The translations under genes and the position numbers were made by a program. DNA of 64,000 nucleotides from Vicugna vicugna (lineage: Eukaryota). Below are positions 1-64,000 of this stretch, in pieces. Position 1 is the stretch's first letter, and each line of letters starts with the position of its first letter. The stretch covers positions 4,343,579 to 4,407,578 of the forward strand of contig MU058198.1 in the NCBI GenBank assembly GCA_013265495.1. The letters run 5' to 3'. Below the pieces are notes generated by a model. The model was not told where the DNA came from. It saw only the letters and a program-made list of their open reading frames with translations, and did not search any database.

Positions 1-2644
1 TTACCATTTCGGGGTGGGGAGCCTCCTCCACCAGGCTGTGAGCACCTTTTAAGGCAGACACCACATCTTACTCTTCTACAGCTCCGGCACTTGTACACAG
101 TAGGTGTTTGATAAATACTGCATTTGTGTTTTAATGAATACATGCAATACCTGGGCTGTGTCTCAAAGCAGACAAAAGGACCAACAAGATGTAACTGTGT
201 GACGATGATGGCATATAGCATGAGTAAGAGGAAGTGGGCGACACTGAGACTGCCGGGCGACACTGAGACTGCCAAGGGAAATGCGAGCAGATTGTGAAGG
301 GTTTACGTCATCTAAAGAGCTCCGACTTTGGGGTATTTTGTACGGCAAAGAGAAGACAGCCAATATTTTCTAATAACTTTAAATGGAGTATAATCTATAA
401 AAAAATACTGGATCATGATGTTGTACACCTGAAATGAATAATATTGTAAATCAACTATACTTGAATTAAAAAAAAAAAAGAGCTTGGACATTAAACCAGC
501 CGATGGGAACCAGCCGGTGTCCCCGCCAGAGCACTGCCCGCACTATGGGACACTTCCTTGGGTGCAGCTATTCCGCCAGGCAGTGAAGAGTGTTCAGCAT
601 CCTGGTCCCCACCCTCCAAAACCTAGTAGTGTCCCCCAGACCTGATGGCAATCAGAAAAGTCTCCACTTTTCCAAATATCCCCAGGAGTGTAATTCTGGT
701 CCTGGTTGAGCACAGCTAAGCTTAAGATATTTTTTTTTTTCTTTTCCAGGCAGAAGGAAGACAGGATCAATTTGTATTTCAAGAAACCAACTCTGGTGAT
801 CAGGTTGAAGAAAGGCTGGAAAAGAAGGAAATTAGAGGCAGGAAATGGAGCTCAAGAGGTGACCGTGACAGGCCAGGTGAGAGGGAATCGAGTCTTCATT
901 AAGGCGAATGTGGTAAAGATGGAGCAGAAATGAGGAATTCAAGAAACACTCACAGAGGGAATCACAGGACTCGCTAATCCAGCAGCTATGGGAGGGTGGG
1001 GATAAAATAAAAGGGAGTATAGATAACCCTACAGTTTCTGGCTTGCATAATAGGGTGGAAGGAATTTAAGCGTCAACACAGAGGAAAGAACTAGTTACTC
1101 ACGCTCAAGGAGACAACGAGGGGAGGAAGCATTCTGTTTGGTTGAAAATGGTTTACAAGTCCCTGAATAAACACATCAGTTAGAAGCCATGAGAACTGAA
1201 GGCGTGGCCCAAGGCAAGGAATGTGACTGTGAGAATAAAGAGGCGAAGGACAGAACCTCAGGAAACAGCACGACAGGGGCAGGCAGAGCAGAAGCCGTGG
1301 CAAGAGAAAGCGAGGGAGCAGCAGGGGCGGAACCAGCAGACCGAGTCTGGTTCTGGCGGACAGGACCTGCAGCAGACGTTCCTGGAATCGCAGGTGTTTA
1401 CAAACTTCCGCGGCTTAGACAGACATCGCGGTGGGAAAACTACGTATCGTGCAAGGGAGGAGTAACCCTGTTGTCAAGATGGCCAGAAACGCGTGTAGGA
1501 AATATAAAAGAAGGATGACACAGGTCATCTGCATACCAGGTCTTCCTCGTGAGACATCTGGTGACAAACAAAGCAACGTGGGAAGTCATAGCTTCCCTGT
1601 ACGCCGCTGCAACTCCTGCCTTAATGTTTTACGGGCTTCTAAGGGGCAGTGTGTGCTCATAAGCTGGGAACTTGTAAAACTAAGGACGGAACTGCCGAAT
1701 GAACAAAGCTGCTGTGCTCTGCCGGTGGGACACGGGGGGCTGGATGCTCTGAGCAAACGTATCCTGGGGTGGGCGTTCAATTGTTCTCCCAGGGCCCATC
1801 CTTCCTCCTGTCTACTGCAGCACCCTAAGTTCTCCTAAGGATCTAGCCTGGCCTCGATGAAGCCTATGAGCTGGAGGCAGGACCACAGCCAATGCTCTGG
1901 GGTGAGCAGTGATCAGTGTAAGTCGATCAACACATCCCACCTTCTCTCCCAACCTCACCCCCTACCCGTGGTAGCTAGTGCGGGTCGGGGTGTTGGGGAG
2001 GTGGAAACGTTCAGAAACGGGGAATGTGACTCCATGCAGATCAAGACAATGGGAAGAGACTGCTACCTGCCACGGGTGTGGAAAAAGAAGTTTTCTCACC
2101 CCACTAAGAAAGCTACCGGAAGAGATGCTCTCTACTCTTGCTGGACGTGCACCTGCGTGGAGTAGCCCACATAAGCTGCTGGTAGCCAACTTGTAACCAT
2201 GAAGGATAAAGCAGACACTGAAGACAGCCAAAGGAGAGAAGAAAAAAACTGGGGTTTTGGTTACATCACGGAAAAGCTAGACCGACAGAGCCTTACCTCA
2301 AGTCCATCCCAACTTCTGGACTTCTCAGTAAGCCAATAAATTCTACTTTCTAAGTCAATTTAAGACAGGCTTTCAGCTTTTTGCCATCAAAGGAGTCCTA
2401 ACTGACATATCCATTCTCTGATGGAAGACAAATCTTTAAAAGCACCTGGAGACAATTCAGTGTGAGCAGGGCTTTTGGCTCCATGATCTAAGCACAAAAG
2501 CGTGTTATGGTCAGGCAGGTGTCAGGAGCGTGAGTGGGGATCTAAGGAACAAATCTGCAGGCAGATCTGCTGATGCTGCTCAGGGAAAGTGGACCGATAC
2601 AGGGCGAGAAGCCTCCCAGAGACAAGGACCCACCCAGTACTCAC

Positions 2645-2749
2645 GTGTCTCCTCTCGGCGTCGGTGCCATGCTGGCCCTGGAAGCAAGCCATCAGGCGCT
2701 TGTGGGAGTGGTGACACACGGAGCGCACCGTGTCCAGGCGCCGCTCGAT
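2645..2749 (-). CDS. ARHGAP17: ARHGAP17 coding exon 3 (105 nt), BAR domain
   Basis: ttctgtcag|ATC...CAC|gtgagt encodes IERRLDTVRSVCHHSHKRLMACFQGQHGTDAERRH. The gene continues beyond the left end of the window. Confidence 0.94.
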
Positions 2750-2899
2750 CTGACAGAACAAAGACAAACGAGCCGTTGGCAGGGTTCACGAACAGACTCA
2801 GCCTCATCCTCGTGTGGTGTCTGCATGGAGGCAGGGAGGGCAACCTGCGGTCGAGTTTTCCAGCTCTTGGGTGTAAATGGTGATGGTTTCCATGCACCT

Positions 2900-3112
2900 A
2901 TCCCAGGGCTTCTCACTACTGACAACTGGGCTGGATAATTCTGGGTGGTGGGCAGCTGTCCTGTGCATTACTGGCATCTTCAGCATCATCTCTGGTCTCT
3001 ACCCACTAGATGCCAGTGGCATCCAGCTCCTCCAGTGTGACAACCGAAAATGTCCCCAGATGTTGTAAAATATCCCCTCAGAAGGCAAACTCGCCCCTGG
3101 CTGAGAAGCCCT
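2900..3112. mobile_element. MER20-like hAT DNA transposon remnant (related copies at about 19850-20085 and 31105-31330)
   Basis: Shared motifs tttggg..ggataatt, ggtctctacccactagatgccagt, aaaatgtc(t/c)ccaga...aaatgtccc and ctgagaa(c/g)c. Confidence 0.7.
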
Positions 3113-5131
3113 GACCTCCTTTACACTGAGGTTTTAGATCCCTTAATGGCTGAATCTGTGTGCAAGGGGGAGGGGTGAGCGGTGGCAAAGTTAACACACT
3201 ACAGCACCGGCAAAGCCCCAGCTCCAACCAGCAGAACCGCAAATGAACTGCCTACACCTGGACCCAGAGCGACTGCCAAGCGGGAAAGCCACAGGGACAG
3301 TCGGGCTCCCTGCATCTGGCTGTAGGGCCGTCCGCACATGGTGCATCAGACAGAAGGTCAAAAGAAATGATCCACAACTGAAACTCAAGATCAGTGTGCT
3401 CAAAATTATTCCTTATTGGGCTTGGGGTGGCTTTTTTTGTCTTTGCTTTTGTTTTGTTTTTTTTTTCTTTTTTAATAATAAACCTCTAAGGCAGAATAAT
3501 TGACAGCCAGCAGTGAGAAACCCGACTGAGGGGACCCACACGTCATGATCAACTTCCCAAAATATTAGTGCTGGGATGTGGCTGTTTATGGCAAAGAGAG
3601 CCGCTTTTTACAGGAAGGAATGCCAAAAATGTGTATTCTGATGACTCATCAAGAATGAGAGCAGGCCCTTAGGGATGCTTTCTATTTTAAAGAAAAATCA
3701 ACAAATTCAAAGCAGAACACATTTTTACCCCCAAACCCTTTACCCAGTGAGAGGGTTTTGTGCCTCTTTCTCAAGCAGCCCTTCTCCAGATCCAAGGCCC
3801 CTTCCCAGGACCCTGATCTGCAGGCACATGTGTTTAGGACCAGAAGCCACATCACTTGCTCCAAATCTTATAACAACCCAGTTCTAAAAACTGGAAAACT
3901 AATATTCCTTCTTCATTTGCCACAAAAGCAGGGGGGGAAGAAAACCCACAGAAGTTCATTTCATTTTGATTCCAATTTCCACTGGAAGAGAAAGTCCATA
4001 GGGACAGGGCCTTGGCCTGTTTTGTTCACTGATTTATTCCAAGTGCCTAGATCACTGCCTGGCCCACGAACGGAAGGTGTTCACTTAATATTTGTCAAAA
4101 CGATGGGTATAAGCTGAATCCCTGTACACGGTATTAGAAGAACAACAGGAAATCATCTGCAGTTCTCACCCTCCTGGGATTCGCAGCCTCCTGGGGAAAC
4201 TCCGTACAAACAAAATAACGAGGCAGCCTCCTGAGCTGCTCTAACAGAGACCCAAGAAACGAGGCTGGAGAACAGAGAGCAAGTTAAGGGAAGTTTCACA
4301 CCAGAAACAAAATCATCTCTGCGGCTTGCGATAGTGGTAACCAGGACAACAAGTACCTAATCGTTAGCACTTACTACGTGCCAGGCTCTGTTTCCAGCGC
4401 TCACCACGTTTCACTCGTGAGCCCCCCTTACCCACCCCGTGGGGCGGATACAGCGATTACCCTCCTTTTCGAGAAGTGGAAACTGAGGCACTGAGAGGGT
4501 ATAAATCAGTTCCTGAGGCCACCAAGCTGGTCCGGGGCAGACGTGGGAGGGGCATCCAGGTGGCTGGTCACAGACTCAGCACCCTGAACCATCACGTGCC
4601 TCGTTTGTGGTTGAAAACAACAGAAGTCAGAGCGGGGAGACATCTGTCACAATGACCGCGGACAGGGAGTATCTGTGCCATAAAAGAAGGCGCTCCTAGA
4701 AGCTAGCAAAGCCCTCAGGCCCCAGCGGATGTCTGGGCAGAAGGACAAGAACTTGCTGCCCGAGTCCCACGCCATCTCTGCCACCCTCCACCCGTCTGCA
4801 AGGCCTTCTGGCCTCCTCTTAGGGCTTCCAGGATTAAGTGGGATAACGCGTGTTACTGACCTGGGATGTGGCAGGGAGAATGCTGACGGGAAAACCTAGT
4901 GCAACTGGACCAGACGATATTTTTAAAGGTCTGACCATGGACTTGAACTATCTGATAAAGACTAGTGGGGAAATAATGTTAAGAACCTGTTTCTTCTTTT
5001 ATTTATTTATTTATTTTAAAGAATCTGCTTCTTAAACTTATATAATATTCTACGTAAACCATACCTCAATAAAAAATTTTTAAGATTATGATTCTTTAAT
5101 AAATCTTTTAAAAAAAACCCTTCTAATCCTT

Positions 5132-5251
5132 TGTAGTTTTTTTTTGGAGGGGGAGGAAATTTGATGGACTGATTGATTTGTACTGGGATTGAACCCAGGA
5201 CCTCGTGCATTCTAAGTACACGCTCTACCACTGAGTTATACCTTCCCCTCC
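5132..5251 (-). mobile_element. tRNA-derived SINE (camelid Vic-1-like) with target-site duplication
   Basis: Reverse complement of gggaaggtataactcagtggtagag...ggttcaatcccag (A and B boxes). TSD aaaacccttcta(a/g)tcctt at 5114-5131 and 5252-5269. Confidence 0.85.
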
Positions 5252-6297
5252 AAAACCCTTCTAGTCCTTGATTAAAAACTTCAAGTCTTCAAAAATAGAA
5301 GAAAAAAAAAAGCCTTAAAATATTCTACTTGCAGAGACGGTGGTTCTAATTCAGAGGGTTATTTCGACCTGAGGTGGTGGGCGCAGTGTTTCTCTAAATT
5401 ATCTAGCTCTTTCTCTCCATGGGAAGAGACAAAAAGTCACCTGGGAGCAGGTCTTTGGTCTCCAAGGACTCACTGGGGTACACCTGAGGCAGGTTACACA
5501 GCTGAGAGGCAAGGAGACAGGTGAGCAGGCTGAACAGAAACCTCAGGTTACGTGGGTGAAGGAAGGGGGTCCTCTCCCTTGAGAAGCATCCTGTGCGGGT
5601 GGGGATGGAGCAGGGTTGGGTGAAGTGATGAGTATCAAGAGTCCGGGCCCTTTGGGGAGGAACTCTCACCCCCAAAGTTAGAGAGACCTCTGAAGAGGAG
5701 GCATGGGGGGGCCCTGGCCAAGGTTCCTAGTGGGAAAGGCGCCCCCCTACAGAGAGGAAAGTCCGGCCTGATGAGGTGAGGCCACCCGAGGGCCCCTGGG
5801 TGGTTCTGAGAGATCTGGTCACTGTCACTGAGACCCTGAGTCCTCCAGGACCCCACAGGCTGGAGTTCACGAGAGGGAGCGAAAAATCCCACCTCTAGGT
5901 TGGAGCCAGCTCCGCTGCAGCTGGCGGAGCCTGTCCCCTCAAGGGCACCATCACAGCTGCCAAGCCGGACCCGTGACCAGGCTGGAGTGCCAGTGGGCTG
6001 ATGGGGTCAGCCAGGCCCCGCCCCCGGCCCCACCCCAACACCTGGCGCTCGAATGCGGGACTAGCCCCGTCTGAACTTCGTAACATGACACCAAGGTCTC
6101 AGATCCCCTTTTTATCGTGTGAGATTCAACTGCTTTTCTTTCCTGCTCAAAACCATGCTAATTGTGCTAATTCTGTTTCAGGCAAAAAACGACAAACAAA
6201 AAACAAAGCACCAGAAGCTTCAGTTCTCACCTATGGGATTTTTTTTTTTTTTTGGTTTGTTTAAACAGAACATTTTAGAAAGTCTTCATTTTGTTAC

Positions 6298-6337
6298 CTG
6301 TAAGAGATCTTCACTGAGGACTTCTGTTTTCTCGGCT
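6298..6337 (-). CDS. ARHGAP17: ARHGAP17 coding exon 2 (40 nt)
   Basis: ttttcccacag|AGCCGAGAAAACAGAAGTCCTCAGTGAAGATCTCTTACAG|gtaaca encodes (R)AEKTEVLSEDLLQ. Canonical AG/GT boundaries, and the phase fits exons 1 and 3. Confidence 0.93.
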
Positions 6338-6646
6338 CTGTGGGAAAAATTAAAAGTTCAGAGTGAGAAATCCAGAAATAGAAAGCAACTCATGAAACTG
6401 AGTAATTATTATCCTGGAGCTTAAAACAAAGCAGGCGAAATGAATGATAACAAGGGGAGAAATTTTACCAGTTTTTATATCTGAGGGCAACTGAAGCAAA
6501 ATCAAAGAAACACAAAATGAAAGTTTGCAGAGAATAGCAACCCCTGATAAGAACAAATGACTGAGACCAGTGGTTCTAAAACTCGAGCAGTCACAGATTC
6601 AACAAGGAGGATGGGGCGCTTCACTGATTTAAAAATGCCACTTTCT

Positions 6647-6820
6647 GGGGGAGGGTATAGCTCAGTGGTAGAGTGTGTGCCTAGCGTGCACAAGGTCCTG
6701 GGTTCAATCCCCAGTACCTTCATCAAAATAATAAACAAATAGGTAAAGCTAATTACCTTTCTCTGCAAAACAAAACAAAACAAAAACCTTGCAGATTTTA
6801 AAAAGTAAAGTTAAAAAAAA
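6647..6820 (+). mobile_element. tRNA-derived SINE (Vic-1-like)
   Basis: ggggagggtatagctcagtggtagag...gggttcaatccccagtacc followed by an A-rich tail. Confidence 0.88.
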
Positions 6821-9239
6821 ATTGCTATTTTCCAGGTCTCACCTCAAGAGTTTCTAATTCAGTAGGTCTGAAGTGAGATCCTATGTTTTGTTAACAAGCC
6901 CCTCCCCTCCCAGCCCAGAATTCCCTAGCCTGAGACCTACAGACCGCACTTTGATTGCTCCAGAGAAATAAAGAAAATAAGCCAATTTTCTAGAGTACAT
7001 TGAACTTCAGTTCTTGAAATGATCACTTCTGAGTTTCACAACAAACAAGTCTGACCCAAGTCTGGAAACATCATGCAATCCTGCACACACAATAATGACA
7101 ATTGAATCTTCCTTCTTTCAGCTATCTCATCTTTACTTTAGAAACGAAGTGTTTTACAACTTTCCCTCATCTGTGCTTTAGAGCCACTGTTGACTTCAGT
7201 GCCCTTTCCAGAAAACTCACAGGGCAGCCAACAATCAGCAGAGCATTCTCAGTTGCCAGATCACAGTAATTGTTTAAGAAGACTTCTCTCCGCAGTCCAA
7301 AAGTGATTTAGGCCAAGTCATTTAACAATCCTACCATATTCCCACTGAAATAAACAAAGAAATTTTTAAAGGAAAAAGAAAAAAAATCTGTTTCAGCTCT
7401 GAACATTGCAGGAGGGTGGTGTGAAGACCATTAATGAACCAGAAAATCTGAAGCCTTTTTATGAGATAAACTGCAGAATGAACCAACACTAGAGAAGGGA
7501 AAGCCCTTTGGCCAGAAGGTTGTGGGACCCCCTAGAATGACCGCAAAACAGTGCTAAGCTCAGAGCAGTGCTAGACGTGAGAAGTGTGGTGGCACACACT
7601 TCCAGCCCACACGTGGGTGATGGCATGTCCGGTAAAACCCAGGCGTTGCCACAGAGAATTCCAATACCAGTTGTCACAGCAGTGCCCCAGTTAACTGGGA
7701 GATGCCTATAGGAGTGGCTTGGTTTCTGCAGGAGACCGGAACACTGACCTGACTCAAATACTCCCCAGGACCAGAGGAGCAGAGCCTGGAGATGAGGCCA
7801 AGGCCACAGCATCCAGAAGAGGCCAACTCTCAACTCTCTGAGCACGTTCTGCAAGCAACCAGCCAAAATATGCCATCCCGGCCCTTGCTTGGCATATGTG
7901 GTGCCAGGCATTGCTGAAGTGCCAAACACAGGTAGTTACGCCAGTTGGGGAAATGGAGTAGGACCACAGCTGACTATGAGCTCAAGGAGCCAGCCTCAGA
8001 AAGAACCCTGACAGCCTAGCAGGGACATACCTGGCATGAGACCACCATAGCTTCTCCATGATTCCCTCTCACCAAGAGCCTTGTCCCTCCTCTAGCGAAA
8101 TACCACCACTGGATTATGTAACTTTCACCTTGTCTCCTCTGGCCAGGACCCAACGATCTGGACAGGGCCCTGGACACCTCTGGCAGAACTCTGAAATGTC
8201 CCTTTGTAAGAATAAGTATACACGGAGGGAAGTCCCAAGACCTATTAAAATATTCACAAGTTCAAAAGCGGAGGTTCAGAGCAAGTGTGTCTTCTTATGA
8301 AACAAAATTATTTTAAAAATATAAGAGGAAAACTTGGTTTTAAAATCTCAGTGTGGGTGCTTAGCAGGTGTGAGAGAGTTAGTAATAGCTCCATGGTCCA
8401 GGAGAACCAATTGTGTGCATCTTGTCTCAGCTCCTTGTTCACCAACCTCACGCTGGTAACTTGAAATGAAAAATCAGATAGAATGCAAACAAATGCAAAC
8501 AACATAAACCAGGGCTTTTTTTTTTTTTGAGAGTCAGTTATATGAGCCACAGCACTGTGAGCATCACAAGGAAAAAGAAAGTCAATGTAAAAAGAAAGCA
8601 AGAATTAACTTCAGAAAAAAAACAAAAAGTCCTTTGGCAAGATAGTCATGGTCTACTACTATGCTCAGCTACAAAAAATTGATTGGATATAGTAATGTAA
8701 ATATCAAATAGTATATCCCCAAATTATAATATGACTGCACTGGAAGGATGGGGGAGCAGAAGGAGAGAGGAAGGTTATACAAGAGCTCCAAACCCTCATT
8801 TATCATAACAGGAAGCCAGTAAATAATGCCTAAACTTGATAACGTGAAGGATAGCAGTTTACACATATTATCTATAAATATGGATATGAGTAAATGTCAA
8901 AATAAACAGCTCAAATTCAAAAGTACTTGTCTCTTCAGCTGGGGAATCTCAACTGGGAAAGTGGGATGAATAAGAGAGATCCCACTGTACTTTGTGATAA
9001 GCCTTTTCCTGTTATCTGACTTTTTAAACTGCATCAGATTTTTAAAAACAGTGTGTTAGTTACCTTTTTAAGTAACATGCTTGATATGGTTTCAAGTGAC
9101 GCATAACTTTAAGTGAAGTGTAACGTCAACTGTAAAGTCACTGGTCCCGCTGTCAGTCTGTACACAAGTACAACAGAGCACAGACCTCAGAGTCCCCACA
9201 TGACAAGGCAAAAATCAGGATATTTACTGTCTTTGTTTC

Positions 9240-9600
9240 AAATTGACAGTCTCATAGAAACAGAGAGTGGAATGGTGGTCACTAGGACTGGGGAGTTGGG
9301 GAAATGGGGAGATGCTAGTCAAAGGGTACCGACCTTCAGTTATGAGATAAGTTCTGGGGATCTGATGTACAGGATGGCAACTACAGTTAATAATACAGAC
9401 TTGGAATTTGCTAAGACAGTAGATCTTAAGCATTCTCATAACAACTGTCACAAAAAAAAAGGTAACTATGGGAGGTCATGGATATGTTCATTAATCTGAT
9501 TGTAGTAATCATTTTATAATGTGTATGTAAATAAAATCATCATCACATTGTATACTTTAAATATGTACAGTTTTGTCAATTATACTTCAGTAAAGCTGGG
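9240..9600 (+). mobile_element. Old L1 (L1M-type) 3' end fragment
   Basis: ctcatagaaacagagagtggaatggtgg...gatctgatgtacaggatgg...catcacattgtatactttaaatatg, typical L1MA/MB 3'UTR motifs. Confidence 0.75.
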
Positions 9601-10288
9601 GGAAAATCAGTTTTCCTTATTACAGGCAATTTAAATAATTTCAGTGAACCCTAAAATCTGGTTAAGAAGACACATTGAATCTCTTTCTAAAATTAATTTT
9701 ATCAATGTAGTAAACAGAGTGTTCTCAAAGGCAGAAAACACAGGGTAAACTTATTTTTTAAACTGTATGTTAACATTTTCATGTAGTATGTTCTGTGTAT
9801 TTTTCAGCCTGCAGATACCTTTTCAGGTAAAGTGCCTCTAAATTTAAAGCAAAGGGTCCAGTTGCCATTATGATGGGACTATACTGAATCTGTAGATTGC
9901 TTTCAGTAGTTTGCACACTTTAACAATACTAATTCTTGCAATCCATAAATATGAGGTACCTAGGGAGGATTACTTTTAAGTGACAAATCACAACTGGGGA
10001 ATGTGATAAATTGGCGTGGCTCCTTCACACAAAAATCCCCCCACTGGCCCGTGCAATCCCCATCTCAATTTTAGGGACCCACAACTGTCCCCACTTCCCC
10101 CAATATGTGTTACAAACGACCTGACCTCCCTCATCACTGTGACTTGTCCAAGGCTCAGCCCTTTCTACGCTGAAGTGTTTTGGAACATTCATCTTTACCA
10201 CAGATGTGAAAATTTTACCTAAGGGAACTTCAGCAATTAGCACTTAGAATACTGGCCAAGGTGCCCATTCAAAAGCCATTTACGGTGC

Positions 10289-10431
10289 GGGGGAGGGTAT
10301 AGCTCAGTGGTAGAGCACATGCTTAGCATGCACAAGGTCCTGGGTACCTCCACTTAAAAAGTAAATAAATAAATATTGAAACCTAATTACCCCCCTAAAA
10401 ACAAAAAATTTTTTTAAAATAATTTTTTTTA
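10289..10431 (+). mobile_element. tRNA-derived SINE (Vic-1-like), B box deleted, with TSD
   Basis: Same head sequence. TSD aaaagccattta(c/t)g at 10271-10284 and 10432-10445. Confidence 0.85.
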
Positions 10432-11699
10432 AAAAGCCATTTATGTAAACCAAAGAAACTTGGTTTTGCTGAGATCTGTTATCTTTGATCAGTTTTTTAA
10501 AACTTATAAATAAAGCAAAGGGGGATGGAGCAGCATATTGAATTTATCAAGACAATGTGATCCAATCATAAAAATAATACTTGCTAAATCGGATTGTTTT
10601 AAATCAAACATGTTGCTACACAGACCTAAAGTTTTTGCACATGGGTGTTTTTCTGCTTTGTCAGAGCCGTCTCTGTGTCCAGCGTTCTGTGCTTGAAAAC
10701 ACACTTGATGTTTCCTGTCTGTAACTGGAAAAACAATACACCGCAGGAAGGCACTTCCCACTCGCCATCTTACTCTGGGAGTTGTTTTTTCCTACGCTAG
10801 CTGCTGTGTGATTTCACTAGTCACTCAAACCAGGCTGACATCAGGTAGGATTTTTCATTTATTTGTCACTTTCTGGTAAAGCAGAAGACTTCTTTCCTCC
10901 TCATTCCCAAAGCCTAAAAGCAGCAGGGCTGTGCAGGCCTTGAGAGGTTCACCTTTTCTAGACATGCTCAAATGAGGAGACGGGGTCAAAGGAAATTTTC
11001 CAATTGGCCTTGACAATCTCCATCTCTAAGCGTGGACTGATTTCTGGAAGAGTTTCCCCCATTGCTACACTCAATGCCAGAGGCCACTATCCTGAGGCAC
11101 CATTTTGTTTCCCAGGAAACTGAGGACCGCATTCAGGGCACAGACATCTGCTGCAAGCACGTATTATGGGAACCGTGGCAATAAATGCTCAAGTCCACAC
11201 CTTCAGTGCCTGCTGTGATCATCCAAGTGTGGAGCGTTACTGACCTCGTGTCTGCCAGCCAGAGAGCTCCGTGGGGGCAGAGACCAGGTCTACCTTAGCC
11301 ATCAGCCCTCCCCAGCACCCAGCTTAGCCCCTGCCTGTCACACAGGGGGCGCTTAGTAAATATGCACTGAATGGATGAATGAGAAAAGGAAATGGCTGTC
11401 ACAATGACAGAGGGAGGTTTGAAGAAAAGAACTTTCCAGATTTCAAAAGAGATAAAGCAAGAAAAAAATTCGGGAACTCTAAGGCAGAAAAGTGGCCATA
11501 GGAAAACAGAGAATTGCCTTCCACTATAAAATCCACGATGACTAAAATTAGTATGTGATACAGGTTTCTGCTTTCCCTACCCACCTACACCCACCCACGT
11601 CCCCCCAAAACACATATTATAATGAGTTTTTCTTCCTGATTCCTACTTATAAACATATTCCAGGACAAGATGTAAATAAATACCATTGCCTACGTCAAG

Positions 11700-12010
11700 C
11701 GTTGCACACTTTTCCTGGAAAGACTAGATGATAAATATTTCAGGTTCGCAGGCCAGATGGTCCCCGGTGCGACGACTCAGCTCTGCTGTGGCAGCACAAA
11801 AGCGGCCACAGATGACATGGAAATGAATGAACCCGCCTGTGCTCCAATTAACTTATTTATGGACAGTGACATGTGAATTCACATCATTGTCATATGTCAG
11901 GAAATATCACTCTTCTTTTGATTTTGCTTTTACAACCGCTTAAAAATGCAAAAAGCATTCTGAGCCTACAGCAGCCGGATTTGGCCCATAGGCCACAGTT
12001 TCCTGACCCC
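11700..12010. mobile_element. MER58-like hAT DNA transposon remnant
   Basis: taaatatttcagg...gcgacgactcagctctgctgtggcagcacaaaagcggccacaga...ggatttggcccataggccacagtttcctgacccct. Confidence 0.7.
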
Positions 12011-14149
12011 TAATCCCTGTTCAAGTGAAATGCCATGAAATTTCCCTTCCTGTGAAACACCAGTCCTTTTCCATCACCTCCAAACTCCTCTGACTCTGAA
12101 GGGGGATTTCTGCACCTTCCCAACTTGCATTTCAGGAGCTGAGAGACACTGGCTTCTCGAGACTCCACCAGATGACTCCCCTACCATCCCTTCACTTGCT
12201 CTGGGGGCTCATCTTTCTGCAACCCCACCCCCCCACCCCAGCACACTCTCTATTCAGGGATGGCAACAAGTGGCCTGGGAGCCAACACTATCATCCCAAG
12301 ATCACAGTGCTGCTGTTTTTTGGTTTACAAATTCACGTAAGGGATCATAGTTCTGTCGGTTTTTAACTTACGCATTCACTTTGATATACCAATTAAAATT
12401 TTAAAAAAAGAAAGAAATGGGACATGGAGAGAATTTTTAATAAGCTGATTTCAAATCCTGGTCATCTGCCAATATCCAAATGCATCTCTGATGAGTAAGA
12501 AGAACTCTGACCAGTCTCCTGAGGATTCTCAATATTGCACAGCAGGCGACAATACCGCACAGTCAGTGCATGCCCAGGCATTGGTATTCTCAGGGAAGTT
12601 ACAGTGGCCAGACCCACGGCGAAGTAGTCCATTTAATTCTGCTGGGAACCAGATTGTGTGCAACACTGTCATCTCCTGTTAAAGTGTTTACAAAATCCAC
12701 TTGAGAATTGCGCAGAGTTTGGACTCACTCATCGATTTCACAGTGAGACAGGGGACTACTGAGTGAGTTTTTCCTGTTTTATCTCATTAAATTAGCCGTC
12801 TTCTTAAATTTCTGGGAAGGAATCTAAAATCTACTTAATTGGATTTTAAAAATAAAGGACCCTCTGACACTTTAGGAATGAATCAATTTGTTACACATTC
12901 CACAAAGTAATTTAAAAAGTCTTAAAAGGGAGTTTACAGAACTCTAAAGAGGTAATCTGGGAAAAGAAAAGAAAAAAAAAAAAAGAAAGAAAAGATCTCC
13001 ACGCATGATACTGGAAAGAACTAGGATATTTATCAGGGAGAAAACGAACAAGTAGAAAGTATTTTGGTAATAGTATGGGTGAAATACATCTCATAGTTCT
13101 ATGCTGTGATTTATTTCCCCAAGTGATGGAATTTTACCCATATATTTACAGCTTCTCTAAAATAAGCAATCTTTATTTTTTACTTTAAATAACAATAACA
13201 AACCCTATCAATCTTCACTGAATCTCCATAATATTATTTGACTCCCAGTCAATGACTAAGATGAATTGTTACACTTTAAAAGGAGTTGAATCGGGTTTTA
13301 TCATTTTCCTACACACGTCAGCTTCACCTGCAGCTTTGTGTTTGGTCAGTTGGCTTCTCCCCTCTGGCACATGGAATGGAATCTATTTGCTGTCCCTGCT
13401 GTAACCATGTGCTAAGTCTGAAAGTTCCACCAAGGACTCCTGCTTATGGCAAAGTGAGAAGCAGCAGGGCCACCGGCACCCTCTGCGACACCCCTCAACA
13501 GTCTTCCGGGGGAAGCCCAAGTGCCTCCCTCCCCGCCTGCTCTAACCATTCACAGCACCTGCTTGGGCCTGGGGGCAGCTGAGTTTGAGATCTCAGAACT
13601 TCCTCAAATAAGCAAAAATATATGAGAAATATTTTGCAACACATCACAGTGGAAGTGCATGTGGAGCTGAGACCTCTTGGGGGGAGGATCAGGGAAGGAG
13701 GGGGTGCTGTTCACTGCCAGGCAAGGCAAGAGGCCAGGAGGAGCCGAAAAGCCACGCAGAAAATTGAAATCAAAAATGCCAAGGGCAAAGCCACACCAAC
13801 TCTGAGGCTCGGGGCTCGGCTGTGACTGGGCCGTGGCCACTGGAGGAGGGGCACTCCGCATCCTAAGACAAGGTCGCGCAGGCGCTCTTCCAGGTGCGTC
13901 TTCCTAAGCCGGCACGGTTGGACTTTGAAAAGCATGTTCCGATAGAAAGCAAGTTATAAATGATCTTTACGTTCTCAGTGCAGCTTACAGAGGCCACTTC
14001 GCTTACAGCTTATCTAAATGACAGCCCTTGAAAGCGTCTGCCGAACCCAGGAAACGGTGGTTTAAAAAAAAAAAAAAACTAGGAGATAACAGTGTTTCAC
14101 AATCATGGCTACACATTACAATCCAGGGGGCTTTGAAAAATAATGCAGG

Positions 14150-14420
14150 TGAGTCCACCGATAAAAAAAAAAGGCCAGAAAAAGCAAATCTATAGAGGCA
14201 GGGAGAAGACTAGTGGTTAGCCGAGGGTAATTAAGGGTGGGAGCAAGGATTAGCTGTAAAGGGGTCCAAGGGATCTTATCGGGATGGTGACACTGTTCTA
14301 AAATCAGATTGCAGTGATGGTTACCCAACTCTGTATATTTACTAAAAGTCATTGAATCGTGCATTTAAGATGGACAAATTTTATGATATACAAAGTACAC
14401 CTCAATGAAGTTATTAAAAA
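14150..14420 (+). mobile_element. Old L1 (L1MB/ME-type) 3' end fragment
   Basis: gcaaatctatagaggcagggagaagactagtggtt...tgatggttacccaactctgtatatttactaaaagtcattgaa...tacacctcaatgaag. Confidence 0.7.
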
Positions 14421-17400
14421 AACAAACAACAGCTGGACCCCAACCCAGAATGACTGAATCAGAACCTCTTGGGGGTGGGTTTTTTTTTGTGTGCGCTTTA
14501 AAGCTCCCCAGGCCATTCCAAAGCGCAGCCAGGGCTGAGAACCAGGGCTGAGGAGCCCTGCAGCAGAAGGCGCAGAGTACCAGGAGCACAGAGACAAGTG
14601 TGTACCAGGACACGGTGGAGCGGGGGTTCCGGCAGCGAAGGGCAGGCAGGCGGCCGCGGTGCTGCCCTATAGCCGGCCCCACGCACACTCCTCCTCGGTC
14701 AGGACCGCCCGCATGTGGTCTGAAGTGCATGACTCACGACTGAGTTTACTCTCTTGCCTTCGCAGGCAGCGTACACGGAGTGATATGAAACTAATGGAGA
14801 GCAGGTTCTAAGTTTCACTTCAGGCAAAGGATAAGGAAACAGAACACGGCAGGAGCCAAGAGCCAGGGCTCAGGAAGTCAGACAGACCTGACTTTGAATC
14901 CCAGTGCCATCACTTGGTAAGCTGCAAATGGGAGTCTCCACCTCCTCCACCGTAAAATGGGAGTAACAACAACAACAATAATAATACCACTGCAGTGGCT
15001 GTTTGGAAACGCCACTTATCTCATTTATCTATCTTATTGCTCTCATAAACACGGTCCCCGGCACCCACGGAGGGTGCGTGGAGTGTTGGCCGTCCTGAGA
15101 GCAAGTAACAACCACCTTCAGATAAATCCCAAGCAGTAAGTCTTTTTCTAAGAAAGACCCTTCTGCAGCCATTGAGCTGTTGCAGCTTCTCCGGGAAGAA
15201 GTCGCGGTGGAGCCGAGACCACACAAAGACAAAAAGCGATGTCACGCTTACAGCAGGAGCAGGGCAGGCTGCTGGGTGAAGACAAAGGGCTGGTTGTGAT
15301 AACGCTGTGTGGGCTGGAGGCCACCAAAGAGAGGCACAGGCACACAATACACAGAAACCCAGAGACCAAATATGTGGTGAGTTAGCAAAACCCTTCATCA
15401 AAGGATCAGCATCTTAAGCTGTTGAGCCTCCCACGGGTGGTGACGAGGCTGTGAAGGTGCCAGCGCTGGTGGCTCTCAGGTGTGCATGCAGAGCGGGGCC
15501 AGAGAACTCTCCAGATAGAAACCGCCCGAGGGCGGACTCGCCACCAGATAGTTTAGATCTTCATTCATTCAGCCAGTCTTCATGGAGCTCCCTCTCCATG
15601 TGAAGAACTGGGGAGGGGGAAAAAAGGAGAGAAATGAACCACAGTCCCCACCCTTGCGGAGCTGATGGGAAAGACAGAAATGTAAACAAGTCCGCTGGGA
15701 GCTGTGGGAGCACAGAGAGGGGAGGAATGGATTGCGCGGCCAGGGGAGGCTTCGCAGGGAAGCAGTCCAGACAGATCTCAGATGAGACACAACATCCAGA
15801 GAGCACGGGGGAAGGGATCTGGAGAGGGTCCTGCACAAGGGCAAGGAGCAGGGGAGGAGGGGACCCGGCTGAAGCAAAGGCTTTGGTGCTAAGGAAGCAG
15901 GAGGCGATGGGGAGCCACTGATGGTTTCTCAGCCATGCAGTGGCACGTCTGAAACCCAGATCTGAATCTTAGAATGACAATTCTGATAGCAGGGTATAGT
16001 ATGGGGGTAGAAAGAACACCTGGAGGGCCTCTGCAGTTACCCAGGAGACAAAGAAGGACCTGGACGCCCAGCCCTAACAATCCCATCCTGGCCAATGACA
16101 AATTGCTATTTTATCAGAAATAGGATGGCAGAATCACTGACTATAAACTCACGACTTGAAAAACACTTTTAAAAGTTCAAGAAGAATTGATAAAAATCTG
16201 GAGCTCTCCCTGGTCAAGAAATAAATCAAATACAGAAACAAAAATTCATGGATTATAACCTGCTTAAATCACCAATTTCCAATACTAAAAAAAAAAAAAA
16301 GTAATACTTTGAATCTATACCTTCTCTTTTTAAGTGAAAGCATTTTCACATGTATTATTCCATTTTTACTATGTTATATGTACCCTTAGAGGGCAATTTT
16401 TATTATCCCTATTTCAGGGATGTGGAAACTGAGGCAGGCACCCATTAAACAAATCACATAATGAAACAAAGTCTGTGGACCCCCAGAAAGAGAGCGATTT
16501 CAAGCTCATTAACCAAAGTGGAGTCTCTCTTAATTAATCTTCATGCTAGATGCTGGGGCTGGCTTTAACACAAACTAACCATATGATCTAAAAACCCATC
16601 CTTGACCTTTCTGTATCTCTATTTATATTTCCATCGACAACCTCACACAACTTTTCAAAGACCACAACACAATAGCACATGAGAGGATATTTTGAAACCT
16701 TCAAAACCACGCTTTGCAAACGTAGAGCTGTATCTCTATAAACAACAATAAACATATTTTTTTTAAAAGCAAAGAATGCTGAGAATTTGGGTAAGTGCAG
16801 ACCCTCTAAGTTTCTACAAGGAATACACATCTCAGATGTAGCCCAGAAATTTACACGCTTAGTGCGGTGCACAAAATGAAGGGAAAATACATTCACCTGG
16901 AAGATTGGGGTGAGGCTGCTTTGGACGGATGACAGATAGATTCTGGGTGGAGAACACCATCGTCTCCACACGCCCTTTTCTAAAGGTCAAAGAAGAGTGT
17001 TCCGACACCACAAGGGCTGAAACGATGTTGTGGGTGACTCAAGATAGAACACTGATTTTTTTTCAAATGAGGCTTTTACCCAAAAGGCTTTTACTCAAAT
17101 GAAATGTTAACTCAGGGGAGCTGGCAGCCCACCACTGAGTTCCGCCACAGACTGCTGCCATGCGTACTCCGCCTCTAACCTTTCCATGTGGTTAGTCACT
17201 GAACAAATATTTGTTGGGTTCCCTTCCATGAGCCATCATGAGTAAGAGATACGGCCCCTGCCCTGACAAGCTGGGGACTCTCGAGGAAAATAAACCGTGT
17301 CGCTCCGGAGAGTGGCAGTCATCAGTCATCCTTACCACTGAGAACACTCACTGAGCTGGGGCCATGTGTTAAGCGCTGCTCCAGGTGCTTTTAAGAATGA

Positions 17401-18130
17401 ATTCCTTAAAGGTCAAAAATAACTCCGTGGGGGGAGTAGCATTACCTCCATGTTACAGATGAGGAAACTGAGGCACAGAGGCTTGCCCAAGGTTTCACAG
17501 TTAGGCTCTGAACCTGGGCAGTTCTGAGCTCCAGAGATCCTGTTCTTAACGTCTGTGTTCCAGGTGCTTTACATGCTTTCACTCATTTAATCCTCAAGAT
17601 AACTATGAGATCAGTACTACTATTGTACACATTTTACAGACGAGAAACCTAGGCACAGAGAAGTTAATTTACTTGCCAAAGGTTACAGAGCAATGGGAGG
17701 GCATCTAATGCAGATCGAGGATACCAGAAAGGTTTTCTGAAACTAGTGATGCCTTTTGAGGCCTCGTGGATGAATTGGAGTTTGAAGCACGAATGTTGGA
17801 TAGAGGACGGTAGGTAATGAGGACAGAAGTGAGAGAGAGAGCACAGAGACAAGGTGACCCGGCTCGGGGAAGGCCCTACCTGAAGCTCAGGTGTGAGGGG
17901 CCCACTGAAGTCTGAGGGCAAAGCTGGGGAACTCGAGAAGGCTTCGGGTACTTGGGGCCTCACACAGAGTGGGAGGCGGTGGCAGTCTACCACCGAGGGA
18001 GGGCCGGGAGGGCTGACACATCCCCCTCGGAGGCCACCCAAGGCACAGGCATGCAGGGCCTGCTGAAGAACAACCGGGAAAAATGAGAGAAACCCTGCAG
18101 GCCTTTGGGCCTTAAACTGAGTATCAGAGC

Positions 18131-18270
18131 AGGGAAGGGTATAGCCCAGTGGTAGAGTACGTGCTTTCCCGGGTTCAATCGCCGGTACCTCCATTAGTAA
18201 ATAAATAAATAAATCTAATTACCCCTCCCCATAAAACAAAACAAAACAAAATAGACATGAAAAAAGAAAA
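18131..18270 (+). mobile_element. tRNA-derived SINE (Vic-1-like)
   Basis: gggaagggtatagcccagtggtagag...gggttcaatc...acctccatt, with (taaa)n and ctaattaccc in the tail. Confidence 0.8.
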
Positions 18271-18591
18271 ACATGAGTACCAGGCAGTGCCACAGGGAGG
18301 GACAGGAGAGCTGAGAAAAGCTATTTTGATGCAGGTACACAAGTCCTACTAAATGTGGGGGTAAACAAGAAAACTGAGCTAAACAAGACCTGCCAGAGGG
18401 AACATTTTCATCCTGCCTTTGGGATGAAAGTTGAAGCCTGTGATGAACTGAATGTACCAAAAGCAACAACCAAGCCAAGAGTCACACAACAACACTCTAG
18501 ACTGACTTGAGCCCTCACACAAATGGCCTGACAGAAGAGGCATGCACTCCTGGTTTCTCCATACATCTGGCATTCAACCAAAACTGATCAC

Positions 18592-18627
<36 letters not shown>

Positions 18628-18639
18628 TACCATGGGGGG

Positions 18640-19380
18640 AAAAAACAGAAAATATGCATTATCAAGATGGAATACAGTCAATGGAACTAGATCCAAAGAT
18701 AGCCAAGATGCTGGAATTATCTTGCAGGGACTTTAAAACAACTATGATAAGTACATTAAAGGAGCTAGTGGAAAAGGTGGACAGAATGCATGAATAGATG
18801 AGGGATTTCTGCAGAGATCTGGAAACTGAAACAAATTATCCAAGCTAAAATACAAAGAGGAAAAAACTGGGACAAAATATCCAAGATCTATGGGACAGTA
18901 TCAGTTTTTCATAAATGCAATTAGAGTGCTAGACGGAAAAAGAAGGAACACAGGGCAGAAGAAACATTGAACCAAAAAATGGCTAAGAAGTTTCCAAATT
19001 TAATGAACACTATCAAACCACTGATCCAAGCCCAGAGAACTCTAAACAAGACAAACACAAAGAAAAATACACCTAAAAAGATCAAGGTCAAACTGCTGGA
19101 AACCAAAGATAAAGAGAAAATCTTGAAAGTCGACTGGAAGCTAAAAACGCTCAGCCCTTCACATACAGGAGGGCAACAATAAGAATGATGGCTGACTTGT
19201 CATCAGAACTACTATGACCAGATGACAATGGAAGAACATCTTTAAAGTGGTGAGAGAGAAAAGCAATCAACCGACAATTCTACATCAAATGAAAATATTC
19301 CTCAAAGATGAAGGCAAAATAAAGCCTTTTTTTTTTTCAGAGAGACAAAGGTTAAAAAGATTTCATCTTCTAAAGATCAC
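18640..19380 (+). mobile_element. Degenerate L1 ORF1 region
   Basis: Peptide remnants MAKKFPNLMNTIKPLIQAQRTL...IKVKLLETKDKEKILK and NQPTILHQMKIFLKDEGKIK resemble L1 ORF1p. Frameshifted. Confidence 0.8.
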
Positions 19381-22300
19381 TACAACATTGTGCTGGGGAG
19401 GAGGAGGGAGATGGAGAGAGCTTGGGCATTAAGACATCTATACTGATGCAGTCTGGGGTGGGGAAGGTCTTAGCTCTTACTTCCCATGCCAGCTCTGGTT
19501 AGTCACAGCTGTCTGCTGCCCCAGTCAAAAAGGGACTGTGAGGCTGCAACCAAACTCCCTGGGAACCAGACAGACTGACAAGGACAGAATGACAGAAAGA
19601 TGTGTCAATCATTCTAACAGTGGATGTTTTTGCTCCTGGGTAAATGTCAAACTTAATGTCACACCCTAGTTTCACCGTGCAGGCAGATTAGGCACAAGGA
19701 AATGTTGGAGATTTTCTCTACTTTCTAGTAAAGTATCGGGGTAGTTTAACATCAAGAAGATTGCCAATTTCCAGCTTTTGGACTTTAACTTATGTCTCTG
19801 AGGTCTTGGGAGAGAAAGAAAAAGTTTTGGCTACAAGTGTGCTCGGCATTTTAGAGCTAAAGATTCCTCCACCTTGGCACTACCGACATTTTGGTCTAGA
19901 TAATTCCTTCTTACTCAGGGTGCTGTCCTGAGCATCACAGAACGTTAACAGCAGCCCTGACTCCCACCCGCTTCAAAGCCAGTGGCAGGGCGTCCCCCTT
20001 TCCCCAGTGGTGACCACCAAAAATGTCCAGATATACTGCCAAATGTCGGGGGGAGGGCCAAAACTGCCCTCAGTTAAGAACCATTTGGTAAACAGAAAGA
20101 ATCTTCATGGTTGTCAGAGAGACAAAGAGGTGGCAGTCTTTCTGTAGGAAGATTAATATAATTCATTTACATTAATGGGGCGGGAGGCTGGAGGAGGTGG
20201 AAGGATGCTATTCCGAGTAATGACCTAGTAAATAACTCTTTTTTGTTTAATTAGCGCTATTGCTGATGATGTAAACTTGGGGGTGTCTTGTAACCTGGAA
20301 AATGGAAGGACATAGAAACCTGCTTTACTTCTTTTCTACAGACTGGTTCTTTAGCTCCTTGAGACTTTTTATGAAGTAGGGATAGTATTATAGTTTTTAA
20401 CTTCCAAGAACTCTGCATCTTTTTGTTAGTAGCTCTTTTCCCCCACGGTGGGTGCAATATCTTTTCTGAGGATTTTTCTTCCATCCTATTGTCCTGCCTT
20501 AGACAACACATGAGTAGATAAAACACCACTTGCTTTAGTCATCCACAGAGCTCCTTCTCCATAAGTCACCTGGGAATTTTTTTTTTCTGAATAGCTTTCA
20601 GTACCATATTTTTTAATCTCCAAAAATTTTAAAGGAAGATCTCTTCTAACATTTCAATGGATTTTTAATGGCAGAGAAGAAATGAACACACGTTTGGTCA
20701 ATTATCTTAAATTAAACTGTCTCCCATAATGTCTTAAGTTCTCCTTCTCAGAGAATTTTCCCATCATGGACACCTTCTGGAACCTACTGGTGACAGTTCA
20801 ATCTGTTGTGCCATCACATGTTATTATGATAGTTGTTTTCCTGAGACTTTATTAAAAATCCAAGTTGCAAAATCACCTGATAAAAAGGCAGAGAGGGAGC
20901 AGTCGGAATGGAGCATTTTAAACAGGCAAAGGAATTTCTGGGAAAATCTAGCATTTCAACAAATCTGGAGATCGTTCAAACAGGACGCTGGTCTTTTCTT
21001 ATCATTGCAAATGCTCTTATTTGTGAAAACGACTTATACGTGCGTATCTCCTTTGTCACCTGCAAGTCTGAACACAGAACAGGAGGAAACGGATAAAAGC
21101 ATGAGTTCAGAAGGAATCCCACCCCGCCCCCGGCTCCTTGTGGGTGAATGAGGCTGCGAGTGAAAGTGTGGACCAGGCCTGCTGGGGTTCAAAGCCCAGC
21201 CCACCATCCAAAAGCTGTGTAGCTACGAGCAGGTTACTTGTCTCTGGGTCTCCATTTCCTCATCTGTAAAAATGGAGATACTGAGTTTCTAACTTACAGA
21301 CTTGAAAGGATTGAAAGAGATAATACATGCAAGGTGCTGATTCCTCGAAACCGCAAAACATGGTTTTTCTTGTTATAACATAAGTAGTTAAGTGTGTGGA
21401 CTCTGGAGACAGACTCACGAGCTCTGTGACCTCAGACAAGTTCCTGAATGTCTCTGGGCCTCTGTTTGCCCCTCCGTAAAAGGGAATGACACAGTATTGA
21501 TTGTGCTGGCTACTAAATGAGTCAGTAGGTGACTAGCACTTGGAATAGTGCCCGGCATCGGTAAGCGTCCAAATAAATGCAAGCTGTCATGACTCCCATT
21601 ATTGTTCTTTGGCTGGATCTTTCTGGCAGCCGTGCGGAAGGTGTGTGAGAGCAGGACACCCTAGAGGAGAACACGAGGAGACCCGCGTACGTGAGACCCA
21701 GGTAAAGACGAGGGGCCTGCCCCCTAGTGAGGAGGCAGCGGGGAAGGAGAGGGGACGGGGAGCTCTTACAAAGGGACGATGAACAGGACTGAGTGACATG
21801 GCGTGGGTGTAGGGTGAGAAGGAAGAGCCTAGAATGATCACCAAGTTTCTATGCTGAGTGACTGGTTGGATAATAAGGTTCTTTCCCTGGAGAGGAAATT
21901 TGGGCGGACCTGAGGGTCAGGTCAGTGAGGTCTGCTCCAGAAATGCTGAACTGAAGGGATCTTCTGAACGTTCGGGTGGAGTTTTTTTCAGTGTGTTTTT
22001 TGATGTATGGCCCTGATGTATGTACGATGCCACAGAAGAGGCGCCTGGGTGGGAAATGCAGAGCCTGCTGTGAGGAGGAGCAGCAAGCAGGGATTTGGGG
22101 GGCGTTCACTCAGAATACAGATCCTGCAGAGAAGACGGCAGGTAAGGACAGAAGACTTGTGAACACACAGAAGAGCCAGAATGGGGAACAGAACAGGAGT
22201 CCCCGGGGAGGCCGGGAGCGAAGGGAAGCTGAGGGACTGGTTAAAAATGCAGATGGTGGCAGAGAGGACGGGAGGGATGAGGAGAATGGTGACTGGAGGC

Positions 22301-23009
22301 CAGGGTGCAGGGCAGAGGGGGAGAGGGAGAAGCAAAGTCACGTGGAGAAAGAAGGCAGAGAAAAACCTGAACCTGCAGCAGCCAAGGAGAAAGAGCCAGT
22401 GGCCAGAGGGAGACTGAAAACGCAGAGCAGGCAGAGGGGAGACAGGGCAGGGGAGCCCCCGGGAAAGGGAAAGAGGGGAAGCAGCGACAGCAGCAGGGAC
22501 AGAAATGGTGGCAGAATCCAGCTTTCTCTGGAAATTAGGAGGCAGGTCATCCGAGGAGAGTGGGTGTGTCTGGAGCGGGTGGAGTAGGTTTGAGAAAAGT
22601 TAAGTCTGGCGAAGGCACTTAGGAAAATGGGATGGGAAACTTAGTCAAGGACTGGAAGGCAGTATTAAAAGTCCAGCTGAGCTTGGAGGCCATAAACTCT
22701 GGCAGCCCCAGCCTGCACAATCAGATGATCTTTCTGGACCACACCCTGTATCCCAGGTATGGGAGTGAAGATGCCAAGAAGGAGGAGTCAGGCTATTATT
22801 CTGCAGAACAGGTGAAAAGAGAAGGCTAGCTGGACAAGGTTCTGAACGTGACGTCAAAGAGAGACTGCTGGGATGGACCGAGGCCAGAGAGGCAGGGGGT
22901 GTCAGCAAGGGCAGGAAGAAGGGTTTGGGAGAGGAGTCTGAAAGGGGAAGAGGCTGTGGTCAGATGGTGGACAGAGAATTCGGGTTCAGACTTTAGACGT
23001 GGTTCGTAA

Positions 23010-23356
23010 AACACAATGGCATACTACTCAGCCCAACAAATAAAATAATGCCACTTGCAGCGACATGGATGGACCTAGAGATTATCATACTAAGTGAAGT
23101 AAGTCAGAAAGAGAAAGAAAAATATCATATGATATCACTTATAAGAGTTTGAGATTTGCAGATACTAACTACTATATACAAAATAGATAAACAACAAGTT
23201 TCTACTGTATAGCACAGGGAACTATACCCAGTATTTTGTAGTAACTTATAATGAAAAAGAATATGAAAACGAATATATGCATGTATATGGATGACTGAAA
23301 CATTATCCTGTACACCAGAAACGGACACAACATTGTTAACTGACTACAATTCAATC

Positions 23357-23360
<4 letters not shown>
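23010..23360 (+). mobile_element. L1 3' end (artiodactyl-type, rearranged) with (CA)n tail
   Basis: catggatggacctagagattatcatactaagtgaagtaagtcaga...ctactgtatagcacagggaactatacccagtattttgtagtaacttataatgaaaaagaata. Confidence 0.8.

Positions 23361-23389
<29 letters not shown>
23361..23389. repeat. (CA)n microsatellite
   Basis: About 14 perfect CA units. Confidence 0.95.
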
Positions 23390-23390
<1 letters not shown>

Positions 23391-25199
23391 AGCAAATTTC
23401 TTTCTGGAAAAGAAAGCCAGTCTGCATCTCCACCTAAAGCATACAACACAGCCTTCCTCTCACCCCTCCCCAGACAGCAGTACAGCGTTGGTTTCAACTT
23501 TGCCAATTTGCTGCATGAAAAATGGAGTTGCTTTGTGCTTCTTCAATTACTTGTAATTTCGAAAAGAGTCTCATATATAATAGCCATGTGTGACTTTCTG
23601 ATCATGGTATTTGCTCATTAGAGTGGTGGTCTTGAAACTGACCAGAAAGCTCTCTATATTAAGGATATTAACCCTCTGTTGTGGCTGCTCTCAATTTCTG
23701 CCAGTTATTCATCTGTCATGGTTTTGATTATGATATAGGACAGACAGAGTTTAACTTCTATTGTTCATGCTCTGCACATTTATGCCGGAGCATGAAGTTC
23801 TTTCCATATTTCCTTCTATTTATTTTACAGTTTTATTTTTCAAAAGAAACTCTTGATCCGTTTGGAATTTATGTTGGCATATAGCAGTGAGATGAAATCT
23901 CACCTGACTCTTTTTCCTGATACTAACCTGTTGTCTTGTACTGTTTCCTGACTGTCTTATGATGCCTCCTTATCACATGCCAACTTCTTAAACATACCAG
24001 GGCTTGTCCCTGGGCGGACAAGTGTGGGAACACAACAGGGAGGCTAATTCGGCCAAGGTCAGAGAGGTCTGCGCTGGGAAACGGTGCAGACGGGCTCTCA
24101 GCTCCTCAGACATGAGTCCAGCACACTTTTTACTGTACCCCAACTGCCCTAAAGTGGTGTTTGTTTTTTAAAGTCCCCATCTAAAAAAGTTGAAAACATA
24201 ATTAAGCTAACTGCCCAAAGAGCTGATTATTAAGGGAAAGTAATTTGATGTGCTCATCAAATCTCATCAAGAGAACCAGATTTCTGCTTTTGAGGGGGAA
24301 ATCTCTCAGAGAGACCTCGAGGGTATACTTTAGAGACTAGCAGAATAGCACACCAAAAAGACGTGCGAGGGGCCCATCTGTAAACAACGCGTCTCAAGAC
24401 ACCAGTTCACGGCATGGGAGCTGCAGCCCAGCATCTCTCTGATAACCGGTCGGCTTCCTGAGCTACTGACCATGGAGATGGTCTTCTTTCATCCTGAGGT
24501 TCTTGTCCAAGGGCTTGAGGATGTCTTTGAAGTCCACGAAATTATATGCAAGTGTGTGTATGTGCACAGATCATATGCAAACATTAATCCCGCCCAGGTT
24601 TACCAATTACACTCATTAGACAGTATTCTCAACACAAACAACAAAATATTTAGGAAGCACGTAAAAGCTTTGTGCATACAAAAACATGTGCCATGCTCAT
24701 GCTGTGGAGCTATCAGTTCTCCCCAAGGTTTAGTTCATAGGTTTACTGGACCGTAATTCCTGGGTTTTAGTTAGTTTTGTATCCTCAGGGCCTAATCCAC
24801 AGCAGGCACCCAATAAATATTACTTGGATAAGTGAGCTTGAAATCCGTCAAAATCCTAAGTGAATTTTTCTAGGAACTAGCAAAGAAGTGATACCAAAAT
24901 TCATTTTTAGACAGAAACAGGAAAGAATAGCTGGAAAAGAGGAGCTGAAGCAAACGAGGTCTACCAGGTTTAAAACACATTACAGATACAGTTAGGAAAA
25001 CAGTGCGGTATTGCCGAGGACATACACACATACCCAGAGCCAGAAATTAATGGAAGAGGAAAGAAAAAGACTTATATGTTTTTAAAAAGAGACGCATTAT
25101 AAAACAATGGAAAAGTGAAAAACCGTTGTGTTGCCTGTTTCAGTAAAGAACATCTAACCACGCACCTGTTTTTTTCATCCCAAACATCATGGTGTTAAA

Positions 25200-25330
25200 T
25201 ATGTTTTCTTCTGGTGGGGAGGGAGGTAATTTACTTAATTTGTTTATTTTTAGAGGAGGTTCTGGGGATTGAACCCAGGACCTCCTGCATGCTAAGCACG
25301 CACTCTACCAGTTGAGCCATCCCCTCCCCT
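25200..25330 (-). mobile_element. tRNA-derived SINE (Vic-1-like)
   Basis: ggggattgaacccaggacctcctgcatgctaagcacgcactctacca...cccctcccc, with gttaaatatg repeated on both sides. Confidence 0.85.
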
Positions 25331-26589
25331 CAGTTAAATATGGTTTCAGGTCAGTCTCCAATGCCCTTGTCTTAGCTCTGGCTGCCATGCTTCCTAACTA
25401 GCCTCCTTTCACCTTCTTCTCTTCCCCTTCCTCCACAACCCTAACTCCACCTGCTGCCAGAGTTGTCCTCCTAAAGCACCCACTTATCTCAACCTTCTGC
25501 ATGAAGGGGCTCCCCAGTTCCACTGCAGTGGGCTTCAAACCATGATTCCCTCCCGACCTCCCCAAATTGGAACAGAAGCGTTTCTAATGCTGGCTTCCAC
25601 CGTTGAGAACAAAAGCCAGTCAATACTGCCCTTTTCCAAAAGCTGGTGTTCACAAGTCGTGGGTGGCCATGTATTTGAGTCCCGCCATGCAGGGGTTCTT
25701 TGGAGAATGTTATTAATCCTGGCATATCCAAAAAAATGCAAAAACATTGAAAGTACTGAAAAGTTTATGAGAGGGGATGAACAAATGTAATGAAAAGTAA
25801 AGATACTAAAAGTTACACTGTGAGAAATGATGCCTCACTAGACTTTCAGTGCACAGCAAAATTGCCTATGTGGGGGGAAGACGGCCATCTGTCTACACTA
25901 GGCAGAGAAAATTGAGTATATTGGGTTTTAAGGCTTTTTAAGGCTTGGAAGAACCAACTTCCTCCCTCTACTGGATGGAAATGCATCCAGGGACTTGTGA
26001 ATTTAAATACAGTCATCCTGGACTTGAGAACACATGCATCTACACACAGCCTTTCACTACCTAATTTGAAAATAAGATCTGGATAGAGTTTTTCCACCAT
26101 TAAGAATCAAATTTAGTTGTCTTTTTTCAATTTATAGACAAAAAAAATCAAATTAAAGAATACATTTTCAGGATTTTTGTTTTCCCCTACAAATTTTTGT
26201 TCCCTCTTGGAATTCTTCATCACCAATCAGCCCTACCTTCCTGTTGTCAAGATTGCTAAAGTGTCACATGTCGGAGAAGCCTTCAGGGAGCCCCATGCAC
26301 ATTTCAGAGACCCCACACCTGAGTCTGTTCCTCCTCTACCCTAGCACTCACCAGAGCTAGTGAAGGAGAAACACTTGGGTGTATTTCCCCAAGGTACAGC
26401 TGGGCATGGGTTCAGGCGGCCACTCCAGCCCATGCATCTGAAAGTATCCAATGACCACATGAAATTCAAGTTAGTAGATGTGTAAATGTTCACACTGACA
26501 GATGACAGGTAGCTGGTAGCTGCACAGAGGAATTTCTGTGCAATTCTGAACATTTATAAATTTAAATATTTTTTATTCATTCGAGCACC

Positions 26590-26809
26590 TGTTTATGTAG
26601 TCTACGATTTACGTTTTAAACTCTTCAGGAGGCATAAATTTGGCTAAGCCATGTGGAAGAACACTGAGAAACTACAGAAGAAATGCTGATGAAACATTCA
26701 GGGAGAGATCAAATTGACTGCTAGACCGAAAGGCATCTCTGATAAGGAAGACACCTAAAGACAACTGAGGGAAAGGAGAGGAAGAGAGAAACATCTTAGG
26801 ACTAATTAA
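26590..26809 (+). repeat. 220 bp dispersed direct repeat, copy A
   Basis: Matches 28872-29091 with 3 substitutions by manual comparison. Confidence 0.95.
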
Positions 26810-27863
26810 AAGGAAGTGGTCTTTGCAAATAATCAATAAGCTGTAATTAATGTGAAATAGCAAGACAGAGGAAACCAGTCTCACAACCTGGGGGACTCAG
26901 ATGAACTGAATACTGTTTTCGTATCATTTGCTGCAAATAGGCTCTACCTATTCAAAAACAGTGTCTTATATACATCACAGGGTCCGACTGTCAACAGAAT
27001 CTGCTTTATCTTCTGAAACTTATATCAAATCTGCACTTAGTCATAGACATGCTCTCTCAAGATTCCATCACTGCTTTAAGTAACGTGTCTTAGAAGAAGA
27101 ATATTGACTTGTTTATATGAAAATATATGAATAAGTCAAGATACAGCATTAAAATATTTCATTATTAATACCTAAGATCGGCTAGAACAGGTACATTTGG
27201 CTATATTCAAATTATCTTTTTGTATGGCTATCTTCCCACTCAAGTTGCTAGGAATTGGTTATATTTTTACTCCCAGCCACTAGCACTTGATAGGTTCTCA
27301 ATAGATATTCGTTGAACTGAACTGGTAATTGAACAATGAAATTGACAATCAAACAGTAATTCTATGACAATTAAATAAACAAGTGACACATACAGAAAAC
27401 TTGAGCATACAAGGAAATACAAACATAAGGAGAACAGCCACTTCAACCTTAGTGGAAAAAATTAAAATAAGAAGCCAATTTTTAGGAAGACAATGTCGGG
27501 TGTTACTGGGGTGAAGGCGAAACACAGCCTTCATCCTGTCGTGCATAATGATGGGCACTGCAGTGCGACACTGCCTGCTGTACCATAAGTGAAAGATAGC
27601 GCCAACACGTTAGAAGGCAATTTGGCAATACACTGACTATATAAATATTAATTTTCTACAAGTGTTGTGATTCTAAACTTCAGGTAATTCATCAAAAAAA
27701 ATAATTTAGAGGGGAATGGCCATAATCATTAAAATAATGACTGGCCATGTCAAAACTAAGGGGAGACCTAGTTGTCCCTCAGAAGGGATGAAAACCAGCT
27801 TAAGGCAGCAGAGCCAGTTGGAAGACCCTTGTGAGCCCAGGTGAAAAACAGGAAAGCTGAAGT

Positions 27864-28001
27864 GGGGGAGGCTATAGCTTAATGGTAGAATGCCTGCTTA
27901 GCATGCACAAGGTCTTGGGCTCAATCCCCAGTACTTCCATTAACAAATAAATAAATAAACCTAATTACCTCCCCCTCCAAAAATAAAAAATTTAAAAAAA
28001 A
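27864..28001 (+). mobile_element. tRNA-derived SINE (Vic-1-like)
   Basis: ggggaggctatagcttaatggtagaa...gcttagcatgcacaaggtc...aatccccagtac with an A-rich tail. Confidence 0.85.
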
Positions 28002-28871
28002 TGAAAGCTTAAACTAAGATCATTGGAAGAATGGCCACTGAGAGGCAGAAACCAAGTTAAAAGATATTCAGGAGGCAGAGCTGCCAGATCCTGGAGAGAG
28101 CCTGGATATAAAGAACACGGAAGAGGGTGGCTGGGCAGGGGTGGTGGCACTCAACATACTAGAGCAAGAGTCAGCAAACTCTTCTGCAAAAGGAACAGGC
28201 AGTAGATAGCTCTGGCCCTGCAGCCCATGCGCTCACCGCTAAAACGACCCCGGTTTGCTGCTGCAGCACATGGCCGTGTTCCAAGGAGCCTTTTTCACAA
28301 AACAGGCACTGGGCAGGACTTGGCCTGCAGGTCAAAGTTTGCCAACCCGTAGACTAGGGAATCCAGGCAAAGGAGGCCAATTTGAGGATGAACTTCATGA
28401 GTTCAATCTCAGCAGGACATTTAGGTGGAGATGTTCAATCTAGGGATGGGGAGATGCCAGCGCCAGAGGCATAAAATTGAGAGTCGTCAGCACGAGGTGG
28501 CAGCTATGGGGCTGAAATCACCCAGGGGAGTGGTCTCAGCAGACAGGAGACAAGGACACTTCCCTGTCCACATACAAGGGCAGCTGGGCAATGTCACTTC
28601 AGGTCACTATGGCCCTGGCAAGGCAAAAGCATTATAACCTAACTTCCCTTAACTCCTTTAACCTAAAGAGAGGCTCCTATTTTAACTTGGGGCTTTTATT
28701 CCCTTTTTCAAGATTAATATCTTTCAAGTTTCAGACTCATAGATGAAAAAGAAAACTTCCCACTGGCTGGAAAATAAGGCAATTCTAAAATAAAGTGTCC
28801 ATCAACTTGATGTCTTACTTTGAAATATTTTACACTCAAAACATATACAACATCATACTTGATATCATACT

Positions 28872-29091
28872 TGTTTACGTAGTCTACGATTTACGATTTA
28901 AACTCTTCAGGAGGCATAAATTTGGATAAGCCATGTGGAAGAACACTGAGAAACTACAGAAGAAATGCTGATGAAACATTCAGGGAGAGATCAAATTGAC
29001 TGCTAGACCGAAAGGCATCTCTGATAAGGAAGACACCTAAAGACAACTGAGGGAAAGGAGAGGAAGAGAGAAACATCTTAGGACTAATTAA
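28872..29091 (+). repeat. 220 bp dispersed direct repeat, copy B
   Basis: Matches 26590-26809 with 3 substitutions. Confidence 0.95.
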
Positions 29092-32000
29092 GTACGATGA
29101 ATAGTGGCAAAAACAAATGTCTCATCCCGGTCCTAAGAAGAAATTCATTAGCAAAACACCACTGTCCAACTTTCACATGCAAAGAATTAGTCTCTAAACT
29201 AGAGGTCAAAGCACGTAGCCCAAGACCAGGGAAGCTTGAAGATGTATTTCTTTGGTCTACACAGTGTTTTTTCCTTTTCCTTTTAGTTGCCAACATTTAA
29301 ATATCAAGAAATCAGCATTCTGGAATATCATTAAACATGGGAAGATGCGACGCCACGGTACCCACATTCACTATGGCAACCAGCGGCTGGAGCAGAGAGC
29401 AATCATCCCCCTTAAATGAACATGTACTCACTAGTTCACTGCAGTCCTCACCATCCCATATTGTCTTACACCTATCTCCCACTTCACTTATTAATTTGAC
29501 TTGATCTGGCACTTGAGTTTGTGACCCCTGCTTACAGAATGTAATTGTGATTTCCAACTTTTTGGAAAATGGGAGACATTATGCACAGTAAAATTTCAGA
29601 CTCTCTCAAACAGGAATTTAAAAGGTCCATAATCCGTTATCCATCCTTTGAAACCTACAAAACAAAGCAAGTTTTTTTGGTAACTCATTTGGCAACAAAA
29701 TTGGACCTGAGTTAACATGAAGCTGTGTATAATCTTTATGGATTCTGTTTAGTGTGAAACACTATAGAAATATTGTGTATTTTGCTATAGAAATACTAAC
29801 ATGTTTGATTACGGGCTATTGCCCTAGACCCCACTGGAGAGATTATATAACAGCATGTGTGCAGTAAAACTTTCCTTTAAAATCTGAAAAAATCTGATTT
29901 CTGAAACTTATCTTACCCCAGAGGTTTTGGATAAAGGGCCATGTCGTGTTATACTTTTACTATCTACGTTTAAGAAAACACACACACACACTTGCAAAGC
30001 AGATAAGCGTGTAATAATATTTTTAAATGGATTTATACTTCATTCATTACAATGGTATCTGCCTACATTTGAGAAACATAAATAGAATGATCTATGCAAA
30101 ACCATCTGCAGTCTGACAAAAATGCCCAGTGCACATGCTGACTCTGGGCCCCTGTACCAGAGTGTTGAATCCCTTTGGGGGTAGGTGGGGTGGTCTGCTG
30201 TGTACACGCTGGGAATCACTGGCACACAGGTAATTCTATATTAGAGTAACATGCTGCCTCCACACTTGCTGTCTGGGTGAAAGTGATGCTACAGCTATAT
30301 GACCACATTCTTTTAGCATTCTTTTTGTCCCCAGTGAACAGTGAGTTTTCATTCACCTTTAAATACCCTGTTTGATATTCTAGGATTTCACAATATGTAA
30401 AGTACATAATCAGGCCCCGAAGATAAGATTCAGAAGAAGCTGCAAAGAAAGCAGATTCCTTTCCACCCTTGCTCTATGCTGAGGCCAGATGGAATCCACT
30501 CAGATAGACGCAAAGCCCAGCTTCTTCCCCTTTCTCGGAAATACTGTTTGGAGGAAATCAGTGTGAGTAAAATGAAGCAGCAGAGGTGAGGCATGTGGAA
30601 CATGATGCTGGCAGAAGTAAGGAAATGGTCTGGGATGTGTCATGGGAGAGAGAGACACTGACTCCATGTGGCACCAGAGGACATCTCGGGGGTGCGTGGG
30701 ACAGAGGTATTTTGACTCATCTTGAGAATTAGCACTGCCCAGGCGGAATGGAAAAAGGTCATCAGGGAGGGTCAGGGAAGAATGTCACAGAATAAAACAA
30801 GCCAGGAAGGGGCTGAGGGGAACTGGATGGCTAATGCCGCACCCGGACGGGACAGCTGCTACTCAGCCACCCCTACCTGGACTCAGGAGGACAGAGGCAC
30901 TGCAGGGTCCTCCAAGGTTTTAGATTTTAGAAGAAGCTGGAAATCCAGGCTTTTGTGTGAAAACTCCTCATTTTTAAATATGAGCCAATGGCTGTTAAAA
31001 ACAAATAAATACAGAGTAGGCCAAAGAGAACACGTCTGTGGCCTGCAAGCAGTGTGGGTCTTTGGTTGTCATAATTCACATATCCACACCCTGGAAGGAC
31101 TACAACAGAGTTTCTCAGCCTCAGGAGTCCTGGCATTTGGGACCAGATGATTCCGTGTTGTGAGGCTGTCAGGGGCACTGTGGGACGTTCAGCAGCCTCC
31201 CTGGCCTCTATCTCCCAGATGCCTGTAACAGCCCTCCCCCAACCAAGTCACAACAATCAAAAAATGTCTCCAGACATTGTCAAATGTCCCCTGGGGGGCA
31301 AAACCACACCTGGTAAGAGCCACTGGACTAGATCAACATCCAGCTCTCCACCTCCAGGACTTTATGAAAGCGCTGCTCATGACTCAAACAAGGGGTTCCT
31401 CATGTAAGACTTGCCCGCATGAAGTACGGAATTGTAGCTGCTTTGGAATCAGAAACTGGGGTGTGAAGGCACAGCTCTGTCATTTACTAGCTTGATGACC
31501 TCTCTGAGTTCCGGCTTCCTTATCCTTAAGTCAGGAACAAATAACATCACCTCTTAGAGCTGCTGCAAGAACGCAGTGAGGTAATTTATGCAAAGCACTG
31601 CGCCCCAGCAGCTTAACAGGCACCAAAGACCATTAATCCTCCCCTGGAGAAAAGGCAGCCCAGACTCTGCAGTCGGGAGCCCGCAGGATCCAGAGTCAGA
31701 AGCCCTGGGCCCAAGGCGTGCCCGGGCCACCTAGAAGCTGTGCGAACCTGGCAGGTCATTTCCCCTCCTTTATAAAACAGAAATGATAATCGCCAGTAGG
31801 TGAGAACCAAGCCGGCTGGTTTGGTTCAGCACTTGGTGCACGAAGCCAGCTGGAGCAATGTCAGTGATTAGTACCATCAAACCTTTCAAAGCTTTCTGTA
31901 AAGGGAAGAACGAGCTCTTCAACAAATCCCGAGACCCGAGAATGCAGTGACACTGGGGCAAGGCACAGGGGACACAAGAGTAATAACAACAGGGACCCTC

Positions 32001-35000
32001 AACCTCTAGGTCCTTCTAGACAAGCCGTTGCCAGCTGGTCACCCACAGGCCAACTCTGGCCACTGATGTGCTGCTTAGCCCCCTGTAGTGTCATGGTGAT
32101 TTAATTTGCATTAAATGCCATCTGACTTTCATTAAAATCCAGATTTCAGGCTTTTCTGCGAAACTACGAAGGTTGAGTCACATGGGGCCCATCCTGACAC
32201 ATGCCCCTTTGGTGAGGCAATAATCATGCGCTGGGTGAGGGGTGGCGGAGAGGCCCCCCAGACCTCACCTGGCCTAAGTCACTCATTTATTTTACCAGCC
32301 CAGACCCTTTAGGCATTTGAGTTTGTAGCTTTGGCTTTCTAAAGATAACTATCTGGGAAAGCATTTGAACCTCCAGGGCGTACTTCAAATAAGGCAGAAA
32401 CCAACACCCACTGAGACACTCCCTCCTGGGGCCTCACCTGGGTAATAGCTCTCTGGGTTAGGCCCTCAGATTCCTTTTCTCCTGGACACTTCAACCTCAT
32501 AACTAAACCATCCTCAAGCTCCTCACTCTGCGTACACCTTCCTCCGTTCAGGGCATCACCTCCCCCAAAATAACACATGTGTCCAGTGGATTATCTGCAT
32601 CAAGGATTTTCAGAAAACAAAATAGCTTTCTTTTTAACCAGACTACCAAGTACTCAACATGATGTTTCTGTCTCCTGACCGTACTCTGGTTTCCCTTGGG
32701 GTGCCTGTGCTCCCCGACTCTTAGTCCCGTGATTTAGGTGGGGTTAATGCTGTACCCATTTGCAGGCAAAAGCATGTGACCCAGGCAGAAGCACTCAGAG
32801 TCAGTCTTGGGGCTTTGGCAACAGTGCCTGGGAGGAAAGCGTTCTCTGTCCCTCTGGAACAGGAGCTGAGGAGGATGGACGATGGGGGCGGGGGAGTGGG
32901 GAGTGGGTCAAGCCTGTCTAAAGAGTGGAGCCTCTGGAAACAGCCCCAGTCTGCGGCCAAGCTCCTTCTGGATTCTCTTGGTCACATTTAATTCCCATCT
33001 TCATTTAAGGCAGTGAGAATTGGGTTTTCTTACAATCCAAAGAGACCTCATCAATACCAGAGAAATTTAAAAGATGTGCTTGAACATGGAAACAAAGCCA
33101 AGAGGCTTTGCTCAAATTTTCACCTGTCTTTTTGTTACCTCCCTCTATTCAATAAGAACTAACATTAAATTGTGCTGAACACTGGAATTTGACACAACAC
33201 TGTAAAATGATTATGAATCAATAAAAAATGTAAAAAAAAAAATAAGAACTAACATTAGCCATCCCTCTACAAGCATTTATCTCATGATATATAATTATTT
33301 CTTTGCTAACCTATCTCTTCCACAAATCTGTTGAGCTCCCTCGGGGCAGAAAGTGTGTCCTATTCACATTTGGCTCTTTAACGTCTTGCACGATGGCGCA
33401 CACTTTGGGCCGAACAAGTGTCTGTTGAATGCATGAATCTACGGAAGGCAGGGGGACAAAAGGACCCATCCTAATTCTCCTCTTTGTGACACGCATACCA
33501 GGAGACCACCTCATAAGCCTTGCCCCTGTGGTACACAAAGCGTCTTCTGAAACAGACTCACTGACCCACTGTAAATAAACTGCATCATGAGAACTCACTC
33601 CTTCCAGCCATTACTAATTCTCCCACGAGTCCATCCCATGGAACCTCGCCGCGGGGTTACCCACAAGGTGCTCATACTGGGAAGAAAATACTTCATTGCA
33701 AGATGCCACCTACAACTCTATGAATTGGTAGTACACACTATGCACAAGCCATTCACACATATAACTTCACTCATTATAACTGGGTTTTTTTGGGGAGAGG
33801 GAAGGACCCCTTCTTTGCTTTCTAGCCTTCATTTTGACCCAAATACATCCAGAATCCTGATTCTGATGCCTGGCAACCATTTGCTTCTGCCCAATAACAA
33901 TTGCAGGCTCCCTCCTGCCTCCATTTTCCCTCCCTAATCCTTTATAATTAATTAAGTAGAAGGAAATACAAATTTGTCTAAGAAATCAACAGCCGTAAAA
34001 CAACAGCTTCCCCACTAAAAACAGTTTTGACTTTAGGTGCATAATTGCCACACCCTTAATGCTCTGTAATAGCTGTCGCTTCCACTGCATCAAGCAATAA
34101 AGATTTTCAAACAGTCAAAGGTCAGGGCTGGAATTATACTCCTAGGATGAATCACAGCATTTACTCTATCCAATTCTCGTTTTCCCATACTTGGGCCCAC
34201 ACCACCAGGGCAATCGAGGAAGAACTGGATTTACACGAATTTAACAATATTTACTGAGCATCTACTATGTGATAAGAACCACAGCAGACTCTGGGAATCA
34301 AGAGAGAAAGTGTAAAAACTCTCAAAGCATTCATTCTAAGGGGGAACACTGGCAAGTAAAGACACAATTCCATTATGGAAAAACAGGAATTATGAAAGCA
34401 CCAAGGAGGGCACATCCAATCTATGTTGGAGCATCAGAGAGGCCTTTGAGAGACAGAGACCTTTATAGGGAGAACTGGAGAATGAACAGGAGGTGGCCTA
34501 GGGCAGATGCAGTGAAAGAGGCTTCCAACAGTTCCAGGTAGAGGCTAATTAATATGTAAGAAAGCACAGCCTCCTCTGGAAACTGAAAGGAGGCAAGTAT
34601 GGCTGGAATCTAAAAGTGTAAAGAGAGAAAAGACTACAGAGGAAGAAGGACCAACAGACACTGGACAGCTTTGGAGCTTTTAAAGCCTCTGAATTGTTTA
34701 AAAAAAAAAAATCAGTTGCCTGATACAAGATACAAACAGGCCAAAATAACTCTGACAAACGCATCTTGACATTGACTAAATATTGATTCCACCATGCATG
34801 TTACTGAGAACACTAAGGGGGTAGGAAACTGACAAGGAATTACCTTGTCATTCATTTACAGATTCTTGGTTGAAACATTAGCTGTCACTACCACTCTGTA
34901 TACTTTCCTCTCAAAATTATTTCTATCCTTTTCTCACAAATACCTGAAAAGCAGGCACTTCTAGGGTTTAGCAGATAGGGATTAACTCTGGAAATAGGAT

Positions 35001-35949
35001 AAATGCACACCAAGCTAATAGGGTGGGGGTATCAAAAAAATTAAACAACAGAACTAAGCAAAAAGTTGAGGGAAACGAAACAGTAAAAAGCAAATTTGGA
35101 AAACGCAGGAGGAAGTAAAAGTATTTTCATACACACACACAAAAAAAGAAGTGTCCCACGTGCTCTGGCCAAACCAAAGTCCCCCTTTGACTCAAGTGCT
35201 GAGAAAAGAAGCGAAAGCTGTAAAAAAAATTCCCACTTTCAGATCTCATCAGAAAATTAACAGCAAAATCGGTACCACAGAGCTAACTAGCCCTGGAAGA
35301 CCTTGAAATATTTGCTCCAGACAATATAGCACAGGACAGTCACCTCCAGAAGCTCTCCAAAGCACAAACCATTCCTCTGTTCCAACGGCCTGAACATCCA
35401 CAAACTCTGGTCTCTCCTGTCATTTCATGATGAATGCCAAGTTTCCCAAAGAAACTTAGAAAGGATGGGCTTCCAAACCCAAAGTGAGAAGACCTGTTAT
35501 TTTTTTTTTAAAAAAAGATCATTTCTTTTTTAACTGGCGCTAGGCATTTGCAGAATCCTTTTCTCCCACTTTCAAACTTCTAAATGTCAAGCACTCCAGC
35601 TCACATTCGCCCCTGGTTAGGAGACGGCACCACCTCTCAGCTGCCGCCTCAAAGAGCGTTCAGAAACTCGCTGGGCAGATCCACTGGGTTTTTACTAACC
35701 CTTTACTTTTTTTGCCAGCATGCACTTGTAAGCGAAAGCTTTGCCGCAGCGGGGCAACCCGGAAAGGCTGAGCATGCCGCCCCCCAAAACCCGGCAGCCT
35801 CGGACACAACACTCCTGGGAGGTGCAGCCCCAGGCGGCGGGGCTGGGCCGGCGGGATCTCCGGGCGGGGGGGTGGGGAGGAAGGGACAGAGGGCCGGTCC
35901 AGCGCCCTGAGGGCGATGCTCCGCCGGGCGGGGACGCGGGGCAGTGGGG

Positions 35950-35976
35950 NNNNNNNNNNNNNNNNNNNNNNNNNNN
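35950..35976. other. Assembly gap (27 N) in the GC-rich start of ARHGAP17 intron 1
   Basis: Run of N flanked by G-tracts. Confidence 0.99.
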
Positions 35977-36082
35977 GGGGCGGCCGGGCCCGAGAAGGAG
36001 CCGGCCCGACCCCCGCCCGCGGCGCCCGGCCCCCGGCCCCCGGCCCGCGCCTCCCCCCGCAGGCCCGGCGCGGCGCACTCGC

Positions 36083-36135
36083 CTGCCCACGGTCTGGTTG
36101 GCCAGCTGCTTCATGCGGTTGAACTGCTTCTTCAT
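36083..36135 (-). CDS. ARHGAP17: Rho GTPase-activating protein 17 (RICH1/Nadrin), coding exon 1 (53 nt)
   Basis: Reads MKKQFNRMKQLANQTVG(R), the ARHGAP17 N-terminus. Strong Kozak context gccgccATGa inside a CpG island. Ends at AG|GCGAGT (phase 2), compatible with exon 2. Confidence 0.95.
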
Positions 36136-36729
36136 GGCGGCGGCAGCGGCGGCCCGCGGGGCTCGGGCCGGGCAGGACAGGGGACGGCCTGGCGGCTCCT
36201 ACATCGCTTCCCAGCCGAGGCGGCAGCGGCGGCGGCAGCTCCCCAGGCCGGCGGCCCCGCCCTCGCCGCGTCACTTCCAGCGGCGCCGCCCGCCGGGCCG
36301 GCCGGGTCGGGTCCGACGAGGAGGGCCAGGCCCAGGGCAGAGGCCTGGCTGCGCGCCGCCCGGTCCTTCCCCCCGGGTCGCTCCCCGTGCCTCGCGAGGA
36401 GCGGCCGCTCGGGGCCTCGCGGCCCCCTAGGACCTCAGCGTGCTTCCGCTCAGCGATCACCCGCTCCAGTGTTGTTTAACTCCCTTCCCAGACTAGGTCT
36501 CAAGCACACGGTGAAAAAAGCAGACACAAAGAGAGTAGATGGTGCAACACCCCCGTCTATGGCGTCTGATAACCGCCAATATCCATCCGCAGGGCTAGAC
36601 ACCGAAGCCGGGCTTGCTGGGGAAGGAGGGCCGAGGTGGAACCAGAAAGGACACATGGGAGCTTTGGGGCAATGGAAGTGTTCAGTGTCTTTAACTAGCG
36701 CCGTGCTTAAGTGCATGTGGAAGTACTTT

Positions 36730-37111
36730 GGAGATGGCGCCTTCGGAGCCGCTGTCATGGTGGCCGGCATCCAAGCGGTTGGGATGGCATGTGACACTGG
36801 GAAAGTCAAGGAAGCTGGGGGAGAAGGGCCTAACCCCGGTGCTGGGAAGACGTGTGGACGGGCAGAAAGGCCCGAGGAGAGACAGGTCATTGGAGACAGG
36901 ACCTTCGTTAGGTCCCACACCAGGTCTGGGTGCTGCGAGGCAGGGTGGAGTGTTGAGGGGCTCCTGTGCTCCGCCGTTGCCTAGAAACCCCTCATTGTGA
37001 TTTGATTCTTAGCTTTGTGCTGGCTGCAATTCAGGGACAGTTCGCGGGATTGTCCGACTGTGCTGGACGCTTTTCGCGGAGCGGACCAGGTCAGTTCTAT
37101 GACCCGCAGCG
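36730..37111 (+). other. TRIP11-derived 5'UTR of the retrocopy (5' limit approximate)
   Basis: Segments gtcatggtggccggc..., gaaagtca...gctg and gagcggaccaggtc...cgcagcgATG resemble the recalled TRIP11 mRNA leader. Needs an alignment to confirm. Confidence 0.65.
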
Positions 37112-40100
37112 ATGTCCTCCTGGTTTAGTGGCCTTAGCTCCGGCCTAGGCCACTCCCTGGGGCAAGTGGGTGGTAGTGTAGCATCTTTCACTGGACACAT
37201 CACCAATGTGTTGAGGAAAGGAAGTGAAAAGGTAGAAGAACCTGAATCTGAGGCAAAGGAGGTTGAAGACTCTGAGTCGATTTTAAAATCAGAGAATGAG
37301 AGACTTAAAACTCTCTATAGTGATCTAGAGGAGAAGTATGAAGCCTCAGAGCTTCAAATAAGACAGCAGACTACTAGTTACAGACATCAATTACAACAGA
37401 AGGATGTAGATATCAAACTCCTTACAGCAAGACAGATAGCGCTAAAGGATCAACTGCTGAAGCTGCAGTCAGTCTTGCTGTCAGTAGACCCTGAAGCTGG
37501 CTCTGTACCCCCAGTCACATTACCACCTCCACTGGGTTATGATATCAATGACCATGCTTTAGCTTTCCAGAATAATGATATGGACTTTGCTGACCTAATT
37601 TGGTCACAACAAGAAATAAATAGATTGTCAAATAAAGTCTTAAGACTTGAGGCTGATGTCAACCACTGGAGACACACTGCCAAAAAGTTCACAGCGCAGG
37701 GAGCAGAGAGCTTTGACCAAAATGAAATCTGCAAACTGCAAACTACCATCAAGGAACTTGAACAGAATCGATACAAGGAAATTGATGACCATCAACTTGA
37801 AATAGTGACAATGCAGAATGTTCATCAACAGAAACTGGCAGAAGTAAGTCACAGCCATCGACAGAAATGTAGAGACTATGAAGAAAGGATTGGAGAACTG
37901 GAAAATCTGTTACTGCAGGGGGGCTCCAGAATTGGACCAACTCATGAATTTCAAATTCATGACATGCAGGAAGCTATTCAAATTCTACAAGCTGAAAAGG
38001 AAGAGTCCACCAAGAAAATCAAAGAACTTGAGGATAGAATGAAATACATGAATGGAAAATCATCTTCTGTAGAGAGTGAAAGAGATGTTTTAAGGAGGGA
38101 ACAAGACCGGATAAATGAAGAAACTAAGGAAAGAACTGAAGAGGGTGAATTGCAACCTTACGTTATGAAGCAGAGCGATGCCGTGACAGCAAAGGAACGA
38201 GTGCTTCCACCAAGTACATCAATGGAGGAAGTGTTCAAAGAGCAGCAAGCGCTGTCGGATGCTGAAAATGAACCAATGAGACTGAGCAGCTTAAACCAGG
38301 ATAACGATGTCATCGAACACAACCTGAAACTTCAGGAACGAGTCCAAGTTCTAGAAAAAGAAAATTCACAGCTAAGTCAAGAAAAGGAAGAACTTCAACG
38401 ATCACTTGTCAAATTGAGCAATGATTATGAAGTAATTAAAAGCACAGCTACAAGAGACATCAATTCTGGTTCAGAAGGACATGATTTGAGATGTGACTTG
38501 GAACTCAAGGAAGGACAACTCAACCAGAGGGTTACTAAGAAGGAATTACTGACACCTGAGTTAGGAGAGTTGGACGAGAAGAAACAAGAAACTGCAGAGC
38601 ATGTGGTTTTGATGAAAGATCAGCGATCAGAACAACAAAATGAAGGAGATAGTGTCATCCAAAAACTAAAGCAAGAGCTTGAGGAAGAAAAAAGGAGAGT
38701 CCGCCAACTTGAAGATGATCAGATGAACATTACTAAAGAGTTGGATATGCAAAAAAAAAGGTTAATTCAAAGTGAATTAGCTGCTAATGATTTGCTTTTA
38801 ACCAAGCAGAAGCTTGAGGACAAAGTAGAAGATTTATTACATCAGCTAAACCAGTCACAAGACTGTAATGTCGACATCCAGAAAGAGAACTGTCAACTTA
38901 AGGAAGTTATTAAAGAAAACGAGAAGGAACTTTCAAGAATCAAGAATGAATTCGCTCAGTCTCTTAATCAAGACACTAATGTGAAGGTTGACTCACTTAA
39001 AGAACAGGAGGCTGAAGTTAGAAACTTAAGGCAAAATCTTTCCAAAATGCAAAAGCTCAATGTCAACTTAAGCAAAGTGGCTTTTGATCTCAAAATGGAA
39101 AATGAAAAGTTGGTTTTGGCACTTGAAGATGTAAGACGTCAGTGGGAAGAATCTATTGTTGGTAACACTCAGAAATCTCTGGGGAAAAACACTCCAGTGG
39201 AGGCTTTAAAAATGGAAAAAGGACAGTCAGAAGCAGAATTGTGTCAGGCTGAAAAGAGGCTGTTGGAAGAAACGAGGAAGAACGAGCAAATGATTGAAGA
39301 ATTGTCAAATACACGTCACCCAGATAGCTCTGCCTTACACCTGGAGCAGGAGTGTTTAATGCAACTCAGTCAAGAGAAAGATTCAGAAATAGCAGAACTC
39401 AAGAATATTGAGCAGATAATTGCTGATCATAAAGAAACTCAGGCAATGTTGTCATCTCGTTTAGAAGAGCAGGAGCAATTGAAACAACTTATAGAAGAGA
39501 AAGAAATTTTTCTTGGAAAACTGCAAGGAAGTTCAGATCCTTGGGAGGAATTAGATAAATATACTCAAGGCTTAAGAAAAATGAAACTGTTACAGCAAAC
39601 CATCGAAGAAGAAGACACAAGTCTTGCATCCATGAAAGAAGAAAATAGTCATCTGAAAGAGGAATTGGAACGACTGAGAGAACACAGTCAAACCGAATCT
39701 ACTATTAACTCTAACATGCCAGACACTATTACGGATCTACCATCTGAGAGCTCTCCATCAAGTGTCATGAAAGGCAACCTTAAGGAGAAAATAAAATATG
39801 ATCAAAAGATAACTGAAGATCAAAACCAGACTAAGATGCAAAAGCGTCAGTCTTTACAAGAGCAGAAACAGGAAATGGATGGTCTTCAAAGCCAACAGGA
39901 GCAAATGAATATTAAACACACTCAGCTCTTTACAGCCAGAGGGGAGGAGACTGAGAATTTACAAAATGCAATTGAACAAATCAAAACCCAGTTACCCGAA
40001 AAATCCCAGCACATGCCAACAGAACATTCGGGTGTTTTTCATGTAACAAAAATTCAGAGTCTTAATATAGAAAACGGAACTGAAAAGCATGACTTATCTA

Positions 40101-42877
40101 AAGCTGAAGCCGAAAGATTAGTAGAAGGACTAAAAGAACAAAAATTAGAGATTCAACTTCTAACTGAAAAGAATATCTGTTTAATTGAACAGATTGATCA
40201 GCTCTCCAAAAGTGAGGTTGGTAAACTAACCCAGCTTATCCAGCAGAAAGACTTGGAGATACAGTGTCTTCATACCAAAATATCTTCAGCTTCCTACACC
40301 CAAGACGAGGGGTGTCTTCAGCAGCAACTGCAAACGTATGCCTTGGAAAGAGAACAAATACTAGCTGTTTTAGATGAGAAGATTAAGGAAAATAGCCTTC
40401 TTAAAAGGGAAAACTTCAGAATGGTGGATATCATTATGGGCAAAGAGGCAGATCTTGAGAAGCTCCGAGATGCAAATATGAAACTACCCCCTAGAGCTGA
40501 AAGCTGTGATCAAGATATGTGTCGAGAAACTATTCAGAATTTATCCCACATCATTCGAGAAAGAGACATTGAAATGGATGCACTGAGTCAGAAATGTCAG
40601 ACATTATTGATGGTTCTGCAGAATTCCAGCAGTGGTAATGAGGTTAATGGTGTTAACATTAATCAGTTTGAGGAGCTTCTATGGGAACGTGAGCAATTAA
40701 AACAGCAGGTTTTGATAATGGAAGAATGGAAACAGCACGTGGAGGCCACGGTACAAAATATGCAGCGTGGGTCAACCCATCTTCAGAACGAGCTTCAACA
40801 ACTTCAGGCCCGGGTTTTAATGGACAGTGATATTAAATCTCAACTACACATGAGCTATACTGACCTGATCAAAAATTACGAAGAGAACAAAATCCAACTC
40901 AAAAACTTGGAGATACAAGTTGCACAAATGCAGCTCAGCCTAGAGCAGCTTTGCAATGCCAAGGCTCTTCTACTAGGGAAACCTGAACTCACCTTACCGC
41001 AGCCCTCCACCGAATCACCTCCTTCCGAGTCACCTGCCTCTCTTGAGGCAGTTAAGTCTGATGGATCCAGTGAGTCTTCAAAGTTGCTCCAAGAAGAGAT
41101 ACAAGAGTTAAGAAAATCAACAGAGGAAAAAGATGCAACAATTAGAACCCTCCAGGAGGATAACCAGAGACTGTCTGAGTCCATTGCAGCCGCCTCAGAA
41201 CTCGACAGAAAACAACATGAAGAAAGGGATTCCAAACTTCAGCAGCTCCAGGAGAAACAGGATGACTTACAAAACTTACTCCAAGAAAAAGAGCTCTTAC
41301 TCAAAGCGAAAAGTGATGAATTACTTTCTTTAAGTGAAGACTTCACTAATGAAGTGAGTGAAAATGATATTTTGAGGCAGGCGGTAATTAACCTGAAGGA
41401 GAGAGTCACCAGTTTGGAAGTGGATATGCATAAACTCAAAGAGGCAAATGAAAAAATAGTAGAAACATGGAGGGAAAAGGAAACAGAAAATCAAGCGTTA
41501 CAAGAGACAAACATGCGGCTTTCTATGATGCGGAGAGAGGAACAGTTGAAATTTGCGGCCATGAAGGAAAAAGCTCTTGCCTTGGAGCACCTACTGAAAG
41601 AAAATGAACAAGGCAAGAGTGGGGAATTAAATCAACTTTTGTATGCAGTGACATCAATGCAAGAAAAGACACTTATTTTTCAACAGGAGAGAGATGAAGT
41701 CATGTTGGCACTGAAACAGAAACAGATGGAAAACTGTGCCCTCCAGAGTGAGGTTCAACATTTACACGACAAAGAACTACGTTTGAAGCAGGAGCTAGAG
41801 CGAGCCCATCGCCTGGCTTTGGAATCCAAAGAGTCTCATAACCGCGAAGCTTTAGCTGCAGAAGACAGAGCAGCTAAACTCAGAATGAAAGCGAAGGCAT
41901 TGGAGGAAAAGCTCCTTCTGTCTTCTAATGCAATGGAAGATGCACGCCAACAAGCCCGCTTGCGGATGGAGTCATTGAAGGAACAACTGAATGTTGTCAC
42001 CAGGCAAAAAGATGACATTTTGCAACAGCTTTGTGCGTCCCAAGAACAAGAAAAGCAGTATGCACAAGCACTAGCTAATCTGAAGATGGAACTTGCTGAA
42101 TGGATGGAAAAGGCAGACGATCTAGAAGGGAAACTGCAGAAGGCTAAAGCTGTGTTGAATCTGAAGGAAGAAGAAATTAAAGTTTTGACAAAACAAAGTG
42201 AGGTTCAACGGGAAGTGCTAGATGATGTGCAAAGAAAACTGCTGGACTTAGTAAGTAAAGCAGAAGAAAAAGTCGACAAAAGCTTAGTGAGGAAGCTCTT
42301 GATGGAGTATTTTCAAACACCCAAACCTCAACGCCATGAAGTGTTAGAACTACTCAGAAACACTCTGGGCATTAAAAAGGAAGAAATGGAGCTGGTTTTT
42401 AAGGAAGAGCAAGGTGGTGGTACCAGATGGATGGCTAGGTGGCTTGGGTCGAAGAGTGTCCCCAACACACCTCCGAGACCAAATGAACAATTTATGCCTA
42501 AGAATTCTTTTTCAGAACTTTTTGTTCAATTTCTAGAAACAGAATCTCACTCTACTGGTCTACCATCAAAAGCCTCTACTGAAGATACAAAGACTCCCAG
42601 TTCACCGGGAAGGAGACAACAAGCTACAAGTGTCCCGCCAAGTCTTACAACGACACTAAGAGCTGCACCCAAAACACCCAGTGTGAATCACTGCTCCACT
42701 GCTGTTTCACTTATTAACCCACCTGGACCTACAACCGATGGATCGGAGCATCTTCTTTTAAATGCTGTTACTGATGTTCTGCCCACATATGCACCTTTGC
42801 TGCTGTCACCTGGCAAGAGCGCTGGAGTTGTGCCAAAAGATCTCTCAAAGCAACAGATGCTTCTTCAGCCGAGATGA
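37112..42877 (+). CDS. Intronless TRIP11 (GMAP-210 golgin)-like retrogene, 1921 aa, intact ORF
   Basis: N-terminus [30 protein letters not shown] resembles TRIP11 [30 protein letters not shown]. Long E/Q/K/L coiled coil. GRAB-like [29 protein letters not shown] and [15 protein letters not shown], with a C-terminal [10 protein letters not shown]. Single exon, whereas parental TRIP11 is multi-exon. This is not the TRIP11 locus itself. Confidence 0.93.
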
Positions 42878-42976
42878 GACAGTCCTAAAGAAACTGATCA
42901 CTACATTTGTGTACCTCACCACAACATGGCCTTAAAAAAATAAGGCCATGTATTTGTTTTCAGTTTTACTTTGTTT

Positions 42977-43004
42977 AATAAAAATATTAATACTTAAAAA
43001 AAAA
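42977..43004 (+). terminator. Polyadenylation signal AATAAA (42977-42982) and residual genomic A-tract (42996-43004) of the retrocopy
   Basis: AATAAA about 100 nt after the stop, followed 13 nt later by A9. This is the arrangement expected for a processed mRNA insertion. Confidence 0.75.
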
Positions 43005-45084
43005 GGTGTGTTGTAAGGACTTAGAAGATATTCACCAAACTTAAAACAGTGGTTAGTTACTCTCCGTGAGAATGGGCTTTGGTGGGATGGGTGGCTGTGG
43101 TCAAAGGATACTTCAAATATTGTTTGTAAAGCTTTAATTTTTTTGTTGCAAAGACCAGGTATCTATGCATACCTCGGGTAATTAAAACATTAACTTGTGT
43201 TAATGCTCAAAATTATGGTAGACACACAGGTGCACTCCTTGGATAAGAAAAAAGGCAAACAGCACAAAAGTACAAGATGCCTAAAATTTTCAAAAATGGA
43301 AGTTCAGTCCTCCTGGCTAAATCCCAGTCCTCTTTCCATTGCCTGGAAAACCATTCCATTGGTAGCCTGTACCCTCTCAGGCCTTTTAGAAATATATGTA
43401 TATTTGTATATATGGAAGTATATTATTCTGACTTGCTTTTAAAAAAAGAAAATCACTACACTTTAGCAATCCTTCCAAAGGTGAATGAATTTCATCTTGT
43501 TCTTTTTTAAAACAGCAGTTTGTAGTGTGGAGGTACCCTACTGTACCCTAACTTATTTAACTAGTTCCTATTGATCAGCATTTAATAAAACCATCAAATG
43601 GCCATGGCCAACTCCCTTGCCCATCTCAAGAGCCACTCCAGAGCTTCATTGCTTTCCTGAATTACGATCGTGCCCTCGATACTAGAGGCCAGAAATCAAG
43701 AACCCTCAATTTCCCACACCTGCTTCCTACGTTCAACCATCCATTTCTCTCCATTCACCTCTGCTCTTTCCCTTTTGTTTCAGAGGACAAGGGGTCCAGC
43801 TTTGCAGCTGACGTCTCATGGCTCCTTTGTACCCTGGAAACTATCCATTCAGACTTCGTCAAAGACCTCATTCCACTAATTTTCCATTCTGCTTTATTTT
43901 TAGTCGTCTCTTTCCCTGAACATAAGAGCCTGCCAAAGCCTCTGTCAGCAAACCATCCTCTTTCCTGCTCCTTCAGGTACCACCTTCTCTCTCTACTTCT
44001 CACAGCTGAGCTTCTGAAAAAAATTCTTCACTCCTTGTCACCATCTCATTTCTCACTGATTTCTTTTTGAAAGCTCCACAAAATCTTGTCTCAATGCCCC
44101 CTAATTTCCTGATGCATTAGAAATTCATCTTTTTAGTTACTTAAGCTCTCTGTAGCATCAGATAAACGTTATACCCATATTTATTCTTTAACATTCTCTC
44201 CACCTTCTTTCTTTTGGGGTGCCACTCTCCTTAGATTCCCTTCCCGACATTAGGTGCTTTTCTCCCTGCTTCCTTTGCAACGTCTTCGGACCACTTCATA
44301 AGTGGGCATGTTCTCTGAGGGGCCATCTTCAGCTAAATGGATCTTCTCCCTCTCACTGTAGGCACAGGGCAGCTCATCCACTCCCATGACTGGACATTCA
44401 CCTGGATGCCAGGGACTTCTGAATGCCTCTGTCTAACCTCACCCTTCTCCTAACTCCACCCTGATTTATCTGCTTGTCTGCTGGATGTCTGTGGGCTTCT
44501 CAAAAGTCTGAAAGGGAACTCAGCATGTGCCCTTAGAACCCTCCTCCTCCTCCTCTGTCCCTTTTATCTTCTAATAAAACCTCTGTGCATCTTGTCACCC
44601 AGGCAGGAGGCGTCAAAGCCATGGTTGATCTCCCTGACTCGCCCACTCCATAGCCAATCAACTACCAGATAGACCTTACTTCCTTCCCTTCCTTTCTGCT
44701 CCCATGGCTCTGATACATCCTTTCCTGCCTCTTCCATGGGCTAGTACAGTGGACTCCTCCCTAATCTTGGTGGTTCCACTCTCGAGCTCCCTTGGATCCA
44801 TTTTGCATGCTGCTGTGAGGGTGAAATTTGTAAGGTGAAGATCTGATGTTACTTTCCTGCTGTAAATTACTTCAGGTTCCACATTACCCGGAGTCCACAC
44901 TTGAAAAGAATAACCAAGGCCTTGCCTGTGTAGCCTTACTTCCTGCTTGTCCCCCACATGTGGACCACCTTCCAGCCACGTGAGACTTCTTGCAAACACG
45001 AATGGACTCTTACCCAAATAGCTGTGAGCCCATGAGGCCAATCATAGCAGGGTAATGCCTTCCACAAAGTGCAGATCAGAAGAG

Positions 45085-47828
45085 TTTGATTGATCTCCTC
45101 TTCACTTGTTGGTGGGGAGGGAATTCCCACCCTAAAGCTGTGGGGAGGGGCTAAACACTGAACAGGTGAGTCTCACAGCAGGTTATTAGTCATACAGACT
45201 CACGGTCTAGGGAGTGGAGGACATGGGGACACCAGGCAGGGCCACACGGAGGTTGCACTTGGGAACAGAGTGACCCAGCAGGGGCTCTCGGGGGCAGACT
45301 TAGGAGTAACAAGAGGGTGGAAGTGACTCTGTTGTCCACTGGAGGGTGTGACTGGCTTGTTTGAATAATTTCACAGGCTGGCAGGGAACTGGAGGCAGCT
45401 ACCTGGGAATAAACTGTGCCTGGTCCTGGTGATAAGAAGGGTAGTTTGGCTCGGGGACCTGATCTATAGGAGCAGAAGGGGAAGGGAGTTTGAAGTTAGA
45501 CCATTTGAAGCCCTCCTGTTTCAACAGATGTCAAGGCAATCCTTAAGCTTGAATCTTGATTTCAGGGTTAATACCACAATGGGTTCTTTGATACCTTGAT
45601 ATCAATTTAAACCCTGGTGATGACTGAGACTTTTAGGGAATAGGAGGAGTCCTTCCCTAGGAAGTGATGTTGCCACTTGACCAAGAGGGAGAGGTGATCA
45701 TCCACAACATAAAGCGTATGGACTCTTTCCTATTGATGTTCACGCAGTTGACCCCAAGGGGTCTGGGGGAGGGGGTGACGTCCTCCAGCACCACAGCATC
45801 TGGCAATGAACTGAGGATGGGAGGCCAACCCCACCTACAGGTGGGATGGGCCAGAGGGCTCCTGTTTGGTTTCACCCTGTAGCAGGGAGGCCTTTAGGAC
45901 CACACTGACCTTGTGGGATGTCGCTTCCATGGCTCAAGGACTAACAGGGCGCTGAGTATGGACGCTCAGGGGCTGTGAGAGACTCTATTTCCAGAGAAGC
46001 CCAGTGTATGGCCAGCAATTCCTGCTCTAATCGTATGTGATTCAGGCCCAGGGAGGGCAGTTTCTTGCATCAGAAGCCCCCGGGCAACTTACGGACATCA
46101 TAAGTGGTCCAGAGACGCCAGGAAGCACAGGAGGATGTTGCTAAATCCTCTTCACTGAGAGGAGCGCCGGTTGATTTTAATTTAAACAGACTCTAGAGTC
46201 CTTTGTCGGTCGGGCTCCCACTCAAGGTGGGCTAATTTCAAAGTGACGGCATAAATGGGCTTAAACACAATCTGTAAACAAGGAGCACGTTGCCTGCAGA
46301 GCCCCAGAAGGACTCAAAGATGTCGGATACGATTGTATGTCCTTTACAAATGTTTCAAATAAATGACCTCAAAGGAGGATGTCATCAAGGTGATGTCATA
46401 CCTGTCATCCTGGAGAAGGGTGGATGCAGCGACGATCCTGTCTGCAAAGATCGTCTGTGACAGCAGAGCTGCTAGGTATCCTGTGGGTAACTAGGTAGAA
46501 GAGTATTGTGCCCCTTTGGAGAGAAGGCCAACTGGCCGAGAGGAGGTTGAAGTAGACGATGCTGGTAAGGTGACTTTGTCCATGGCCTGGGTCAGGCCCC
46601 CAAGCCCCTGATGACCAAATCAGTCCTCTGGTGTGCTGGTAAGCACCTACAGGAAGCAAAGCCCACATGTATTGATTAGGGGTTTTGCACTGAGAGAGCA
46701 GTTGAATATCAAGGCCCCTTCCCCCAACTTTTTGTTTCATCAGTTCCTTGGCCATGGGCTGTCATGGATGTGCACCTCAGTACCTTTAGGGATCAGGAGA
46801 GCTCACGACAGCAGCAAGGGAAGCAGCAGCACAGGACACACAGCACAAGGAGTCATCCCCAGGACGGTGCTGGGCCAGGGGCACTTTCCCAAACACAGTC
46901 TCTGTGGCTGCCCCAGTGGCGGCCATCAGGCTGGACACAGTGACCAAAGTGCTAGTCCCACACCCAGCAGGTGGAAGTCAAGCACCCACTAGTTAGGGCA
47001 TCGTGTTGTCCCTGGTCTCAGGTAGGAGCCTCGGAGTCCACCTGCCAGGCACAAGCCACAGCTGATGGTACGTTAACTCCGGGATATAGTCAATGTACAA
47101 TAGTTTTCGCCTAGTTGGCGAGAATGAGACGTGAGGATGGGAAGAGATGGCAACATCCGTTGGAGACAACAGAATGTGAGCTAAAGCCCAGGCGGGTCAG
47201 CAAGTGGCACTTACATCCCAGGCAGTAACCGCTGCCTTACGAACCAGTTACCTAGCAAAGGAGCGGGTAGTTAAGGCTGGCCCGGTATCCTCAGGTGAGG
47301 TTAGACCATCCTGTTCATGATGCCAGTTTTTTTCACTCACTTCTTCTTTAATCCACTGGTGAGTAGAGATTCCTAGCCTAGACTAACAGGGCCGACTGAA
47401 CACACAACACTCGACACCACACAGAAGGGACGAACAGCAGTTTACTAGTCTCACAGACCGGGGGAGGACACCACACCGCACGCAGGGCCACACGGAGGGT
47501 GGCACTTCAGAGCAGAGTGAACACGTAGGGGCTTAGGAGGCAGATTTTGTAGTAACAAGAGGGTGGGGGTGAGCCCTGGTTTTGGCAGGAGGGTGTGATG
47601 GGCTTGTGTGAATAATTCCATGGGCTGACAGGGAACTGAAGCCTGCTGCTCAGGAATAAGCAGGCACTGGGTCTGGTCCCTGTGAGAAGGGTCATATTAC
47701 TAGGGGACCTTGTGTATGGGAGAGGAGGGGGTGGGGAACTGTACTTGGGCCATTTGAGGTCCTCTCAGTTTTTCCAGATGCCAAGACAGCTCTCAATATT
47801 GAATCTTAACTTCAAGCCTCATACCACA
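45085..47828 (-). mobile_element. Degenerate ERVL-class endogenous retrovirus relic: two related LTRs (about 45085-45578 and 47328-47828), tRNA-Ser PBS and pol remnant
   Basis: The two ~500 bp blocks share motifs gcagggccacacggagg, gtaacaagagggtgg, tgaataatt, ccatttga and ataccaca. PBS-like TGGCATCATGAACAGGAT at 47325-47308. Minus-strand peptide LEQELLAIHWASLEIESLT at about 46030-45974. Confidence 0.7.
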
Positions 47829-47829
47829 A

Positions 47830-48500
47830 GAAACTATTAAAAAGTAATTCTTCCTAGAACTAATCATTGAGTTCAATAAAGTCACAGGATACAAAATAAA
47901 CACAAAAATCAAGTGTATTTCTAGATACTAGCAGTGACCATGTGGACACCAAAATTTAAACTATGTGTATAATTGCAAATAAAAATAAAACACATGTGTA
48001 AATCTAACAAAACATGCCCAGGACTAGTATACTGACAACTATACTGACAACTAGTATACTGACAACTAACTGATAAAAGAAATCAATGATCCAAATAAGT
48101 GGAGAAAAAGACCATGGTCATGAATGGGAAGACTAAGTATGGGAAAGACGTCAATTTTCCCCAAATGGATAGATTTAATGCACTTCCTATCAAACCCAGT
48201 AGGAATTTTTTTGTAGGTATAGACAAGATTGTTCTAAAACTTGTATGGAAAGATAAAGGAACAAGAATAGCTAAAACAATTTTGAAGGAAGTACTATGTG
48301 GGAGCAACCGTCTACCAGCTTCAAAACTTATCATATAGCTGCAGCCACCAAGACTGTATAGTCTTGGCCGAGGGCTAGACGCGTAGATCAATGAACAGAG
48401 AGACCCAGAAACAGTCCCACACAAATATGCTCAGTTGATTTTTGACAAAGGTGCAGAAGCAATTCAAAGGAGGAAAGACAGCCTTTTCAACAGGTTATAG
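47830..48500 (+). mobile_element. Degenerate L1 ORF2 fragment
   Basis: Peptide FPQMDRFNALPIKPSRNFFVGIDKIVLKLVWKDKGTRIAKTILK is typical of L1 ORF2p downstream of the RT domain. Interrupted by stops. Confidence 0.85.
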
Positions 48501-50584
48501 CAATGGAAAGCTTGTGAGGAAACTGCACGCCAAAAACTTGGAAAACAGGACCAGCAAAGAAGGAAGATAATGATTTCACTGGGGGTACTGCCAGGTGGTG
48601 ATGGGAGGGGAGGGATAATGTGCACTCAGAGCAGGATGAAAGCTGCAAGTGCTGGGTAACGGTTTATTGCATCTTTCTGAATTCAGCTGCTTCTGATTGA
48701 TCAGCTCCACAGGCTCCGATGATTTTCCCATCAGCCCCCACACTACAAACTCAGGTCACCCCCCTAGCTGAGTATCCAGTGCTCCAGACTCCATTAGCCT
48801 TCTCATTAGCATCATTCTCAGGCTATCTGAGGTAGCAAGGTGCATCTCAGGGACTCCAAAGATACATCCTCTCAGGTTCAAGTCTGCCAGAAAAGAGAGC
48901 TCTTCTAGACTTAGCAACTCCCATTCAACTCCTGATTTGACCCATCTGGTCACCAATCCACTGCCCCTCTCTCCCCCCTCCCCTCCCCCACCCCTGCTAC
49001 ACTACTGAAGTGTAACTAGAGTGATTTTGGGTGTGATTGACCAGGCCTTGGTAAGGTTCCACACCGCAATGTGAGGCATGGAACCTTACCTGATCCACAT
49101 GGACTAAAAGGAGAGTTTAGTTCTCCATAATAAACTCTGGCTGTTGTTATAGAAGAAATAATGCCTAGTCAAAACAGCAAATGTCCACTCTGGCCACTCA
49201 CAGAGAAATTTCATGGTTAATGCTCAGCTTTTTGTTTCCAATACTAGTTAATGTTCACAGGGAATTTAAACTCTAGTTTCTCGTCTCTTGACTTTATCAG
49301 AGGATGCAGATTTAGTTGACAGTGACCTTTGTCTGATTGGGACCCCAAAGTAGTCTCATATTTTGAGACATCATGTGGCTTGAGATGGGTAAGCTTTCCA
49401 TTTCCAGATTCCACTCCTGTATCATAAAGTTCCAGCCCCTTGTTTAATGGAGCTTAAAAGGAATGAGCTGGCCTTGCCTGATGGAAGCTTTTGGGGTGAA
49501 AAACTGACCAAAGTTCTCTGAATCATCAGCTTCTCTGAATCAGAGGCTCAGTAAAAATTAGAAGTAGTCTTTGCTCATGAAATAACAAGTGTATCAACAC
49601 ATCTGCCTCCACCTTTTCCCAGTCACCCTCAGCTTCACCATCCAGACCTATGGGATTGACACTTTATACTGCTTGCTGTTGACACATTACCCATTAACAC
49701 TCTTGGAACGTGTACACTGCCAAGCTGGTTTGCATTACCCTCTTGGCAGAGGACCATTCAGAGAAAGCGGTGTATTTCACCTCATCACCTCTCCCCCTGG
49801 CAAAACTCCCTAACTTCAGCCTTCCCCACTTTCATTTCTACTTTGGGTATCAATGAGCTCTTGTTCCTTCACTGGATACTAAGCAAGCATTTGATACCTG
49901 ATCTTGCCCCAAGATATGTGTACTGGATTTTTGTTGCTGTTTGTTCATCTTGCTTATGTTTGTGTATGATCCAAAGTTCTTAAAGTTTGAGTATATCCAT
50001 TCCTTGATCCTGACTGATAATGAAATGGAATATGCAAACACACTTTAAATAATCTACTTAGAAAATGTCTTACAGTAAGTCTAGTACAAAATATATGTAA
50101 TGAACATCTTGAATTGACATAATAATGAAACAAACACGTGAACCTACCCCAGCTTGAGAAATATTGAGGAGTCCATGTGCTCCTTCCCCATTCCCTTTCC
50201 CCCTAGTCTTCTACCCTCCCCACCCCCTAAAGGTCACAAATGTCCTGATTCCTATTTTCCCCCTCATTTCATTACTTTCCTGTATATTTGTTTACCATAT
50301 ATGTGTGTTTTCCTAAATAATATTAGTTTTGCTTGGGTTGAACTTTACAAAAATGTTGTATTTCTTCTTTCACTGAATATTATGTGTTCGAAATTCAGCC
50401 ATTGATATTTGTAACTGGTTACTCTAGTTCATTAATTTTCACTGCTACATAGTTCTCCATTGTATTAGCTTTCCACACATACCTTCTTTCACAGCGTTTC
50501 AAAAGCGATCCTGTGTGCCAAGTTCTTCACCCAGTTCCTGCCACAGAGACGACACTCAATATATATTTGTTCAATAGCTGACTG

Positions 50585-50740
50585 AGGAGGGAGGGTATAG
50601 CTCAAGTGGTAGAGCAGCATGCTTAGCATGCACGAGGTCCTGAGTTCAATCCCTAGTACCTCCTCTAAAAATAAATAAGTAAACCTAATTACCGCCCCCC
50701 AAAACAAACAGAAAACAACTAACAAAATTCTGTTTTAAAA
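50585..50740 (+). mobile_element. tRNA-derived SINE (Vic-1-like) just upstream of the LCMT1 promoter
   Basis: ggagggtatagctcaagtggtagagc...gagttcaatccctagtacc. TSD aatag(c/t)tga(c/a)tga. Confidence 0.87.
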
Positions 50741-50879
50741 AATAGTTGAATGAGACTGAGTTCTAACTGAAACACTGATACTTGTTTCCTCCGGCTTCTC
50801 TGCCCTTCGCTCCAGTGCTGAGACTCCTGCCAGCTCTTCTGCCCTGAGTTAATTACAGTTATACAATTTCTTGACCAGC

Positions 50880-51590
<711 letters not shown>

Positions 51591-54064
51591 TGACTGGGAT
51601 AGGGATACCGTGACTGGAATCAGGCAGACGTGAACTTGGCCTCCTTGGAGCCTGTCTTGCTGGAAACAGACATGAAGCAAGTAGTAACTGCAGTCTTGAT
51701 GGGTTATGAGGAGAAGCGCAGGTTCTCCTTTTATAGGTTACATTCCACTGGGACTAGTCATGATCTCCACTGTGCGCCTGAAACTCAAGTTAAGGGGGGA
51801 AGTGACCTGTCCAGGACCTCGTAGTACTTGCGTGCAGAATCAGTACTTTGCAGAGCTCTTGCCTGTGTGCTCCAGGAGTCTACACTTTTAGGGGGTGTGA
51901 GCATAGGTACCTGAAAGCCTGAAAAAGAAAGCATGAGGCTTAAGTGTTCTCCACTCATTCATTCAGCAAAAATGATCGAGATCTTACTTTGTGGCAGTCC
52001 CTTCCTTTTGGCTGGTTGGTGGGTACTCAGTAACTGGGAACACGTGATGGACAAGACTAACATGGTAAACTCACTGCCTAGTGGGAAAAGGCAGACAGGG
52101 AGGAAATAATTACCCATGAAATAACATAATTACGATTTTGTGTTGAGTGCTGAGAAATAGGGGGCACCATTAGAGTTTGTAATTTAGGCAATAATGTTTG
52201 AGCTGAGAACAGAAGGCTTAAAAAAAAAAAAGTAAATAGGGATGTTGGAGTGTTCAGGCAGAGCAGGGAAGGAGTGTGGTCTGTTAGAGGAACTGAATGA
52301 ATGCCCTGGAAGCTGGGGCCACGTAGGAACTGTAGGGTAGGGAAAACAAAGGTTTAGGTTAAGCCTTGTACTTTTTATCGGTTCTTGGAAACAAAGCATA
52401 GTGTGTTTCAGAACATGAACTCTGGAGCCAGACTATCAAGCTGGTCCCAGCTCTGCTGTTTGCAAGCTCTGTAAACTTGGGCAAGTTACTAAACCACTCT
52501 GTGTCTCTGTTTCCTGATCTGTAAAATGGGGATGATGATAACGCCTGCTTCATGGGCACTTGTAAAGATGAAAATAAAACCAATATTAGGAGAGCACTTG
52601 GAGCAGTGTCTGGCATGTAGTAGGTGTTAGTGGTGGTTGATTAAATAAATAGATAAATACATACTTAAGTATTAAAGGCTTGGAGGCAATCCCTGGTGAA
52701 ATTTGTGAACTTAAATGAATTGGACCTGACGTTACTTCTTCTGTTTTCCGTTGCTATTAACCACATCTGTAGCACTGTTGAATCAGAAACAATTTTTGTC
52801 ATTTGCTAAGAGAATTGGAAGTGTGGTCAGAATTACCTGGGGAAATAAAACACTTTGCAGTAGCATGTTAGGGTCAGGGTTATTTAATATTTTTTGGTAG
52901 TATGGGCTTAATATTTGTTGGGAACATTTTTGGCCACCTTGCTTACTTTAAAAAAGCAAATTAGCTGTGAAATAGCTGAGACACAAAAATACAGAGAAAT
53001 AGTATAACTAGAGCGTGCCTTTCCTTGACTCCCTCTGCTAGTTTTTGTCATGTCAGCTCTTCTTTGCCTCAGTTTCCAATGCCCTCTGTGTCTACAGACA
53101 TCTAAATGTTGGGTTGGATTTGGAACTGCAGAGAATCTAAGGCAGTAGCTTCCAGACCGAATGGTCCATCAGCATAGCCTGGGGGCTTTTAAAAGGTACT
53201 CAGGGCCTCCTGTAGACCCACTGAATCAGAATCTTCTGGGATAAGTCGCGGGTCATGAAAACCACATGTGTTTGCCACCTGGATGCATTGCGTCAAAGGT
53301 TTTCTTGCACCGGGTTTTCTCTCAGCTGAAAAAAACATGCAAAGAGATTGTGAGAATCCATAAGTTAATGTCTGAAGACACTTTGCTGGACTCAGTGACT
53401 TTCAGGTTCTGTGATACTGTGATCTCTGTCTTCACTGTAACATACAGCCCTTCAGTCTTGTCAAAAAAAAAAGTCATGTTGTGAGATAGGGCTTCTTTGC
53501 ATGAGTTGTGGACATACTGCTCTTTCTGCCTCAGTTTCCTCATCTTTCAAATGGGGGTAATAATGGTAACTGACCCTTTGGATGTGAGGATTAAAGGAGA
53601 TGGTCGATACAAAGGTTAACACAGGATCTGGCACCAGGGGAAGCCTTCAATAAATTATTGCTGGTTTTGATTTCCCTCCAGTCTGAGTATTATTTATTTT
53701 GAAGTTACTGAATATGTAGTAGGCATGGGTCAGGCTAGCTCCTGCCACACTGAATTACAGCTGTAAGATCCCTAAAATAGTGTTTAAAAAGCCATTTTTG
53801 CTTTCCAGGGCTCCTACAATTCTATTATTTCTGTTTTAATTTGCTCCCTCCTTTAGGATAGAGCCCTTCCACAGGTAAGAACGTTCTCTCTCTCCACGGG
53901 TTGTTGTGAGGATTAAATGTGGAATGCTTGTATCAGGGCTTAGCACATAGTAAGTGTTCAAAATTGATAGTTGCTGACACCATTACCACTCCCATTGTCA
54001 CCAAACCATTATCATTGTCATCATCCTGGCTGTCACTCCTACAGTGATAACTCTTTAAAAAATT

Positions 54065-54410
54065 TTTTTAATATTCTATTTTTTTATTGAAGTATAGTGA
54101 GTGTACAGTGTTGTGTCAATTTCTGGGGGTACAGCATAATGTCTCAGTCATACACATACATACATATATTCCTTTTTATATTCTTTTTCATTATAGGTTA
54201 CTGCAAGATACTGAATAGAGTTCCCCGTGCTGTACAGTAGAAACTTGTTTATCTCTTTTATATCTAGTAGTATCTGCAAATCCTGAACTCCCAGTTTATC
54301 CCTTCCCACCCCCTTTCCCCTCCTGGTGACCATAAGTTTGTTTCCTATGTCTGTGAGTCTGTGTCTGTGAATAAGTTCCTTTGTGTCTTTCTTTTTATCC
54401 CAGTTATAAG
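54065..54410 (-). mobile_element. L1 3' end (artiodactyl-type), antisense in LCMT1 intron 1
   Basis: tttttattgaagtatagtg...gaatagagttccccgtgctgtacagtag...ggtgaccataagtttgtttcctatgtctgtgagtctg. tgataactctt is repeated on both flanks. Confidence 0.8.
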
Positions 54411-55705
54411 TGAATACAGCGATAACTCTTGACTTAGAACTCTTCTGATTGGATATACTAGTAGGTTTATGCCTGGTAATACCATTTGACTTAACAGTTA
54501 TCTATACAGTGCTTACGATAGCTGACTCTCCCCCCTCCCCATTCCCCTTCTTATTTTCCGCACCATTCAGTGCCCCACATCAGTTACCCACTCTCTTGTT
54601 TATCCTTGCCCCCCCAGCCCCTCCAGCCACCCCCACTGTGTCCTCTGAAGCCACCCCTCCACAGTCACCAGCTGCCTCCATTTGCTCAGCCTCCCCTCAG
54701 CTATTCCCTCCCTCTCTTTGCCTTGAGCTTAGGGAGATCCTTCACTTAAAGCCCTCTCAAGTCACAGCTCGGTTTTCTCATACCCTGGATGTCTCAGGAT
54801 CAGGAGGTTCAAAATTTGTGTCCCCACTGCTCTTTGTTCCCTCACCACACTTCTTCGAGACCCATGTCCCCTGCACCCTCTCCTCCTCCACGTGATTGTT
54901 TTCTGCCTGCTGCTGGTTATTCACCTACCTTGTTGAAGACTTGGCACCTGGCCCACAGGCCTTCCTCCCTGCCTCAGTTCTTGCCATCATCCTTGGTGTG
55001 CGTGTGGAGGACCCAGCTACACACAGGGCGCTCTTTCCTTTAACACCTTGTCTGCGGTGGTTACCTCTTCTTGTCCACCTGTCACCATTCCTGCCACGAT
55101 ACCCTGCATTTCCATCCAGGTGCTGTACCGCCTCACAGCCCCACCCTCCAACCCCAGTCTCTTCTTTCCAGCCAGCTTGGTCAGTTATTTCTCATCCACC
55201 GTCAGCGTCTTTCTCCTCGGGACCTCCATGGTTTTCTCTAGCCTGGAGAGACTTCCTTGAGGCTGTTCCCTCTCAGTTGAGCTTAGAGTTCATAGTCCAT
55301 CCTTCTGTAATTCTCTTGGCAATGCCTTTGTCTCCCTTGCCCTTCATCCTAGTAAACCCCATACCATGGTGGGACCAGATTATCCACTTTCACCTTGAAT
55401 ACTGGTGGGGGAAATCACACAGCCTGGCACGGCCAGGTGCCGCTGTGCATTCACAGCAACCAGCTTCACCTGCATCCTTTCTAGTATGAGTGTCTGGTCA
55501 ACAACTCACTTTCTCACTCTCCGCAATACTTAAATCAGACATTTTCCACTTTCCGAAAGCTTCTGATTTACTCCACCCTGTTTCATCTTCAAGATAACAG
55601 GATGATATTATGGGTATTGCTTAACATAGAAAATAGATGCCTTCCGATTGGCACACCTTTAACTTCCCTCCAGGAAACTCAACCATCCTTTCCTACTGCT
55701 TCAGT

Positions 55706-56273
55706 TGTCAACGTCTGCCAGCAAAGACCATTAGAAACACACAGTTAAATGAGTTTAAATACTCATTTTAATGAGGGAGAACTCCCATCATGGGGAGCTT
55801 CCGGGCCTCTCAGTAAGGGATGTTAGAACTTACAGGGTTTGGGCTTTGGTTGGATAATTTTGGGAAGAGTTCCGGGAAGCAGGGGTTTGCTCTGGATTGG
55901 ATGCTGACAGGAGGTGGGGACAGGTCTGGGATTGGCTAGCTCAATCAGAGTTTTCTAGAAGGAGGTGTGACTAGACTGACATGCTGTAATTCACAAAGAA
56001 GCCACAGGCAGTCACGTGGGAGAGAGGAACGTTTGCTGCTCTGCAGGCCGGGTGGCCTTGTTTTTGGCTGTTTAGACAAAATTATGAAGCAGTCCTGTTT
56101 TGTCTTCACTTCATCACTGTGCAACTTTTGTGCTAGCTGTTTGGCGAGACTGTTTATGTCCAACAGGAGGAATTCATGGTCTCTGAACACCAGGCAGCAT
56201 CTAACAACGCTGGATCCCAGCTCACGGCGCCAGGCCAGCTCCTAGGGGATAGCGCTGCTTTCCGTTTTTTCAC
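55706..56273. mobile_element. Probable old solo LTR
   Basis: TG...CA-bounded block of about 570 bp with LTR-like motifs, interrupting pyrimidine-rich L2-like DNA. Family not assigned. Confidence 0.4.
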
Positions 56274-58956
56274 AGGGGAGGAGGTGAGTCTTAAACAGAC
56301 AAACGGGTTTGCCAGGCAGATGACAATAGCAGGAGCCGAAGAGCATAGAGACTGAAGCAGCGTGGTGTCTTAGTGAACTTGACATTGGGTGGTGGGGGGA
56401 GGGGTGAAAGCAAGAGAGAATTCAAGAAAGACTGTCAAAGGATAAAATGGGGAAGGTCATGAGGGCTTTTCAGTGGGGAGAATGACATGATCTGGATTTG
56501 TGTTTTCGAAAATCCCCAGCAGCCATGCGGGAGATGGGCTGGCGACAAAGAGGAAGTCTGTTCCCTTTTCCTTCCCGCCAACCATAGCCCCTGCTCAGTC
56601 TCCTTGCTCCCAAATCTTGCAACACATCTTTATTGTTCTGTCTGCTTCTAGTCTAGCCTCCTCCCCTGGCCAAGTGTTTCTGCTGTGGCCGGGGTGATGT
56701 TTCAGAATCACAAATCTTCTCCTGTCACTTTGTTACTTGGAACCTTTCGATTCTCCATCAGCCACAAGGTCAAAATCCACACTCCGTTGCATGACACACC
56801 TCACCTTTCCTGATATGATTGTACTGCCCTGGGCCTGACCGCTGCCACCTGGAAATCACCATTCAGATCTCTCAGAATGATCTCAAATTATTTCTAAAGC
56901 CAAGCTCAAGATCACTTTCCTGTCTTTTCCTCCTTGCCACCCCCACCCTCCCAGGGAATGGTGCCATTGTCCACGCAGACCATGGCAGGCATCATGGTGG
57001 AACCGCCCTTTCACTTACCCCCAAAGCCATCAATCACCCAGGCCTTTGATTTTTGTCTGTGAAATGTTTCTGGAAGCTACCTCCTTTTCTCCACCTCACT
57101 GCTGCCATCTCAGTCCACAGTGAGGTCATGGGCCATGCCACTCGTCTGCTCCCTCTGCTCCCCAGTTGCTCCTACCCCCAGAGGTTTGCAAAAGGCACAT
57201 CGGACTGGGTCACTCCCTAGTGTAACAGCTTCTTGTTATTGTTAGAAAAAGAGCAAAGTTCCTCATGTGGTCTGCCCAGCCCTGCCCGTTCTGTATGGCT
57301 TCTCCAGCCTCACTTCACCCTCCTCTTCCCTTCTCCCCTCCATCCTCTCAGTTCCCCAAGTGTGCCCTGGCCCTGCCTTCCTTGGGGCCTTTCAGCAGGC
57401 CATTCTTTATTGAGACCCTACTCAACTTAACGGAGGTCTGGTTCTAGTGCAGGTGCAGAAGGGAGTGGAACAGGCAAGAGTGGAGCTCTTATGGGGCATT
57501 TATTCCAGTGGGAGAAGCGGCCAGGAAACACACAAGCCAAACACCTGGCACATGAGCTCAGAGAGATGCAGTAGGATGCTGGGGGGAGTTGTAATGTGAG
57601 CTAGGGTGGCCAGGGAAGCCCCCCCTGCCGAAGGTCAATGCTGGGGAAAGGAATAAGCCCATGGAGGGATATCTGCAGAAACAGTGTCCCGGGCAGAGGG
57701 AAAAGAGAGAACTGAGGCCCCGAGGCAGGAGTTGGCATGCCCCAGGAGCAGCAAGGCCTGAGCGAATGAAAGGGAAGAGAGTAGCAGGTGTTGCCGGCTC
57801 TTGGAAGATCCCAGCTGTCACTCTAAGTGAGGTGGGAGCCGAGCCGCTGGAGGGCTTTGGACAGAAGATGGAGGCGACCTGACTTGGGTTTCAGTAGGAC
57901 GCCTTGAGTTTCTCTGTGGAGGCCAGACTGTTTAGGGCGCAAGCCCAGAGGCAGGGAGACCTGCTGTCACAATATTCCAAGTCAGAGATGCTGGCGGCTT
58001 GGAGCAGGATGGTCGCAGTGGAGGTGCTGAGAACCTGCCTGATCCTGGATCCACTGTGAAGGCAGAGCTGATAGAACGGACTGACAGATTGGGGGGTGGG
58101 CTGAGATTGAGGGGTCGAAAGTGACCCCAAGGTGTTTGGCTTTATCTCAGGGAAGCCATCTGGCACCTGCAGACAAGATACAGCCCCTTGTTACATGTTC
58201 TCATAACACTCCGCGCACGCCCAGTTGGAATTCAGACATGTTTAATGTTTGTCTCCCCCACCAGAGTTAGCCCAGTACCCAGCAGGGACATGTGTACCTT
58301 AGTGCCATTCGCACGATAGACACACAGTAAGTGTTTGTCAGATGGCTAAAGTCAACTGAAGGCAAAAGTTCAAGATTGTTTCCTGAGGAGCTCTTAAAAT
58401 TCTGGCTTTCTGTTTTACTGGGTTTTGGTGGTCCAAATGTTTTAGAAACCAGACCAGGGGCTGTAAGGCTGAAACTCCATTGTGTCAATTATAGACGTTC
58501 CTCTGATTTCTCAACTGAACTGAAAGATATCCCCACCCGCCCCGCCTTGCCATGCAAGCAGCTCACAGGCTCACCTCTGGGGAAAGCCTGTGTTTTTCTA
58601 AGGGCACTGGCCTCTCAGCACACTGATTGCATCTTCACAGCTCTGCCCCAGAGAGCAGGGCCAATAGTTTGATCTGAACTATTTTGAAGGCAGATGCAAT
58701 GCTGTTTTCCATCCCTAGGGAAGACATGTCACCTTAGAACCGGAACATTCTGTCGAGGATATGTTAGCTGCCAAACTTGCCCATCAGGAAGGTCAAGTAA
58801 ATCACTGATTTTTTTTCATCCTCTCCCTTTTTTTTTTAAAATAAAAGGAATGAATTAGATTTTAGAAAATATCTGGGAAAGATAATGATTTTAGATCTTG
58901 AATAGAAATATCACATTTTTTTTCTCTCTAATTTGTTTAAGTGACAAAAGTGAGGT

Positions 58957-59176
58957 CAGGTGACCTTGAACAACATGGATTTGATCTGCATAGGTGCACT
59001 TATACAGGGATTTTTTATCCCCCTTAATATGTGCCGTAGTTCTACACAGTCCTATGGTGGTTGAATCTGTGGATGTGAAACCGAGGATACAGACAGCCAA
59101 CTGTAAAGCTATACGTGGATTTTCTACTGCATGGGGTTTGGCGCCCCTAACTGTCACATTGCTTAAGGGTCAGCTG
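58957..59176. mobile_element. Tigger-family MITE (MER8-like) DNA transposon
   Basis: Terminal inverted repeats caggtgaccttgaacaa ... ttgcttaagggtcagctg followed by TA. Confidence 0.75.
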
Positions 59177-60872
59177 TACATTTTCTCCACTTAGGAGCCT
59201 ACTGTGAATATATTGTACATGCAGTTTCACCCAGATCTGCCTCATTTTTTTTTTTAACTGGCCGCACAGAGTTCTGCAGTGTGCTTGTACTTTATTTGGC
59301 TGTCCTTTTGGTCAACATCTAGGTGGTTATGATTTTGCTCTTCAGATCGTGCTGTGATGAGCAGCTTTGCCCAGGTGTTTGAGTTTTCCTATGAGATGGA
59401 TTTCAGGGGAGAAGTTTCTGCAGAATGGTGCTCAAGTTCTATCAGTTTCCATTCCATCCGTGGTGAGGGGAGATGCTAATCCTGAGACCTTCTCAGTCTC
59501 TTAGATTGTTCATCAACCAGAAGGTGGGGAATAATAACCTGTTTTTGATTTGTGTTTCTAACTTCGAGACTGAGGCCACGCACTTTTTTGTCTGCTCACA
59601 CTTAGTGGTGTTTGTGATGTGAACCCTCCCTCCCATGTCACTGTCCAGCCGGGTGGTTGTCTCGTTTGGTTATCTGTATTTTTATTACCAATTAGTGAGG
59701 CCCCTTTGTCACTGGGATGGTGATCCTTCACCTCTGTGTTTGTTACAGTGTTTTCTCTCAAGCTGATGCTCATCTTTCAGTTTAGCTTGTGTTATATATT
59801 TCTTTTTTCTCCTCCACTTTTAAAAGTTGAAGCTTCATTGATTTACAATGTTGGGTTTGTTTCTGGTGTACAGCATGGAGATTCCACTATACATATATAT
59901 GTATTCTTTTTCATGTTCTTTTGCATTATAGGCTATACAAGGCATTGAATATAGTTCCCTGTGCTGTAAGTAGGACCTTGTTATTTCTCTCTGTACATTT
60001 CATAATGCAGAAATAGTGAGTTATGGTACAGAATCTGACATTCTAACTTCAGTGGCTTTTGGGTGATGTTTTGAAAGACCATTCTCAACCATTATATCAT
60101 TTTCTTTTGGCATTTTATGGTTTTGGTTTTAATGCTTAGATCATCCATCTGGCTTTATTATTTTTTATATTATAAAGTAGCAGTTTTAATTAATTTCGTC
60201 TCAAATTATTAGCCAGTTGTCCACACACCATCTATTGAATGGTCTGTATTTCCCCATTGATTTGAAATGACACTTGTGTTATATACCAAATTCTTGTATG
60301 TACTTTAACACAGCAGTGCATATGTCACTCTTGACTTTCGGTTGAAATTGCTTTTTTTTTTTTCATTTTGATGTCTGAAAACTTTTGACTCACAAAGTTA
60401 CTCAGTTGTGAATGGATTGAAAGCTCCCATAGCTTGCTTTGTAGAGGAAGAATAAGGTTTGTAGTAGGGATATCAGAATTTTCTTAGTCTATTTGAGCAG
60501 CTGAGCTCCAGGAAGAAAGAAGAGAAAAGGGATATTAGCAAAAGACATGAATGTCCTAAGTCTGTCCCTTTTCATCAGGAAAGCAGTAGCTGTTGGGGAA
60601 GCCCCACTGTTAGACTTCTATGTGCTTCTTATTAGCCAGAATTAGGACACATGGACCCCTTGCTAGCTGCAGCAAAGAGGGGAGGTGAGAATTTCAAATA
60701 GGGCAGATTGACGCCTCAAACCAAACTGACATCCTCTTAGGAAGAAGAGGGAGACATTATTGGAAAGAGAACTTGGAAGGTCTACTACATCCCACATGCT
60801 TACTTTTTTTTCCTGTCTAGAATTTTCTTAGGTATTCTTAAGCAAGAGGGAGGGAGAGGAAGGGTTTGGGAG

Positions 60873-63800
60873 AGAGGGAGAGAATTTGCACAGAATACAA
60901 TGTTCAGTTTGATGAGGGTTGACAGTTGTGTATATCTGTGTACGACCTCCAGAACAAAATAGAAAATATTTCTGAAACTCCAGAAAGTTCCCTTCTGTCT
61001 CTTTCTAATTAGTCTCCTTACCCCAAGCTAGCAACCATTTTCTGATTTCAGTTCCACAGGTTAGATTTGCTTTGATGCTTCGATCATCCATCTGGCTTTA
61101 CTATTTTGTATGTTATAAGGTAGCATCTTAGCACATATACATGGAATCATAGAGTCTGAATTCTTTTTGTGTCTTCTTTGACACATTCTTTGAGATTCAT
61201 CCATGTTACACACATTGTCAAAGATAGGCAAAGCCGAACACTGTAGTGGTAAGGTCAGATTTTCTGCAGCAATCACTGCTGCAATAGGGAAAAGAATCCA
61301 GCGTGAACTAAACTCAACTCCAATTTGGGCAGAAGGCACTTTATAAGGAGAATGAGAGAAGAAGAAAGGTGGTGAGCAAGAGCTCAGTCAAATCAGTGAA
61401 AAATTACAGAAAATGGGAGACAGTGTGTTGGTCTAGATCTGGATTTGCCATCTGGATTTGCTAACTGGGTGACAGGGGCCCTGTCTTCAGGTGTTGGCTG
61501 GAACAAACAGTGACTTCTTTTGGCAGCCTTGAATTTTCTCAGGCAGGTACACTGAGGGGGCCTAGAGGCATCCTAGGGGAGTGGCTTTGAGCTGTTAAAA
61601 ACTCTGTTAGTGTGTGTTCAGGTCTTTATATTACAGGCCCAGATTGAGGTCTAGTCGAGAAGAGGGCCCAGAGGAGCCTGGCTAGACGTTGGTTCAAGGA
61701 GAGAATCTTTGTTACTGTGAAATAGTTTACTGCTTTTTATTTTGTGTGAATACACTATGATTTGTTCATCCATTCACCTGAGGATGAACATTTGACTCGC
61801 ATCCAGTTTTGGCCAGTGTGAATAGGGTGCAATGAACATTCTTATATAAGTCTGAAATTTCTCTTGGATAAATACCTATGAGTGGAATGGCTTAGTCGTA
61901 GGGTGGGTATGTGTCAACTGCCAGACTAATTTCCAAAGTGGTTTATCAGTTTGCACTTTCCACCAGCAGTGCCTCCAACCTCCAGTTGCTCCATATTCCT
62001 CGTTAAACTTTTGGTGTTGTCCGTGGGTGTGAGAGGCCATCTCATTATGGTCTTAAACGGCACTTCCCTGCTGACGGATGTCGTTACGCACCCTTTGTGC
62101 GCTCGTCGGCCATTCCTACGTCTTTTGTGAACCATCTGTTTAGGTCTTTTGCCCATTTTTGTTGCTGATGATGTTGTTGGTTTTGACTTGCTTGGAGTTT
62201 TGTTTCATATTCTAGATAGGAATCCTTTGTCAGATAGATGCGTTGTAAATATACATACATGTATAGGAAAATGAAAATTTAAAATATTTACAATAGCATT
62301 AAAACACCACCTGTCTAAATCCCAGTTGAAATCCTAACCATCTTTTTTGAAGAAATTCACAAATTGATTCTAAATTGTATATGAAAACACAAAGGATTCA
62401 GACTAGCCAAAAAAAAAAAACCTTCAAAAGAAGAACAAAGTTGGAGAACTTAACACTACTTAATACTACTTAATTTTAAGACTCACCATAATCAAAAAAA
62501 ATGTGGTTTTGGCGCGAAGGTAGAAAAAGAGATCAATGAAACGGAATAGAGTTCAGAAATAGGCCTACAACCGAAACTGTCAGCTGATTTTTCCCCAGAG
62601 TGCCAAGTCAGTTAGTTCAACAGGGGAACGGAAAGCCTTAACCCATAGTTCTGAATCAACTACATATTCAGGTGGAACATTGACTTCATTCTGTACACAC
62701 GTTCTAATTGGAGATGGATTGTAAGCCTAAATATAAAAGCTGGAACCGTAAAGCTTCTATATGAAAACATGGGCAACTATCTTGGCAGCCGTGGGGTAGG
62801 TAAATATTTTATGTACAGAACAAAAAAAGCACTAACTACAAAGGAAAAATAGATACACTTAGAAAATGAACAGACAAGCCACATCCTGGGAGAAAATATT
62901 TGGAATACGTGTTCTTAACTGTTTTGTTTTTTCCAGAAGTGTGTTAACATTATTCAGGTCCATGGATGGCATCCTGTTACTGTGTTCTGTGTTAATTATA
63001 TCAAATATGTATATATATTAAAAACTTAGATATGAGACGTTGTACCAAGGGGGCTGATTGGATTCTCCTACTTACTTCACTCTGTGAATGTTGGTTCCTT
63101 CTCTGTTTACACTTTGCCCACTGTTCAATGACTGCTTACGAGAGAGAAGAGGGAGAGAATTTGCACAGAATACAATGTTCAGTTTGATGAGGGTTGACAG
63201 TTGTGTATATCTGTGTACGACCACCAGAACAAAATAGAAAATATTTCTGAAACTCCAGAAGGTTCCCTCTGTCTCTTTCGAGTTAGTCTCCTTACCCCGA
63301 GCTAGCAACCATTTTCCGATTTCAGTTCCACAGGTTAGATTTGCTTTGATGCTTCAGATCATCCATCTGGCTTTACTATTTTGTATGTTATAAGGTAGCA
63401 GTTATAAGGTATCATCTTAGCACATATACATGGAATCATAGAGTCTGAATTCTTTTTGTGTCTTCTTTGACACATTCTTTGAGATTCATCCATGTTACAC
63501 ACATTGTCAAAGATAGGCAAAGCCGAACACTGTAGTGGTAAGGTCAGATTTTCTGCAGCAATCACTGCTGCAATAGGGAAAAGAATCCAGCGTGAACTAA
63601 ACTCAACTCCAATTTGGGCAGAAGGCACTTTATAAGGAGAATGAGAGAAGAAGAAAGGTGGTGAGCAAGAGCTCAGTCAAATCAGTGAAAAATTACAGAA
63701 AATGGGAGACAGTGTGTTGGTCTAGATCTGGATTTGCCATCTGGATTTGCTAACTGGGTGACAGGGGCCCTGTCTTCAGGTGTTGGCTGGAACAAACAGT

Positions 63801-64000
63801 GACTTCTTTTGGCAGCCTTGAATTTTCTCAGGCAGGTACACTGAGGGGGCCTAGAGGCATCCTAGGGGAGTGGCTTTGAGCTGTTAAAAACTCTGTTAGT
63901 GTGTGTTCAGGTCTTTATATTACAGGCCCAGATTGAGGTCTAGTCGAGAAGAGGGCCCAGAGGAGCCTGGCTAGACGTTGGTTCAAGGAGAGAATCTTTG
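60873..64000 (+). repeat. Recent local duplication: 60873-61711 repeated at 63148-64000 (continues to the window edge)
   Basis: Near-identical sequence. The duplicated ORFs 61061-61339 and 63359-63628 share their N-terminal 70+ residues. Confidence 0.93.
61216..61714 (-). mobile_element. Solo LTR-like element nested in an antisense L1 fragment (second copy from 63505 to the window end)
   Basis: Starts tgtcaaagata and ends gagaatctttgtta. It interrupts an L1-like sequence that resumes afterwards (catccattcacctgaggatgaacattt). Family not assigned. Confidence 0.55.

What the first reader, a model, noticed from the sequence alone, without database searches (positions are those of the whole stretch)
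36730..43004. Full-length, frame-intact but strongly diverged TRIP11/GMAP-210 retrogene between ARHGAP17 and LCMT1
Seen: a single 5766-nt ORF with no stop or frameshift, followed by AATAAA and an A-tract. Known: TRIP11 is a multi-exon gene at another locus, encoding the cis-Golgi tether GMAP-210. Inference: substitutions relative to recalled TRIP11 occur throughout, and the A-tail and TSD are decayed, so the insertion is old. A neutral 5.8 kb A-rich copy of that age would be expected to carry nonsense or frameshift lesions. An intact frame therefore suggests a functional, lineage-restricted second GMAP-210-like golgin. GMAP-210 anchors IFT20 and is needed for acrosome formation, so a germ-line role is a reasonable hypothesis.
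Basis: partly seen in the sequence, partly recalled or inferred. Interest (0 to 1): 0.92.

Follow-up and report, generated by a model that had tools for sequence, protein, structure and literature searches.

The report
Ancient second GMAP-210 golgin retrogene
This is an old, intron-less second copy of the gene for the Golgi vesicle tether GMAP-210, kept readable by selection in camels and llama-like animals and repeatedly duplicated or shortened in other hoofed mammals, carnivores and moles; it is probably a germ-line version, but where it is expressed is still untested.

Summary
Confirmed. An intact 5,766-nt ORF (37112-42877, 1,921 aa) is an L1-type retrocopy of TRIP11/GMAP-210: all 20 introns are gone, both UTRs come from the parent, and a polyA tract and a weak decayed target-site duplication remain. 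It is 63% identical to the same genome's parent.

The frame is under selection. All 17-18 indels against the parent are in frame. A second intact copy sits in a 56-kb segmental duplicate whose ARHGAP17 and LCMT1 first exons carry stops; between the two copies the ORF has 0 frameshifts where about 32 are expected, and dN/dS is about 0.6.

The gene is not camelid-specific. Relatives in camels, hippo (8 proteins), rhino, equids, carnivores and moles form one clade with two shared deletions, evolve 5-9 times faster than TRIP11, and branch before Boreoeutheria-specific changes. Outside camelids they are usually shortened or multiplied.

The MSWF/ALPS and GRAB ends survive, but the IFT20-binding region is not specially conserved. 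Expression and tissue are untested. RefSeq annotates relatives as 'TRIP11-like'; I found no paper describing the family.

The parts
36709..36733 (+). 5' copy of a decayed target-site duplication (~25 nt)
   Evidence: weak (p 0.027 within this copy)
36734..37111 (+). retroposed TRIP11 5' region (parent -403 to -1)
   Evidence: 68-74% identity, 6-9 non-3n indels
36971..37111 (+). conserved proximal element, candidate carried-along promoter/5'UTR: 5 differences in 141 nt between the two copies and 11 of 11 CpG kept, against 13-21% divergence and CpG loss just upstream
36976..36988 (+). RFX X-box-like motif with an overlapping MYB-like hexamer, also present in copy B and in the parent (motif consensus recalled; pattern chosen after seeing the site)
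   Evidence: 1 match in the window, 11 of 100 shuffles also give one
37112..42877 (+). intact intronless TRIP11/GMAP-210-like ORF, 1,921 aa; the ancestral stop is read through (TAG to CAG at 42854), adding 7 aa
37112..37213 (+). MSSWF + ALPS-like N-terminus; Trp4 kept; 4-aa deletion at the end of the motif
   Evidence: motif definitions from PMC5267433 and PMC2744908 (passages)
40523..41011 (+). approximate equivalent of the IFT20-binding segment (GMAP-210 1157-1319), overlapping the end of RBD1; present but 65% identical
   Evidence: boundaries approximate
42094..42137 (+). site of the clade-defining 22-aa and 10-aa deletions (plus 7 more aa in camelids), removing parental exon junctions 14 and 15
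42260..42388 (+). GRAB domain (PF10375, 21.4 bits, below the 26-bit cut-off)
42878..43004 (+). parent-derived 3'UTR, AATAAA at 42977, A-tract at 42996-43004
43004..43027 (+). 3' copy of the decayed target-site duplication
35700..36500 (.). CpG island (GC 73%, CpG o/e 0.86) around the head-to-head neighbour's first exon; decayed in copy B (o/e 0.40)
36083..36135 (-). first coding exon of the head-to-head neighbour, ARHGAP17 by recall; carries a stop in copy B
51267..51377 (+). LCMT1 exon 1; intact here, stop in the duplicate
31209..64000 (+). left part of the ~56-kb duplicated unit (runs to about 23.6 kb past the window), found head-to-tail at ~90% identity in G000:C945

Best explanation
An L1-made copy of a TRIP11 mRNA inserted head-to-head with ARHGAP17 in an early placental mammal, bringing about 400 nt of the parent's 5' region with it (retroposition shown; date inferred). 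It became a protein-coding gene with strict selection on the frame and weak selection on sequence (shown in camelids). The product most likely still works like GMAP-210: a long coiled-coil rod anchored to Golgi membrane by its GRAB end and catching small vesicles with its MSWF/ALPS end, with loosened IFT20 and Rab2 contacts (inferred from retained motifs). It is most likely used in the male germ line, for example to tether pro-acrosomal vesicles, and driven by the carried-along proximal element rather than the ARHGAP17 CpG island (inferred, not shown). The block holding it duplicates repeatedly, giving birth-and-death evolution. Step odds: selected protein-coding gene in camelids 0.92; tether-like golgin 0.7; mainly germ-line 0.55-0.6.
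For: Frame: 17-18 of 17-18 indels against the parent are multiples of 3 at the two higher gap penalties, while the UTRs of the same insert have 10 of 13-14 non-3n. Copy A against copy B: 5 of 5 ORF indels in frame; the flanks have 87 non-3n indels in 15,294 aligned nt, so 32.5 were expected. Both neighbouring first exons in the duplicate carry stops while the ORF is intact. dN/dS for A/B is 0.67 (CI 0.53-0.84) at kappa 4, and a codon model rejects omega=1 on both branches jointly (2dL 16.5). Three Camelus RefSeq models are 1,912 aa and 94% identical. Columns invariant in TRIP11 are kept at 513 of 687 (75%), variable ones at 697 of 1219 (57%). Trp4 and the ALPS composition and hydrophobic moment are kept in camelid, hippo and rhino. 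GRAB scores 29.0 in copy B and 26.1 in dromedary, against 27.0 for the parent. Promoter: in copy B the CpG island has decayed but the 141-nt proximal element with its X-box-like site has not. Single-exon retrogenes tend to be testis-specific, and spermatogenesis is sensitive to golgin loss (PMC4772013, PMC6611411; passages).
Against: No expression, tissue or protein evidence was obtained. Branch B alone does not differ from neutral (omega 0.92, 2dL 0.08), and the dromedary B-type record is a gapped 668-aa model. GRAB is below the Pfam cut-off in the window copy (21.4) and in hippo, rhino, seal, mole and an unnamed record, and is not detected in donkey: 6 of 8 retro proteins miss the cut-off. 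The IFT20, RBD1 and GRAB regions are 65%, 70% and 55% identical to chimp TRIP11, against 94-97% for the parent; prolines in the rod rise from 14 to 29. Felid records end near 950-960 aa with no GRAB and equid records lack the N-terminus, so no single full architecture is conserved across the clade. CpG-island retrocopy promoters tend to give broad expression (PMC4772013), and old retrogenes tend to be broad. The conserved proximal element could be gene conversion, which is seen elsewhere in this family.
Confidence: 0.55

Rival explanations
1. A broadly expressed backup or dosage copy of GMAP-210, transcribed from the bidirectional ARHGAP17 CpG island.
For: The insert begins about 600 nt from the neighbour's start codon, beside an intact CpG island. 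CpG-island promoters give broader expression, and old retrogenes broaden with age (PMC4772013, passages). Equid LCORL retrocopies are a precedent for broad expression (PMC10249811, passages).
Against: Evolution is 5-9 times faster than the parent and the parent's most constrained regions are relaxed, unlike a backup. Copy B lost the CpG island yet kept the ORF.
Confidence: 0.2
2. The protein is made but no longer works as a tether. It acts as a structural coiled-coil or as a modulator that pairs with GMAP-210 or competes for its partners, so half-length versions are tolerated.
For: Lineages keep different halves: felid N-terminal ORFs of 952-960 aa in many records, and equid C-terminal pieces of 456-541 aa. 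GRAB scores are weak outside camelids. Prolines are doubled.
Against: Camelid, hippo and rhino records keep both ends, including Trp4. The short records may be broken copies or partial gene models.
Confidence: 0.18
3. A pseudogene, or an RNA-level element, whose frame survived by chance or through gene conversion among copies.
For: Many relatives are broken or short. Branch B omega is about 0.9. Conversion tracts exist.
Against: 0 frameshifts where 21-32 are expected, and 0 stops where about 13 are expected between A and B; all indels against the parent are in frame at 25% nucleotide divergence. Conversion between two neutral copies would spread lesions as readily as remove them.
Confidence: 0.05
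4. Copy B is an assembly artefact (haplotig) and only one gene exists.
For: C945 is an unplaced 54-kb contig that is a circular permutation of the unit.
Against: Divergence of 5-10% is far above allelic. B groups with a dromedary B-type record listed on a contig of the same length as an A-type record. The end of contig C2824 is 100% identical to B.
Confidence: 0.02

Closest known systems
TRIP11/GMAP-210 (cis-Golgi golgin; ALPS, coiled coil, GRAB)
   Same: Collinear over the whole length, 63% identical; MSWF/Trp4, ALPS-like start, RBD and IFT20 segments and GRAB are all present.
   Different: Intronless, at another locus, 5-9 times faster, with 22- and 10-aa deletions before GRAB; the parent's most conserved binding regions are relaxed; copy number varies.
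RefSeq 'thyroid receptor-interacting protein 11-like' models (e.g. XP_064334229.1, XP_057605502.1, XP_058424851.1)
   Same: These are members of this clade; the gene already exists as automatic annotation.
   Different: They are unnamed and mixed under one label with independent squirrel and colugo duplicates. The window's exact protein is not in the collection.
Segmentally duplicated retrocopies: equid LCORL, elephant TP53 (PMC10249811, passages)
   Same: L1 retrocopy later multiplied by segmental duplication together with parts of neighbouring genes.
   Different: LCORL is dated 18 My and confined to equids, and the TP53 copies are truncated. This one is far older, spans several orders, and keeps a ~1,900-aa frame in camelids.
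'Out of testis' mammalian retrogenes (PMC4772013, passages)
   Same: Single-exon, promoter carried along or recruited, relaxed constraint.
   Different: Testis expression has not been shown here.

Membership tests
L1-type retrocopy | introns of the parent absent | tested here: met
   18 of 20 junctions contiguous, 2 of 20 inside junction-spanning deletions
L1-type retrocopy | ends at a parental polyA site with an A-tail | tested here: met
   homology ends about 20 nt after AATAAA, followed by a 9-A tract
L1-type retrocopy | target-site duplication | tested here: inconclusive
   ~25-nt decayed repeat, p 0.0015 to 0.30 over four pairings
functional retrogene | frame kept beyond neutral expectation | tested here: met
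functional retrogene | dN/dS below 1 | tested here: met
   A/B 0.45-0.73 depending on kappa; joint LRT 16.5; branch B alone not significant
functional retrogene | transcribed and translated | tested here: inconclusive
   7 of 24 listed runs are on record as RNA and hold 25-33% of the words, but no reads were laid and an intronless gene can be held as DNA
GMAP-210/Rud3 GRAB golgins | N-terminal M-S-W-L/F motif with Trp4 and ALPS | tested here: met
   definition from PMC5267433
GMAP-210/Rud3 GRAB golgins | C-terminal GRAB domain | tested here: inconclusive
   PF10375 E 2e-4, 21.4 bits against a cut-off of 26; copy B 29.0, dromedary 26.1
GMAP-210/Rud3 GRAB golgins | long coiled coil between the ends | tested here: inconclusive
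   collinear with the parent's rod but with 29 against 14 prolines; no coiled-coil or structure prediction was run
GMAP-210/Rud3 GRAB golgins | cis-Golgi localisation, Arf1/Rab2/IFT20 binding, vesicle capture | not testable with these tools
   needs cell assays
squirrel and colugo TRIP11-like duplicates | groups with those duplicates and shares their indels | tested here: not met
   they nest with their own species' TRIP11 and lack the two deletions

The most novel reading that the evidence does not exclude
Laurasiatherian mammals carry a second, germ-line GMAP-210 family that primates and rodents lost or let decay. It is an autosomal, repeatedly amplified, fast-evolving golgin whose length and ends are reshaped lineage by lineage (full length in camelids, 8 near-identical proteins in hippo, ALPS-only half in cats, GRAB-only half in horses). 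It would tune pro-acrosomal vesicle capture under sperm competition or germ-line conflict, and provide natural mini-GMAP variants.
Probability: 0.2. Interest if true: 0.78.

Novelty: new member of a known kind. Interest (0 to 1): 0.55.

Why it matters
GMAP-210 is studied as a single-copy essential golgin, mostly in human and mouse. A second copy of roughly placental age in camels, hippos, horses, cats, dogs, seals and moles gives a natural series of length and domain variants. These can test which parts of a golgin matter (ALPS, rod length, Rab2, IFT20, GRAB) and why spermatogenesis is so sensitive to golgins. Recurrent amplification of one ARHGAP17-retrogene-LCMT1 block also marks a copy-number-variable locus that can confuse read mapping and TRIP11 annotation in livestock and pets. 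The kind of object (a duplicated retrogene) is known; the parent, the age and the breadth are what appears new.

Tried and rejected
Young copy: rejected; 74.5% nucleotide identity and dS 0.47-0.83 to the parent.

Camelid-only origin: rejected, AU p 1.5e-5. Origin on the Laurasiatheria stem: rejected under LG+G4, AU p 2e-4, with a long-branch caveat; sister to all Boreoeutheria is not rejected, p 0.145.

Squirrel and colugo TRIP11-likes as orthologues: rejected.

Rhino and fox N-terminal extension matches at window 805 and 21907 were set aside as probable repeat matches (repeat identity recalled). Only the rhino match to the antisense first exon at 36080 was kept; it scored 57 against a maximum of 51 in 100 shuffles.

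C2824 as an empty pre-insertion site: rejected, it is identical to copy B. Its left boundary was not resolved (one search found 1164700-1166900 unrelated).

RNA: one search lists holders, three of them labelled 'reproductive system metagenome'. No reads were laid, so these are not used as evidence of expression or tissue.

No solved structure matches the camel protein. The ESM Atlas gave only TRIP11/GRIP clusters. Family searches for BAR and LCM did not pick up the neighbours' short exons.

Literature: TRIP11+retrogene 0 papers; none of the listed papers contained TRIP11 (30 of 407 listed; 18 of 19; 20 of 664); 'receptor-interacting protein 11-like' gave 1 unrelated ant paper; no paper held TRIP11, ARHGAP17 and LCMT1 together (13 of 13); none of 25 of 413 joined golgin with retrogene terms. 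The equid and canine retrocopy papers do not mention TRIP11 in their main text. No supplements were read; retrocopy tables there could list this locus. The scan's earlier findings returned nothing.

Full report
OBSERVATION. The window holds one stop-free frame from ATG 37112 to TGA 42877 (1,921 aa). A search of the own genome found this ORF, a second intronless copy on contig C945, and 14 exon-sized matches on C11764 (16 matches; the tool ran a stricter first look, so this is a floor). The C11764 gene has 21 exons and matches the alpaca RefSeq TRIP11 at 1,973 of 1,977 residues, so the genome is that of a South American camelid by similarity. The ORF is 62.9% identical in protein and 74.5% in DNA to this parent. 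Of 20 parental junctions, 18 are crossed contiguously and 2 lie within deletions that span them. Homology runs from parent position -403 (window 36734) to the proximal polyA site, with AATAAA at 42977 and nine A at 42996-43004. A decayed ~25-nt target-site duplication is weakly supported (p 0.027, 0.0015, 0.30, 0.027 over four pairings). LCMT1 exon 1 is confirmed; ARHGAP17 is a recalled name.

SELECTION ON THE FRAME. Against the parent, 17-18 indels are all multiples of three at gap penalties of -12 and -16. At -8, 8 of 29 are not, but the out-of-frame runs are at most 11 nt. The UTRs of the same insert show 10 non-3n of 13-14. Copy B (C945:36550-42291, 1,913 aa, intact) gives an internal control. 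C945 is a circular permutation of a 56-kb unit (window 31,209 to 87,594 in extended coordinates) at about 90% identity, with a head-to-tail junction. In it both neighbouring first exons carry stops and the CpG island has fallen from 93 to 35 CpG. Four flanking blocks show 7.6% divergence and 87 frameshift-type indels in 15,294 nt; the ORFs differ by 5.0% with 5 indels, all in frame (expected 32.5, or 21 when scaled to substitutions). Neutral simulation at 5% gives about 13 stops, and 0 of 200 runs stay open. Amino-acid constraint is weak: dN/dS between A and B is 0.45-0.73 for kappa 1-6. A three-taxon codon model gives 0.41 for A (2dL 9.7), 0.92 for B (2dL 0.08) and 16.5 jointly; the split depends on a distant outgroup.

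AGE AND RANGE. RefSeq holds 1,912-aa 'TRIP11-like' models for three Camelus species, and a hippo cluster of 8 near-identical proteins (7 of 1,763 aa, 1 of 1,573 aa) listed on a contig of one length. Further searches and naming of 10 picked hits added rhino (1,344 aa), elephant seal (1,308), fox (1,896), several felids (511-952), horse and donkey (541, 456), mole and desman (1,282, 1,144). In a tree of 53 hand-picked rows the 20 retro rows form one clade (support 1.00) whose inner order broadly follows the species. All 15 rows that cover the site share 22-aa and 10-aa deletions absent from all 25 TRIP11 rows; squirrel and colugo TRIP11-likes are separate events. An IQ-TREE run on 21 rows agrees (SH-aLRT 100) and rejects a camelid origin. 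An origin on the Laurasiatheria stem is rejected and one beside all Boreoeutheria is not (long-branch caveat). By characters, the clade has the non-laurasiatherian state at 9 of 13 sites (2 derived, 2 uninformative) and the Atlantogenata state at 11 of 18 Boreoeutheria-split sites (4 boreoeutherian, 3 tied). Two unnamed fragments, P0284 and P0320, carry the deletions but keep an ancestral motif lost in the laurasiatherian members, and P0332 has the retro-type tail with that motif; they fall outside the laurasiatherian clade with weak support, species unknown. I infer an origin before the Boreoeutheria radiation, about 90 million years or more by recalled dates. The rhino model's N-terminal extension reads through a diverged antisense copy of the neighbour's first exon and the retro 5' region, so the same block arrangement is probable there; synteny was not tested for other species. 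No named full-length member came from pig, ruminants, whales, bats, primates or rodents, but the hit lists were capped and most fragments are unnamed, so absence is not shown. Root-to-tip lengths are about 0.4-0.9 against 0.06-0.15 for TRIP11. B groups with a dromedary B-type record, so the A/B duplication predates the camel-llama split, and a conversion tract near aa 783-878 is visible in two camel species.

ANATOMY. GMAP-210 captures vesicles with its first 38 residues (ALPS plus an M-S-W-L/F motif whose Trp4 is needed for one vesicle class), binds Rab2 at 1017-1195 and 1325-1599 and IFT20 at 1157-1319, and is anchored by GRAB (PMC5267433, PMC4310744, PMC2602600, PMC2744908; passages only). 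The window protein keeps MSSWF, 17 G/S/T and 2 charged residues in the first 36, and a similar hydrophobic moment. Identity to chimp TRIP11 is 74% (ALPS), 70% (RBD1), 65% (IFT20 site; mouse numbering applied approximately) and 55% (GRAB), against 92-97% for the parent. Parent-invariant columns are still favoured (75% against 57%), and prolines in the rod double. GRAB scores 21.4 here, 29.0 in B, 26.1 in dromedary, 27.0 in the parent, and 15.7-25.9 or nothing in the other six retro proteins scanned. The review I read places GMAP-210 on pro-acrosomal vesicles and says the requirement was untested as of 2019 (PMC6611411, passages); a later germ-cell knockout is recalled only and did not appear. 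PMC12123824 (passages) only repeats the IFT20 link.

PROMOTER AND EXPRESSION. Between A and B, 36053-36970 has diverged 13-21% with CpG loss (36 of 79 left), whereas 36971-37111 differs at 5 of 141 nt with 11 of 11 CpG kept (p 0.04 against the flank rate). This element starts at an X-box-like and MYB-like site also present in the parent (motifs recalled, pattern fitted after the fact, 11 of 100 shuffles match). This suggests a carried-along promoter independent of the CpG island, but gene conversion is an alternative. Public runs on record as RNA hold 25-33% of the region's words (7 of 24 listed, two studies). No reads were laid, so strand, start, level and tissue remain open.

VERDICT. This is a real, selected, old retrogene family of a large golgin, already present as unnamed automatic annotation and not found in print in the seven of my ten searches aimed at novelty (supplements unread; most subscription journals not covered). 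It works most likely as a GMAP-210-like tether in the germ line (0.55); membership as a retrogene is met, and membership as a working golgin is partly met and untested at the bench. New member of a known kind; interest 0.55.

Noticed in passing
G000:C945 (L025-L029, L002, L038): The whole 54-kb contig is a circular permutation of a 56-kb unit with a head-to-tail junction at 29,360, which suggests a collapsed tandem array of copy B with pseudogenised ARHGAP17 and LCMT1 5' parts.
   Followed up: partly
G000:C2824:1171800-1172915 (L039): The contig end is 100% identical to copy B's upstream region, but 1164700-1166900 is unrelated: a further partial copy or the edge of the array.
   Followed up: partly
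window 42854-42877: The ancestral stop is read through in this copy only (camels and copy B stop there), adding 7 residues; the hippo protein has an independent-looking extension through the same 3'UTR.
   Followed up: no
window 60873-65438 (extended coordinates): 2.3-kb tandem duplication at 98.9% identity inside LCMT1; recent duplication or assembly artefact.
   Followed up: no
proteins P0092, P0148-P0183, P0204, P0200: Independent amplifications of TRIP11-like genes in ground squirrels and marmots and in colugos; TRIP11 appears to be duplicated repeatedly in mammals.
   Followed up: partly
proteins P0149, P0152-P0171, P0416-P0426: Many felid-type records share an N-terminal ORF of 952-965 aa ending before RBD1 and GRAB; possibly a conserved truncated product.
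   Followed up: no
window 36077-36082 (-): The donor after the neighbour's first exon reads GC rather than GT in both copies; possible GC-AG intron.
   Followed up: no
window 36734-36789: Three upstream ATGs open frames of 66-88 codons in the retroposed 5' region; a start near 36970 would exclude them.
   Followed up: no
G000:C12393:1579311-1579400: 82% match to the neighbour's first exon, probably a paralogous RhoGAP gene (name recalled as ARHGAP44).
   Followed up: no
window 35950-35976: 27-base N gap in the GC-rich first intron of the neighbour; outside the retrogene.
   Followed up: no
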